Origin: Prorocentrum cordatum
Lineage: Eukaryota
Direction of reading: 5' to 3'
Assembly: GCA_963575745.1 (NCBI GenBank)
Contig: CAUYUJ010000170.1
Span: 558,001-622,000, forward strand
Length of the DNA stretch: 64,000 nucleotides
Part shown: one piece after another, positions 1-64,000 of the stretch
How positions within the stretch are numbered: the first letter of the stretch is position 1
How the letters are laid out: each line of letters begins with the position of its first letter
The notes under the pieces: generated by a model
The model's database searches: none
What the model was told of the DNA's origin: nothing
Seen by the model: only the letters and a program-made list of their open reading frames with translations
Position numbers and translations under genes: made by a program

Positions 1-1440
1 GATGCCAACTGACGTCGAGTTTCGGCGATGCATCGGCGATGCGGCGCGTTCTCCCGACCCCCATCGAGTTAACTACTCGGGCCTCATCCGGGAGGCGCAG
101 AGGAACGGGCGGACCGTCCTGAGGGCAAAGCTGAGTAAGAAAACGTTCGTGCAATTCTCAGATGGGCCGTGGGGTGCGGATTGCGTGTTGAGCGCGCGCC
201 GTTTCAGGCGTGCCTTGACAGAGAAGGGGCGCGACGACCTCGACGGTCAGGGCCGCCCCAAACAAGTGCGCTGGGCGACCGAAAACAAGCAGGAACAAAG
301 TACGCCATCTCAGTTCGACCAGCCTGGGGGCTTGAGGGTGCGTCGGCCGTGAATGACTTCAAGGGGCAAGCCAGTTTCATTTCCGATGTGGATCTGCTGG
401 GCGGCCAGGAGGGCCTAGAGGATATCCAGGAGGTGCTGATGACGCCGCGCGAGAAAGGGGCGGCTCTCGGCATGGGTCAGTGCTTAACAAATCAGAAACC
501 CGACACTTATAAACCGCTTGCATGGAAGTCGCGGCGACTGGACAAGGTTTCCGAATGGGGGGTCGGGCCAGGGCCGACGCGCTGAAGGGCGTCGGGGAGC
601 TCCCGCATCAGGGGCGCCCCTGGGCTCTGGCCACCCAGGCGCCCTCCGCGCCGACTGGGCAGCAGGAAAATCAAGAGCGGTGAGATGCATAATAACGAGG
701 TAAAAGCGAAGAGTCGCGACGACAAGGTCGAAGGCAGGCAGAAGTAGCGCGGCCGCGCAGAGAAGGGTGGGGGCGGGGAGGAAAAGGTGCATTGGATGAA
801 GGAACTCGAGGACTAGAACTCGCATGTGGGCCAGTGGGAAAGAAGTAGCGGGAGAAGTCTGGATAATGGTCGTTGGATTTAATAAAGATGACGCGCCCTG
901 CGGTCGCGTTGGCCGCTGCGCGGGCGCTGTTCGGAACGGTCAGGAGCTGGTTTTCGTGCTGGAGGACATGGCGTTCCACGCCGCGCCCCTGGGCAGCTCG
1001 ATCGAGTGCGGGGAGAATGTTTAGAAACCCACGTTTCTGATGACGTTTGAGCGCGTCAGCTGGCTGACGAAGTTTAAGATGCTCGGCGGGCCTGGGATGA
1101 CAGTCCATATATCAGCCCCCCCCCGGCTGAGACCGGCGCGACAAATGGGCGCGCTCATGGAGCAGGCGCGCACTCAGCGACGGACAGTGCTCTTTCAGCG
1201 TGCGCTTCCTAGGCTCAGGTTCCACGTCTGACCCCCTGACCGCCTGGCCGTCTACCTTCAGTGCGGCGCGGAACGGGGCGACGTCAGCGAAGCGCCCGTC
1301 GAGTAGGCGGCTCAGAGGTCGTTGGGTCTGCGGCAAGCTGCTGTTCCCCGCGCGGCGCCCTCAGTGCGATGTGCATCTGGCAGTGCACGGGGCGCTGCTT
1401 GTGGTTCAGGCCTTTGCGGGGGATGTAGACGCGAGGTGCT
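1..1440 (+). pseudogene. 3' part of a decayed, probably pogo/Tc5-like transposase region (copy 1)
   Basis: Identical to 34,406-35,845, which continues the disrupted coding-like region starting ~32,750. Short broken ORFs only. Confidence 0.35.
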
Positions 1441-1539
1441 GCGACGCCCCCGACGAGAAGAGAGGGAGAGAGAGAGAAATACATATGACTATAACAAGAC
1501 ATCACACAACAAATCAGAGAGAGTGAGAGAAACACACAC

Positions 1540-2510
1540 ATAATATTATATTATATGATATGTATTCTAATCTATGATAGTACATTATTTTGGATCATAG
1601 TGTATTCTAGTGTATAGTGTTTTATTATAGTATGTTGTATTATGTTCTGTTATCTTATGGTATCTTACAGTGTATCATATCACATTACACTATATTATGG
1701 TATGTTGTATCATATCATGTTACAGCATTATTTATTTAAAAAAACCAAAAATGTCGTGTATTTTATTACGTTCTGCTATGCAATATGATATTGTACCATC
1801 GTACATTTTATTCTATTTACCATATCCTACCATGCCATCTTATACCATAGTGGATGATTATATATTTTCTTGCATTGCACAATATAGTGTATTATATTCC
1901 AGTTTATTTTTTATATTATGTCACATTGAATTTGATTATATTACGTTCGTATGGTATTGTAACATATTATAGTGTAGTGCACTTTTTTGTTTATTTATAC
2001 CATATTTTCATATTGTAGTGTATTATATTATATTATACTATCGTATAGTGAATTATATTATATTCTATTTTATTATATTATATTGTATTTTATTATGTTT
2101 TATTATTTCATGTCATAGTGTATTATATTTATTTTATTATATCATATTATATTATATCACATTATATCATATTACATTGTATCACATTACATTATAGTCT
2201 ATCATATTCTATGATATTACATATTTTTATATTGTTTATTGTATTATATTATATTATATTATATTGTATATTATCATGGTATATTACATTGCGTTATATT
2301 TATCATATCGTGTTTTGTTATTACTTTCAAACTATTGTACATGAATATATTATCTCATATACTATACGATGACATTATTTAATAGTATATTATATCATAT
2401 GGTCTTATGTTATTTTATATTATATGATATTGTATTCTAGGTTCTCATATTTCATATAATATTATATCATAGTATACCATCGTATACTAAATGTATATAT
2501 ATATATACAC
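1540..2510. repeat. Degenerate AT-rich (TATTA/TATCA)n low-complexity tract
   Basis: Directly visible. Second copy at ~35,945-36,915. Confidence 0.9.
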
Positions 2511-2520
2511 AAGACTGCAG

Positions 2521-3330
2521 TGGCGCTTCGCGCCATTCACCTTGGTCCTTGCAGGTTGGTACGCAGGCGGAACAGCAGGAAGGTCCAGCCGACAATTTGG
2601 CCATAACTCCTTGTTGCCTTTTCCGGCATCGTCGCTATAATAATGTTATTCGTCATCCTTGCTCCATGCTTCTTTTTCTTCATTTTGGGCCATACCCTGC
2701 GCCTCCTGGGAGTATTCTGGGGGCCTAAGGGGGCTTCCTCGGGCCACCCTGCCTCCAACCGCGGTCTCCTTGAACGACCCGGTCACGCTATGGAATGCTT
2801 CGGAGGGTGTCTTGGGGCTATCTTGGGCCGCCGCGGGGCTCTCTGAGGGCCATCTTGGACCCGTGTTGTGCCGTTTTGGGGCTCTTTTGGACTGCCTGGA
2901 AGCCCTTTCGGATGGTTGTGGGGCGATTTTGGAGCCTCCCAGGTGGCTTCGGACGCCCAGAAGACCGCCGTCTTGGAGCGTCGGGAAGCCGAAAAGAGGA
3001 TAACCCCCAAATTCACCAACAACCAACAGGAAATCCTGGATGTTTGCCTCTTGGGGCCTTCTTGGGAGCGCTCTTGGAGGCCTCTTTGGGGCCGTCCTGG
3101 AGGCCTCTTGGGCCATCTTGAGGTCACGTCGGTCACTCTTGGAGCGCTGTTGTGCTGTCTTGGGGGTCTCTGGGACGTTTCCGATGACCCCCCTGATCGC
3201 CCTAGGTGTGCCGGGAAGGCTTGGCAAAACGCTCTGCGAGGCCCGGGGGGGCCGCTTCGAGGCCCGTCCGGAGGGTCCCAAAGCCCCAGATCCCGAGAGT
3301 CCTTTTTTTGTTTGTTGGGGGGGGGGGGCC
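2521..3330 (-). repeat. Dispersed GGCCCCAAGA-type repeat element
   Basis: Degenerate tcttgg/gggcc units with conserved core tcttggagcgtcgggaagccgaaaag (~2,971-2,996) and hairpin TGGCGC-TTC-GCGCCA at 2,521-2,535. Second copy at ~36,926-37,735. Confidence 0.75.
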
Positions 3331-3394
3331 CTGCCCGGGCTTATAAACATATAGGAAGGGGAATACATATACATACGCACAAGCACATATGTGT

Positions 3395-3414
3395 GTATAT
3401 ATATATATATACAT

Positions 3415-3507
<93 letters not shown>

Positions 3508-3555
3508 AAAAACAAAAAAACATAAAAGAGAAAGAGAGAGAGAGAGAGAGAGAAA
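3395..3555. repeat. (AT)n + (AG)n microsatellite
   Basis: Directly visible. Second copy at ~37,800-37,957. Confidence 0.95.
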
Positions 3556-3862
3556 TCTCAGCGAATAGGCCGATTCAGCTCAGAAGGGGCAGTCCCGGGC
3601 GCCGAGTCGCCTCGGGGCGTCGCCCGCCAGCGCGATTCCAGGCGGGGCGGCTCAGATTGCGGTCTCCGGGTCGCGCTCTCCGCGGGGGTTCGAGGCGGGC
3701 CCTCGACGGTGAGGGCGGCGCGCCGTGCGCCGCGGTTTGGCAACCGGGCTTAGGCCGCCAGGCAGCCGGAGAAGGCGCGGCTGGTGTGGGTCCAGGCATC
3801 CCTGCTGGAGGAGGCGAAGGCAGAGGTTGCCGCGGGGGCCCATTCAGCAGAGAGTCGACGCG

Positions 3863-4935
3863 ATGGCGTTCGCGCGGAGGCAGGCTGAGGCGCTCCAGCA
3901 GAGGGCTCAGGAGGCGTCGCGGTTCCCCCGTCTGGGCGCCAGGTTTCTGCCCGATGAGATCCCTGAGGGCCCGGGGGGGTGGGGAGCAAGCCGCGCCGGG
4001 GACGCCGGGGGACGAGGAGTTCAAGGAAAAGGCTCGGAAGGCGATTGCGGTCGTCTTTGCAGCGGCCGAGGTGGAGGAGAGGGTGGCCGATGAAAAGGCC
4101 GCTCAGCAGGCGGCTGTGTAGAGGGAGATGGACTCCGACAAGTGGTTGCGTCATGAAAGCACGATCCATGAGGAATGGCCCAAGAGCGCCGTGGAACAGG
4201 CGGAGGGGGAGATGGGCAGTCAGCGAGAACTGCCAGAAGATGAGGCTGCGGCGAATGAGACGCAGGCCGACGGGAGTGCCGAAGAAAAGGCACGGGATGA
4301 GGCTGAGGAGGAGAAGGAGGAGGAGGAGGAGGAGGAGGAGGAGGAGGAGGAGGAGGAGGAGGAGGAGGAGGAAGAAGATGTGGAGGTCGAGGAGGGGCAG
4401 GCCGAGGAGGCAGATTCGGTGCCAGTTTCATACGAGGGCGAGGAGCAAGATTAGCGCAAGGCGCAGGCGCAGGCCAAGCAGGGGAAACCGAAGAGAACCG
4501 GTCGAGGAGGAGGCTCCGGGAAAAGTGGCTGAGGAGGAACAGCATCAGCGAAAGGCTAAGGAGCAGGTTGCGGTTGCAGCCTTGGAGGACCAGCTCCAGC
4601 GGGGCGACGAGGGCTGTGAGACGTGGACCAGGAGCCTGGGTGCGCAGATGCTTCAGGTCATCTTCGATCACGTGTGCCTGTCCAGCCCCGTCACCGCTGG
4701 GCTCAAGGCGTGCGTCGATGAGATGGAGCAGAGCGTCAAGGTCTGCTCCAAGTGCAGCTTCACCTTGCGCTGCGTCGTCTGCAATCACGATCGCGCCTGG
4801 AGGGGCGTCGCCAGGAACTGGGGGCCGCTGGAACGGTGGCAGCGGGCGACCGTGAACGTGCCGAGAGGCATGAAAGGGGCGCTGCCGCGGACCTTTGACG
4901 CAGTCTCACGTCGAGAGTTGGGAGCCAAGTGCTGA
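3863..4935 (+). pseudogene. Disrupted acidic protein with (GAG)n tract and C-terminal CxxC-x5-CxxC motif
   Basis: Coding-like segments in changing frames with stops at 4,121 and 4,454. Ends ...VCSKCSFTLRCVVCNHDRAWR... Family unknown. Second copy at 38,267-39,339. Confidence 0.4.
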
Positions 4936-5259
4936 GAAATTCCATGTCGCGCAGGGCCCGGGGACCAAACAGGAGTTGAGGTAGGTCGTGATTTCAATTG
5001 CTTCACCTCGTGTGTTTTCAGTATTGCGCCATCTTTGCCGCTTTACTTGGCGCGTGGGCCGTGTAATTACCTCAGCGTGGATGAGTTGGTACTTCGTTGT
5101 TACCTCGTTACTTTTTAGTCGTTGGCAAGTTGAGTCTGACGTCGTTTCTTTTCCCTGTTTCCGAATCTGTTTTTCGGTATTATTCGGACCGATCTGAGAG
5201 AACCTCCTCCTCGCCTCCTCTGCCTCCTGTTCCTCCTCTTCCTCTACCAGAGTGACCCA

Positions 5260-5530
5260 TTCACACCCAGACTCACTCATACTGACTCATATTCATACTC
5301 ACTCACACTCAGACTCAATCGCACTCCGACTCACGCAAACTCAGACTCATTCGCACTCATACTGATTCGCAGTCAGACTCATTTGCGCCCATATTCACTT
5401 GTATTCAGATCAGTACGCTCAGGTTCATTCGCAGTCAGAATCACCAACACCGAGACTCCCTTACTCTCGGACCCAATCACAGTCATTCTAATTCGCACTT
5501 GTACTCCTCTCGTGCTCGGATTCATATGTA
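5260..5530. repeat. Degenerate (CTCAGA/CTCA)n simple repeat
   Basis: Directly visible. Same family as 9,690-11,760 and 13,700-14,150. Confidence 0.85.
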
Positions 5531-5589
5531 TTCGCATGCATTGGTGGTCCAATGCCCAACCCCGGTAAAGCAAACGTAGCATTTGGGCA

Positions 5590-6705
5590 CCCCGAGGAAG
5601 GGGCGCCAAGGGCCAGGGCATTCCAGGATTCGCGCTCAGATTGTGGGGAAGTCTCAGGCTCTTTGCTTGTGTGCATGCCCAACGCTTTCAGCTTCCGGGC
5701 CAGATTCAGGGGGTGTTTCAGGCGAGGCGCTGGTTTCGACATTCCTAATTCGGGTGGGGGAGGTCAAAATTGAGGGCGCCCCAGGATTTGCGCCCAGATT
5801 GAAGGGATGTCTCAGCGCCCAGATTGTAGAGATGTCTCGGGCGGTTTGCTTGTTTGCGTGCAAAACATCTTTTACTTTCAGACAGATTTCAGGATGTCTC
5901 AATCGAGGCGCTGGTTTTAACACCCCGATGGGGGGGGGGGCGCCAGGGGTCAGGACATTCCAGGGTTCACGCCCAAATTGCGTGAATGTCTTAGGCGGTT
6001 TGCTCGTTTGCGGGCTCAACAATCATTGCTTCTGGAACAGGTTTTGAGGATGTCTCAGGCGGGGCGGTGGTATCAGCATTCCGAAAGGGGTGCACTTGGG
6101 GTCAGGACATTGTATAACTCGCTCCCAGATTGTGGGGGTGTCTCAGGCGTTTTGCTTGTTTCGGATCATCACATTTGATGCTTTTGGATCAGATTCTGAG
6201 GATGTCTCAGGTGAGGCGCTGGTTTCATCACTCCTTGGGGGGGGGGTCGCGAGGGGTGGGGGCATTCCTGGGTTCGCGCCCAGATTGTGGGGATGTCCCA
6301 GGTGGTTGCCAATTTCGGACCGTAACATCCTTCCTGCTTTCGGAGCAGATTCTGAGGACGTTTCAGGCGAGGCGTTTTTTTCAGTGGTCCTAGGGCGGGG
6401 GCGCCAGGGGTGGGCTTGGGGGCACTCCAGGGTTTCCGCCCAGATATTGGGGTTATCTCAAGCGGTTTGCTTGTTTCGAACCATCACATTTGATGTTTTT
6501 GAGTCAGATTCTAAGGATGTCTCAGGCGAAACGCTGGTTTCAGCATTCCTAGCAGGGGGGCGCCATGGGTGGGGACATTTCAGGATCGCGCTCAGATTGT
6601 TGGGAAGTCTCAGGCAGTTTGCCCGTTTGCCTGCCCAGCATCCTGTGCTTTCGGAGCAGCGTCTGAGGATGTTTCAGGCGAGGTGCTGGTTTCAGCACTC
6701 CTAGA
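5590..6705 (+). repeat. Degenerate ~130-145 bp satellite array
   Basis: Recurrent cccagattgtggggatgtctcaggcg / gaggatgtctcaggcgaggcgctggtttcagc / ggggcgccagggg motifs. Second copy at ~39,994-41,109. Confidence 0.88.
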
Positions 6706-6762
6706 TGGTGGTGGTGGTGGTTGTGGTGGTGGTGGTGTTGGTGGTGTTGAATTTTTATGTTT

Positions 6763-7412
6763 GAATAATTATTGTTGATCCCCCCACCAGTGCATACTGT
6801 TTTTTCTCAAAGTGTGCCCCTCGACGCTCGCACTTTGTTTTTTGACAAGGAAAGTCTCCCTGGTCAAACTGGCCCCTTGGCCCCTGGGTTCCAACAACAA
6901 CGGCTCCCGCCTGAGACCTCCTCACAATTTAGCCAGGACCCCCGCTCCCGCCCGACATTTCCTCGCATTTTATTAGGAATCGCGTTCTCGCTTGGGACTT
7001 CCTTACAATTTATTCAGGAATCGCTCTCCCGGAGCTCTGGAGTCGCGCTCTCGCTGGAGACTTGCTTGCAACTTACTGAAGAATGGCCTTGCGTTGGAAT
7101 TTCGTACAATTTGCCCAAGCGCCGCGCTCCCGACACCCAGGCACCCAGGAGTCGCGCCCGTTGTGCATGCCCTTCGTGGCCCCGCTGTCGCCGTTTGTGT
7201 CCCCCTCACTGTCCTACGTGGCCCAGTTGCTACCCTCAGTGGCCCCATAGTTGCTTTCTGTGGCCCCGCATTAACTGCATTTCGTGGCCCCCGCTCGTTC
7301 GCGCTCTTCGTGGCCCCATACGCATTCCCTTCGTGTCCCCGCTGTCGCCCTTCGTGGCCTACTTCGTGTCCTTCGTGGCCCTGCTGTCGTTCTCTCTCGC
7401 TCTCGCTTTCGC

Positions 7413-7460
<48 letters not shown>

Positions 7461-8940
7461 ACGTCGTCGTCGTCGTCCTCGTCGTGGTCGGTCCCCTGTC
7501 CGTCCCTCTGGGGGTCGGGTCGACGGTCCGCGGCCGCCCCGCCGATCAGCGCTGCCGCTGGCCAGGCCGACGGTCCGCGGCCGCCCCGCCGCTTGCCGGG
7601 GCCCGGCCTGCAGGGAAGAAAGGTATACCCCCCAAAAGGGGTTCGATCGAAGACGGAGAGGGCGGGTATCGAGGGTTTGGGAAATACGCGTTATTGGACA
7701 CTCGAGCAGATAAGGGCGAACAGTCTTAAAATGATGTTGTTGTTGTTATTGTTGTTGTTGTTGTTGAACATTATTAATTCTAAAGAATAATTATTGTTGG
7801 GCCCCTGGTGCGCGCCCCCCCCGCCGCGCCTAGGCCGCAGCCACATTTTCATCATTTTCGTGAGGAAGTCTCAGGCAAAACGGGTATCCAGATCCGGTTG
7901 TGTTGTTACGATCGGTTTTCCCTTGCAAAAAATAAAGCAAAGTGGACATTTCTTGTTCTAACATGACCAAACTTCAAGAATCCCTTGCAAAAAACGACAC
8001 GAAGTGCACATTCGCGCGCGCAAGACGAAATCCTTCCAAAACCTTAGTCTTCGTAGCGATTTTCACATAAAAACATGAAAAACCCAATGGTTTTTCAAAA
8101 AAAGGGTTTCAAAAATTCACCCCGCGCGCTCTTGCGGATTTCTTAGGAAACCCAATACTTTTTCAACATTTCTGTCAAACGGGCTCTTGCGAGCAACTTT
8201 TTCACGTGCTTCGAACTTCTGCAACAAAGGTTGCGCGCCTGCCAGGGCCATCATCCCTGTCAAATAATACCATGTGGGACACATTCGTTTTTTCTTCGCG
8301 CGCGCACGCCGAAATCTTCAAAAATCATTGGGTTTCTCAGGAATTTTAGCACCGCGCAACATAAAATCATACGAATCGCACCGTAGGTTCTCGAAAAACA
8401 TCTGTACGAATTTTCAAAATTTCTACCCGCGCGCGCTGTCCGAATCCTTAAAAACCAATGGTTTTCAACATTTATGTTATAGAGCTCGCGCGAGCTGTTT
8501 TCGCAAGCTCTTTCAACGGCGTTCGCGCGCCTGCCAGGGGCCACAATCCCTTGCAAACAATATCATGCGGGACACATGCGCGCGTCGTCGCGTCGTCGTT
8601 GTCGGCATGGTACCACAACAAGTCAGTGTGTCACCACGTCATCGAACAAAATCACTGATCACTGTAGTCACCAGTGTCACCAGTGTCACCAGCGTGTCAC
8701 CACCCATGCGCCAGTGTAGTAGCCAAGGTCGTCCGCAGGCCACGAAGTGAAGTGTCCGAACGTCATAGGGCGGGAAGCTGGGTGTGGGTGGTGGCGAAGA
8801 GTCGTTTGGAAACTTGGTAGAGCTTGAACCGGCCCCCCACAAAGTGGGGGTATTGCCCGCCTCCTATGAAAACCCTGGCACTGGTGAGAACGGAGTGTCC
8901 CCAGTCTTAAATGATTGTTGTTGTTGTTGTTGTTGTTGGT
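6763..8940 (+). mobile_element. Two tandem non-coding units sharing termini, interrupting the satellite
   Basis: Both start gaataattattgttg (6,763; 7,785) and end cagtcttaaa..atgat followed by (TGT)n (7,721; 8,902). Interiors differ. Second copy at ~41,167-43,320. Confidence 0.45.
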
Positions 8941-9019
8941 TGCGTGGTGGTGGTGGTGGTGGTGGTGGTGGTGGTGTGTGTGTGTGTGTGTGTGTGTGTT
9001 TGTGTGCGGGGGGTTAAGG

Positions 9020-9670
9020 GGCGGGGCGCTCCAGGATTCGCATCCAGATTGTGGGGATGTCTCAGGCGGTGTGCTTGTTTCGGACCGTCTCACCTTGTGT
9101 TTTCGGAACATATTTTCTGATGATGCCTCAGGCGAAGTGCTGGTTTCAGCCCTCCGAAGAGGGGGCGCTAGGGTCAGGACATTCCAGGGTTCGCACCCAG
9201 ATTGTGGGGATGTCTCAGGCGGCTTTTTCTCATGCCCAGCATTCTGTGCTTTCAGAGAAACTCTGAGGATGTCTCAGGCGAGGCGCTGGTTTCAGCACTC
9301 CTCAGGGGGGCGCCAGGGGTGGGGGCCACTCCAGGATTCGCGCCCATATTGTGGGGATGTCTCCGGCGGTTTGCCTGTTTCGGACCGTCGCATCTAATGC
9401 TTTCGGAGCAGATTCTCAGGATGTCTTCTTAGGGGGGCGCCAGGGGTGGGGGCACTCCAGGATTTGCGCCCAGATTGTGGGGGTGTCTCAGGCGATTTGC
9501 CGGTTCCGGATCATCACATTTGATGCTTTAGGATCAGATTCTGAGGATGTCTCAGGCGAGGCGCTGGTTTCTGCACTCGTAATGGGGGGGGCGCCAGGGG
9601 TGGGGACATTTCAGGATTCGAGCGCAGATTGTGGAAGTGTCTCTGGCGGTTAGAGCAGATTCTGAGGATT
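9020..9670 (+). repeat. ~130-145 bp satellite array (same family as 5,590-6,705)
   Basis: Same gatgtctcaggcg motifs. Second copy at ~43,398-44,048. Confidence 0.88.
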
Positions 9671-9689
9671 CCAGTCGTAATCGCATTAA

Positions 9690-11760
9690 CATACACACAT
9701 TCAGACTCATACTCAGACTCATTCGTATTCAGAGTCACGCGTATTAGGATTCAACCGCGTCGAAGTCATACTCAGACCCATTCGGACTCAGACATGCCAG
9801 CGCCCAGGCTCATTCATCCACACTCAGACTCAATCGTACTGATATTCGCTCATGCTCAGACGCACCCGTATTCAGACTTTCCCAAAGTTAGACTCGCTCA
9901 CATTCAAATTCATTTAGCCGTACTCAGACTCATTTAAACCAAGACGCATTCGTACTTAGACTCGCTCACATTCAGACTCGCTCGCATTCAGGCTCAGTCA
10001 CACTTAGGCTAACTCACACCCAGATATATTCATTTGCATTCAGATTCGCTTCGCAAGCCCTCAAGCTCACCCAAACGCAGACCCACTCGTACTCAGACTC
10101 ACTCGTACTCAGACTCGTACCCATCAGACCCGCCTTACTCAGACTCACACACACACAAACTCGGATTTACTCGCATTTCCACTCGCTCATGTTCAGACTC
10201 GATCGCACTCCTCCTTACTCACACTCAGGCTCGCTCCTACTCAGACCCAGGCTCGTTGCTCATATTCAGACCCACTCGCACTTAGGCTTGCTCACGCTCA
10301 GACTTGCTTCCGCTCAGACTCACTCGCATTCGGGCCCACTCGTACTCAGTCCTACTTATATTGAGGCTCTCTCATACACTCAAGCGCAATCATACCTGGG
10401 CTCACTCGCACTCCGACTCACCAACACGTCAATCATTCACACCCAGATCACTCATACCTCCTCACCTCCCTCCTCCTCTTCCTTCTTCGCACTCAGATGC
10501 ACTCGCGCTCAGACTTACTCATGCTCAGACTCACCTATCAACATACTCACTCACACCCAGGCCCGCTCACACTCAGATTCAGTCATACTCAGACTCACAC
10601 GCACACTCAGACTCACTCGCTCTCAGATTTACTCACGGTTAGGCCCACTCACAGTCAGACTCAGCCTCGCCAGGCCAATTTTCAGACTCATTCACACTCA
10701 GGCCTGCTCACACGCAGATTCACTCACAGTCAGACTCACTCGTAGTCAGACTCATTCATACTCAGACGCAACCTTACTCAGACTCTTTCATACATAGGAT
10801 TCGCTCACACCAAAACCCATTCAGTCATACTCAGACTCACTCATGCCCAGACACACTCGGACTGTGATTCGCTCACCGTCAGACTCGCTTGCATTCAGGC
10901 TCAGTCACATTTAGGCTAACTCACGCTCGGATGTACTCTCATCCAGATTCGCCAACCCTCAGACTCTCTCATACGCAAGACCACTCGTACTCAGGCTCAT
11001 TCGTATTCAAACTCATAACCATCACATTCTCAGACTCACTCACAGTCGGACTTACTCACACTCAGACTGGCTCATACCCGAATTTGTTCATACTCAGTGT
11101 CACTCATATTCAAAGACACTCACACTCAGACTCTTTCCAACTCAGACTCAGACTCGCCATTCCTACTCAGACCTACTCACGTTCAGACTTGCTCACACTA
11201 AGACTCACCCACACTCCGACTCAGTCATACCCAGACTCAGTCATACTCAGACTCACTCACACTCAGACTCATTCAGATTCTGACTCACTCATAACCCAGA
11301 CGCACCCACACTCAGACCCAGTCGCATTCAGGCTCAGTCATAAAGGGACTCGCTCACACCCGGATTCATTCACAATCATATTCGCCCATACTCAGACTCA
11401 TAGACGCACGCACGTTTAGACTCACTGGCACTCAGACTCACTCGCACTTAGATTCACTCATGCTCAGACTCAGACTCAGACTCGTCGAATTCCTATTCAG
11501 ACCCGCTCACATTCAGACGTGGTCACACTCAGACTCACCCACGCTCAGGCTCACCCATGCCCAGACTCATTCATACTCAGGTGCGCCCGTACTCGGACCT
11601 CTCTCACACCTGAACTCACTCAAACTCAATCTCGATCATTCCTGGGCTTACTCACATTCAGACCCACTCACACTCAGATCACCCGCGCTCAGATCCACTC
11701 GCAGTCTTCCCTGTTTTGATTGGTCAATGCTCCCTCGCTCTTCACTAGAGATTCGCTCAT
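9690..11760. repeat. Long degenerate (CTCAGACTCA)n tract
   Basis: Directly visible. Second copy at ~44,068-46,138. Confidence 0.92.
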
Positions 11761-13429
11761 CTCTCCTGAAAATGCCCAGAGGACGAGGAGGAGGAGGAGG
11801 AGGAGGAAGAAAGGAGGAGGAGGAAGAGGTGGAGGAGGAGGAGGAGGAGGAGGAGGACGTCGCCGAAGTCGTCGTCGTCTTCACGCCCGTCGTCTACGCG
11901 GACTCGCTCTCGCACCCGGATGCTCACAGACAGACTCTCCCAGCGAGACGTGGCAGGAGTATGAGATGCGCATGGGGGGATCTCCACGTCGAGCAGTTCA
12001 TGTCCCACCGAGGCGTTTGCCCTCTGCACCAGTTTTGGCGCGTGGGTCTCCCTTCGGACGCCCGTCGCCCCTCTGTCTGCGGCGCCAGCTCCCGGGGCCC
12101 CCCTGAGGTCCCGAGCCAATCCGTCACCGGGGGCACGCGCAGAAGGAAAGTTGCGGAGTTCCGCGCGGCCTCCTCCTCCTCCTCCTCCTCCTCCTCCTCC
12201 TCCTCCTCCTCCTTCCTACTACCCTCCCTTCCTCCTCCTCCTCCTTCCTCCCTCCTCTCCTCTCCTCCTCCTCCTCATCCTCACCTTCCTCCTCCTCCTC
12301 CTCCTCCTCCTCTCTATAGGCGCCGGCCCCCCAGGCGCAGGTGGGGGGGGGGTGGATGTCCCAGGGGCTGGGGGATCCTTCAGGGCGGGTCCCTTTGCGT
12401 TCTTGGGCCCCGTCCCTTTCGGTCCTTGAGAGCTTGAGGTCCAGGTCCTGCGGGATCAGTGCGGTTCCAAGAAATCAGCGCAGAGCTCCGCAAGTTGATG
12501 CCAGTGGGTGAGGCCTCAAAATCTGAGGTCGTGATCGCAGTTGCATGGCCAGTTGAGTCTTACCTTTGAGACAGAGTTGCCACGTGAGGCCCCCGTCTGA
12601 CGTCGGCTTCTTCTTCGTTCGGTGCGGGTGAGCTGGTGTTCAGTTGTTAGTTCGTTAGTTGGTTGGTCAGTTAGTTAGTTAGTTACTTAGTTCGCTATAC
12701 CTCAGCTGTCGACAGCGTGAGTCTGATATCGTGGCTCTTTCAGTTCTCATTGGTTATTTCGTCACCTGGGGGCATCCACAGGAATGAGGGTTCGGAGCTC
12801 CGCGCAGATATTTCGTTTCTCGGGTAAGCACTACCCCCCCCTGGCGCCGAGGGATGTCGTACCACTGGTGCTAGATATCGCGGGCGGTGCGGTGGGGGGA
12901 TTCCAAGGATCGGGGGGTCCTTCGTGGCCGGCGAGGGAACTCAACAACTTGAGTGTTGATACACAAGGGAGCGCGGGGATTCGTCCAGGAGGTGGGGCGC
13001 CCCCACGGACGGATGCAGTGGGCTTCCTGGGAGGGCGTGAAGAGGCCAAAATCATTAGATATCTTATGGAACTCCCTTGGATTTCGCAGGAACCCTTAGG
13101 AATCCTCAAGAACACCTGGCAAACCTCATGAATCCGCACGAATCCTTGAGGAATGCTTCGGGGCCCTGAGGAATCCTCCAGCGTCCTGAATCTGTAGGAG
13201 TACAGCGGATTTCCAAGTTCACTTGAGTTTCCAGGCCGCCATGACGACTTTCTATTCTGGGAAACGCAAGGAGTTTTCACGCGCGCGTCCGCGCGCGCGG
13301 TGGCCAGCCGCGTGCGGCGGGTGACGCGCACGGGCGCGCGTGTCACTCGAAACTCGTTCGGTCATCGCTAAGGGTTCACTTATTGTTGCTATGCCAACGT
13401 GGAACATATTCGATGGTGGTGAATTGAAA

Positions 13430-14150
13430 CCCCGAAGGGGAGCCGCCAGGGGTGAGGCCACTCTAGGATTCTCGCCCAGATTTTGTGGCCAGCTCTGGCG
13501 GTTTGCCTGTTTCTCCTCCTAAGACTTTTCTCTTTTGGCGGTTCAATGTTCACCCCGAGAAAGAAGGCGTCGCATTTGGGACCCCCAGGGGGGGCCACCA
13601 GGGGTGAGGACACTCCAGGACTCTCGCCCAGATTTTGGGGATGTCTCGATCGGTTTGCCAGCTTCTGCCCTGCAGTCTTTGGACTTGCGTGTTCCTCACT
13701 CATTCACTCACTCATTCACTCACTCACTCACTCACTCGCTCACCCAGCTCCTTTCCGTACTCACGCCCCTGTTAAGTGATATTCATATTCATTCATATTT
13801 ACTCACTTATGCTCTGATTTGCTCACTCAAACTCTGACTCACGCACACCCAGGCCCCAGACCAGCTCACTCACCCTCCGCCTCATTCGTGTTCAGACTAC
13901 CTCGCACCCAGGCTCATTCATATTCATATTGTTATCATCACACTCAATCTTAGACTCACCCAGCCTCAGATTCGCTCAGGCACACTCAGACTCACTCGCC
14001 CTCAGACTCACTCATATTTAGACTCACTCGTACCCATGTTGACTTCTAGCCAGACGCACTCACAGTCGGACTCAATCGTGCCCGGATCCACTCACACTCG
14101 GTCTCGCTCACACTCATAGCGCCCACGCTCAGATTCACTCGCACTGAGGC
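13430..14150 (+). repeat. Short satellite remnant followed by (CTCA/CTCAGA)n tract
   Basis: cgcccagattttggggatgtctcg motif then CTCA repeats. Second copy at ~47,794-48,515. Confidence 0.8.
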
Positions 14151-14456
14151 TCACACGCGCGTGTCTGCCGCGATGCAGCCGACGTGGCACCGAGGCACCC
14201 CCAAGTTCCAGCAGGCGCCGCGAGTAGCGCGCCAGAGAGCGGGCGTACGGAGCAACGCCATGCGCTCCTGCTTGGGTTGTTGCGGGGAGAACGGCATGGG
14301 GAAATCCCCCTCGTCGTCTCTCCTGAAAAATGTCCAGAGGAGGAGGAGGAGGAGGAGGAGGAGGAGGAGGAGGAGGAGGAGGAGGAGGAGGAGGAGGAGG
14401 AGGAGGAGGAGGAGGAGGGGGAGGGAGGAGGAGGAGGAGGAGGAGGAGGAATCGCT

Positions 14457-14488
<32 letters not shown>

Positions 14489-14775
14489 TGCCGCGTCTGT
14501 CGTCTACGCAGGCTCGCTCTCACGCCCATATACTCAAAGACAGAGTTTCCCAGCGAAGCGGGACAATAGTATGTCATGCACACATGGGGATCTCCGCGTC
14601 GGGTCTTTTTCCCCCTCGTTCTGCCAGTTCCCCTCGCCCGTTCTGGGGCGGCGGGATCTGTACAGATCCACTGCCCGAGGCCTGGCCCATCCTGGGTCCA
14701 GGAACTGTATATGTATATATGTATGTATATCTATATGTATGTATGCATGCATGCATGCATGCATGTCTGTCTGCC

Positions 14776-14810
<35 letters not shown>

Positions 14811-14854
14811 ATGGATGGATGGATGGATGGATGGATGGATGGATGGATGGATGG

Positions 14855-14932
14855 TGCGTGCATGTCTTTCCTTATCCCGTCACGAGTCCAGGCCGTCGAT
14901 GTTAGATCGCTTCAGTGGGTTTTTGGGCTCAA
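14855..14932 (+). repeat. Split direct repeat A1
   Basis: 78 bp, 4 mismatches to A2 (19,696-19,773) by manual alignment. Confidence 0.93.
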
Positions 14933-14955
14933 GAATCTGCACCAAGGCAGTGCGT

Positions 14956-15774
14956 ATGGATTACTGGCTCCCTGCCGCCCAGTCCATTTGGCAGGGAGCG
15001 TTCGCCTATCTCCTGGGCAGCAACCTGCAGAGGTGCCCGCCAGTCCACGTCCCTTCGTGCCCCGCCATACCGAGCTGTGTGTGCCCGCCTTGTCCTGGCT
15101 GTCCGACGTGTCCCGGGGGCTCCCTCGCTCCCGCCACGCCCTCGGCGAACGGCGGGGGCAGCAGCGAACCACGACAGCCCTCCTCCGTCTGGTCTGTGGT
15201 GCCGGTGAACGAGGCTCTCCTGCTGGTCCTGGCGCTGACCTACGGCGCTCTGTCGTGGAACCGTGTCGTGCTGATGTGCTGGCGCCGCAGGGCTGGCCGT
15301 GCAGAACGTGAGCCCAGTGGGAGCAGCACCTCATGGGATGCTCCAGGGAACGTCGGTGCACTACGATGGAAAGCAGATGTGGCACCAGCGTCTGATCCAG
15401 GGCGACGGGGGTGGACTCGACTGGAGAGAGTCATTCAGTGGATGGTGTTCCTCTGTGCGGTGGTCAATGACATCTATGAGGACAGCTACTCACGCCAGGG
15501 GAGAGACATCGCTGCGGTGAGGTTCACATCAGATCGAGCTGCTCTCCTTCGAGGCGTCGGTGCCGTCAACTCGTACGGGTTCGGAAGGAACCGCACGGTG
15601 GCGCAGATGCAGCAGATCGACCCGACTGCGCTGGACTACGGCACCGCCGCTCTGGCCGCCGACCACCTGCGCCTGCGGCTGCCTGTGCCTGGCGGGCCGT
15701 TCGCCGTCCCGCTGACCTTCGGTCCCGCAGGAAGCGTTGGGCCTGGCGCGGGCGCTGGGCTAGCTAGCGGCTAG
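14956..15774 (+). CDS. Retrotransposon ORF1: Cys/Pro-rich region, hydrophobic helix, then putative gag-position sequence
   Basis: First ATG after A1 (MDYWLPAAQ...). Contains CPPVHVPSCPAIPSCVCPPCPGCPTCP and ALLLVLALTYGALSW. Gag role inferred from position only, and it may be two fused or frameshifted ORFs. Second copy at 49,315-50,133. Confidence 0.5.
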   Translation: MDYWLPAAQSIWQGAFAYLLGSNLQRCPPVHVPSCPAIPSCVCPPCPGCPTCPGGSLAPATPSANGGGSSEPRQPSSVWSVVPVNEALLLVLALTYGALSWNRVVLMCWRRRAGRAEREPSGSSTSWDAPGNVGALRWKADVAPASDPGRRGWTRLERVIQWMVFLCAVVNDIYEDSYSRQGRDIAAVRFTSDRAALLRGVGAVNSYGFGRNRTVAQMQQIDPTALDYGTAALAADHLRLRLPVPGGPFAVPLTFGPAGSVGPGAGAGLASG

Positions 15775-15994
15775 CCGCCGCAGGCGCCGGGGCCCCCACG
15801 GCCGTGGTGATCCCGCCTGCCGGCTCGCACCTCCGCGGGGCCGCCAGCTTGATGCCGCTGGCTGATGGGACGTGGGTGGCCGTCCGCTCGATCTCCGAGC
15901 CCGCGCAGATCTACGCGGGGAGGGAGGCCACTTCCGACGCCAGCGGCGGTGGCCCGCCGCCTGCTGGTGAGTTGTACTCGTTGGGCGATCGTGC

Positions 15995-17693
15995 TGGACG
16001 ACAGCGTGATCTATTTCCACTGCCTGGGCCCTGTCAACAGCATCGGGGGACTTCAGAGGCGTAGGGCATCGCTTGTTCACGGTCGGTGGCGCGTCGGGTT
16101 CTCCGCAAGGGCCACGCCAACTCGATGGAGGGCGAGATCGTTCGGACCCTCAATGAGCTGTACCTTGGCCAGCCCTGGCACCCCGTCAGCCATCCTCAGT
16201 CCATCACTGCGGGCCAGCGGCAGGCCCTGGACAACGTTCGAGACACAGTCCGGCGGTTCGGCTCGCCCCCGGAGGGATTGACTGGCTCAGGAGCCCTTGA
16301 GGAGCTCCGAGTTCTCAGCGACTGCGCTGGCGAGAGCGCCACAGTCGCTCCGCTCGACTTTGATCATATCAATAGTCTCTCGCTTCCAGACGAGGGTTTC
16401 AAGCCCGTGCCGCTTGACGCGCTGGGAGGGGATGCTGGCCGAAAGATAGTCGAGCGGCTTCATGGTATGATGTTGTCCCAGTCTGAGGGTCGTGCAGCTC
16501 TCCCTCGCGAACCGCTTCGTGGACCGCCGACCTGTGCCGCTGGTGTCCGAGGGTGTGATTCATGCCGAGTACGTGGACAATGCGATCAGCCTCTCTACGG
16601 ACCTGGACACGGCGGTCGCCGCGGCGTCGGCCGTGGACCCGAACGTTCGTGCAGCGGGTCTCCCTACCCACGGAGTCGAGAGCAGCTTTGGCGCCGTGGC
16701 ACTAGGCTGGCAGTTCGACGAGAAGTTCCCGATCATCGGCCTGAACCCAGCGCCCCGCTGGAAATTGCGTTTGGCCTTCCTGGAGCTGTCTTGACGGGGA
16801 TATGCCTCGGGCAAGACGATCTCGCGCGTGGTGCCCCACTTCACCTCGCGGGGTCTGGTTCGCCGAGAGCTTTTGGCCGCTCTCAACTCGCTGTGCGCTT
16901 TTTCTGCCCAGTATGGAGGCCGCGCAGCGCGGCTGTGGCCCTCTTGCCTCCGCGAGCTTCGCTGGTGCGCCAGCCTCGTCATGTTCTGTTTCCGGGGCGC
17001 TGGCGCCCCGCTCGACAGCGCGCTCACGACGGTTGATTCATCGTGGTGGGGAGTTGGAGTCACTCAGAAAAGTCGTCTGCCCCAGTCGCTCGTGAGCTCT
17101 CCAAGTACAATGAGATATGGAGATTCAGTAGTCATCAGGAGTCCGAGATGTCGCATCGATCCCACGCCTTCAAGTCGGCGACGTCCGCCGACCCCTTCAC
17201 CCCAGAGTCGGTCTTCATCATCGCCTGCTCCGGGAACCCAAAGGCCCCGATCAAGGAGCCCCTGGAGGTGCTCGTAGAAGAGCCCGTCAAGGAGCCCGTG
17301 ACGGAGGGGGTGCACATGGAGGAAGAGATGGTCAATGACGTCGAGGAGGAGGAGTTCCCCGAAATTTCATACGACGTTTGGGCGAAAGGCTGGGTCCCCG
17401 TGGTGTCTCATCGCTGGATCCGTTCAGAGCATCAGGTTGTCTTGGAGGCCCGCGGTATGGTCGTGGCCATCCGTCATGTCACATTCCTTCGACGTGTCTC
17501 ATCATTCGACCGATGCCATCTCTGCTTGGGCGACTGTTTGGGAGCCATCCTGGCCGCCACCAAGGGGCGTTCGTCGCGGCGGGAGACGGGCCGCGTGTGC
17601 CGGCAGCTGGCGCCCCTTTCGCTGGCCAGCGGCGCTGCATTCTTCTAGCGCTGGGTCCCCTCGGAGAGGAACTCGGCCGACCGCGCCTCCAGG
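15995..17693 (+). pseudogene. Decayed reverse transcriptase / RNase H (pol)
   Basis: RT motif EYVDN at 16,567-16,581, later LGW and GKTISRVVPHFT. RNase H motifs TVDSSWWGVG, LEARG, LGDCLGAILAATKGRSS and RWVPSERNSADRASR (17,649-17,693). Stops at 16,792 and 17,646 plus frameshifts. Upstream RT motifs are not found. Second copy at ~50,354-52,052. Confidence 0.85.
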
Positions 17694-18036
17694 AACCTGC
17701 CGGGCGTGGGCTACGCGGCCGCGGCGGCCGACTCCTGCTGCCTAGGCGCTGCCGCTGGCGGCCCCAGCCCTGCGAGCGGGCGCGGAGGGCCTGCTGGCGA
17801 GAGCTGGGCCGACATCGGGCCCCCGCCCGGCCTCGAAGGGGGGGCTCGCTGGCCTTCTGTCTGGGTGAGCTCCCGCGACGGCAGCCGCGAGCCCGGCGGG
17901 GCCGTGGGAGCTGGCAGCCGAGTCTCCGAACGGCCCGGGGCGAGCGAGCCGCCGCCAGGCGAGGCTGCCCCATGGCGGGAGCTGGCGGGATCAGCTCCAG
18001 CGGTCGTTCCTCGAGTCGGTCCTCGAGCTCAGGGCC

Positions 18037-18744
18037 GTGAAGGACAGGGCCGTCTGGAGCTACCTGGTCCGATGCCGAGCTTTCCTGATCTGGTCGACGA
18101 AGGCCTACCTGTCGGTGGCGAGTGTCACGGACCTGGAGATCGACTGGATGGTGGCGTACGACTCCCTGGCCGCTGCCCGAACGGTCGTCTTGACGTCCGT
18201 CCTCGGCCTGGGGTCGTCGGCGACGCTGTCGCTGCGCGTCCGGCCAGTCGAGCAGCTGGTCAGGGCTGGTCCACAACATCTGGGCATGTACTCGATCCTG
18301 CAGTTTCCCGCGGAGCTCAGGGTGATGTCGAAGGCCCTGGTCTACGACGCCAGTCTCCAGGTGGACAGCCCAGAGTTCAGCGGGGCCGACCAGCTGCTGG
18401 ATTGCCTCGTGGGGAGACGTGCGATCGACGCGCTCCTGTCCTACCTGGACATGAGGCTCTGGGTGCGGGCGCTCCTGCAGGCGGGCGCCGCCCTCGGACT
18501 GGGCGCCCTCGCCCCCCCAATGCCGCATCCGCTGCGCCGCGGGGGGGCCAGCCCCGAGTATCCGACAAACGCCAGGACATTCGGCGACATCAAGAAGCGC
18601 TGGCAGTGGGATGCCGTCAGGGGCCTCATGCAGTACGCGAGGGATGGTCAAGTTCAAGTGGTGCTGTGGCGTCTGCATCCCGTCCTACAGTCTCGGGCCC
18701 ACGTTTGCGTCGCGACTATTGGAGGCACCCTGTGCAGAATCTGA
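18037..18744 (+). pseudogene. Tyrosine recombinase (degenerate)
   Basis: HPLRRGGAS (H at 18,526) followed by KKRWQW and MQY (Y at 18,634), matching the HxLRxGGA...GRW...Y signature. The first catalytic Arg box is not recognisable and the true start is uncertain. Second copy at 52,396-53,103. Confidence 0.8.
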
Positions 18745-18773
18745 GCTCCTGGGCCCACCTGACCGACTCGAAG

Positions 18774-19529
18774 GTGTACTTGGAGGTCTTCAGTGGCTCC
18801 GGGAACTGGTCCCAGGCGCTGCGGGGGAGCATGACTTCTCGCCTGGCGCCGCGGGTCTTCGAGCTGGACGTGGACCATGAGCCCACCCTCGGTGACCTCA
18901 GCCGGCGGCGAGCCCAGCGCGTGGTGCGCGGGTGGCTCCGTGGTGGCCTGCTGCAGGGCGTCTGGCTCGGGATGCCCTGCAGCTCGTGGTCGCGGGCACG
19001 GAATCGTCCCAACGGGCCACCAGCCCTGCGGGACGCCGCCCACGTGTTTGGCCTGCCCAACCTGTCGTCGGCTGACCCCCTCAAAGTCGAGACGGGTAAC
19101 GAGTTATCGCAGTTCTCTTTCAGCTTGTTTTTGGAGTGTGCCAGGCGCGGAGTCCCCGCAGCAATCGAGAACCCTTCCACCTCGTGGGTCTGGCAGACCC
19201 GCTGGGCCCAGCATGCGGCACGCCAGCCAGGGGTTAAGACTGTGGAGTTTGATTTCTGCGCCTTCGGCACTGCTTGGAGGAAGAGAACCCGTGTGATACC
19301 TGCTCATTTCAATTTTGACTCGATCAGCTCTTGCAAGTGTACAGGGCGTGGCCTTTGTTCTTTCACGCACCGTCCGCACCGAGCTCTGGAAGGCAAGACG
19401 CCTTCCGGAGTTTTCTGGACCAAAATAGCCGAGCCATACCCGCCCAGCTTGTCCAGTGCCCTTGCCAGAGCCTATCGTGAAGCTAGATTGTCATCTACGC
19501 ACCAAGCCTTGGTGCGATTGGCGGCCTAG
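18774..19529 (+). CDS. C5 cytosine DNA methyltransferase-like domain (retrotransposon-borne)
   Basis: Motif I LEVFSGSG (18,780-18,803), II FELD, IV GMPCSSWS (C at 18,978), VI IENP (E at 19,167), VIII FGTAWRKRT. No stops over ~250 codons. Start codon undefined. Confidence 0.85.
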   Translation: MYLEVFSGSGNWSQALRGSMTSRLAPRVFELDVDHEPTLGDLSRRRAQRVVRGWLRGGLLQGVWLGMPCSSWSRARNRPNGPPALRDAAHVFGLPNLSSADPLKVETGNELSQFSFSLFLECARRGVPAAIENPSTSWVWQTRWAQHAARQPGVKTVEFDFCAFGTAWRKRTRVIPAHFNFDSISSCKCTGRGLCSFTHRPHRALEGKTPSGVFWTKIAEPYPPSLSSALARAYREARLSSTHQALVRLAA

Positions 19530-19558
19530 GGCCAGTTAGATCTTCGGAGAGATGTTTC

Positions 19559-19955
19559 GAGGTCGCTGTTGTTTGTCCTGGCCTCCCGCGTCTCCTCTCG
19601 ACGCGGATGGATGGTGCACTCTGGTTGGGCAACGTTTGAGAACAGACACTGTCGAGATGCTGGCCTGGAAATAGAGCGGGGTCTAGGATATCCTATGCGT
19701 TCATGTCTTTCCTTATCCCGTCACGTGTCCAGGCCGTCGATGTTAGATCGTTTCCGTGGGTTTTTGGGCTCAACCCTGCCCACCCACCCTTGAGCCTTGT
19801 AAAGAGATGCTCCGTCACTCGCAGGAGGTCGCTGTTGGTTGTCCTGGCCTCCCGCGTTTCCTCTCGACGCGGATGGATGGTGCACTCTGGCTGGACAACG
19901 TCTGCGAACAGACACTGTCGAGATGCTGGCCTGGAAATAGTGCGGGGTCTAGGAT
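19559..19955 (+). repeat. Split direct repeats B1-A2-(spacer)-B2
   Basis: B1 and B2 are each 131 bp with 7 mismatches by manual alignment. A2 lies between them. Confidence 0.93.
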
Positions 19956-20297
19956 GTATGTATGCATTTATGTATGTATGTATGTATGTATGTATGCATG
20001 CATGCATGCATGTATGTATGTATGTATGTATGTATGTATGTATGTATGTATGTATACATACATATGCCTCCCTGGCCAAATAAGGAGGGCATATACGCCG
20101 CTCCCGGGCCCAGGATGGGCCAGGCTCGGGGCAGTGGATATGAAAAGACCCCCGCCGCCGTGCGTTCGCGTCCTCCCAGTCTTCCTGTGGTTTGCCCACG
20201 CGGTCCGGGAGGCTCCGAGAGGGCCCCAGGCTCCCCGGGAGGCCGCCGAGACTCGTCCCCGAGGCCAGAGGCGCCCAGAACCGGCCCAGGGAGCACA

Positions 20298-20318
20298 GCC
20301 GTAGCCCTCTTGCTCACG
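20298..20318 (+). other. Relic dinoflagellate spliced leader
   Basis: gccgtagccctctt-gctcacg vs DCCGTAGCCATTTTGGCTCAAG (18/22, one gap), 83 nt upstream of the ATG. Second copy at 54,657-54,677. Confidence 0.7.
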
Positions 20319-20401
20319 TCCAGCGCTGGCTCGGGCAGCCCTCCCGCCGGATTCGAGCTCGTCGGACCTGCCACGGGCTGCCGCCGTCGGGCACTGGCAG
20401 C

Positions 20402-22801
20402 ATGAGCGAGGAGGAGCCGAACAACGTCGCTGGCGAGGAGGAGTCGAACGACGTCAGCCGCGAGGAGGGACCCGCGGAGGTGCCGGTGGTGATGGCGACG
20501 CTAGTGCAGCCGTCGATCCCTCCAGGGGCGTCCCCGTCCGTGACCGGCCAGGGCGGGTATTGGATGGAGTTCATTGACATCGACATGTGCAGGCAGGGGG
20601 ACGCGGAGATCGTCCACGATTGGATGCGCAGCACGACGATCGAGGACCTGAAGAGGACGGTCGAGGAGAAGGGCTACTCTGCCATAACCGTGAGCAACGG
20701 CCACCCCTCCTTCGGGCACGCGGCCCTGAAGAAGTTCGACTTCCAGCTCACGCACATGCACTGCAAGCCCATCTCTTCCTGCTGCAAGCACCCGTGCAAG
20801 ATCTACATCTACACCTCCAGCTCTGCGCCCGGCTCCGGCGGGCGTGCCCCTGCCCTGGAGGCCGGGGAGCCGAGCATCGACGGAGATTATTTCTCCTTCA
20901 AGACGGGCGGGGACCCCGCCGCCGTCGTGGACCGGTTCCGGGCGCAAAGGAGTGGCAACAGGGTCACCTACTACCGGAACCAGCGGCATCCGGGCCATGG
21001 CGCGCAGCCAGGGTCCATCGCCTGCGAGAGCTACACCATATCAGGAGACGTGCTCACGGGCCCCGTGTCGGCCACCGTCCAGGCCAACGGGGACATCGTG
21101 TACAGCCACGGGTACACCTCCAGGAGGCTACGGGTGCTGCCACACGGGGACGCAGTGTACAGTTCCGAAGGCTCGGGGCCGTCCGTGACGGGCAGGGGCG
21201 GACGATGGATGGCGTACACCGACATCGACATGTGCGGGCAGGGAGACACCGAGATCATCCCTGATTGGCGGTCGCACACTACGCTCGAAGACTTGAAGAG
21301 GACCGTGGAGTTGAAGGGTTACTCGGCCATCACGGTCAGCAATGGACACCCCAGTTTCGGGCATGCAGCCCTCAAGAAGTTCCCCTACCAGCTCACGACA
21401 GAGCATTGCAAGCCGATATCGACTTGCTGCAGGCACCCGTGCAAGATCTACATCTATGATTCTACGGGCGCGTCGCCATTGAAAGACGATGTGTGCATCG
21501 GGAGTGCAGCGGGTGCTTGTGACCCTGGCACGGACTACGTCTCGTTCAAGACAGGCGGAGACCCCGGCAGCATCGTGGACCGCTTCCGGGCAGTCAGGGC
21601 TGGCGACACTTTGACATTCTACCGGAACCAGCCCAGCCCAGGGCCCTGCGCGCAGCCGGGTACCATTGCATGTGAGAGCTACACCATACGGGGCGATCGC
21701 CTCAGTGGGGCGGTGTCGGCCACCGTTCAGCCTAATGGAGACATTACGTGGAGCCATGGGTACACCTCCAGGCCCAGGGCGAGCACCGAGGCTGCCTTGC
21801 GGCATGGGGCGACAGCGTCGGTGACAGGCAGGAGTGGGTATTGGATGGAATTCCAAGACATCGATATGTGCAGACAAGGGGACGTGTCTATCATTCAAAA
21901 TTGGCGCTCTGTCACCTCGATCGAGGCGATGAAGAGGACCGTGGAGGAGAACGGATATTCCGCCATCACTGTAAGCAACGGCAACCCTAGCTTTTTGCAT
22001 GCGGCCATCAAAAAATTTGATTTCCAGCTGAAGCCAGAGTACTGCAAGCCCATCTCTTCCTGCTGCAGGCACCCGTGCAAGATTTACATCTACTTTCCTA
22101 CGCCAGGTAGAGGGGTCAGTGCCCCAGTCGAGCGAGACGAGATACACATCGACGGAGATTATTTCTCCTTCAAGACGGGCGGGGACCCCGCCGCCGTCGT
22201 GGACCGGTTCCGGGCGAAGAGGAGTGGCAACAGGGTCACCTACTACCGGAACCAGCGGCATCCGGGCCATGGCGCGCAGCCAGGGTCCATCGCCTGCGAG
22301 AGCTACACCATATCAGGAGACGTGCTCACGGGCCCCGTGTCGGCCACCGTCCAGGCCAACGGGGACATCGTGTACAGCCACGGGTACACCTCCAGGCGCA
22401 TCCACGGAGGCGGGGGCTTGGCAGCAGACGACATCGCCGTGGTGGTCGGGACGCCCGTGCCAGTTCCGATGCAGGACAACGTCATCCTGGAGCCGCTCCC
22501 TCCAGGCATCATCTCGGCCGAGGACATGGCTGGCTGCTGGACCTGCGCCTGCATCCCCCTCGGCTGCGCCTGCTTCGAGAAGAGAGCCGTGGGGCATGAC
22601 AGGCTCGTGCACAAGGGTCTCGCTTTCTGCTGCTTCGTGCTGCCCTGCCACTTCGTGGAGCCCAGGGTTCGCGTCCCTGGCACCAACGGCTTCTACAAGG
22701 AGGACGAGGGCCCGTCCTCCCGCAATATCGACACATACCACTCGTCGGGGTGTGTCTGTAACGGCCTCGCCTGCTCCATGAAGCTCTGCCCGCTCTGCTG
22801 A
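20402..22801 (+). CDS. Intronless 799-aa protein with three tandem ~210-aa two-domain repeats and a Cys-rich C-terminus; function unknown (copy 1)
   Basis: Long open frame with GC-rich third positions. Repeats W..DIDMCxQGD..GYSAITVSNGxPSF.HAA.KKF..CKPIS.CC.HPCKIYIY and DY.SFKTGGDP..VDRFRA..ACESYTI..SHGYTSR show synonymous divergence. SL relic upstream. Confidence 0.92.
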   Translation: MSEEEPNNVAGEEESNDVSREEGPAEVPVVMATLVQPSIPPGASPSVTGQGGYWMEFIDIDMCRQGDAEIVHDWMRSTTIEDLKRTVEEKGYSAITVSNGHPSFGHAALKKFDFQLTHMHCKPISSCCKHPCKIYIYTSSSAPGSGGRAPALEAGEPSIDGDYFSFKTGGDPAAVVDRFRAQRSGNRVTYYRNQRHPGHGAQPGSIACESYTISGDVLTGPVSATVQANGDIVYSHGYTSRRLRVLPHGDAVYSSEGSGPSVTGRGGRWMAYTDIDMCGQGDTEIIPDWRSHTTLEDLKRTVELKGYSAITVSNGHPSFGHAALKKFPYQLTTEHCKPISTCCRHPCKIYIYDSTGASPLKDDVCIGSAAGACDPGTDYVSFKTGGDPGSIVDRFRAVRAGDTLTFYRNQPSPGPCAQPGTIACESYTIRGDRLSGAVSATVQPNGDITWSHGYTSRPRASTEAALRHGATASVTGRSGYWMEFQDIDMCRQGDVSIIQNWRSVTSIEAMKRTVEENGYSAITVSNGNPSFLHAAIKKFDFQLKPEYCKPISSCCRHPCKIYIYFPTPGRGVSAPVERDEIHIDGDYFSFKTGGDPAAVVDRFRAKRSGNRVTYYRNQRHPGHGAQPGSIACESYTISGDVLTGPVSATVQANGDIVYSHGYTSRRIHGGGGLAADDIAVVVGTPVPVPMQDNVILEPLPPGIISAEDMAGCWTCACIPLGCACFEKRAVGHDRLVHKGLAFCCFVLPCHFVEPRVRVPGTNGFYKEDEGPSSRNIDTYHSSGCVCNGLACSMKLCPLC

Positions 22802-24689
22802 ATGAGACATTGGCGAGATGTTGGATGCAGAGGATGGGTCATGCTGACGAACTGTGACAGCATGATGACCCCCCCTCCCCCCGCAAGCAGACTCTTCCCT
22901 TACCGTTTTGCTGTTGTCTTCGCCTCCCTCGGCTCCTCCTCCTCCTCCTCCTCCTCCTCCTCCTCGTCCTCCTCTTCTTCCTAGGTGTTGCAACCGCCGA
23001 GATTTGGTGGGTCATTAATGACACCCGCACCGTCTTTCAGAGGAGGAAGAGGTACCCATACCGCTACCCTTCCCTCGTTTCTGCCTATTTGGGCCCCCTG
23101 GGAGGCCCTCGTCGCCAAGGCTGGGTTCGCCTCGAAACTCTGGTCAGAACGCACCCGGGAGAGGGCCAGGGAGTAGCGGCACAGGTACCTTTTGGTTTCC
23201 CCAGTCTGCCGAGCTGCGCGTGTTGGTCATTCGCCTCCTGTGCCAAAGCCCGTCGCGTCTTGAACGTCACACGCTGGTCGGGTCATCCGACTGGCGTGAC
23301 TTTGATGTCTCTGTTCTCCGGGCCATTGTCTGCGGAGGCACACGGAGGCCTCGGGGAAGGAGGAGGACGGCGACGCGGACGAGGACACACAGGCAGACAG
23401 GAACCGTGCCCTATAGACATCATTTTTTTTTCTCTTTTTTTTTTTTATTTTTTGTTATTTTATTAAATTATTTTTTAATTTTTTACTTAAACTTATCTAA
23501 TTTTTTTACTCGTATTTATTTATGCTTTTCTTCTATGTGTTACATTTTTTGTGCTCTTATTTTACTAGATTATATCTGTTATTTTTTCCTTTGTCCTTTA
23601 GATTTCTGTTTTTAGTTATTTTATTATAGACGTTTTTTTATTTAGTATTTAGATTCGTTTGTTTTTGTTCTTTGTTTTCTTTAGATTTTTTTGATACTTA
23701 TACTTAGTTTTCTTTCTTCTTATCAAGTCTTGCTTTTTTTAAAAATGTGTATCTTTTATACTCTTTTTATTATGCTTTTGAGATAGATTTTATTTTTTGT
23801 CTAGGTAGAACTTTTTTTACTTTTAATTTGTTTTTTCTATCTTATTCTTTTTTTTGGTAGATAGATAACTGCACATTGGTTGAAGATCGCGTGCGTGAGT
23901 GTATGTACAACAGCACGTTGGCGTCGACAGCCCGAGGAGCAAGGTACAGCCAGCGTCGCCGGCTCCATGGGCAGGGATTGCTTAAACATCTGCGCACACA
24001 TGCCCGACCCCGCCAGAAGGCCCACTTGGTGGAAGACCCGGGAGAGCAACGGCAGCAGGAGGATATGGATAGGGACGAGGACAGGAGGTGGAGAGGAAAC
24101 GAGGGCCCGCGTTCGCGGCACGCGTCGTCGGCCGCCGTGGTGCTGCCTCCCGCCGCGCGTGTGCGCGCGCGCCAGCCCCGCGCGCCTCCCCGCTTCGGGC
24201 TCCGAGGGGGTGCCCCCTCTTCTTGTGGTGAGCTGCACGGGCGTTTCAAGACTGTCTTCTCCCGCTATCGTCGTTGCTCGTGGGCCCCGCTCGCTCCTCG
24301 CCCTTCCTCGTCCTCTCCCTCCCCGCTCCTCCCTCCCCGCCCCCCTCGGCAAGCGAGCCCCGAGTGCGTGCGGCGGCACAAGTCCGCCGTGCTCGCCCCG
24401 CAGCCCGTCGCCGGGGCACCTTCCTGCCCTGGCCTCGAGCAGCGACGCTCCTAGGAGGAGGAGGAGGAGGAGGGGGAGGAGGAGGAGGAGGAGGAGGAGG
24501 AGGAGGAGGAAAAGGAGGAGGAGGAGGAGGAGGAGGGTGAGGGTGAGGGTGAGGGTCAAGCTAGCCAGCTCGAGCGAGTCAAGCATGGCATGCCCATTCC
24601 CACCCGCCCTCCCACAACATAAGAAACAGTGATGGCACAACTGGGGGCTGCGCGGGCATTTAAGTGCGAGTGGAGGATACCCCAGGACA

Positions 24690-24855
24690 CCGCATTGACG
24701 TCCTCGCGGGATGTGCGCCGCGTCCCACTCCCGCCACACATTTCGCATCGTCGACGACAAGACTGGCCATGTTGAAAGGAACAACGGGCACGTTCCGCTC
24801 TCCCACAACATAAAAAAAAAACAATGCTGGCGCAACTGGGTGCTGGCGCGTAGTG

Positions 24856-24888
<33 letters not shown>

Positions 24889-25156
24889 TAGTAGTATAGG
24901 TAGCATAAGTATTAGTAGTATGTAGTAGTAGTAAAGCCGTAGTAGGTAGTAGTATCGTAGTAGTAATCGTAGTAGTAGTAGTAGGTAGTAGCCGTAGTCA
25001 GTAGTATTCGTATAGTAGTAGTAGAGTAGATCGTAAGCTAGTCGTTAGTCCGTAGGTCTAGTAGTAGTAGTAGTAGTAGTAGTAAATAGTAATAGAAAGA
25101 GTAATAGTAATATAATATGTAATAAGTATTGTAATAGTAGTAGTAATATAGGAGTA

Positions 25157-25188
<32 letters not shown>

Positions 25189-25269
25189 CCGTAGTAATTA
25201 GTATAGTAGTAGCTACAGTAGTAGTTAAAAATTTACGATTATCTGTAATAAGATTACTAAACATGTTAT

Positions 25270-25328
<59 letters not shown>

Positions 25329-26075
25329 ATTGTAGTAGTAGTAGTTGTTGTTGTAGAAGTAGTAGCAGTAGTAGTAGTTGTTGTTGTTGTAGTAGTAGTA
25401 CTAGTACTTGTAGTAGCCGTACTAGTAGTGGTTGTTCTAGTGGTAGTGGTAGTAATATTATTATTATTAATAGTAGTAGTAGTAGCAGTAGTAGTAGTAG
25501 TAGTAGTAGTAAGAGTAAGAGTAGTAGTAGTCGTAGTAGTAGTGGTAGTGTACAGTGGATATACGAATAGGTAGTAGTATTAGTAGTACGATTAAAAATA
25601 CGAGTCGTATAAGCAGAAGTACTACAGGTAGTACAAGTACTCGTACGAGTAGTAGTACAGAGTAGTAGCACTATGGAAGTAGAAGTGCTAGTAATACTTG
25701 TACGACTGCTAGACTAGTAGCAATGCCTTTGGTACTACAATTTGCAAAACAAGTAGTAGCAGCAGGAGTAGTAGTAGTAGTAGTAGTAGTAGTCGTACCA
25801 ATGGCACTAGTAACGCTAGTCAGGATGGGAGTGTCCGCAGCCCGCATGGACGTCCGCGTGCGATGTGCGCCGCGTCCCATTCCTGCCACGTATTTCGCAC
25901 CGTCGGCGACAAGGCAGGCCATGCTGAGAGGAAAAAAAGAAGACTTGATATTGATTTTTTATAGTCAGGGTGGGCGGGCCCAGATTGACTGCCGCGCGCG
26001 ATGCGCGCCGCGTCCCATTCCTGCCACGTTTTTCGCATCGCCGACGACAAGAAAGACGATGTTGAGAAGAAAACC
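24690..26075 (+). repeat. (GTA)n microsatellite flanked by a dispersed ~100-140 bp repeat
   Basis: (GTA)n at 24,850-25,795. Motif gatgtgcgccgcgtcccattcctgccac..tttcgcatcgtcgacgacaag at ~24,710, 25,862, 26,000 and degenerate at ~27,480-27,720. Second copy at ~58,600-60,310. Confidence 0.85.
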
Positions 26076-27730
26076 GGCGACTTCGTATTGATTTTTTAGA
26101 GTCCGGATGGGAGGTCCCGGATTGGGCCGCTATCGGCCGAATGCGAGGTAGGTGGGGGTATATAATAATAAGGAACAAGGATGTGGGTGAGGGTGCGTGT
26201 GTGTGTGTGAGTGTGTGGGTGTGTGGTCGTGTGGGCGTGTGGGCGTGTGGGTGTGAGGGTGTGTGTGTGTGGGTGTGTGTGGATGTGTTGTGTGCGTGTG
26301 GGTGTGTTAGTGTGTGTGTGGGTGTGTGTGAGTGTGGGGTCTGTGGGGGTGTGGGGTTTGGAGGTTATGGAAGGTTGTGGGGGTGTGGGGGTTGAGGTGT
26401 GGGGGTTGTGTTGGGCGTGGGGGGCGCTAGCGCGCGCGCGCGCTCGCGCGGGCGCGCGCGGGGGGCCTCCGCGGGGGTGTGGGTGTGGATGTGGAAGCGG
26501 GTGTGAGTGTGTGTGTGCTCGGGTGTTGTGGTGTGTGCGGTGTGGGGGTATGTTGTTGGTGGGTGTGGGTGGGTGGGGTGTTGATGGTGGTGGGTTGGTG
26601 GGTTGTGGGTGTAGTGCCTCGCGCGCGCGCTCGGGCTCTCTGGGTGGGTGGGTGGGTGGGGGAGGGTGGGTGTGTGGGGGGGAATGGGGGTGGGTGCGGG
26701 TGGATGGGGGGTGGATGGGGGTGGGGGTGGTGGGGATGTGTCTGTTGTTCATGCGCTGCCATGCTTACTGCTCTCCTGCTATTGCGGTGAGATACTCGAT
26801 GCACGTCTGAAGGCTGACCAGCTTTGGATTACTCGGTTCTCCTCGCAAGGGCATTCCCTGAACCTCCCTCAACGTTGTCTCCAAGGTTGTGGCAACACGT
26901 TTGACGAGGCGGTTGCTTTCTGAGTCAGAAGATCGTTTGCATGCGTATGGTGTTATGGTCGTGTCGCCACGACGGTACTCTTTTTCTTGAGCCATCACGT
27001 TTACAGTTCGTGCTACAGTTCAGTTTGCTTCAGGCCTTCGTGTCGCCACGACGCCTGCTCTGGAAAATGTTTTGCGCGCTGGAGCGATTTGTAACTGCAC
27101 GCATTTACGCCCCAGCTCGGAGGAAAGCTGGGGGGGAAAAAAAACGCGACAGAGTATCACGGCCAGAATGTGGGAACCGTTTTCCGGTCACCAGGCCCCT
27201 TTGGGCCCCGCCGCAAGACGATGCAATCCAACACACCAGAAGCAAACCAATCGGCGTTAAAATTGTTAAACGCTCGTGGGGGCCATCCTTGGGCCCCGGG
27301 CACGAAATTTGTCACGAAACCTCCCCGAACCTGTCATTGGAAGGCTAGGGAGTTCAATTATCCACAGGTGGGTGGGGGTGGGTGCGGGGGGGATGGGGGT
27401 GGGTGGGTGGGTGGTTGAAGGTGGGTGGGGGTCGTGGCCTTCGAAGAGCGGGGGCTCGTCGACCCGCCCACAACATAAGAAGCAAGTGCGTCGCGTCCGA
27501 CGCCTGTCGCTCATCTTATATCGTGGGCGGCTGGACGTTCAGCGCGCGGCATGAACTGCGTCCTATTCCTGCCGCGTATTGAGCAACGCCGACGAGAAAC
27601 AAGACCGCGCGCGATGTACGCCGCGCCCCGCTCCGACCTCTCATGTTGCATCGTCGGCGACCACATGTCCAGCGCGCAAAGTGCGCCGCGTTTCATTCGA
27701 GCCACGCGTGTTGTACCGCCAATCGTTTCG

Positions 27731-27830
27731 NNNNNNNNNNNNNNNNNNNNNNNNNNNNNNNNNNNNNNNNNNNNNNNNNNNNNNNNNNNNNNNNNNNNNN
27801 NNNNNNNNNNNNNNNNNNNNNNNNNNNNNN
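27731..27830. other. Assembly gap (100 N)
   Basis: Directly visible. Confidence 1.
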
Positions 27831-28876
27831 TCGGGCTGCTGAGGTGATGAAGAGCGAAGATGATGAAGAGCGAGGAATCGAAGGAGAGGCTCGGCTTCAT
27901 GTCCAAGTGGAGGGAAACGCTCCATCCAAGACGCCCACGGCGAATCGACGCCGGCCCCTGCCACTCGGGAGCCTCTTGGACCGTCTTGGGGCCCTTTTGG
28001 GCCGTCTGGCGGGCATCTCGGGAACCTATTCAGCCGTTTGGGGGCGATTCTGCGATGTCTTAGAGCTGTGTATGGTGCAAATTATGTTGTGCAGTATCTG
28101 CGGCGTAAGCCATGTGGTTAACTATATGGGTTAAGCGAAGGCCCCGTACGCAAACGCATACACACCCCATGGCTGCAGGCGCTGCTTGGGGAACTGGGCC
28201 TCTTCGAGGCATTGTTGGAGCCCTCTCGAGGTGCTCCTGGGCCATCCCGGAGCCCCCTCGGGGCCATCTCAGGGGCGAGGGGGCGTGCCGATGGCGGGCC
28301 CGGCGCCTGGCACGCCGTGCGCCCCTGCGGCACGCCAAGAGGAGGCGGCGGATGAGGCCAGGCAGAAGCGCGGGCGACGCGCCCCAAAAACGGGGCAGTC
28401 TTCGCCGGCGTTGGCGCGGAAGCTGCCCGCGCCAGGTCTCGCGTGAGCGCCCTCGTCACCACTGCGGCGTGCCGCGCCGGCGGCCCGCGCAGGCCGCCGC
28501 GCAAGGTCCCCCACGCCATCTCGCGTGAGGCCCGTTTCGTTTCGTCGCTCACGCGGCGCTGCCTGCCTACCAATCATATGTCGAGGGGAGCTGGGCCCCC
28601 GGCCCGGGGGGCGGCCCGCTTCTTCAAGACTCCCCCCCCCCCCAGTCCCGTTTTCAGCCCCAGGGGGGGGGGGGGGCGACCCGCTTCGCGGCCGGGCCCG
28701 CTGCTTGGGAGAGGCCGCAGAGCGGCCCCCAGAGCGATCAGACCGCCGGTCCGGCGGCCCAGGACGGCCCCGAGCCACCCCGAAGACGGCCTCGCGGGGG
28801 CCTCAGACGGCCCCAGAAGCTCTCCAAACGGACCAAGGGGCTCCCAAGACGGCCCCAGGAGGCGCCAAGAGGACCC

Positions 28877-28926
28877 GCCGTGGCCATTCTGGCCCCAGCC
28901 GTTTTGGCCCCCGGATTTTGATCAAC
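28877..28926 (+). other. Tandem relic spliced leaders (two clear, one weak)
   Basis: gccgtggccattctggccccag (18/22 to DinoSL), then ccgttttggcccccg (11/15 to CCATTTTGGCTCAAG), then gattttgatcaac. Confidence 0.8.
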
Positions 28927-29010
28927 CTCGCTGCCCGCCGCACCACGCCGCCACAGCGGCGCCCCCCCCTGCGGGTCGACCCTCGCCCGTCGCTCGGCCC
29001 CTCCGCGGCG

Positions 29011-29388
29011 ATGGCCCCCGCGCGCTCCCGGCCCGCCCTCACCGCCCTGCTGCTCGCCGCGCTCGCCCTCGGCGCGTGCCGCCCGGCGGCCTTCCTCCCC
29101 GCTCCGGCGGGGGCGCCCCCGAGGGCCGGCGGCGCGGGCGGCGAGCCGCTCGGGGCGCACGCTGCGGTGCTGGCCGCCGCCTCCGCCGTGCCCGCGCCGG
29201 CGCTGGCGCTCGCCTCCGAGGACGACGACGGCTTCGACGTGCGCATCATCGCCGTCCTGGCGCTGCCGCTCCTGGCCGCCTCGTGGGCCCTCTTCAACGT
29301 CTGGCGCGTGGCCTTCCGCCAGGGCGCCCGCATCGGCGAGGGCGTGGGCGGCGGGAACTCGAAGATCGGCCTGGCCCCAGAGGAGTGA
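29011..29388 (+). CDS. psbY: Photosystem II protein Y precursor, nucleus-encoded and plastid-targeted (125 aa)
   Basis: Signal peptide MAPARSRPALTALLLAALALG, AFLPAP motif, Ala-rich segment ending ALA, then mature region DVRIIAVLALPLLAASWALFNVWRVAFRQ matching the PsbY pattern D.R...L.P...A..WA..N. Confidence 0.85.
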   Translation: MAPARSRPALTALLLAALALGACRPAAFLPAPAGAPPRAGGAGGEPLGAHAAVLAAASAVPAPALALASEDDDGFDVRIIAVLALPLLAASWALFNVWRVAFRQGARIGEGVGGGNSKIGLAPEE

Positions 29389-29919
29389 GATCCTGGCCGA
29401 GGGGCGGCCCGTCCAGGCCCCGGCCGGCGCGTCGACGGGTGAGTGGCACGCAGGGTGCGCGTGAGCGCCCCGCTTCCTCCCTCGACCTCTCCTCGACCCC
29501 CCACCCCTCGACCCCTCCCCCCCCCTCCTCGACCCCCCCCCCCCCCCTCGACCTCCCTCGCCCACCCCCCCCTCGACCTCTCCTCGACCTCCCTCGACCC
29601 CCCCCCCCCTCGCGCTGGCCGCCAGACCGCCAGACCGCCGCCGCAGGGCCCTGCCGCCCGCAGGCCTCGCGAGAGGTCCTGTGCGAAGAGCGGCGCACTT
29701 TTACACGCCAGCGGACCGCCTCAGTTGACATGCCGTTGCTCGTCCGAACACAGAGGGCGCACTGCAGCTCGCTTTCCCCGTGGATTTTTTCTCTGCTGGC
29801 CCCGCCCCCCCCCGCGCCCTCGGGGCGCAGGCCGGCGGGCCGGGGCCCTCGCCTGGGTGTCTGCCTCCGAGCTCGCCGGAGTGGCTGGGCGGACCGCCGG
29901 GAGGAGCCTTGCGAGCATC

Positions 29920-30526
29920 GGGCAAACAAAAAAGAAGGCGCCAAGATGACCCCGACGAGTGCCCCAAGAGGCCAACATGCCAGATTTTCTTGAGGTGTTT
30001 GAAGGATTTTAGCGTTCTTGCCGCTTCGGGCTTCCGACGCTCCCGGACGCCTCAAGAGGCGCCCACGACCGCCCCGAAACTGCTCAAGAGGACCCAGAAA
30101 TCCCAAAGACGGCGTGAGAGACCTCTCGGGAGCCCCAAGGTGACTCGAGAGGGCCCCAGGATGGCCCATGAGGCCGCTCAAGACGGCACAAGAGAGGCCC
30201 CAGAGCGGCCCAAGAGGGCCCCAAGAGGGGGAACACGAACCTACAATTCCAGCCTTCCGCCTCCCTAGGCCCCCAGGAGGCCCAAAGAGGCCCCGACGAG
30301 GCACCTCGAGGTTCCCAAGAGGCCCCCCAAGAGGCCCCCCAAGAGGCCCCAAGAGGCTCCCCCAAGAGACCCGAAAGAGGCCCCAAGAAGGCTCAAAACG
30401 GTCCCCAAGAGGCTTCACAGCGGCCTTCGACGAGGTTCCCGAGAGGCTCCCCACGAGACATCAACGAACATTCAAGCTGCGTCTGACACACAGCCCAGAC
30501 ACCGTGGCGGGATGCTCCGAAGGCCT
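29920..30526 (+). repeat. Dispersed GGCCCCAAGA-type repeat element
   Basis: Many ccccaagagg units, core ttttagcgttcttgccgcttcgggcttccgacgctcc (~30,007-30,043), ends gtggcgggatgctccgaaggcc. Confidence 0.8.
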
Positions 30527-30594
30527 ACATATGTACACACAATGATATCACACCAGAGGAAAACCCCAATCAGTGGATGGTTTTCGCCGAGGAG

Positions 30595-31380
30595 ATCGAC
30601 CGGGAACCCGGGAGCCCAGGAACTCTGCAGAACCCACCGAAATCGGCCCAGAACCAATAACCGGGAACCCGGGAACCCGGAACCGGGAACCCGGGAACCC
30701 AGCCGGCCACCAAAATCGGCGGGAAATTTTCGCCAAATCTTTCAACCTCCGCTACAATCGTGCATACACATACATACATATGATACCGGAGAAAAACCCC
30801 AGTCATATTTTTTTAATATTCCAATTGCTCCCTTGACAATCGGGCTATAGGGCGGGCTATAGGATTATAGGGCTATAGGGCTATCGGGCTATAGGGCTAT
30901 AGGGCTATCGGGCTATAGGACTGTCGGGCTACCGGGCTACAGGGCTCTAGGGCTATAGGACTGTGACCTATAGGGCCATAGGGCTATAGGGCTATGGGGC
31001 TACAGAGCTATATGGGCTATGGGGCTATAGGGCTATAGGGATATAAGGCTATTAGGGCTATAGGGATATAATGCTATAGGGCTACAGGGCTATAGGGCTA
31101 TACGGCTATAGGGCAATAGGGCTATAAGGCTATAGGGCTACTGGGCTATTGGGCTATTGGGCACCCCCGGGCACCCGGGCATCCCCGGGCACCCAGGCAC
31201 CCGGGCCCGGCCACCGAAATCGGCCACGCACCTCACCGGCCACCCGGGCACCCGGGCACCGCCGGGCACCCGGGCACCCGGGCACCCGGGCCCGGCCACC
31301 GAAATCGGCCGCACACCGGGCACCCGGGCACCCGGGCACCCCCGGGTACCCGGGCCCGGCCACCGAAATCGGCCGCACTT
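30595..31380 (+). repeat. Composite 8-mer minisatellite: (CCGGGAAC)n - (GGGCTATA)n - (CCGGGCAC)n
   Basis: (GGGCTATA)n at ~30,842-31,160. Both flanking arrays contain ccaccgaaatcggcc. Confidence 0.9.
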
Positions 31381-31439
31381 CTCACCAAACCCTTTAATCC
31401 GCTAGGACCCCTACAGAGGCAAGCTCTGATTGGGGAGCA

Positions 31440-31938
31440 TACGTACATACATTTATACATACATACATACATACATGCATGCATGCATGCATGCATACAT
31501 ACATGCATACACATATATATATATATATGTATATATATATAGATGTATATATACAACAATACATACACACATGCATGCATACCTATATACATACATACAT
31601 ACAAACATACATACATACATACATACATACATACATTCATACATACATTCATTCATACACATACACACAGCCATATATACACACATCCATACAGCCATAC
31701 ATACATACAAACATACATACACACATACGCACATACACACATACACATACACACATACACGCATACACACATACACACATACACATACACATACACACTT
31801 AGGTACATACATACATACATTCAATCATCCGTACAATCATACATACATGCATACATACATACATACATACATCTGCACATACATACATCCACACGCACAC
31901 ACATGCATACACACATACACACATACATGCAAACGCAC

Positions 31939-32011
<73 letters not shown>

Positions 32012-32460
32012 TACCTACATACATACCTACATACATACATACACACATACATACATACACACATACACACATACACACATACATACGTACATACATACGT
32101 GTTTACATACAAGCATACATACATGCATCCATGCGTACGTACACGCATACATACATCCATCCATGCATCCATCCGTCCATCCAAACATCCATACATACAT
32201 ACGTACATGCATACACATGCATATTGGCACACACATGTATCAGCACACATCTTCTGTTGACACATATATATATATATACACATGTTCACATAGTGTACAG
32301 ATGCATGCATACACACACCTGTATACATCTATATATGCATATATATATATATATATATATATGGATTATTTTGACATGCGTACAAGAATGCAGGCAAACA
32401 TACATAACCAAACATACACACATTATGTATGTGTACACATTGGTGCATACGTACATGCAC
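31440..32460. repeat. (CATA)n/(CATACA)n microsatellite
   Basis: Directly visible. Confidence 0.95.
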
Positions 32461-32749
32461 GGAAGGTCCCGGCCCCGGGTCACCGGGCATTGCGGAGCCA
32501 GACTCGGGCACCCCAGTTCTTTTTCGATTTCTCGCAGCCCCAGACGAGGCGTCGTAGAAGCCCCCAAAGACTCCCTTCTTAAGGGAACTCCCGAGTCAAC
32601 CTGGCAGTGCCCACCAGCAATTTGCGATGATAGACCCTCGAGCGCGACTAGAACCTAAGCTCGAGCAAAGCGCGCGCGTGGTTCTAGTCAGAAATCTGAG
32701 AAGAACGTCCGCTTCCCTCAGCAGCAAGTGAAGACGCCCTTCAAGGCGA

Positions 32750-35700
32750 GTTTGCGCAAACCTCCGCGCATGCTCAGCATTGGCCTCGAGGAGGAGGAGG
32801 GAGGAGGAGGAGGAGGAGGAGGAGGAGGAGGACGAGGAGGAGGGAAGGCGAGCCTTCGATGAGACGGTCGGCATGGCTTGCTTCACCGATCTTGAGGAGC
32901 TGGAGGGCGTGGTGGCGGACCCCCGGGCGCGCCGTGAAAACATCGAGGACCTGGTCACCTTTATGCGTGACCAGGTGCCCATCTGGCTCAAGATGGGCCC
33001 GGGCAAGCAGCTCTACTGGAGGCACGAGGTTGCCAGTGAGGTGGGATGGTCAGCAACGGGCAGTGGGTGGCAGGCGAGCAAGGCGAGCCTCGTCAGAGAC
33101 GACGGTTCAGACAGCGACAGCGAGGGCGAGGGCGGCCAGGGTATGGCGCGGCTGCGCGGCGAGGCCTCCGGCGATCAGGGCAACTCCAGGGCCGCGGTCG
33201 GCTTTGAGCAGAAGGTCTTGGGCTGTTGCAGCGCAGAGAATGAGCCCCAGTTTCAGTGGGCCATCACGTGCGTCGCGCTCGCTGGTGCGCGCCGCAGGCT
33301 GAGAAATATTTCCGAGGATGGGAGGTGTGCGAAACGTTGGGCGCAAAGATGGGGCAGATCATTGAGTCGCTGGCCAGGTCGCTGAGGCCCTCGAGGACGC
33401 GAGTGTTTTCGAAATCGATCTCCCCAGACTTCGTGCGGAATTTATTCTTGTATTCGAGGGGGAGGGTGTGTGGTGTGTGGGGGTGGGGTAGGGTGGGTGG
33501 GTGGGTGGGTGGGTGGGGGAAAGATAGGGTGACGCATGCGGCACGATCGGGTCCAGCTTTAACCGTCGATCTCTCCCGCCCCCCACCCCCGTGGCCTGCC
33601 GCGGGAACGCCGTCGGTGCAGGGGGTGCGTTACTCTTGGGACTGGAGTGTCGGCAGGACCGCGGAGGAAATCATGCGAAACCAGAATGGGGCCTGACTGG
33701 AATCTGCGTGGTTCGGCGGGCTGGGGGGAAGGGGGCTGGGGAGGAGAGCAGCAGGGGTGAGGGTACGAACGGAGGAGTGGCGGCCAGAGGAAGGTGGAGG
33801 AGGGATAGGGGGAGATTTCGACGACGCCCGCTCCGGACGGACCATCCAGGCCTCCGGAACAGGATGGATGAGCTGGGAATCCGATTGTATCAGCAGCCTG
33901 TGTGATTCGAGGATAAACTCATCACGTGCTGGAAGATTGAGGATAAAGCAAAACCAGCACCAGTCTCCGTGGGCCTGAGGGACAGGTTTGCAGGCGGGTT
34001 CAGTGAGTCGGCCTTGAGCACAACCGCTGCTTACAACCGGTTCTCCTGCTTCGTCAGGGGTACGATGGCAGCCGCTGTTAAGTTACGGACGCGGACGCGG
34101 CCCATTGGGTGCAGGCGGAGTTGAGGAGGAGACATTGGGAGCTGAGGGAAGAATGAAAGAATTGCACCGCGTGGCGCAGTTTGAGAATATCAGAGAGAGA
34201 GAGAGAGAGACAGAGAGACGTTAAAGTGCGGCGCCCACGAGATTATCAGGGCGTTTTGCGATGCGATGGAGGATGCAGAGAAGGACTTTGAGCGCGAACG
34301 CGCGATCGATAAGGTCATGGCGGGGAAGTAGGGATCTCCTACATAGGGCCAGAACAACCAATTTGGTGGGTTCGGGGATTCGCGTCGTAGCGCCGATGCA
34401 TCAGCGATGCCAACTGACGTCGAGTTTCGGCGATGCATCGGCGATGCGGCGCGTTCTCCCGACCCCCATCGAGTTAACTACTCGGGCCTCATCCGGGAGG
34501 CGCAGAGGAACGGGCGGACCGTCCTGAGGGCAAAGCTGAGTAAGAAAACGTTCGTGCAATTCTCAGATGGGCCGTGGGGTGCGGATTGCGTGTTGAGCGC
34601 GCGCCGTTTCAGGCGTGCCTTGACAGAGAAGGGGCGCGACGACCTCGACGGTCAGGGCCGCCCCAAACAAGTGCGCTGGGCGACCGAAAACAAGCAGGAA
34701 CAAAGTACGCCATCTCAGTTCGACCAGCCTGGGGGCTTGAGGGTGCGTCGGCCGTGAATGACTTCAAGGGGCAAGCCAGTTTCATTTCCGATGTGGATCT
34801 GCTGGGCGGCCAGGAGGGCCTAGAGGATATCCAGGAGGTGCTGATGACGCCGCGCGAGAAAGGGGCGGCTCTCGGCATGGGTCAGTGCTTAACAAATCAG
34901 AAACCCGACACTTATAAACCGCTTGCATGGAAGTCGCGGCGACTGGACAAGGTTTCCGAATGGGGGGTCGGGCCAGGGCCGACGCGCTGAAGGGCGTCGG
35001 GGAGCTCCCGCATCAGGGGCGCCCCTGGGCTCTGGCCACCCAGGCGCCCTCCGCGCCGACTGGGCAGCAGGAAAATCAAGAGCGGTGAGATGCATAATAA
35101 CGAGGTAAAAGCGAAGAGTCGCGACGACAAGGTCGAAGGCAGGCAGAAGTAGCGCGGCCGCGCAGAGAAGGGTGGGGGCGGGGAGGAAAAGGTGCATTGG
35201 ATGAAGGAACTCGAGGACTAGAACTCGCATGTGGGCCAGTGGGAAAGAAGTAGCGGGAGAAGTCTGGATAATGGTCGTTGGATTTAATAAAGATGACGCG
35301 CCCTGCGGTCGCGTTGGCCGCTGCGCGGGCGCTGTTCGGAACGGTCAGGAGCTGGTTTTCGTGCTGGAGGACATGGCGTTCCACGCCGCGCCCCTGGGCA
35401 GCTCGATCGAGTGCGGGGAGAATGTTTAGAAACCCACGTTTCTGATGACGTTTGAGCGCGTCAGCTGGCTGACGAAGTTTAAGATGCTCGGCGGGCCTGG
35501 GATGACAGTCCATATATCAGCCCCCCCCCGGCTGAGACCGGCGCGACAAATGGGCGCGCTCATGGAGCAGGCGCGCACTCAGCGACGGACAGTGCTCTTT
35601 CAGCGTGCGCTTCCTAGGCTCAGGTTCCACGTCTGACCCCCTGACCGCCTGGCCGTCTACCTTCAGTGCGGCGCGGAACGGGGCGACGTCAGCGAAGCGC

Positions 35701-35845
35701 CCGTCGAGTAGGCGGCTCAGAGGTCGTTGGGTCTGCGGCAAGCTGCTGTTCCCCGCGCGGCGCCCTCAGTGCGATGTGCATCTGGCAGTGCACGGGGCGC
35801 TGCTTGTGGTTCAGGCCTTTGCGGGGGATGTAGACGCGAGGTGCT
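32750..35845 (+). pseudogene. Decayed pogo/Tc5-like DDE transposase
   Basis: Ordered motifs across frames: FMRDQVPIWLK (32,960-32,992), YQQPV*FED (~33,890), LRDRFAGG (~33,980), GTMAAAV/*VTDADAAH (~34,060-34,105). Many stops and frameshifts, and an apparent insertion at ~33,400-33,740. Confidence 0.5.
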
Positions 35846-37818
35846 GCGACGCCCCCGACGAGAAGAGAGGGAGAGAGAGAGAAATACATATGACTATAAC
35901 AAGACATCACACAACAAATCAGAGAGAGTGAGAGAAACACACACATAATATTATATTATATGATATGTATTCTAATCTATGATAGTACATTATTTTGGAT
36001 CATAGTGTATTCTAGTGTATAGTGTTTTATTATAGTATGTTGTATTATGTTCTGTTATCTTATGGTATCTTACAGTGTATCATATCACATTACACTATAT
36101 TATGGTATGTTGTATCATATCATGTTACAGCATTATTTATTTAAAAAAACCAAAAATGTCGTGTATTTTATTACGTTCTGCTATGCAATATGATATTGTA
36201 CCATCGTACATTTTATTCTATTTACCATATCCTACCATGCCATCTTATACCATAGTGGATGATTATATATTTTCTTGCATTGCACAATATAGTGTATTAT
36301 ATTCCAGTTTATTTTTTATATTATGTCACATTGAATTTGATTATATTACGTTCGTATGGTATTGTAACATATTATAGTGTAGTGCACTTTTTTGTTTATT
36401 TATACCATATTTTCATATTGTAGTGTATTATATTATATTATACTATCGTATAGTGAATTATATTATATTCTATTTTATTATATTATATTGTATTTTATTA
36501 TGTTTTATTATTTCATGTCATAGTGTATTATATTTATTTTATTATATCATATTATATTATATCACATTATATCATATTACATTGTATCACATTACATTAT
36601 AGTCTATCATATTCTATGATATTACATATTTTTATATTGTTTATTGTATTATATTATATTATATTATATTGTATATTATCATGGTATATTACATTGCGTT
36701 ATATTTATCATATCGTGTTTTGTTATTACTTTCAAACTATTGTACATGAATATATTATCTCATATACTATACGATGACATTATTTAATAGTATATTATAT
36801 CATATGGTCTTATGTTATTTTATATTATATGATATTGTATTCTAGGTTCTCATATTTCATATAATATTATATCATAGTATACCATCGTATACTAAATGTA
36901 TATATATATATACACAAGACTGCAGTGGCGCTTCGCGCCATTCACCTTGGTCCTTGCAGGTTGGTACGCAGGCGGAACAGCAGGAAGGTCCAGCCGACAA
37001 TTTGGCCATAACTCCTTGTTGCCTTTTCCGGCATCGTCGCTATAATAATGTTATTCGTCATCCTTGCTCCATGCTTCTTTTTCTTCATTTTGGGCCATAC
37101 CCTGCGCCTCCTGGGAGTATTCTGGGGGCCTAAGGGGGCTTCCTCGGGCCACCCTGCCTCCAACCGCGGTCTCCTTGAACGACCCGGTCACGCTATGGAA
37201 TGCTTCGGAGGGTGTCTTGGGGCTATCTTGGGCCGCCGCGGGGCTCTCTGAGGGCCATCTTGGACCCGTGTTGTGCCGTTTTGGGGCTCTTTTGGACTGC
37301 CTGGAAGCCCTTTCGGATGGTTGTGGGGCGATTTTGGAGCCTCCCAGGTGGCTTCGGACGCCCAGAAGACCGCCGTCTTGGAGCGTCGGGAAGCCGAAAA
37401 GAGGATAACCCCCAAATTCACCAACAACCAACAGGAAATCCTGGATGTTTGCCTCTTGGGGCCTTCTTGGGAGCGCTCTTGGAGGCCTCTTTGGGGCCGT
37501 CCTGGAGGCCTCTTGGGCCATCTTGAGGTCACGTCGGTCACTCTTGGAGCGCTGTTGTGCTGTCTTGGGGGTCTCTGGGACGTTTCCGATGACCCCCCTG
37601 ATCGCCCTAGGTGTGCCGGGAAGGCTTGGCAAAACGCTCTGCGAGGCCCGGGGGGGCCGCTTCGAGGCCCGTCCGGAGGGTCCCAAAGCCCCAGATCCCG
37701 AGAGTCCTTTTTTTGTTTGTTGGGGGGGGGGGCCCTGCCCGGGCTTATAAACATATAGGAAGGGGAATACATATACATACGCACAAGCACATATGTGTGT
37801 ATATATATATATATACAT

Positions 37819-37911
<93 letters not shown>

Positions 37912-40900
37912 AAAAACAAAAAAACATAAAAGAGAAAGAGAGAGAGAGAGAGAGAGAAATCTCAGCGAATAGGCCGATTCAGCTCAGAAGGGGCAGTCCC
38001 GGGCGCCGAGTCGCCTCGGGGCGTCGCCCGCCAGCGCGATTCCAGGCGGGGCGGCTCAGATTGCGGTCTCCGGGTCGCGCTCTCCGCGGGGGTTCGAGGC
38101 GGGCCCTCGACGGTGAGGGCGGCGCGCCGTGCGCCGCGGTTTGGCAACCGGGCTTAGGCCGCCAGGCAGCCGGAGAAGGCGCGGCTGGTGTGGGTCCAGG
38201 CATCCCTGCTGGAGGAGGCGAAGGCAGAGGTTGCCGCGGGGGCCCATTCAGCAGAGAGTCGACGCGATGGCGTTCGCGCGGAGGCAGGCTGAGGCGCTCC
38301 AGCAGAGGGCTCAGGAGGCGTCGCGGTTCCCCCGTCTGGGCGCCAGGTTTCTGCCCGATGAGATCCCTGAGGGCCCGGGGGGGTGGGGAGCAAGCCGCGC
38401 CGGGGACGCCGGGGGACGAGGAGTTCAAGGAAAAGGCTCGGAAGGCGATTGCGGTCGTCTTTGCAGCGGCCGAGGTGGAGGAGAGGGTGGCCGATGAAAA
38501 GGCCGCTCAGCAGGCGGCTGTGTAGAGGGAGATGGACTCCGACAAGTGGTTGCGTCATGAAAGCACGATCCATGAGGAATGGCCCAAGAGCGCCGTGGAA
38601 CAGGCGGAGGGGGAGATGGGCAGTCAGCGAGAACTGCCAGAAGATGAGGCTGCGGCGAATGAGACGCAGGCCGACGGGAGTGCCGAAGAAAAGGCACGGG
38701 ATGAGGCTGAGGAGGAGAAGGAGGAGGAGGAGGAGGAGGAGGAGGAGGAGGAGGAGGAGGAGGAGGAGGAGGAGGAAGAAGATGTGGAGGTCGAGGAGGG
38801 GCAGGCCGAGGAGGCAGATTCGGTGCCAGTTTCATACGAGGGCGAGGAGCAAGATTAGCGCAAGGCGCAGGCGCAGGCCAAGCAGGGGAAACCGAAGAGA
38901 ACCGGTCGAGGAGGAGGCTCCGGGAAAAGTGGCTGAGGAGGAACAGCATCAGCGAAAGGCTAAGGAGCAGGTTGCGGTTGCAGCCTTGGAGGACCAGCTC
39001 CAGCGGGGCGACGAGGGCTGTGAGACGTGGACCAGGAGCCTGGGTGCGCAGATGCTTCAGGTCATCTTCGATCACGTGTGCCTGTCCAGCCCCGTCACCG
39101 CTGGGCTCAAGGCGTGCGTCGATGAGATGGAGCAGAGCGTCAAGGTCTGCTCCAAGTGCAGCTTCACCTTGCGCTGCGTCGTCTGCAATCACGATCGCGC
39201 CTGGAGGGGCGTCGCCAGGAACTGGGGGCCGCTGGAACGGTGGCAGCGGGCGACCGTGAACGTGCCGAGAGGCATGAAAGGGGCGCTGCCGCGGACCTTT
39301 GACGCAGTCTCACGTCGAGAGTTGGGAGCCAAGTGCTGAGAAATTCCATGTCGCGCAGGGCCCGGGGACCAAACAGGAGTTGAGGTAGGTCGTGATTTCA
39401 ATTGCTTCACCTCGTGTGTTTTCAGTATTGCGCCATCTTTGCCGCTTTACTTGGCGCGTGGGCCGTGTAATTACCTCAGCGTGGATGAGTTGGTACTTCG
39501 TTGTTACCTCGTTACTTTTTAGTCGTTGGCAAGTTGAGTCTGACGTCGTTTCTTTTCCCTGTTTCCGAATCTGTTTTTCGGTATTATTCGGACCGATCTG
39601 AGAGAACCTCCTCCTCGCCTCCTCTGCCTCCTGTTCCTCCTCTTCCTCTACCAGAGTGACCCATTCACACCCAGACTCACTCATACTGACTCATATTCAT
39701 ACTCACTCACACTCAGACTCAATCGCACTCCGACTCACGCAAACTCAGACTCATTCGCACTCATACTGATTCGCAGTCAGACTCATTTGCGCCCATATTC
39801 ACTTGTATTCAGATCAGTACGCTCAGGTTCATTCGCAGTCAGAATCACCAACACCGAGACTCCCTTACTCTCGGACCCAATCACAGTCATTCTAATTCGC
39901 ACTTGTACTCCTCTCGTGCTCGGATTCATATGTATTCGCATGCATTGGTGGTCCAATGCCCAACCCCGGTAAAGCAAACGTAGCATTTGGGCACCCCGAG
40001 GAAGGGGCGCCAAGGGCCAGGGCATTCCAGGATTCGCGCTCAGATTGTGGGGAAGTCTCAGGCTCTTTGCTTGTGTGCATGCCCAACGCTTTCAGCTTCC
40101 GGGCCAGATTCAGGGGGTGTTTCAGGCGAGGCGCTGGTTTCGACATTCCTAATTCGGGTGGGGGAGGTCAAAATTGAGGGCGCCCCAGGATTTGCGCCCA
40201 GATTGAAGGGATGTCTCAGCGCCCAGATTGTAGAGATGTCTCGGGCGGTTTGCTTGTTTGCGTGCAAAACATCTTTTACTTTCAGACAGATTTCAGGATG
40301 TCTCAATCGAGGCGCTGGTTTTAACACCCCGATGGGGGGGGGGGCGCCAGGGGTCAGGACATTCCAGGGTTCACGCCCAAATTGCGTGAATGTCTTAGGC
40401 GGTTTGCTCGTTTGCGGGCTCAACAATCATTGCTTCTGGAACAGGTTTTGAGGATGTCTCAGGCGGGGCGGTGGTATCAGCATTCCGAAAGGGGTGCACT
40501 TGGGGTCAGGACATTGTATAACTCGCTCCCAGATTGTGGGGGTGTCTCAGGCGTTTTGCTTGTTTCGGATCATCACATTTGATGCTTTTGGATCAGATTC
40601 TGAGGATGTCTCAGGTGAGGCGCTGGTTTCATCACTCCTTGGGGGGGGGGTCGCGAGGGGTGGGGGCATTCCTGGGTTCGCGCCCAGATTGTGGGGATGT
40701 CCCAGGTGGTTGCCAATTTCGGACCGTAACATCCTTCCTGCTTTCGGAGCAGATTCTGAGGACGTTTCAGGCGAGGCGTTTTTTTCAGTGGTCCTAGGGC
40801 GGGGGCGCCAGGGGTGGGCTTGGGGGCACTCCAGGGTTTCCGCCCAGATATTGGGGTTATCTCAAGCGGTTTGCTTGTTTCGAACCATCACATTTGATGT

Positions 40901-41815
40901 TTTTGAGTCAGATTCTAAGGATGTCTCAGGCGAAACGCTGGTTTCAGCATTCCTAGCAGGGGGGCGCCATGGGTGGGGACATTTCAGGATCGCGCTCAGA
41001 TTGTTGGGAAGTCTCAGGCAGTTTGCCCGTTTGCCTGCCCAGCATCCTGTGCTTTCGGAGCAGCGTCTGAGGATGTTTCAGGCGAGGTGCTGGTTTCAGC
41101 ACTCCTAGATGGTGGTGGTGGTGGTTGTGGTGGTGGTGGTGTTGGTGGTGTTGAATTTTTATGTTTGAATAATTATTGTTGATCCCCCCACCAGTGCATA
41201 CTGTTTTTTCTCAAAGTGTGCCCCTCGACGCTCGCACTTTGTTTTTTGACAAGGAAAGTCTCCCTGGTCAAACTGGCCCCTTGGCCCCTGGGTTCCAACA
41301 ACAACGGCTCCCGCCTGAGACCTCCTCACAATTTAGCCAGGACCCCCGCTCCCGCCCGACATTTCCTCGCATTTTATTAGGAATCGCGTTCTCGCTTGGG
41401 ACTTCCTTACAATTTATTCAGGAATCGCTCTCCCGGAGCTCTGGAGTCGCGCTCTCGCTGGAGACTTGCTTGCAACTTACTGAAGAATGGCCTTGCGTTG
41501 GAATTTCGTACAATTTGCCCAAGCGCCGCGCTCCCGACACCCAGGCACCCAGGAGTCGCGCCCGTTGTGCATGCCCTTCGTGGCCCCGCTGTCGCCGTTT
41601 GTGTCCCCCTCACTGTCCTACGTGGCCCAGTTGCTACCCTCAGTGGCCCCATAGTTGCTTTCTGTGGCCCCGCATTAACTGCATTTCGTGGCCCCCGCTC
41701 GTTCGCGCTCTTCGTGGCCCCATACGCATTCCCTTCGTGTCCCCGCTGTCGCCCTTCGTGGCCTACTTCGTGTCCTTCGTGGCCCTGCTGTCGTTCTCTC
41801 TCGCTCTCGCTTTCG

Positions 41816-41868
<53 letters not shown>

Positions 41869-43303
41869 CGTCGTCGTCGTCGTCGTCGTCGGTCCCCTGT
41901 CCGTCCCTCTGGGGGTCGGGTCGACGGTCCGCGGCCGCCCCGCCGATCAGCGCTGCCGCTGGCCAGGCCGACGGTCCGCGGCCGCCCCGCCGCTTGCCGG
42001 GGCCTGGCCTGCAGGGAAGAAAGGTATACCCCCCAAAAGGGGTTCGATCGAAGACGGAGAGGGCGGGTATCGAGGGTTTGGGAAATACACGTTATTGGAC
42101 ACTCGAGCAGATAAGGGCGAACGGTCTTAAAATGATTGTTGTTGAACATTATTAATTCTAAAGAATAATTATTGTTGGGGCCCCTGGTGCGCGCCCCCCC
42201 CGCCGCGCCTAGGCCGCAGCCACATTTTCATCATTTTCGTGAGGAAGTCTCAGGCAAAACGGGGTATACCAGATCCGGTTGTGTTGTTACGATCGGTTTT
42301 CCCTTGCAAAAAATAAGGCAAAGTGGACATTTCTTGTTCTAACATGACCAAACTTCAAGAATCCCTTGCAAAAAATGACACGAAGTGCACATTCGCGCGC
42401 GCAAGACGAAATCCTTCCAAAACCTTAGTCTTCGTAGCGATTTTCACATAAAAACATGAAAAACCCAATGGTTTTTCAAAAAAAGGGTTTCAAAAATTCA
42501 CCCCGCGCGCTCTTGCGGATTTCTTAGGAAACCCAATACTTTTTCAACATTTCTGTCAAACGGGCTCTTGCGAGCAACTTTTTCACGTGCTTCGAACTTC
42601 TGCAACAAAGGTTGCGCGCCTGCCAGGGCCATCATCCCTGTCAAATAATACCATGTGGGACACATTCGTTTTTTCTTCGCGCGCGCACGCCGAAATCTTC
42701 AAAAATCATTGGGTTTCTTAGGAATTTTAGCACCGCGCAACATAAAATCATACGAATCGCACCGTAGGTTCTCGAAAAACATCTGTACGAATTTTCAAAA
42801 TTTCTACCCGCGCGCGCTGTCCGAATCCTTAAAAACCAATGGTTTTTCAACATTTATGTTATAGAGCTCGCGCGAGCTGTTTTCGCAAGCTCTTTCAACG
42901 GCGTTCGCGCGCCTGCCAGGGGCCACAATCCCTTGCAAACAATATCATGCGGGACACATGCGCGCGTCGTCGCGTCGTCGTTGTCGGCATGGTACCACAA
43001 CAAGTCAGTGTGTCACCACGTCATCGAACAAAATCACTGATCACTGTAGTCACCAGTGTCACCAGTGTCACCAGCGTGTCACCACCCATGCGCCAGTGTA
43101 GTAGCCAAGGTCGTCCGCAGGCCACGAAGTGAAGTGTCCGAACGTCATAGGGCGGGAAGCTGGGTGTGGGTGGTGGCGAAGAGTCGTTTGGAAACTTGGT
43201 AGAGCTTGAACCGGCCCCCCCACAAAGTGGGGGTATTGCCCGCATCCTATGAAAACCCTGGCACTGGTGAGAACGGAGTGTCCCCAGTCTTAAATGATTG
43301 TTG

Positions 43304-43335
<32 letters not shown>

Positions 43336-46300
43336 GGTGGTGGTGGTGGTGGTGTGTGTGTGTGTGTGTGTGTGTGTTTGTGTGCGGGGGGTTAAGGGGC
43401 GGGGCGCTCCAGGATTCGCATCCAGATTGTGGGGATGTCTCAGGCGGTGTGCTTGTTTCGGACCGTCTCACCTTGTGTTTTCGGAACATATTTTCTGATG
43501 ATGCCTCAGGCGAAGTGCTGGTTTCAGCCCTCCGAAGAGGGGGCGCTAGGGTCAGGACATTCCAGGGTTCGCACCCAGATTGTGGGGATGTCTCAGGCGG
43601 CTTTTTCTCATGCCCAGCATTCTGTGCTTTCAGAGAAACTCTGAGGATGTCTCAGGCGAGGCGCTGGTTTCAGCACTCCTCAGGGGGGCGCCAGGGGTGG
43701 GGGCCACTCCAGGATTCGCGCCCATATTGTGGGGATGTCTCCGGCGGTTTGCCTGTTTCGGACCGTCGCATCTAATGCTTTCGGAGCAGATTCTCAGGAT
43801 GTCTTCTTAGGGGGGCGCCAGGGGTGGGGGCACTCCAGGATTTGCGCCCAGATTGTGGGGGTGTCTCAGGCGATTTGCCGGTTCCGGATCATCACATTTG
43901 ATGCTTTAGGATCAGATTCTGAGGATGTCTCAGGCGAGGCGCTGGTTTCTGCACTCGTAATGGGGGGGGCGCCAGGGGTGGGGACATTTCAGGATTCGAG
44001 CGCAGATTGTGGAAGTGTCTCTGGCGGTTAGAGCAGATTCTGAGGATTCCAGTCGTAATCGCATTAACATACACACATTCAGACTCATACTCAGACTCAT
44101 TCGTATTCAGAGTCACGCGTATTAGGATTCAACCGCGTCGAAGTCATACTCAGACCCATTCGGACTCAGACATGCCAGCGCCCAGGCTCATTCATCCACA
44201 CTCAGACTCAATCGTACTGATATTCGCTCATGCTCAGACGCACCCGTATTCAGACTTTCCCAAAGTTAGACTCGCTCACATTCAAATTCATTTAGCCGTA
44301 CTCAGACTCATTTAAACCAAGACGCATTCGTACTTAGACTCGCTCACATTCAGACTCGCTCGCATTCAGGCTCAGTCACACTTAGGCTAACTCACACCCA
44401 GATATATTCATTTGCATTCAGATTCGCTTCGCAAGCCCTCAAGCTCACCCAAACGCAGACCCACTCGTACTCAGACTCACTCGTACTCAGACTCGTACCC
44501 ATCAGACCCGCCTTACTCAGACTCACACACACACAAACTCGGATTTACTCGCATTTCCACTCGCTCATGTTCAGACTCGATCGCACTCCTCCTTACTCAC
44601 ACTCAGGCTCGCTCCTACTCAGACCCAGGCTCGTTGCTCATATTCAGACCCACTCGCACTTAGGCTTGCTCACGCTCAGACTTGCTTCCGCTCAGACTCA
44701 CTCGCATTCGGGCCCACTCGTACTCAGTCCTACTTATATTGAGGCTCTCTCATACACTCAAGCGCAATCATACCTGGGCTCACTCGCACTCCGACTCACC
44801 AACACGTCAATCATTCACACCCAGATCACTCATACCTCCTCACCTCCCTCCTCCTCTTCCTTCTTCGCACTCAGATGCACTCGCGCTCAGACTTACTCAT
44901 GCTCAGACTCACCTATCAACATACTCACTCACACCCAGGCCCGCTCACACTCAGATTCAGTCATACTCAGACTCACACGCACACTCAGACTCACTCGCTC
45001 TCAGATTTACTCACGGTTAGGCCCACTCACAGTCAGACTCAGCCTCGCCAGGCCAATTTTCAGACTCATTCACACTCAGGCCTGCTCACACGCAGATTCA
45101 CTCACAGTCAGACTCACTCGTAGTCAGACTCATTCATACTCAGACGCAACCTTACTCAGACTCTTTCATACATAGGATTCGCTCACACCAAAACCCATTC
45201 AGTCATACTCAGACTCACTCATGCCCAGACACACTCGGACTGTGATTCGCTCACCGTCAGACTCGCTTGCATTCAGGCTCAGTCACATTTAGGCTAACTC
45301 ACGCTCGGATGTACTCTCATCCAGATTCGCCAACCCTCAGACTCTCTCATACGCAAGACCACTCGTACTCAGGCTCATTCGTATTCAAACTCATAACCAT
45401 CACATTCTCAGACTCACTCACAGTCGGACTTACTCACACTCAGACTGGCTCATACCCGAATTTGTTCATACTCAGTGTCACTCATATTCAAAGACACTCA
45501 CACTCAGACTCTTTCCAACTCAGACTCAGACTCGCCATTCCTACTCAGACCTACTCACGTTCAGACTTGCTCACACTAAGACTCACCCACACTCCGACTC
45601 AGTCATACCCAGACTCAGTCATACTCAGACTCACTCACACTCAGACTCATTCAGATTCTGACTCACTCATAACCCAGACGCACCCACACTCAGACCCAGT
45701 CGCATTCAGGCTCAGTCATAAAGGGACTCGCTCACACCCGGATTCATTCACAATCATATTCGCCCATACTCAGACTCATAGACGCACGCACGTTTAGACT
45801 CACTGGCACTCAGACTCACTCGCACTTAGATTCACTCATGCTCAGACTCAGACTCAGACTCGTCGAATTCCTATTCAGACCCGCTCACATTCAGACGTGG
45901 TCACACTCAGACTCACCCACGCTCAGGCTCACCCATGCCCAGACTCATTCATACTCAGGTGCGCCCGTACTCGGACCTCTCTCACACCTGAACTCACTCA
46001 AACTCAATCTCGATCATTCCTGGGCTTACTCACATTCAGACCCACTCACACTCAGATCACCCGCGCTCAGATCCACTCGCAGTCTTCCCTGTTTTGATTG
46101 GTCAATGCTCCCTCGCTCTTCACTAGAGATTCGCTCATCTCTCCTGAAAATGCCCAGAGGACGAGGAGGAGGAGGAGGAGGAGGAAGAAAGGAGGAGGAG
46201 GAAGAGGTGGAGGAGGAGGAGGAGGAGGAGGAGGACGTCGCCGAAGTCGTCGTCGTCTTCACGCCCGTCGTCTACGCGGACTCGCTCTCGCACCCGGATG

Positions 46301-48815
46301 CTCACAGACAGACTCTCCCAGCGAGACGTGGCAGGAGTATGAGATGCGCATGGGGGGATCTCCACGTCGAGCAGTTCATGTCCCACCGAGGCGTTTGCCC
46401 TCTGCACCAGTTTTGGCGCGTGGGTCTCCCTTCGGACGCCCGTCGCCCCTCTGTCTGCGGCGCCAGCTCCCGGGGCCCCCCTGAGGTCCCGAGCCAATCC
46501 GTCACCGGGGGCACGCGCAGAAGGAAAGTTGCGGAGTTCCGCGCGGCCTCCTCCTCCTCCTCCTCCTCCTCCTCTTCTCCTCCTCCTCCCTCCTTCTCCT
46601 CCTCCTCCTCCTCCTCCCTCCTCCTCCTCTCCTCCTCCTCCTCCTCCTCCTCCTCCTCCTCCTCCTCCTCCTCCTCTCTATAGGCGCCGGCCCCCCAGGC
46701 GCAGGTGGGGGGGGGGTGGATGTCCCAGGGGCTGGGGGATCCTTCAGGGCGGGTCCCTTTGCGTTCTTGGGCCCCGTCCCTTTCGGTCCTTGAGAGCTTG
46801 AGGTCCAGGTCCTGCGGGATCAGTGCGGTTCCAAGAAATCAGCGCAGAGCTCCGCAAGTTGATGCCAGTGGGTGAGGCCTCAAAATCTGAGGTCGTGATC
46901 GCAGTTGCATGGCCAGTTGAGTCTTACCTTTGAGACAGAGTTGCCACGTGAGGCCCCCGTCTGACGTCGGCTTCTTCTTCGTTCGGTGCGGGTGAGCTGG
47001 TGTTCAGTTGTTAGTTCGTTAGTTGGTTGGTCAGTTAGTTAGTTAGTTACTTAGTTCGCTATACCTCAGCTGTCGACAGCGTGAGTCTGATATCGTGGCT
47101 CTTTCAGTTCTCATTGGTTATTTCGTCACCTGGGGGCATCCACAGGAATGAGGGTTCGGAGCTCCGCGCAGATATTTCGTTTCTCGGGTAAGCACTACCC
47201 CCCCCTGGCGCCGAGGGATGTCGTACCACTGGTGCTAGATATCGCGGGCGGTGCGGTGGGGGGATTCCAAGGATCGGGGGGTCCTTCGTGGCCGGCGAGG
47301 GAACTCAACAACTTGAGTGTTGATACACAAGGGAGCGCGGGGATTCGTCCAGGAGGTGGGGCGCCCCCACGGACGGATGCAGTGGGCTTCCTGGGAGGGC
47401 GTGAAGAGGCCAAAATCATTAGATATCTTATGGAACTCCCTTGGATTTCGCAGGAACCCTTAGGAATCCTCAAGAACACCTGGCAAACCTCATGAATCCG
47501 CACGAATCCTTGAGGAATGCTTCGGGGCCCTGAGGAATCCTCCAGCGTCCTGAATCTGTAGGAGTACAGCGGATTTCCAAGTTCACTTGAGTTTCCAGGC
47601 CGCCATGACGACTTTCTATTCTGGGAAACGCAAGGAGTTTTCACGCGCGCGTCCGCGCGCGCGGTGGCCAGCCGCGTGCGGCGGGTGACGCGCACGGGCG
47701 CGCGTGTCACTCGAAACTCGTTCGGTCATCGCTAAGGGTTCACTTATTGTTGCTATGCCAACGTGGAACATATTCGATGGTGGTGAATTGAAACCCCGAA
47801 GGGGAGCCGCCAGGGGTGAGGCCACTCTAGGATTCTCGCCCAGATTTTGTGGCCAGCTCTGGCGGTTTGCCTGTTTCTCCTCCTAAGACTTTTCTCTTTT
47901 GGCGGTTCAATGTTCACCCCGAGAAAGAAGGCGTCGCATTTGGGACCCCCAGGGGGGGCCACCAGGGGTGAGGACACTCCAGGACTCTCGCCCAGATTTT
48001 GGGGATGTCTCGATCGGTTTGCCAGCTTCTGCCCTGCAGTCTTTGGACTTGCGTGTTCCTCACTCATTCACTCACTCATTCACTCACTCACTCACTCACT
48101 CGCTCACCCAGCTCCTTTCCGTACTCACGCCCCTGTTAAGTGATATTCATATTCATTCATATTTACTCACTTATGCTCTGATTTGCTCACTCAAACTCTG
48201 ACTCACGCACACCCAGGCCCCAGACCAGCTCACTCACCCTCCGCCTCATTCGTGTTCAGACTACCTCGCACCCAGGCTCATTCATATTCATATTGTTATC
48301 ATCACACTCAATCTTAGACTCACCCAGCCTCAGATTCGCTCAGGCACACTCAGACTCACTCGCCCTCAGACTCACTCATATTTAGACTCACTCGTACCCA
48401 TGTTGACTTCTAGCCAGACGCACTCACAGTCGGACTCAATCGTGCCCGGATCCACTCACACTCGGTCTCGCTCACACTCATAGCGCCCACGCTCAGATTC
48501 ACTCGCACTGAGGCTCACACGCGCGTGTCTGCCGCGATGCAGCCGACGTGGCACCGAGGCACCCCCAAGTTCCAGCAGGCGCCGCGAGTAGCGCGCCAGA
48601 GAGCGGGCGTACGGAGCAACGCCATGCGCTCCTGCTTGGGTTGTTGCGGGGAGAACGGCATGGGGAAATCCCCCTCGTCGTCTCTCCTGAAAAATGTCCA
48701 GAGGAGGAGGAGGAGGAGGAGGAGGAGGAGGAGGAGGAGGAGGAGGAGGAGGAGGAGGAGGAGGAGGAGGAGGAGGAGGGAGGGAGGAGGAGGAGGAGGA
48801 GGAGGAGGAATCGCT

Positions 48816-48847
<32 letters not shown>

Positions 48848-49134
48848 TGCCGCGTCTGTCGTCTACGCAGGCTCGCTCTCACGCCCATATACTCAAAGAC
48901 AGAGTTTCCCAGCGAAGCGGGACAATAGTATGTCATGCACACATGGGGATCTCCGCGTCGGGTCTTTTTCCCCCTCGTTCTGCCAGTTCCCCTCGCCCGT
49001 TCTGGGGCGGCGGGATCTGTACAGATCCACTGCCCGAGGCCTGGCCCATCCTGGGTCCAGGAACTGTATATGTATATATGTATGTATATCTATATGTATG
49101 TATGCATGCATGCATGCATGCATGTCTGTCTGCC

Positions 49135-49169
<35 letters not shown>

Positions 49170-49213
49170 ATGGATGGATGGATGGATGGATGGATGGATG
49201 GATGGATGGATGG

Positions 49214-52200
49214 TGCGTGCATGTCTTTCCTTATCCCGTCACGAGTCCAGGCCGTCGATGTTAGATCGCTTCAGTGGGTTTTTGGGCTCAAGAATCTGCA
49301 CCAAGGCAGTGCGTATGGATTACTGGCTCCCTGCCGCCCAGTCCATTTGGCAGGGAGCGTTCGCCTATCTCCTGGGCAGCAACCTGCAGAGGTGCCCGCC
49401 AGTCCACGTCCCTTCGTGCCCCGCCATACCGAGCTGTGTGTGCCCGCCTTGTCCTGGCTGTCCGACGTGTCCCGGGGGCTCCCTCGCTCCCGCCACGCCC
49501 TCGGCGAACGGCGGGGGCAGCAGCGAACCACGACAGCCCTCCTCCGTCTGGTCTGTGGTGCCGGTGAACGAGGCTCTCCTGCTGGTCCTGGCGCTGACCT
49601 ACGGCGCTCTGTCGTGGAACCGTGTCGTGCTGATGTGCTGGCGCCGCAGGGCTGGCCGTGCAGAACGTGAGCCCAGTGGGAGCAGCACCTCATGGGATGC
49701 TCCAGGGAACGTCGGTGCACTACGATGGAAAGCAGATGTGGCACCAGCGTCTGATCCAGGGCGACGGGGGTGGACTCGACTGGAGAGAGTCATTCAGTGG
49801 ATGGTGTTCCTCTGTGCGGTGGTCAATGACATCTATGAGGACAGCTACTCACGCCAGGGGAGAGACATCGCTGCGGTGAGGTTCACATCAGATCGAGCTG
49901 CTCTCCTTCGAGGCGTCGGTGCCGTCAACTCGTACGGGTTCGGAAGGAACCGCACGGTGGCGCAGATGCAGCAGATCGACCCGACTGCGCTGGACTACGG
50001 CACCGCCGCTCTGGCCGCCGACCACCTGCGCCTGCGGCTGCCTGTGCCTGGCGGGCCGTTCGCCGTCCCGCTGACCTTCGGTCCCGCAGGAAGCGTTGGG
50101 CCTGGCGCGGGCGCTGGGCTAGCTAGCGGCTAGCCGCCGCAGGCGCCGGGGCCCCCACGGCCGTGGTGATCCCGCCTGCCGGCTCGCACCTCCGCGGGGC
50201 CGCCAGCTTGATGCCGCTGGCTGATGGGACGTGGGTGGCCGTCCGCTCGATCTCCGAGCCCGCGCAGATCTACGCGGGGAGGGAGGCCACTTCCGACGCC
50301 AGCGGCGGTGGCCCGCCGCCTGCTGGTGAGTTGTACTCGTTGGGCGATCGTGCTGGACGACAGCGTGATCTATTTCCACTGCCTGGGCCCTGTCAACAGC
50401 ATCGGGGGACTTCAGAGGCGTAGGGCATCGCTTGTTCACGGTCGGTGGCGCGTCGGGTTCTCCGCAAGGGCCACGCCAACTCGATGGAGGGCGAGATCGT
50501 TCGGACCCTCAATGAGCTGTACCTTGGCCAGCCCTGGCACCCCGTCAGCCATCCTCAGTCCATCACTGCGGGCCAGCGGCAGGCCCTGGACAACGTTCGA
50601 GACACAGTCCGGCGGTTCGGCTCGCCCCCGGAGGGATTGACTGGCTCAGGAGCCCTTGAGGAGCTCCGAGTTCTCAGCGACTGCGCTGGCGAGAGCGCCA
50701 CAGTCGCTCCGCTCGACTTTGATCATATCAATAGTCTCTCGCTTCCAGACGAGGGTTTCAAGCCCGTGCCGCTTGACGCGCTGGGAGGGGATGCTGGCCG
50801 AAAGATAGTCGAGCGGCTTCATGGTATGATGTTGTCCCAGTCTGAGGGTCGTGCAGCTCTCCCTCGCGAACCGCTTCGTGGACCGCCGACCTGTGCCGCT
50901 GGTGTCCGAGGGTGTGATTCATGCCGAGTACGTGGACAATGCGATCAGCCTCTCTACGGACCTGGACACGGCGGTCGCCGCGGCGTCGGCCGTGGACCCG
51001 AACGTTCGTGCAGCGGGTCTCCCTACCCACGGAGTCGAGAGCAGCTTTGGCGCCGTGGCACTAGGCTGGCAGTTCGACGAGAAGTTCCCGATCATCGGCC
51101 TGAACCCAGCGCCCCGCTGGAAATTGCGTTTGGCCTTCCTGGAGCTGTCTTGACGGGGATATGCCTCGGGCAAGACGATCTCGCGCGTGGTGCCCCACTT
51201 CACCTCGCGGGGTCTGGTTCGCCGAGAGCTTTTGGCCGCTCTCAACTCGCTGTGCGCTTTTTCTGCCCAGTATGGAGGCCGCGCAGCGCGGCTGTGGCCC
51301 TCTTGCCTCCGCGAGCTTCGCTGGTGCGCCAGCCTCGTCATGTTCTGTTTCCGGGGCGCTGGCGCCCCGCTCGACAGCGCGCTCACGACGGTTGATTCAT
51401 CGTGGTGGGGAGTTGGAGTCACTCAGAAAAGTCGTCTGCCCCAGTCGCTCGTGAGCTCTCCAAGTACAATGAGATATGGAGATTCAGTAGTCATCAGGAG
51501 TCCGAGATGTCGCATCGATCCCACGCCTTCAAGTCGGCGACGTCCGCCGACCCCTTCACCCCAGAGTCGGTCTTCATCATCGCCTGCTCCGGGAACCCAA
51601 AGGCCCCGATCAAGGAGCCCCTGGAGGTGCTCGTAGAAGAGCCCGTCAAGGAGCCCGTGACGGAGGGGGTGCACATGGAGGAAGAGATGGTCAATGACGT
51701 CGAGGAGGAGGAGTTCCCCGAAATTTCATACGACGTTTGGGCGAAAGGCTGGGTCCCCGTGGTGTCTCATCGCTGGATCCGTTCAGAGCATCAGGTTGTC
51801 TTGGAGGCCCGCGGTATGGTCGTGGCCATCCGTCATGTCACATTCCTTCGACGTGTCTCATCATTCGACCGATGCCATCTCTGCTTGGGCGACTGTTTGG
51901 GAGCCATCCTGGCCGCCACCAAGGGGCGTTCGTCGCGGCGGGAGACGGGCCGCGTGTGCCGGCAGCTGGCGCCCCTTTCGCTGGCCAGCGGCGCTGCATT
52001 CTTCTAGCGCTGGGTCCCCTCGGAGAGGAACTCGGCCGACCGCGCCTCCAGGAACCTGCCGGGCGTGGGCTACGCGGCCGCGGCGGCCGACTCCTGCTGC
52101 CTAGGCGCTGCCGCTGGCGGCCCCAGCCCTGCGAGCGGGCGCGGAGGGCCTGCTGGCGAGAGCTGGGCCGACATCGGGCCCCCGCCCGGCCTCGAAGGGG

Positions 52201-54314
52201 GGGCTCGCTGGCCTTCTGTCTGGGTGAGCTCCCGCGACGGCAGCCGCGAGCCCGGCGGGGCCGTGGGAGCTGGCAGCCGAGTCTCCGAACGGCCCGGGGC
52301 GAGCGAGCCGCCGCCAGGCGAGGCTGCCCCATGGCGGGAGCTGGCGGGATCAGCTCCAGCGGTCGTTCCTCGAGTCGGTCCTCGAGCTCAGGGCCGTGAA
52401 GGACAGGGCCGTCTGGAGCTACCTGGTCCGATGCCGAGCTTTCCTGATCTGGTCGACGAAGGCCTACCTGTCGGTGGCGAGTGTCACGGACCTGGAGATC
52501 GACTGGATGGTGGCGTACGACTCCCTGGCCGCTGCCCGAACGGTCGTCTTGACGTCCGTCCTCGGCCTGGGGTCGTCGGCGACGCTGTCGCTGCGCGTCC
52601 GGCCAGTCGAGCAGCTGGTCAGGGCTGGTCCACAACATCTGGGCATGTACTCGATCCTGCAGTTTCCCGCGGAGCTCAGGGTGATGTCGAAGGCCCTGGT
52701 CTACGACGCCAGTCTCCAGGTGGACAGCCCAGAGTTCAGCGGGGCCGACCAGCTGCTGGATTGCCTCGTGGGGAGACGTGCGATCGACGCGCTCCTGTCC
52801 TACCTGGACATGAGGCTCTGGGTGCGGGCGCTCCTGCAGGCGGGCGCCGCCCTCGGACTGGGCGCCCTCGCCCCCCCAATGCCGCATCCGCTGCGCCGCG
52901 GGGGGGCCAGCCCCGAGTATCCGACAAACGCCAGGACATTCGGCGACATCAAGAAGCGCTGGCAGTGGGATGCCGTCAGGGGCCTCATGCAGTACGCGAG
53001 GGATGGTCAAGTTCAAGTGGTGCTGTGGCGTCTGCATCCCGTCCTACAGTCTCGGGCCCACGTTTGCGTCGCGACTATTGGAGGCACCCTGTGCAGAATC
53101 TGAGCTCCTGGGCCCACCTGACCGACTCGAAGGTGTACTTGGAGGTCTTCAGTGGCTCCGGGAACTGGTCCCAGGCGCTGCGGGGGAGCATGACTTCTCG
53201 CCTGGCGCCGCGGGTCTTCGAGCTGGACGTGGACCATGAGCCCACCCTCGGTGACCTCAGCCGGCGGCGAGCCCAGCGCGTGGTGCGCGGGTGGCTCCGT
53301 GGTGGCCTGCTGCAGGGCGTCTGGCTCGGGATGCCCTGCAGCTCGTGGTCGCGGGCACGGAATCGTCCCAACGGGCCACCAGCCCTGCGGGACGCCGCCC
53401 ACGTGTTTGGCCTGCCCAACCTGTCGTCGGCTGACCCCCTCAAAGTCGAGACGGGTAACGAGTTATCGCAGTTCTCTTTCAGCTTGTTTTTGGAGTGTGC
53501 CAGGCGCGGAGTCCCCGCAGCAATCGAGAACCCTTCCACCTCGTGGGTCTGGCAGACCCGCTGGGCCCAGCATGCGGCACGCCAGCCAGGGGTTAAGACT
53601 GTGGAGTTTGATTTCTGCGCCTTCGGCACTGCTTGGAGGAAGAGAACCCGTGTGATACCTGCTCATTTCAATTTTGACTCGATCAGCTCTTGCAAGTGTA
53701 CAGGGCGTGGCCTTTGTTCTTTCACGCACCGTCCGCACCGAGCTCTGGAAGGCAAGACGCCTTCCGGAGTTTTCTGGACCAAAATAGCCGAGCCATACCC
53801 GCCCAGCTTGTCCAGTGCCCTTGCCAGAGCCTATCGTGAAGCTAGATTGTCATCTACGCACCAAGCCTTGGTGCGATTGGCGGCCTAGGGCCAGTTAGAT
53901 CTTCGGAGAGATGTTTCGAGGTCGCTGTTGTTTGTCCTGGCCTCCCGCGTCTCCTCTCGACGCGGATGGATGGTGCACTCTGGTTGGGCAACGTTTGAGA
54001 ACAGACACTGTCGAGATGCTGGCCTGGAAATAGAGCGGGGTCTAGGATATCCTATGCGTTCATGTCTTTCCTTATCCCGTCACGTGTCCAGGCCGTCGAT
54101 GTTAGATCGTTTCCGTGGGTTTTTGGGCTCAACCCTGCCCACCCACCCTTGAGCCTTGTAAAGAGATGCTCCGTCACTCGCAGGAGGTCGCTGTTGGTTG
54201 TCCTGGCCTCCCGCGTTTCCTCTCGACGCGGATGGATGGTGCACTCTGGCTGGACAACGTCTGCGAACAGACACTGTCGAGATGCTGGCCTGGAAATAGT
54301 GCGGGGTCTAGGAT
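49214..54314 (+). mobile_element. Tyrosine-recombinase retrotransposon with C5 DNA methyltransferase, copy 2
   Basis: Identical ORF translations and termini to copy 1 (A1 49,214-49,291; B1 53,918-54,048; A2 54,055-54,132; B2 54,184-54,314). Confidence 0.9.
53133..53888 (+). CDS. C5 cytosine DNA methyltransferase-like domain, copy 2
   Basis: Same translation as 18,774-19,529. Confidence 0.85.
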   Translation: MYLEVFSGSGNWSQALRGSMTSRLAPRVFELDVDHEPTLGDLSRRRAQRVVRGWLRGGLLQGVWLGMPCSSWSRARNRPNGPPALRDAAHVFGLPNLSSADPLKVETGNELSQFSFSLFLECARRGVPAAIENPSTSWVWQTRWAQHAARQPGVKTVEFDFCAFGTAWRKRTRVIPAHFNFDSISSCKCTGRGLCSFTHRPHRALEGKTPSGVFWTKIAEPYPPSLSSALARAYREARLSSTHQALVRLAA

Positions 54315-54760
54315 GTATGTATGCATTTATGTATGTATGTATGTATGTATGTATGCATGCATGCATGCATGTATGTATGTATGTATGTATGTATGTATGT
54401 ATGTATGTATGTATACATACATATGCCTCCCTGGCCAAATAAGGAGGGCATATACGCCGCTCCCGGGCCCAGGATGGGCCAGGCTCGGGGCAGTGGATAT
54501 GAAAAGACCCCCGCCGCCGTGCGTTCGCGTCCTCCCAGTCTTCCTGTGGTTTGCCCACGCGGTCCGGGAGGCTCCGAGAGGGCCCCAGGCTCCCCGGGAG
54601 GCCGCCGAGACTCGTCCCCGAGGCCAGAGGCGCCCAGAACCGGCCCAGGGAGCACAGCCGTAGCCCTCTTGCTCACGTCCAGCGCTGGCTCGGGCAGCCC
54701 TCCCGCCGGATTCGAGCTCGTCGGACCTGCCACGGGCTGCCGCCGTCGGGCACTGGCAGC

Positions 54761-57160
54761 ATGAGCGAGGAGGAGCCGAACAACGTCGCTGGCGAGGAGG
54801 AGTCGAACGACGTCAGCCGCGAGGAGGGACCCGCGGAGGTGCCGGTGGTGATGGCGACGCTAGTGCAGCCGTCGATCCCTCCAGGGGCGTCCCCGTCCGT
54901 GACCGGCCAGGGCGGGTATTGGATGGAGTTCATTGACATCGACATGTGCAGGCAGGGGGACGCGGAGATCGTCCACGATTGGATGCGCAGCACGACGATC
55001 GAGGACCTGAAGAGGACGGTCGAGGAGAAGGGCTACTCTGCCATAACCGTGAGCAACGGCCACCCCTCCTTCGGGCACGCGGCCCTGAAGAAGTTCGACT
55101 TCCAGCTCACGCACATGCACTGCAAGCCCATCTCTTCCTGCTGCAAGCACCCGTGCAAGATCTACATCTACACCTCCAGCTCTGCGCCCGGCTCCGGCGG
55201 GCGTGCCCCTGCCCTGGAGGCCGGGGAGCCGAGCATCGACGGAGATTATTTCTCCTTCAAGACGGGCGGGGACCCCGCCGCCGTCGTGGACCGGTTCCGG
55301 GCGCAAAGGAGTGGCAACAGGGTCACCTACTACCGGAACCAGCGGCATCCGGGCCATGGCGCGCAGCCAGGGTCCATCGCCTGCGAGAGCTACACCATAT
55401 CAGGAGACGTGCTCACGGGCCCCGTGTCGGCCACCGTCCAGGCCAACGGGGACATCGTGTACAGCCACGGGTACACCTCCAGGAGGCTACGGGTGCTGCC
55501 ACACGGGGACGCAGTGTACAGTTCCGAAGGCTCGGGGCCGTCCGTGACGGGCAGGGGCGGACGATGGATGGCGTACACCGACATCGACATGTGCGGGCAG
55601 GGAGACACCGAGATCATCCCTGATTGGCGGTCGCACACTACGCTCGAAGACTTGAAGAGGACCGTGGAGTTGAAGGGTTACTCGGCCATCACGGTCAGCA
55701 ATGGACACCCCAGTTTCGGGCATGCAGCCCTCAAGAAGTTCCCCTACCAGCTCACGACAGAGCATTGCAAGCCGATATCGACTTGCTGCAGGCACCCGTG
55801 CAAGATCTACATCTATGATTCTACGGGCGCGTCGCCATTGAAAGACGATGTGTGCATCGGGAGTGCAGCGGGTGCTTGTGACCCTGGCACGGACTACGTC
55901 TCGTTCAAGACAGGCGGAGACCCCGGCAGCATCGTGGACCGCTTCCGGGCAGTCAGGGCTGGCGACACTTTGACATTCTACCGGAACCAGCCCAGCCCAG
56001 GGCCCTGCGCGCAGCCGGGTACCATTGCATGTGAGAGCTACACCATACGGGGCGATCGCCTCAGTGGGGCGGTGTCGGCCACCGTTCAGCCTAATGGAGA
56101 CATTACGTGGAGCCATGGGTACACCTCCAGGCCCAGGGCGAGCACCGAGGCTGCCTTGCGGCATGGGGCGACAGCGTCGGTGACAGGCAGGAGTGGGTAT
56201 TGGATGGAATTCCAAGACATCGATATGTGCAGACAAGGGGACGTGTCTATCATTCAAAATTGGCGCTCTGTCACCTCGATCGAGGCGATGAAGAGGACCG
56301 TGGAGGAGAACGGATATTCCGCCATCACTGTAAGCAACGGCAACCCTAGCTTTTTGCATGCGGCCATCAAAAAATTTGATTTCCAGCTGAAGCCAGAGTA
56401 CTGCAAGCCCATCTCTTCCTGCTGCAGGCACCCGTGCAAGATTTACATCTACTTTCCTACGCCAGGTAGAGGGGTCAGTGCCCCAGTCGAGCGAGACGAG
56501 ATACACATCGACGGAGATTATTTCTCCTTCAAGACGGGCGGGGACCCCGCCGCCGTCGTGGACCGGTTCCGGGCGAAGAGGAGTGGCAACAGGGTCACCT
56601 ACTACCGGAACCAGCGGCATCCGGGCCATGGCGCGCAGCCAGGGTCCATCGCCTGCGAGAGCTACACCATATCAGGAGACGTGCTCACGGGCCCCGTGTC
56701 GGCCACCGTCCAGGCCAACGGGGACATCGTGTACAGCCACGGGTACACCTCCAGGCGCATCCACGGAGGCGGGGGCTTGGCAGCAGACGACATCGCCGTG
56801 GTGGTCGGGACGCCCGTGCCAGTTCCGATGCAGGACAACGTCATCCTGGAGCCGCTCCCTCCAGGCATCATCTCGGCCGAGGACATGGCTGGCTGCTGGA
56901 CCTGCGCCTGCATCCCCCTCGGCTGCGCCTGCTTCGAGAAGAGAGCCGTGGGGCATGACAGGCTCGTGCACAAGGGTCTCGCTTTCTGCTGCTTCGTGCT
57001 GCCCTGCCACTTCGTGGAGCCCAGGGTTCGCGTCCCTGGCACCAACGGCTTCTACAAGGAGGACGAGGGCCCGTCCTCCCGCAATATCGACACATACCAC
57101 TCGTCGGGGTGTGTCTGTAACGGCCTCGCCTGCTCCATGAAGCTCTGCCCGCTCTGCTGA
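54761..57160 (+). CDS. Intronless 799-aa triple-repeat protein, copy 2
   Basis: Same translation as 20,402-22,801. Confidence 0.92.
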   Translation: MSEEEPNNVAGEEESNDVSREEGPAEVPVVMATLVQPSIPPGASPSVTGQGGYWMEFIDIDMCRQGDAEIVHDWMRSTTIEDLKRTVEEKGYSAITVSNGHPSFGHAALKKFDFQLTHMHCKPISSCCKHPCKIYIYTSSSAPGSGGRAPALEAGEPSIDGDYFSFKTGGDPAAVVDRFRAQRSGNRVTYYRNQRHPGHGAQPGSIACESYTISGDVLTGPVSATVQANGDIVYSHGYTSRRLRVLPHGDAVYSSEGSGPSVTGRGGRWMAYTDIDMCGQGDTEIIPDWRSHTTLEDLKRTVELKGYSAITVSNGHPSFGHAALKKFPYQLTTEHCKPISTCCRHPCKIYIYDSTGASPLKDDVCIGSAAGACDPGTDYVSFKTGGDPGSIVDRFRAVRAGDTLTFYRNQPSPGPCAQPGTIACESYTIRGDRLSGAVSATVQPNGDITWSHGYTSRPRASTEAALRHGATASVTGRSGYWMEFQDIDMCRQGDVSIIQNWRSVTSIEAMKRTVEENGYSAITVSNGNPSFLHAAIKKFDFQLKPEYCKPISSCCRHPCKIYIYFPTPGRGVSAPVERDEIHIDGDYFSFKTGGDPAAVVDRFRAKRSGNRVTYYRNQRHPGHGAQPGSIACESYTISGDVLTGPVSATVQANGDIVYSHGYTSRRIHGGGGLAADDIAVVVGTPVPVPMQDNVILEPLPPGIISAEDMAGCWTCACIPLGCACFEKRAVGHDRLVHKGLAFCCFVLPCHFVEPRVRVPGTNGFYKEDEGPSSRNIDTYHSSGCVCNGLACSMKLCPLC

Positions 57161-58757
57161 ATGAGACATTGGCGAGATGTTGGATGCAGAGGATGGGTCA
57201 TGCTGACGAACTGTGACAGCATGATGACCCCCCCTCCCCCCGCAAGCAGACTCTTCCCTTACCGTTTTGCTGTTGTCTTCGCCTCCCTCGGCTCCTCCTC
57301 CTCCTCCTCCTCCTCCTCCTCCTCGTCCTCCTCTTCTTCCTAGGTGTTGCAACCGCCGAGATTTGGTGGGTCATTAATGACACCCGCACCGTCTTTCAGA
57401 GGAGGAAGAGGTACCCATACCGCTACCCTTCCCTCGTTTCTGCCTATTTGGGCCCCCTGGGAGGCCCTCGTCGCCAAGGCTGGGTTCGCCTCGAAACTCT
57501 GGTCAGAACGCACCCGGGAGAGGGCCAGGGAGTAGCGGCACAGGTACCTTTTGGTTTCCCCAGTCTGCCGAGCTGCGCGTGTTGGTCATTCGCCTCCTGT
57601 GCCAAAGCCCGTCGCGTCTTGAACGTCACACGCTGGTCGGGTCATCCGACTGGCGTGACTTTGATGTCTCTGTTCTCCGGGCCATTGTCTGCGGAGGCAC
57701 ACGGAGGCCTCGGGGAAGGAGGAGGACGGCGACGCGGACGAGGACACACAGGCAGACAGGAACCGTGCCTAGACTGCACATTGGTTGAAGATCGCGTGCG
57801 TGAGTGTATGTACAACAGCACGTTGGCGTCGACAGCCCGAGGAGCAAGGTACAGCCAGCGTCGCCGGCTCCATGGGCAGGGATTGCTTAAACATCTGCGC
57901 ACACATGCCCGACCCCGCCAGAAGGCCCACTTGGTGGAAGACCCGGGAGAGCAACGGCAGCAGGAGGATATGGATAGGGACGAGGACAGGAGGTGGAGAG
58001 GAAACGAGGGCCCGCGTTCGCGGCACGCGTCGTCGGCCGCCGTGGTGCTGCCTCCCGCCGCGCGTGTGCGCGCGCGCCAGCCCCGCGCGCCTCCCCGCTT
58101 CGGGCTCCGAGGGGGTGCCCCCTCTTCTTGTGGTGAGCTGCACGGGCGTTTCAAGACTGTCTTCTCCCGCTATCGTCGTTGCTCGTGGGCCCCGCTCGCT
58201 CCTCGCCCTTCCTCGTCCTCTCCCTCCCCGCTCCTCCCTCCCCGCCCCCCTCGGCAAGCGAGCCCCGAGTGCGTGCGGCGGCACAAGTCCGCCGTGCTCG
58301 CCCCGCAGCCCGTCGCCGGGGCACCTTCCTGCCCTGGCCTCGAGCAGCGACGCTCCTAGGAGGAGGAGGAGGAGGAGGGGGAGGAGGAGGAGGAGGAGGA
58401 GGAGGAGGAGGAGGAAAAGGAGGAGGAGGAGGAGGAGGAGGGTGAGGGTGAGGGTGAGGGTCAAGCTAGCCAGCTCGAGCGAGTCAAGCATGGCATGCCC
58501 ATTCCCACCCGCCCTCCCACAACATAAGAAACAGTGATGGCAGAACTGGGGGTTGCGCGGGCATTTAAGTGCGAGTGGAGGATACCCCAGGACACCGCAT
58601 TGACGTCCGCGCGGGATGTGCGCCGCGTCCCACTCCCGCCACGCATTTCGCATCGTCGACGACAAGACTGGCCATGTTGAAAGGAACAACGGGCACGTTC
58701 CGCCCTCCCACAACATAAGAAACAATGCTGGCGCAACTGGGTGCTGGCGCGTAGTGA

Positions 58758-58795
<38 letters not shown>

Positions 58796-58796
58796 A

Positions 58797-58842
<46 letters not shown>

Positions 58843-58845
58843 CGT

Positions 58846-58932
<87 letters not shown>

Positions 58933-58933
58933 C

Positions 58934-58965
<32 letters not shown>

Positions 58966-59007
58966 CGTAGTCGTAGTCGTAGTCGTAGTCGTAGTCGTAG
59001 TCGTCGT

Positions 59008-59039
<32 letters not shown>

Positions 59040-59073
59040 TAGTAGTAGTAGTAGTCGTAGTAGCGTAGTAGTC

Positions 59074-59153
<80 letters not shown>

Positions 59154-59169
59154 CGTAGTAGTAGTAGTC

Positions 59170-59219
<50 letters not shown>

Positions 59220-59255
59220 CGTAGTAGTAATAGTAGTAGCAGTAGTAGTAGTAGC

Positions 59256-59300
<45 letters not shown>

Positions 59301-59434
59301 CGTAGTAGTAGTAGTCGTAGTCGTAGTCGTAGTAGTAGTAGTATTCGTAGTAGTAGTTGTAGTAGTAGTATAGTAGTAGTAGTAGTAGTAGTAGCAGCAG
59401 TAGTAGTAGTAGCCGTAGTATAAGTAGTAGTATC

Positions 59435-59481
<47 letters not shown>

Positions 59482-59507
59482 TAGTCGTAACAGTAGTAGT
59501 AGTAGTC

Positions 59508-59541
<34 letters not shown>

Positions 59542-59658
59542 AAGTAGTAGTCGTACGTAGTAGTAGTACGTAGTAGTAGTACGTAGTAAGTAGTAATAAG
59601 TAGTAGTGGTAGTAGTAGTAGTAGTAGTAGTAGTAGTTATAGTAGTAGTCGTAGTCGT

Positions 59659-59743
<85 letters not shown>

Positions 59744-59954
59744 CAGCTCGTATACGAATAGGTAGTCGTACTAGTAATACGAGTAATAATACGAGTAGTA
59801 CAAGCAGAAATACTACATGTAGTACAAGTACTCGTACGAGTAGTAGTACAGAGCAGTAGCACTATGGAAGTAGAAGTGCTAGTAATACTTGTACGACTGC
59901 TAGACTAGCAGTAATGCCTTTGGTAGTCCAATTTTCAGAAGAAGTAGTAGCAGC

Positions 59955-60027
<73 letters not shown>

Positions 60028-60424
60028 ATTGTAGTCGTACCAATGGCACTAGTAACACTAGTCAGGATGGGAGGGCCCGCAGCCCGCATGGACGTCCGCG
60101 CGCGATGTGCGCCGCGTCCCATTCCTGCCACATATTTCGCACCGTCGGCGACAAGGCAGGCCATGCTGAGAGGAAGAAACGAAGACTTTGTATTGATTTT
60201 TTACAGTCAGGGTGGGCGGGCCCAGATTGACTGCCGCGCGCGATGCGCGCCGCGTCCCATTCCTGCCACGCTTTTCGCATCGTCGACGACAAGAAAGACG
60301 ATGTTGAGAAGAAAAACGGCCACTTTGTATTGATTTTTTAAAGTCCGGATGGGAGGTCCCAGATTGGGTCGTTATCGGCCGGAATACGAGGTAGGTGGGG
60401 GTATATAATAATAAGGAACAAGGA

Positions 60425-60476
60425 TGAGGGTGAGGGTGAGGGTGAGGAGGAGGAGAAGGAGGAGGAGGAGCAGGAG

Positions 60477-60519
<43 letters not shown>

Positions 60520-61000
60520 AGGAGGAGGAGGAGGAGGAGGAGGAGGAGGAGGAGGAGGGGAGGAGGAGGAGGAGGAGGAGGAGGAGGAGGAGGAGGAGGA
60601 GGGCGACTGCCTGGATCAGCCTGATCCTCGCCGGCTTCCCGCCCTCGACGGATGCTTTTTGCTGCCCCCGCCGTGCGGGGGCTCCCTCCTCGCCGCGGCC
60701 GGGCTCTCGTCGTGTCCACGGGGAGCGCGCCTGGCCCCGAGGGCGCTCCGCTCCTGGCAGTGTGCCCCCCTCTTGCGTCATGTGGGGCAGCCTCCTCCTC
60801 CTCCTCCTCCTCCTCCTCCTCCTCCTCTTCCTCCTCCTCCCTCCTCCTCCTCCTCCCTCCTCCTCCTCCTCCTCCTCCCTCCTCCTCCTCCTCCTCTCCT
60901 CCTCCTCACCCTCCTCCTCCTCCTTCTCCTCCTCCTCCTCTTCCTCCTCGCTCCTCCTCCTCCTCCTCGCCCGTCCTCCTCCTCCTCCTCCTCCTCCAAT
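60425..61000. repeat. (GAGGGT)n/(GGA)n then (CCT)n microsatellites in inverted arrangement
   Basis: GGA tract ~60,425-60,602 and CCT tract ~60,790-60,997 flank a ~190 bp spacer. Confidence 0.9.
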
Positions 61001-61469
61001 TCCTCCGTCTCATGCTCCTGGTCATCCTTCGCACGAACTGAGAGACTCGCTGTTTCGAGCCTTGCTTTTACGCCGCGTGCCCGTGTGCTGGACTGCAGCC
61101 TCGCACTTGGCCGGACCTCACCACAGAGCGTGAGACCTGGTATCTGGTTGCAGGGACTGGTTCGGTGACTGTCCAGCAGCTTCTGGAAGGGCTGGCTGGC
61201 TTACTTGTTGGCCGACGTGCACCATATTACGCACTGTCGCATAAATCGCGGGAATCCAGGAGAGGCGACCTTGTGGTTTATCCACACCTGGTTCCAACCC
61301 GCCTGATATGGGAACGTCTAGAGTAGAGTAGAGTAGAGTAGTTCGTAAAGCCAGGTCGAGGATATTTTGCTCCCTCGGTCTGACGTGCTGGAGTTCATTG
61401 TGGAGTGCTGCGTGGACAGGCGCAGCAGTGTGGCATAGCGCGATGAGATATCTTCTACCCCGACTCTCG

Positions 61470-61705
61470 CGAAAAAAAGAGGGGCCAAAAGAGCACCAGG
61501 AGGCCCCTCAGAGAGTCCCAGAGCGCTCCGACATCGTAGCGGAGCCTTCCAGGACGGCCCAATATGGCTTACAGACATCGCCAGGGGCCCCCAAGACGCC
61601 TCAAGGCGCCCCCGAGAGCTCCCAAGAGGGTCCTGTGAGGCAAAACACATGGTTCGTCCATTGTTCTTGCATGATTTTAGTACTCTCGCCTCTTCGGCTC
61701 ACTGA
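61470..61705 (+). repeat. Partial GGCCCCAAGA-type repeat
   Basis: cccaaga units and core ttttagtactctcgcctcttcggctc (~61,675-61,700). Confidence 0.7.
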
Positions 61706-61825
61706 CCTGCCTTCCATTCCTTTTCCTCATAAGTCATTCCTCCCTGTCGTACCCCAAGGCTAGTCGGAAGGGCGGGCCGGGCGTTTCTCCTGAGACTTCT
61801 TCACCATGTATGATCCTGAAGCTTC

Positions 61826-62075
61826 AAATTTGCAGCAGTTCCATGGATGGAGGGCGGGGCGCTTTCAAAATGTGGCTCTCGCTTTAGCGCCGCACACGTC
61901 CGTCTTAAACATCTGCAAGAATTTAACGGATGGACGGCGGGTCGTTTTCAAAATGCGGCTCTCGCCTTGGCGCCGCGCACTTTCGTCATACAAATTTGCA
62001 AGAGTTTCAGGGATGGAGGGCGGTTCCTTTTTTAAATGTGGCTCTCGCTTCAGCGCCGCGCACATTCGTTTTAAG
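61826..62075 (+). repeat. Three-copy 83-bp tandem repeat
   Basis: ggatgga at 61,845, 61,928 and 62,011, each followed by ...aaatg.ggctctcgc...gcgccgc.cac. Confidence 0.9.
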
Positions 62076-62849
62076 AGTTTTCAGCAGTCTTGATTATTCT
62101 TAAGAGCGTCCTGGGCGTGTTTTTTTGTCGTTTTGATTTTTGGGTTCTTGACACGCTAAATACGCCAACACAATTCGACGCGTTTTAAGCGTTTTTAGCT
62201 TAGTTGTTGCTTCACGTTTTCAGGCCCGTCGTCCTGGATCATATTTTTTGGGGGCTTTTTTTGCTTTCTGGTCGAAGGCTGTTCCTCCTTTTCCCTGCTG
62301 TCTTCGCTCCCGCTTTTTCGCTTCTGCCGCCGTTTTCCCTCTCAGAGCTCAAAACGTTGAACTGAGGACGTTGTAGACGGCAGTGTAAACAATTCAACCA
62401 CCTTCTCGAATAACGCAAAAGAAAACGCAGCTAACAGCGCGAAACTGTTTGTTTGTTTTGTAGCGTTTTTTGTTTCCTTGTTGGGAGCTAAATTTTATTA
62501 TAGCATGATTTCCAACACGCGGGGTAAACGCCCTGGGCATATTTAAGAAGAGCCCGGCTCTCATGGTTAACGCCACAGAAATGGCATTTTGGCACGATGT
62601 CGGACCGTCAGGGCGCAGCAGTTACGTTGATTCGTGGTGTTGAAGTCCCAGGAAAAATGTTCTGGCACGATTCAGGTTAATCAAGACGCACTAGTAATGG
62701 CAATTCGTTTGCGGTGTTCAAGTTCCAGGAATGGTGTTCTGGCGGAGTTCCGGATTTTCAAACGGCTGTTTTCCAAAGGGGCACTTCCTTCAATGAAAGT
62801 GAATCCATGTAGGGGCCCATGAAGAGGGAGCTTGGAAGGAAGGTTTATT

Positions 62850-63480
62850 CAATCGCTTCGCTCCTTCCGCCGGCCGTGCCATCGCAGGCGTTTGCCTGCG
62901 CGTTCGTGGCCTCTTGGGGCCTCTTGGGGGCCGTTTGGGGGCTTCTTTTTGGGTCTCTTGTGGGCCTCGTGGGGCCTTCAGGGGGCCTCCTGGGCTCTTG
63001 GGGGCCTCTTGGGGCCTGCTGCGGGCCTCTTGGGGCGGAAGGCTCGAATTGGTGATTCGTGTTCCCCCTCTTGGGCCCCTCTTGGGGCCGTCTTGGGGCC
63101 CTCTTGCGATCTTGGGCGCCTCTGGGGCCGTTTTGAGGCCCTCTTGGACCGTCTTGGGGCCCTCTTGGGGCGGTCTTGGGGGCCTCTGAGGCCCTCTTGG
63201 AGTGTCGGAAGTTCGAAAACGCGATAACGCGAAAGACATAGAGAAAACACAAGGTGACGCCATTTTTTGTGTGTTTCTTTTGGCCTCTTTGAGGTCCTCT
63301 TGGAGCGCTCTTGGGGCTTCTTTGGGGCCTCGTGGGCCATCGTGGGGCCATCTTGGGCGTCTCGGAGCGCTCTTGGGTCGTGATTCCGATTCGTAGGCCC
63401 TTTTCGAGCTGCCTTGCGGTTCCTTGGGCCGCTCCTGGGGCGATCTGGAGGGCCTCGAAAACCGCCCCCGGGAGTTCCGG
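62850..63480 (-). repeat. Dispersed GGCCCCAAGA-type repeat element
   Basis: Dense cctcttgggg units, core cttggagtgtcggaagttcgaaaacgcgataacgc (~63,196-63,230), GCTTCGC at 62,855-62,861. Confidence 0.8.
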
Positions 63481-64000
63481 TATCCTTGAGCGGACCTTGC
63501 CGGGACCTTGCCGGCACCTTGCCGGGAGTCGGCCGGGGTTGTCTTCGATTGGGGACCCCAGGGGCTGGCCCCCGCGCGCGAACTAGAATACATAGATATA
63601 CCAGGAGATTTTAGCACGCCTCTGGCCCGTTGGGCCAGCGAATTGCAATATCGTTGATGGGTCCTGGGCTTGTCCTCTTCCCCCCCCTCCTCCCGCTCTT
63701 CCCCCTCCTCCCTGTCCTCCCTGTCCTCCCTCTCCTCCCTGTCCTCCCCCTCCCTGTCCTCCTCCGTCTCTCCCTCCTCCTCCCCCTCCCCCTCCTCCCT
63801 GTCCTCCCTCTCCTCCCTCTCCTCCTCCGCGCCCTCTGATGGCGAGCTGCCAGCTGCCGTGCCCGCCTCGCCGCCGCCCCCCTCCTGCCGCGGCGAGAGG
63901 ACCAAGCCCCTGTGCGAGACCTCCGCCCCTGAGGAGCCCGGGCCCGCTCCCGCTGTCCGCTGCCCGCCCCTCGTCGCCGTCGCCGTCGTCGTCGCCGCCG

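What the first reader, a model, noticed from the sequence alone, without database searches (positions are those of the whole stretch)
14855..19955. Split-direct-repeat tyrosine-recombinase retrotransposon carrying its own C5 cytosine methyltransferase
Seen: A1...B1-A2-B2 termini and, in order, ORF1, RT (YVDN), RNase H, YR (HPLRRGGAS...Y) and a final domain with C5-MTase motifs I, IV, VI and VIII (FSGSG, GMPC, ENP, RKRT). Known: split direct repeats define PAT/Ngaro-type DIRS-order elements. The MTase of classical DIRS1 elements is Dam-like (N6A) and lies in pol. C5-DNMT-bearing retrotransposons have been reported in Symbiodiniaceae. Inference: this is a structurally complete member with the DNMT downstream of YR, possibly methylating its own circular cDNA or the host genome. 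Whether this family is already described cannot be judged here.
Basis: partly seen in the sequence, partly recalled or inferred. Interest (0 to 1): 0.85.

Follow-up and report, generated by a model that had tools for sequence, protein, structure and literature searches.

The report
Defective retrotransposon with cryptic cytosine methyltransferase
This is a decayed copy of a dinoflagellate jumping gene whose intact relatives carry a very divergent cytosine-methylase-like domain and encode their recombinase inside the reading frame of another gene.

Summary
Window 14855-19955 has A1...B1-A2-B2 split direct repeats, each pair 95% identical. Between them lie remnants of ORF1, RT (YVDN), RNase H and a tyrosine recombinase (YR), then an intact 3' domain.

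That domain matches no Pfam family. Its AlphaFold model (pLDDT 88) matches C5 cytosine methyltransferases first: Z 11.5-9.7 for the top 12 of 48,161 chains. Profiles align its FSGSG and PC motifs to DNMT2 and E. coli Dcm.

"Structurally complete" is wrong. The copy has lost the RT motif A/B region, part of ORF1 and part of YR including catalytic Arg I. It also carries frameshifts and four in-frame stops. Its twin at 49214-54314 comes from a 34-kb duplication, not a second insertion.

Eighty related metagenome loci show the intact 6.0-6.3 kb design: ORF1, then one Pol ORF of about 1,400 aa reading RT-RH-linker-methyltransferase. The whole YR gene is nested in the +1 frame of the linker. The Pol frame has 1 stop in 7,280 codons there, against 22-27 per 400 codons in control frames.

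Closest named relatives are from Prorocentrum, Polarella and Symbiodinium. The published SymbioDIRS-Dnmt3 elements are related in kind, but their DNMT is detectable by Pfam. I rate this a new variant of a known kind.

The parts
14855..14932 (+). A1, 5' split direct repeat
   Evidence: 78 nt, 95% identical to A2. It lies inside a (GGAT)n/(ATGY)n microsatellite.
15241..15920 (+). ORF1 (gag-position protein) remnant, with a frameshift near 15400 and about 105 aa missing at 15920/15940
   Evidence: tblastn with P0178 and P0174. The intact ORF1 of L003 (389 aa) has no Pfam match.
15999..16502 (+). N-terminal part of Pol (start mod 3 = 0), ending at the deletion junction that removes the RT motif A/B region
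   Evidence: L003 Pol aa 3-164 align here and aa 345-538 resume at 16513. P0174 aa 339-507 have no counterpart.
16513..17097 (+). RT motif C to thumb and the start of RNase H, shifted to frame 1. YVDN at 16570-16581; in-frame TGA at 16792
17067..17693 (+). RNase H remnant, back in frame 0, with an in-frame TAG at 17646 and the ...NSADRASR end motif at 17652-17693
17649..18731 (+). Pol-frame linker, still free of stops, overlapping the YR gene
   Evidence: Frame 0 has no stop between 17646 and 19527. The homologous linker is open in 28 of 30 in-frame loci.
17692..18744 (+). Tyrosine recombinase remnant in the +1 frame. Stops at 17743 and 17866, about 62 aa deleted, Arg I lost; HPLRRGGAS at 18526-18552, Tyr codon within 18598-18636
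18732..19529 (+). C5-methyltransferase-like C-terminal domain of Pol, uninterrupted, with all family-invariant residues. Stop codon at 19527-19529
19559..19689 (+). B1 repeat
   Evidence: 131 nt, 95% identical to B2
19696..19773 (+). A2 repeat
19825..19955 (+). B2, 3' terminal repeat
   Evidence: It ends ...TAGGAT and runs directly into an (ATGT)n microsatellite.
49214..54314 (+). Second, identical copy of the same insertion, carried by the 34.4-kb tandem duplication
   Evidence: 14801-20000 aligns at offset 34359 with no difference. Block 1-23410 matches 34406-57769 at 99.69%.

Best explanation
Window 14855-19955 is a dead, internally deleted copy of a DIRS-order (tyrosine-recombinase) retrotransposon family of dinoflagellates. 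A recent 34-kb segmental duplication copied it once more, to 49214-54314.

Intact members are 6.0-6.3 kb. They have A1...B1-A2-B2 split direct repeats and three genes:
- ORF1, in the gag position.
- One Pol ORF of about 1,400 aa, reading RT, RNase H, a poorly conserved Gly/Ser/Arg-rich linker of about 400 aa, and a C-terminal domain with the C5 cytosine methyltransferase fold.
- A Cre-like tyrosine recombinase gene lying wholly inside the linker-coding stretch, in the +1 frame.

Shown here: the repeats, the domain order, the fold assignments, the conserved catalytic-type residues, the nested dual coding, and the defects of the window copy.

Inferred:
- RNA is reverse-transcribed. The B-A junction is rebuilt from the terminal redundancy.
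- YR recombines that junction with a short matching target, without a target-site duplication.
- YR is translated from its own AUG, perhaps on a separate or trans-spliced mRNA.
- The methyltransferase, tethered to RT-RH, methylates cytosines of the nascent cDNA, or alternatively of the RNA. The new copy would then resemble the heavily methylated host genome.

The window copy cannot do any of this by itself.
For: Repeats in the window. The same A...B-A-B layout occurs in 8 independent loci (L003, L008, L010, L014, L025, L061, L066, L071). Their repeats are mostly 100% identical, and the B end and A start share 3-4 nt (CAT, CATA or ATA).

Reference element L003:
- ORF1 500-1669
- Pol 1856-6001 (1,381 aa)
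- YR 4011-5228, in the +1 frame

Frames:
- 30 of 41 loci holding all three parts read f / f+1 / f.
- 28 of those 30 have no stop in the Pol frame between RNase H and the methyltransferase.
- In 24 clean loci the Pol frame has 1 stop in 7,280 codons across YR. The equivalent -1 frame has 22-27 stops per 400 codons in the RT-RH and methyltransferase regions.
- 14 loci have a Pol ORF of 1,357-1,419 aa. YR ORFs are 383-448 aa, start at the RNase H end, and stop within -87 to +63 nt of the methyltransferase start.

Methyltransferase domain:
- AF2 pLDDT 88.4, pTM 0.85.
- All listed Foldseek matches are C5-MTases, best E 3.6e-5.
- VIA Z 12.3-10.7 with 186-222 residues aligned.
- In the wide search the top 12 of 48,161 chains are all C5-MTases.
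- The profile hits DNMT2 at E 0.0018. hhalign against E. coli Dcm gives probability 73.8%, E 2.9e-5. Both align motif I and the PC cysteine.
- Of 208 full-span domains, the PC Cys is kept in 198, the ENP Glu in 205 and motif I Gly in 207.
- Mean pairwise identity is 43% for the methyltransferase, 37% for RT-RH, 31% for YR and 17% for the linker.

YR:
- R214, K268, R336, H337, W360 and Y369 are conserved.
- PF00589 matches 6 of 24 members, best E 2.9e-5.
- The AF2 model (pLDDT 83) hits Cre at E 5e-7, followed by XerH, XerA and lambda Int.

Defects of the window copy.
Against: No activity data exist for this domain.
- PF00145 does not reach its threshold in any of 50 members. Five match weakly, best E 0.019.
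- The margin over generic Rossmann folds is modest: Z 11.5 against 9.7 for a short-chain reductase.
- The second Arg of canonical motif VIII is not conserved (R in 106 of 208). What the family conserves is [RK]-K-x-T.
- The best sequence match in the PDB is DNMT2, an RNA methyltransferase, so the substrate could be RNA.
- CpG observed/expected does not single out the element. It is 0.93 in the window copy against 0.75-0.99 in the flanks, and 0.59-0.70 in the five metagenome copies that have flanks, whose flanks vary from 0.42 to 1.07.
- Translation of the long Pol ORF and separate initiation of YR are inferred from DNA only.
- RT/YR phylogeny against DIRS1, PAT, Ngaro and VIPER references could not be run, so the superfamily is not fixed.
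Confidence: 0.8

Rival explanations
1. It is simply a member of the published SymbioDIRS-Dnmt3 family (de Mendoza et al. 2018). Nothing would then be new beyond one more host.
For: That family has A-coding-B-A-B repeats, a DNMT in the Pol ORF together with RT, YR in a separate ORF, and a divergent RT that Pfam aligns poorly (PMC5890265, passages read). All of these also describe the present family. Relatives exist in Symbiodinium kawagutii (P0181, P0183).
Against: SymbioDIRS DNMTs were found with Pfam-based searches and group with eukaryotic Dnmt3. Here PF00145 is absent at E<=0.1 from 12 homologues including long Pol proteins. It reaches only E 0.019 in 5 of 50 domains. None of the 52 database hits carries a precomputed PF00145. 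Structural Z-scores do not favour DNMT3 over DNMT1 or M.HhaI. The paper also reports Symbiodinium DIRS elements 'lacking DNMTs', which could be this family. I could not read its main supplementary figure file, so the published architectures were not seen.
Confidence: 0.12
2. The C-terminal domain is an RNA (tRNA or template RNA) m5C methyltransferase of the Dnmt2 kind, or acts on RNA:DNA hybrids, rather than a DNA methyltransferase.
For: The best profile hit among solved structures is DNMT2 (E 0.0018). The region between motif VIII and the AEPYP motif is only about 46 aa. The domain is tethered to RT-RH, which handles RNA.
Against: DNA enzymes (DNMT3A/B, DNMT1, M.HhaI, M.MpeI) score as high as or higher than Dnmt2 in the structure searches. 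Nothing tested here discriminates between substrates.
Confidence: 0.2
3. The domain keeps the fold but is not catalytic. It would serve as a DNA-binding or targeting module, or the window copy has been taken over as a host gene.
For: In the window it is the only part left undamaged: the 626-codon frame 17649-19529 is open. Prorocentrum gene models fuse it to unrelated sequence (P0175).
Against: Catalytic-type residues are kept in 198-207 of 208 family members, which argues for catalysis in the family. In the window there is no ATG upstream of motif I in that frame. The fused gene models skip the YR end through predicted introns and look like annotation artefacts. GC-rich DNA keeps long accidental open frames: only 13 stops occur in frame 0 over 5.1 kb.
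Confidence: 0.06
4. The stop-free Pol frame across YR is a by-product of GC-rich codon usage or of assembly and gene calling, not dual coding.
For: High GC3 lowers stop frequency in some alternative frames. The long proteins came from automatic gene callers that prefer long ORFs.
Against: The same -1 frame carries 22-27 stops per 400 codons inside the RT-RH and methyltransferase regions of the same 24 loci, against 1 in 7,280 codons across YR. The counts were made on DNA, not on gene calls. The loci differ by up to about 75% at protein level, so they are independent.
Confidence: 0.03

Closest known systems
SymbioDIRS-Dnmt3 (DNMT-bearing DIRS-like retrotransposons of Symbiodinium; de Mendoza et al. 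2018, PMC5890265)
   Same: Dinoflagellate host. A-coding-B-A-B repeats. A cytosine-methyltransferase-type domain in the Pol ORF together with RT. YR in its own ORF. An RT that fits Pfam poorly. Proposed methylation of the cDNA.
   Different: The published DNMT is of the Dnmt3 class and detectable by Pfam. The present domain misses PF00145 and carries an invariant Cys/Cys/Cys/His set. Here YR is nested in the +1 frame inside Pol, between RNase H and the methyltransferase. The passages I read mention no such nesting.
Ngaro and PAT-like tyrosine-recombinase retrotransposons
   Same: Split direct repeats A1...B1-A2-B2, the order gag / RT-RH / YR, and no inverted terminal repeats. Dinoflagellate repeat annotation already uses the label 'Ngaro' (PMC11572971, passages).
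   Different: Ngaro is described as lacking a methyltransferase domain and usually lacking ORF overlaps (PMC3266345, passages). This family has both. Placement by RT/YR phylogeny was not tested.
DIRS1-like elements
   Same: Pol reads RT-RH-MT. Long overlaps between the Pol and YR ORFs are known in about half of the 28 annotated elements (PMC3266345).
   Different: DIRS1 has inverted terminal repeats and internal complementary regions, a Dam-like N6-adenine methyltransferase, and a YR catalytic domain in the non-overlapping part of its ORF. Here the repeats are direct, the methyltransferase has the C5 fold, and the whole YR gene is overlapped.
C5 cytosine methyltransferases (DNMT1, DNMT3, Dnmt2, M.HhaI, Dcm)
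   Same: The fold (Z 11-12) and, at the expected spacing, motif I FxGxG, motif IV PC, an ENP triplet at the motif VI position, and a basic motif at the motif VIII position.
   Different: About 250 aa with a very short region in the place of the target-recognition domain. Conserved C202/C229/C235/H242. Motif VIII reads [RK]-K-x-T rather than QxRxR. Below the Pfam threshold.

Membership tests
DIRS-order retrotransposon with split direct repeats (PAT/Ngaro type) | A1...B1-A2-B2 split direct repeats | tested here: met
   Window: A 78 nt and B 131 nt, 95% each. Eight related loci have the same layout.
DIRS-order retrotransposon with split direct repeats (PAT/Ngaro type) | Reverse transcriptase | tested here: met
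   RVT_1 matches 4 of 5 intact Pol N-terminal halves. L008 scores 32.0 bits against a cut-off of 29.6; the other three are below it. The family keeps a YxDD/N motif. In the window copy only motif C onward survives.
DIRS-order retrotransposon with split direct repeats (PAT/Ngaro type) | RNase H after RT | tested here: inconclusive
   Only sub-threshold Pfam matches to the hepadnaviral RNase H region (PF00336, best E 0.00097) and the conserved W-x-PSE-x-N-x-AD-x-x-SR motif. Reading that motif as RNase H is recalled. The domain was not folded.
DIRS-order retrotransposon with split direct repeats (PAT/Ngaro type) | Tyrosine recombinase with R-K-H-R-H/W-Y catalytic residues instead of a DDE integrase | tested here: met
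   Family: conserved R214, K268, R336, H337, W360, Y369; PF00589 in 6 of 24; the model matches Cre at E 5e-7. Window copy: Arg I lost, about 62 aa deleted and two stops, so not functional.
DIRS-order retrotransposon with split direct repeats (PAT/Ngaro type) | RT/YR phylogenetic placement within Ngaro, PAT, DIRS1 or VIPER | not testable with these tools
C5 cytosine methyltransferase (PF00145) | Match to the Pfam DNA_methylase model above its threshold | tested here: not met
   None for the window domain at E<=10. Five of 50 relatives match weakly, best E 0.019.
C5 cytosine methyltransferase (PF00145) | C5-MTase fold | tested here: met
   VIA Z 12.3-10.7 over residues 38-291. The top 12 of 48,161 representative chains are all C5-MTases. 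All listed Foldseek matches are C5-MTases.
C5 cytosine methyltransferase (PF00145) | Motif I (FxGxG) and motif IV (PC, catalytic Cys) | tested here: met
   Aligned to the same motifs of DNMT2 and E. coli Dcm. G48 is kept in 207 and C109 in 198 of 208 domains.
C5 cytosine methyltransferase (PF00145) | Motif VI (ENV Glu) and motif VIII (QxRxR) | tested here: inconclusive
   ENP is conserved (E in 205 of 208) at the expected spacing. At the motif VIII position the family conserves [RK]-K-x-T, and the second Arg is present in only 106 of 208. Residue-level equivalence was not printed by the structure tools. The motif definitions are recalled.
C5 cytosine methyltransferase (PF00145) | SAM-dependent transfer of methyl to cytosine C5 | not testable with these tools
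   Needs an enzyme assay.
SymbioDIRS-Dnmt3 | DNMT of the Dnmt3 class, detectable by Pfam | tested here: not met
   No PF00145 match. No structural preference for DNMT3. No DNMT tree was built.
SymbioDIRS-Dnmt3 | A-coding-B-A-B repeats, DNMT in the Pol ORF, YR in a separate ORF | tested here: met
   Here, in addition, the YR ORF is nested inside Pol.
DIRS1-like | Inverted terminal repeats with internal complementary regions, and a Dam-like methyltransferase | tested here: not met
   The only inverted pairs are the flanking microsatellites. N6-adenine models match 2 of 50 (PF02086, E 0.24) and 1 of 50 (PF01555, E 0.28).

The most novel reading that the evidence does not exclude
A large clade of tyrosine-recombinase retrotransposons, found in at least three dinoflagellate genera, has gone unrecognised as methyltransferase-bearing because its C5-MTase domain is invisible to Pfam. 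The clade has 5,086 protein clusters at 50% identity.

The domain is at least as conserved as RT-RH. It carries a conserved Cys3-His set that may bind zinc. It can only be made by translating through a roughly 400-codon linker on which the complete recombinase gene is overprinted in the +1 frame. The element would thus use one stretch of DNA for two essential products, and would methylate its own cDNA or RNA to pass as host DNA in a hypermethylated genome.

The 'DIRS without DNMT' elements of Symbiodiniaceae may in fact be these elements. They could be a large extra source of cytosine methyltransferase activity in dinoflagellates.
Probability: 0.35. Interest if true: 0.78.

Novelty: new variant of a known kind. 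Interest (0 to 1): 0.6.

Why it matters
Dinoflagellate genomes are unusually heavily methylated, and retrotransposon-borne DNMTs have been proposed to shape that state (PMC5890265). A second, very abundant methyltransferase lineage inside tyrosine-recombinase elements would change two counts: how many DNMT-like genes these genomes hold, and which elements are scored as lacking a DNMT.

The nested recombinase gene is a clean, testable case of overprinting in a eukaryotic mobile element. About 400 codons are read in two frames, with a control-frame contrast of roughly 400-fold in stop density. It raises a concrete question of how the inner gene is translated.

For the window itself the practical message is an annotation one. 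14855-19955 and 49214-54314 are one dead transposon relic, duplicated with its surroundings. They are not host genes.

Tried and rejected
- Pfam on eight ORF pieces of the window element gave nothing relevant at E<=1.
- phmmer of the domain against PDB sequences gave no hit.
- The YR profile against PDB sequences gave no meaningful hit, best E 0.58. The fold search was needed instead.
- No whole genome is held for this window, so copy number and intact copies in the host genome could not be examined.
- The look-up of sequencing runs listed one DNA holder with a 0.15 share of words and no RNA holder.
- The search of earlier findings by sequence returned nothing.
- The genome search could not reach the record behind L003.
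- CpG depletion was tried as a trace of self-methylation. There was no signal distinguishing elements from flanks.
- The protein atlas gave only unnamed clusters, one of them auto-named a cytosine-5 methyltransferase family. This is a lead only.
- Literature searches for a description of this family found only SymbioDIRS-Dnmt3 and the 2026 DAM preprint.
- The supplement search of PMC5890265 covered 3 of the 4 files listed. The main supplementary figure file was too large to read, and bioRxiv supplements are closed. A published drawing of this architecture could therefore have escaped me.
- A +1 frameshift fusion RT-RH-YR was considered and rejected as the general route. In several loci (L004, L011, L012) the YR-frame stop lies immediately before the YR ATG.

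Full report
**1. What is in the window**

The stretch is GC-rich (62-66%), eukaryote-like DNA.
- A1 14855-14932 and A2 19696-19773: 78 nt, 95% identical.
- B1 19559-19689 and B2 19825-19955: 131 nt, 95% identical.

The order is A1 ... B1-A2-B2. The only inverted pairs are the microsatellites that flank the element, so there are no DIRS1-type inverted terminal repeats. The element sits inside a (GGAT)n/(ATGY)n microsatellite.

The window also contains a tandem duplication of about 34.4 kb. Block 1-23410 matches 34406-57769 at 99.69%, with differences mainly in simple repeats. A run of 100 N lies at 27731-27830. The element recurs at 49214-54314 without a single difference. The window therefore holds one insertion event, copied with its surroundings. 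An assembly artefact could explain the duplication equally well.

**2. State of this copy**

The closest named relatives are predicted proteins of *Prorocentrum cordatum*, 75-92% identical over the last domain. More distant ones come from *Polarella glacialis* and *Symbiodinium kawagutii*. I laid these proteins, and an intact metagenomic relative (L003), on the window. The copy turns out to be badly damaged.

- **ORF1.** The remnant changes frame near 15400. About 105 residues of P0174 have no counterpart at 15920/15940.
- **RT.** Pol starts in the frame with start mod 3 = 0 (15999-16502). L003 Pol residues 165-344 (P0174 residues 339-507) are then missing. That interval holds the RT motif A/B region. 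Coding resumes in another frame at 16513.
- **Stops in Pol.** An in-frame TGA lies at 16792. The frame returns near 17070. The RNase H part carries an in-frame TAG at 17646.
- **YR.** The recombinase frame has stops at 17743 and 17866 and lacks about 62 residues. It reads LGLGSSAT where relatives have the Arg I motif YLRPGE.
- **Last domain.** Only this part (18732-19529) is undamaged. The frame 17649-19529 is open for 626 codons.

'Structurally complete' is not correct.

A *P. cordatum* protein (P0175) shares the same YR deletion and Arg I loss. This deleted form therefore exists in more than one genomic place.

**3. The last domain**

Sequence searches find no named family:
- Pfam finds nothing in it, nor in 12 homologues.
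- phmmer against PDB sequences finds nothing.

An exhaustive search of 1.84 billion cluster representatives finds 5,086 relatives at E<=0.001 and 220 at E<=1e-30. They are either about 250 aa long or have the domain at the C-terminus of proteins of 1,100-1,460 aa.

An alignment of 50 of them shows invariant or nearly invariant residues at FSGSG, (T/M)PC, ENP, (R/K)K-x-T and AEPYP. It also shows an invariant Cys202/Cys229/Cys235/His242 set.

The structure searches point to C5 cytosine methyltransferases:
- The AlphaFold model is confident: pLDDT 88.4, pTM 0.85.
- Foldseek against the PDB lists only C5 cytosine methyltransferases: MET1, DNMT1, DNMT2, DNMT3A/B/C, DIM2 and EhMeth. The best E is 3.6e-5, and 48 matches have E<=0.001.
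- VIA-align gives Z 12.3-10.7 with 186-222 aligned residues at rmsd 3.5-5.2 Å.
- The search that does not depend on Foldseek ranks twelve C5 methyltransferases first among 48,161 representative chains (Z 11.5-9.7). Generic Rossmann reductases follow at Z 9.7 and below, with fewer aligned residues.

At sequence level there are three weak signals:
- The family profile hits DNMT2 at E 0.0018.
- hhalign against E. coli Dcm gives probability 73.8% and E 2.9e-5. Both alignments pair motif I with motif I and the PC cysteine with the catalytic cysteine.
- PF00145 appears weakly in 5 of 50 members, best E 0.019.

I then collected 208 domains that span motif I to the AEPYP motif, 64 from loci and 144 from database proteins:

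| Residue | Kept in (of 208) |
|---|---|
| PC Cys | 198 |
| ENP Glu | 205 |
| Motif I Gly | 207 |
| The four Cys/His positions | 205-207 |
| Second Arg of 'RKRT' | 106 |

I conclude that this is a very divergent member of the C5 methyltransferase fold with catalytic-type residues under selection. It is not a member of the Pfam family as defined, and its activity and substrate are untested. The motif numbering is recalled from the literature on these enzymes.

**4. The intact family**

A pattern search of metagenome contigs with eight close domains found 156 encoding stretches among 314 matches. The best 80 became loci L001-L080.

Context of the domain:
- Of 51 loci with at least 1.3 kb upstream, 47 show a YR just upstream by tblastn. 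The other four show it by profile HMM.
- Of 36 loci with at least 3.6 kb upstream, 35 show RT-RH.

Eight loci show complete A...B-A-B repeats, mostly 100% identical, with element lengths of 6.0-6.3 kb. The end of B and the start of A share CAT, CATA or ATA, and the flanks are AT-rich or TA microsatellites. This fits recombination between a B-A circle junction and a short matching target. That mechanism is inferred from what is known of DIRS-order elements.

L003 serves as the reference:

| Feature | Position in L003 |
|---|---|
| A1 | 3-70 |
| ORF1 (389 aa, no Pfam match) | 500-1669 |
| Pol (1,381 aa) | 1856-6001 |
| YR (405 aa) | 4011-5228 |
| B1 | 6044-6136 |
| A2 | 6135-6202 |
| B2 | 6239-6331 |

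Support for the individual domains:
- RVT_1 matches four of five Pol N-terminal halves, one above threshold.
- YR has the conserved residues R214, K268, R336, H337, W360 and Y369.
- PF00589 matches 6 of 24 YR sequences.
- The YR model (pLDDT 83) matches Cre at E 5e-7, then XerH, XerA, lambda integrase and an integron integrase.

**5. The nested recombinase gene**

In 30 of 41 loci that hold all three parts, RT-RH and the methyltransferase domain are in one frame and YR lies between them in the +1 frame. The other 11 have frameshifts. In 28 of the 30, the Pol frame has no stop between the RNase H end and the methyltransferase start.

Could GC-rich codon usage alone explain this? I counted stops in the equivalent alternative frames of the singly coding parts of the same 24 clean loci:

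| Region and frame | Stops |
|---|---|
| RT-RH, frame one base behind the coding frame | 27 per 400 codons |
| Methyltransferase, same frame | 22 per 400 codons |
| YR, same frame (this is the Pol frame) | 1 in 7,280 codons |

ORF sizes and boundaries:
- Pol ORFs of 1,357-1,419 aa are found in 14 loci.
- YR ORFs are 383-448 aa.
- YR begins with ATG at the RNase H end and stops within -87 to +63 nt of the methyltransferase start.

Conservation fits a passive tether. Mean pairwise identity of the linker protein is 17%, against 31% for YR, 37% for RT-RH and 43% for the methyltransferase. The linker is rich in Gly, Ser and Arg. It looks like a tether whose only constraint is to stay open.

In several loci a YR-frame stop directly precedes the YR ATG. 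A frameshift fusion to RT-RH is therefore unlikely, and separate initiation is the simplest reading. How ribosomes reach that AUG is unknown. Spliced-leader trans-splicing is a guess.

Even the dead window copy still has the Pol frame open from 17649 to 19529.

**6. How it most likely works**

Shown: the anatomy described above.

Inferred:
- Pol is translated as RT-RH-linker-methyltransferase.
- The methyltransferase is thereby brought to the site of cDNA synthesis and methylates cytosines of the new cDNA. The new copy would then resemble the heavily CG-methylated host genome. This is the same idea proposed for SymbioDIRS-Dnmt3 (PMC5890265, passages).
- YR then inserts the circular or junction-bearing cDNA.

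An RNA substrate of the Dnmt2 kind is a serious alternative. CpG depletion gave no discriminating signal.

**7. Comparison with what is known**

- **de Mendoza et al. 2018** described SymbioLINE-Dnmt and SymbioDIRS-Dnmt3. The latter has A-coding-B-A-B repeats, a Dnmt3-class DNMT in Pol, and YR in a separate ORF. The paper also reports DIRS elements without DNMT in the same genomes (passages read).
- **The 2026 preprint** on adenine methyltransferases lists SymbioDIRS-DNMT3 and SymbioLINE-DNMT as the known DNMTs associated with dinoflagellate transposable elements (passages).
- **The DIRS1 overview** states that long Pol/YR overlaps occur in DIRS1-like elements. It also states that Ngaro and VIPER lack the methyltransferase domain and usually lack overlaps (passages).
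- **My searches** found no description of a DIRS-order family with a C5-type domain that Pfam cannot detect, or with YR wholly nested in Pol.

One limit applies. I could not read the main supplementary figures of the 2018 paper, and I had no Repbase. I therefore rate the finding as a new variant of a known kind, with a real chance (about 12%) that it is the published family under another detection threshold.

**8. Verdict**

The window locus itself is an ordinary dead transposon. The interest lies in the family it led to.

Noticed in passing
window 1-23410 and 34406-57769: Tandem duplication of about 34.4 kb at 99.69% identity. Differences are mainly in microsatellite lengths. A 100-N scaffold gap lies at 27731-27830 between the copies. 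It could be a true recent segmental duplication or an assembly or haplotig artefact.
   Followed up: partly
window 20144-22801 (and 54503-57160): Open frame of 885 codons on the + strand just downstream of the element. It has three tandem repeats of about 215 aa (units about 640 nt apart, 72-99% identical at DNA level). This is probably a host gene and was not characterised.
   Followed up: no
window 14300-14850 and 19956-20070: The element is embedded in compound microsatellites: (GAG)n/(GGA)n-type runs giving poly-E, poly-R and poly-G frames, then (ATGT)n, (ATGC)n, (CTGT)n and (GGAT)n. B2 ends in GGAT, the same unit as the 5' flank repeat. The first 6 nt seen before A2 (ATCCTA) are absent before A1.
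   Followed up: partly
window 25087-25640, 58620-60040, 31388-32100: Large arrays of short tandem repeats with periods 9/12 and 8/12. The array near 58.6-60.0 kb is longer than its counterpart near 25 kb.
   Followed up: no
window 28000-30000: A 2-kb stretch at 73.5% G+C, which gives weak low-complexity tblastn matches on both strands to the Arg/Gly-rich linker of P0016.
   Followed up: no
L080:12089-12655, L039, L059, L071: Some long metagenome contigs carry a second, more divergent methyltransferase-domain match or truncated copies next to microsatellites. This suggests clustered or nested insertions of this family.
   Followed up: no
P0174, P0175, P0176 (Prorocentrum cordatum gene models): Public gene models join ORF1, Pol, part of YR and the methyltransferase domain through predicted introns that skip the YR catalytic end. 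One model is named 'RNA-directed RNA polymerase'. P0175 fuses the domain to about 480 aa of unrelated repeats. These look like annotation artefacts of transposon relics.
   Followed up: partly
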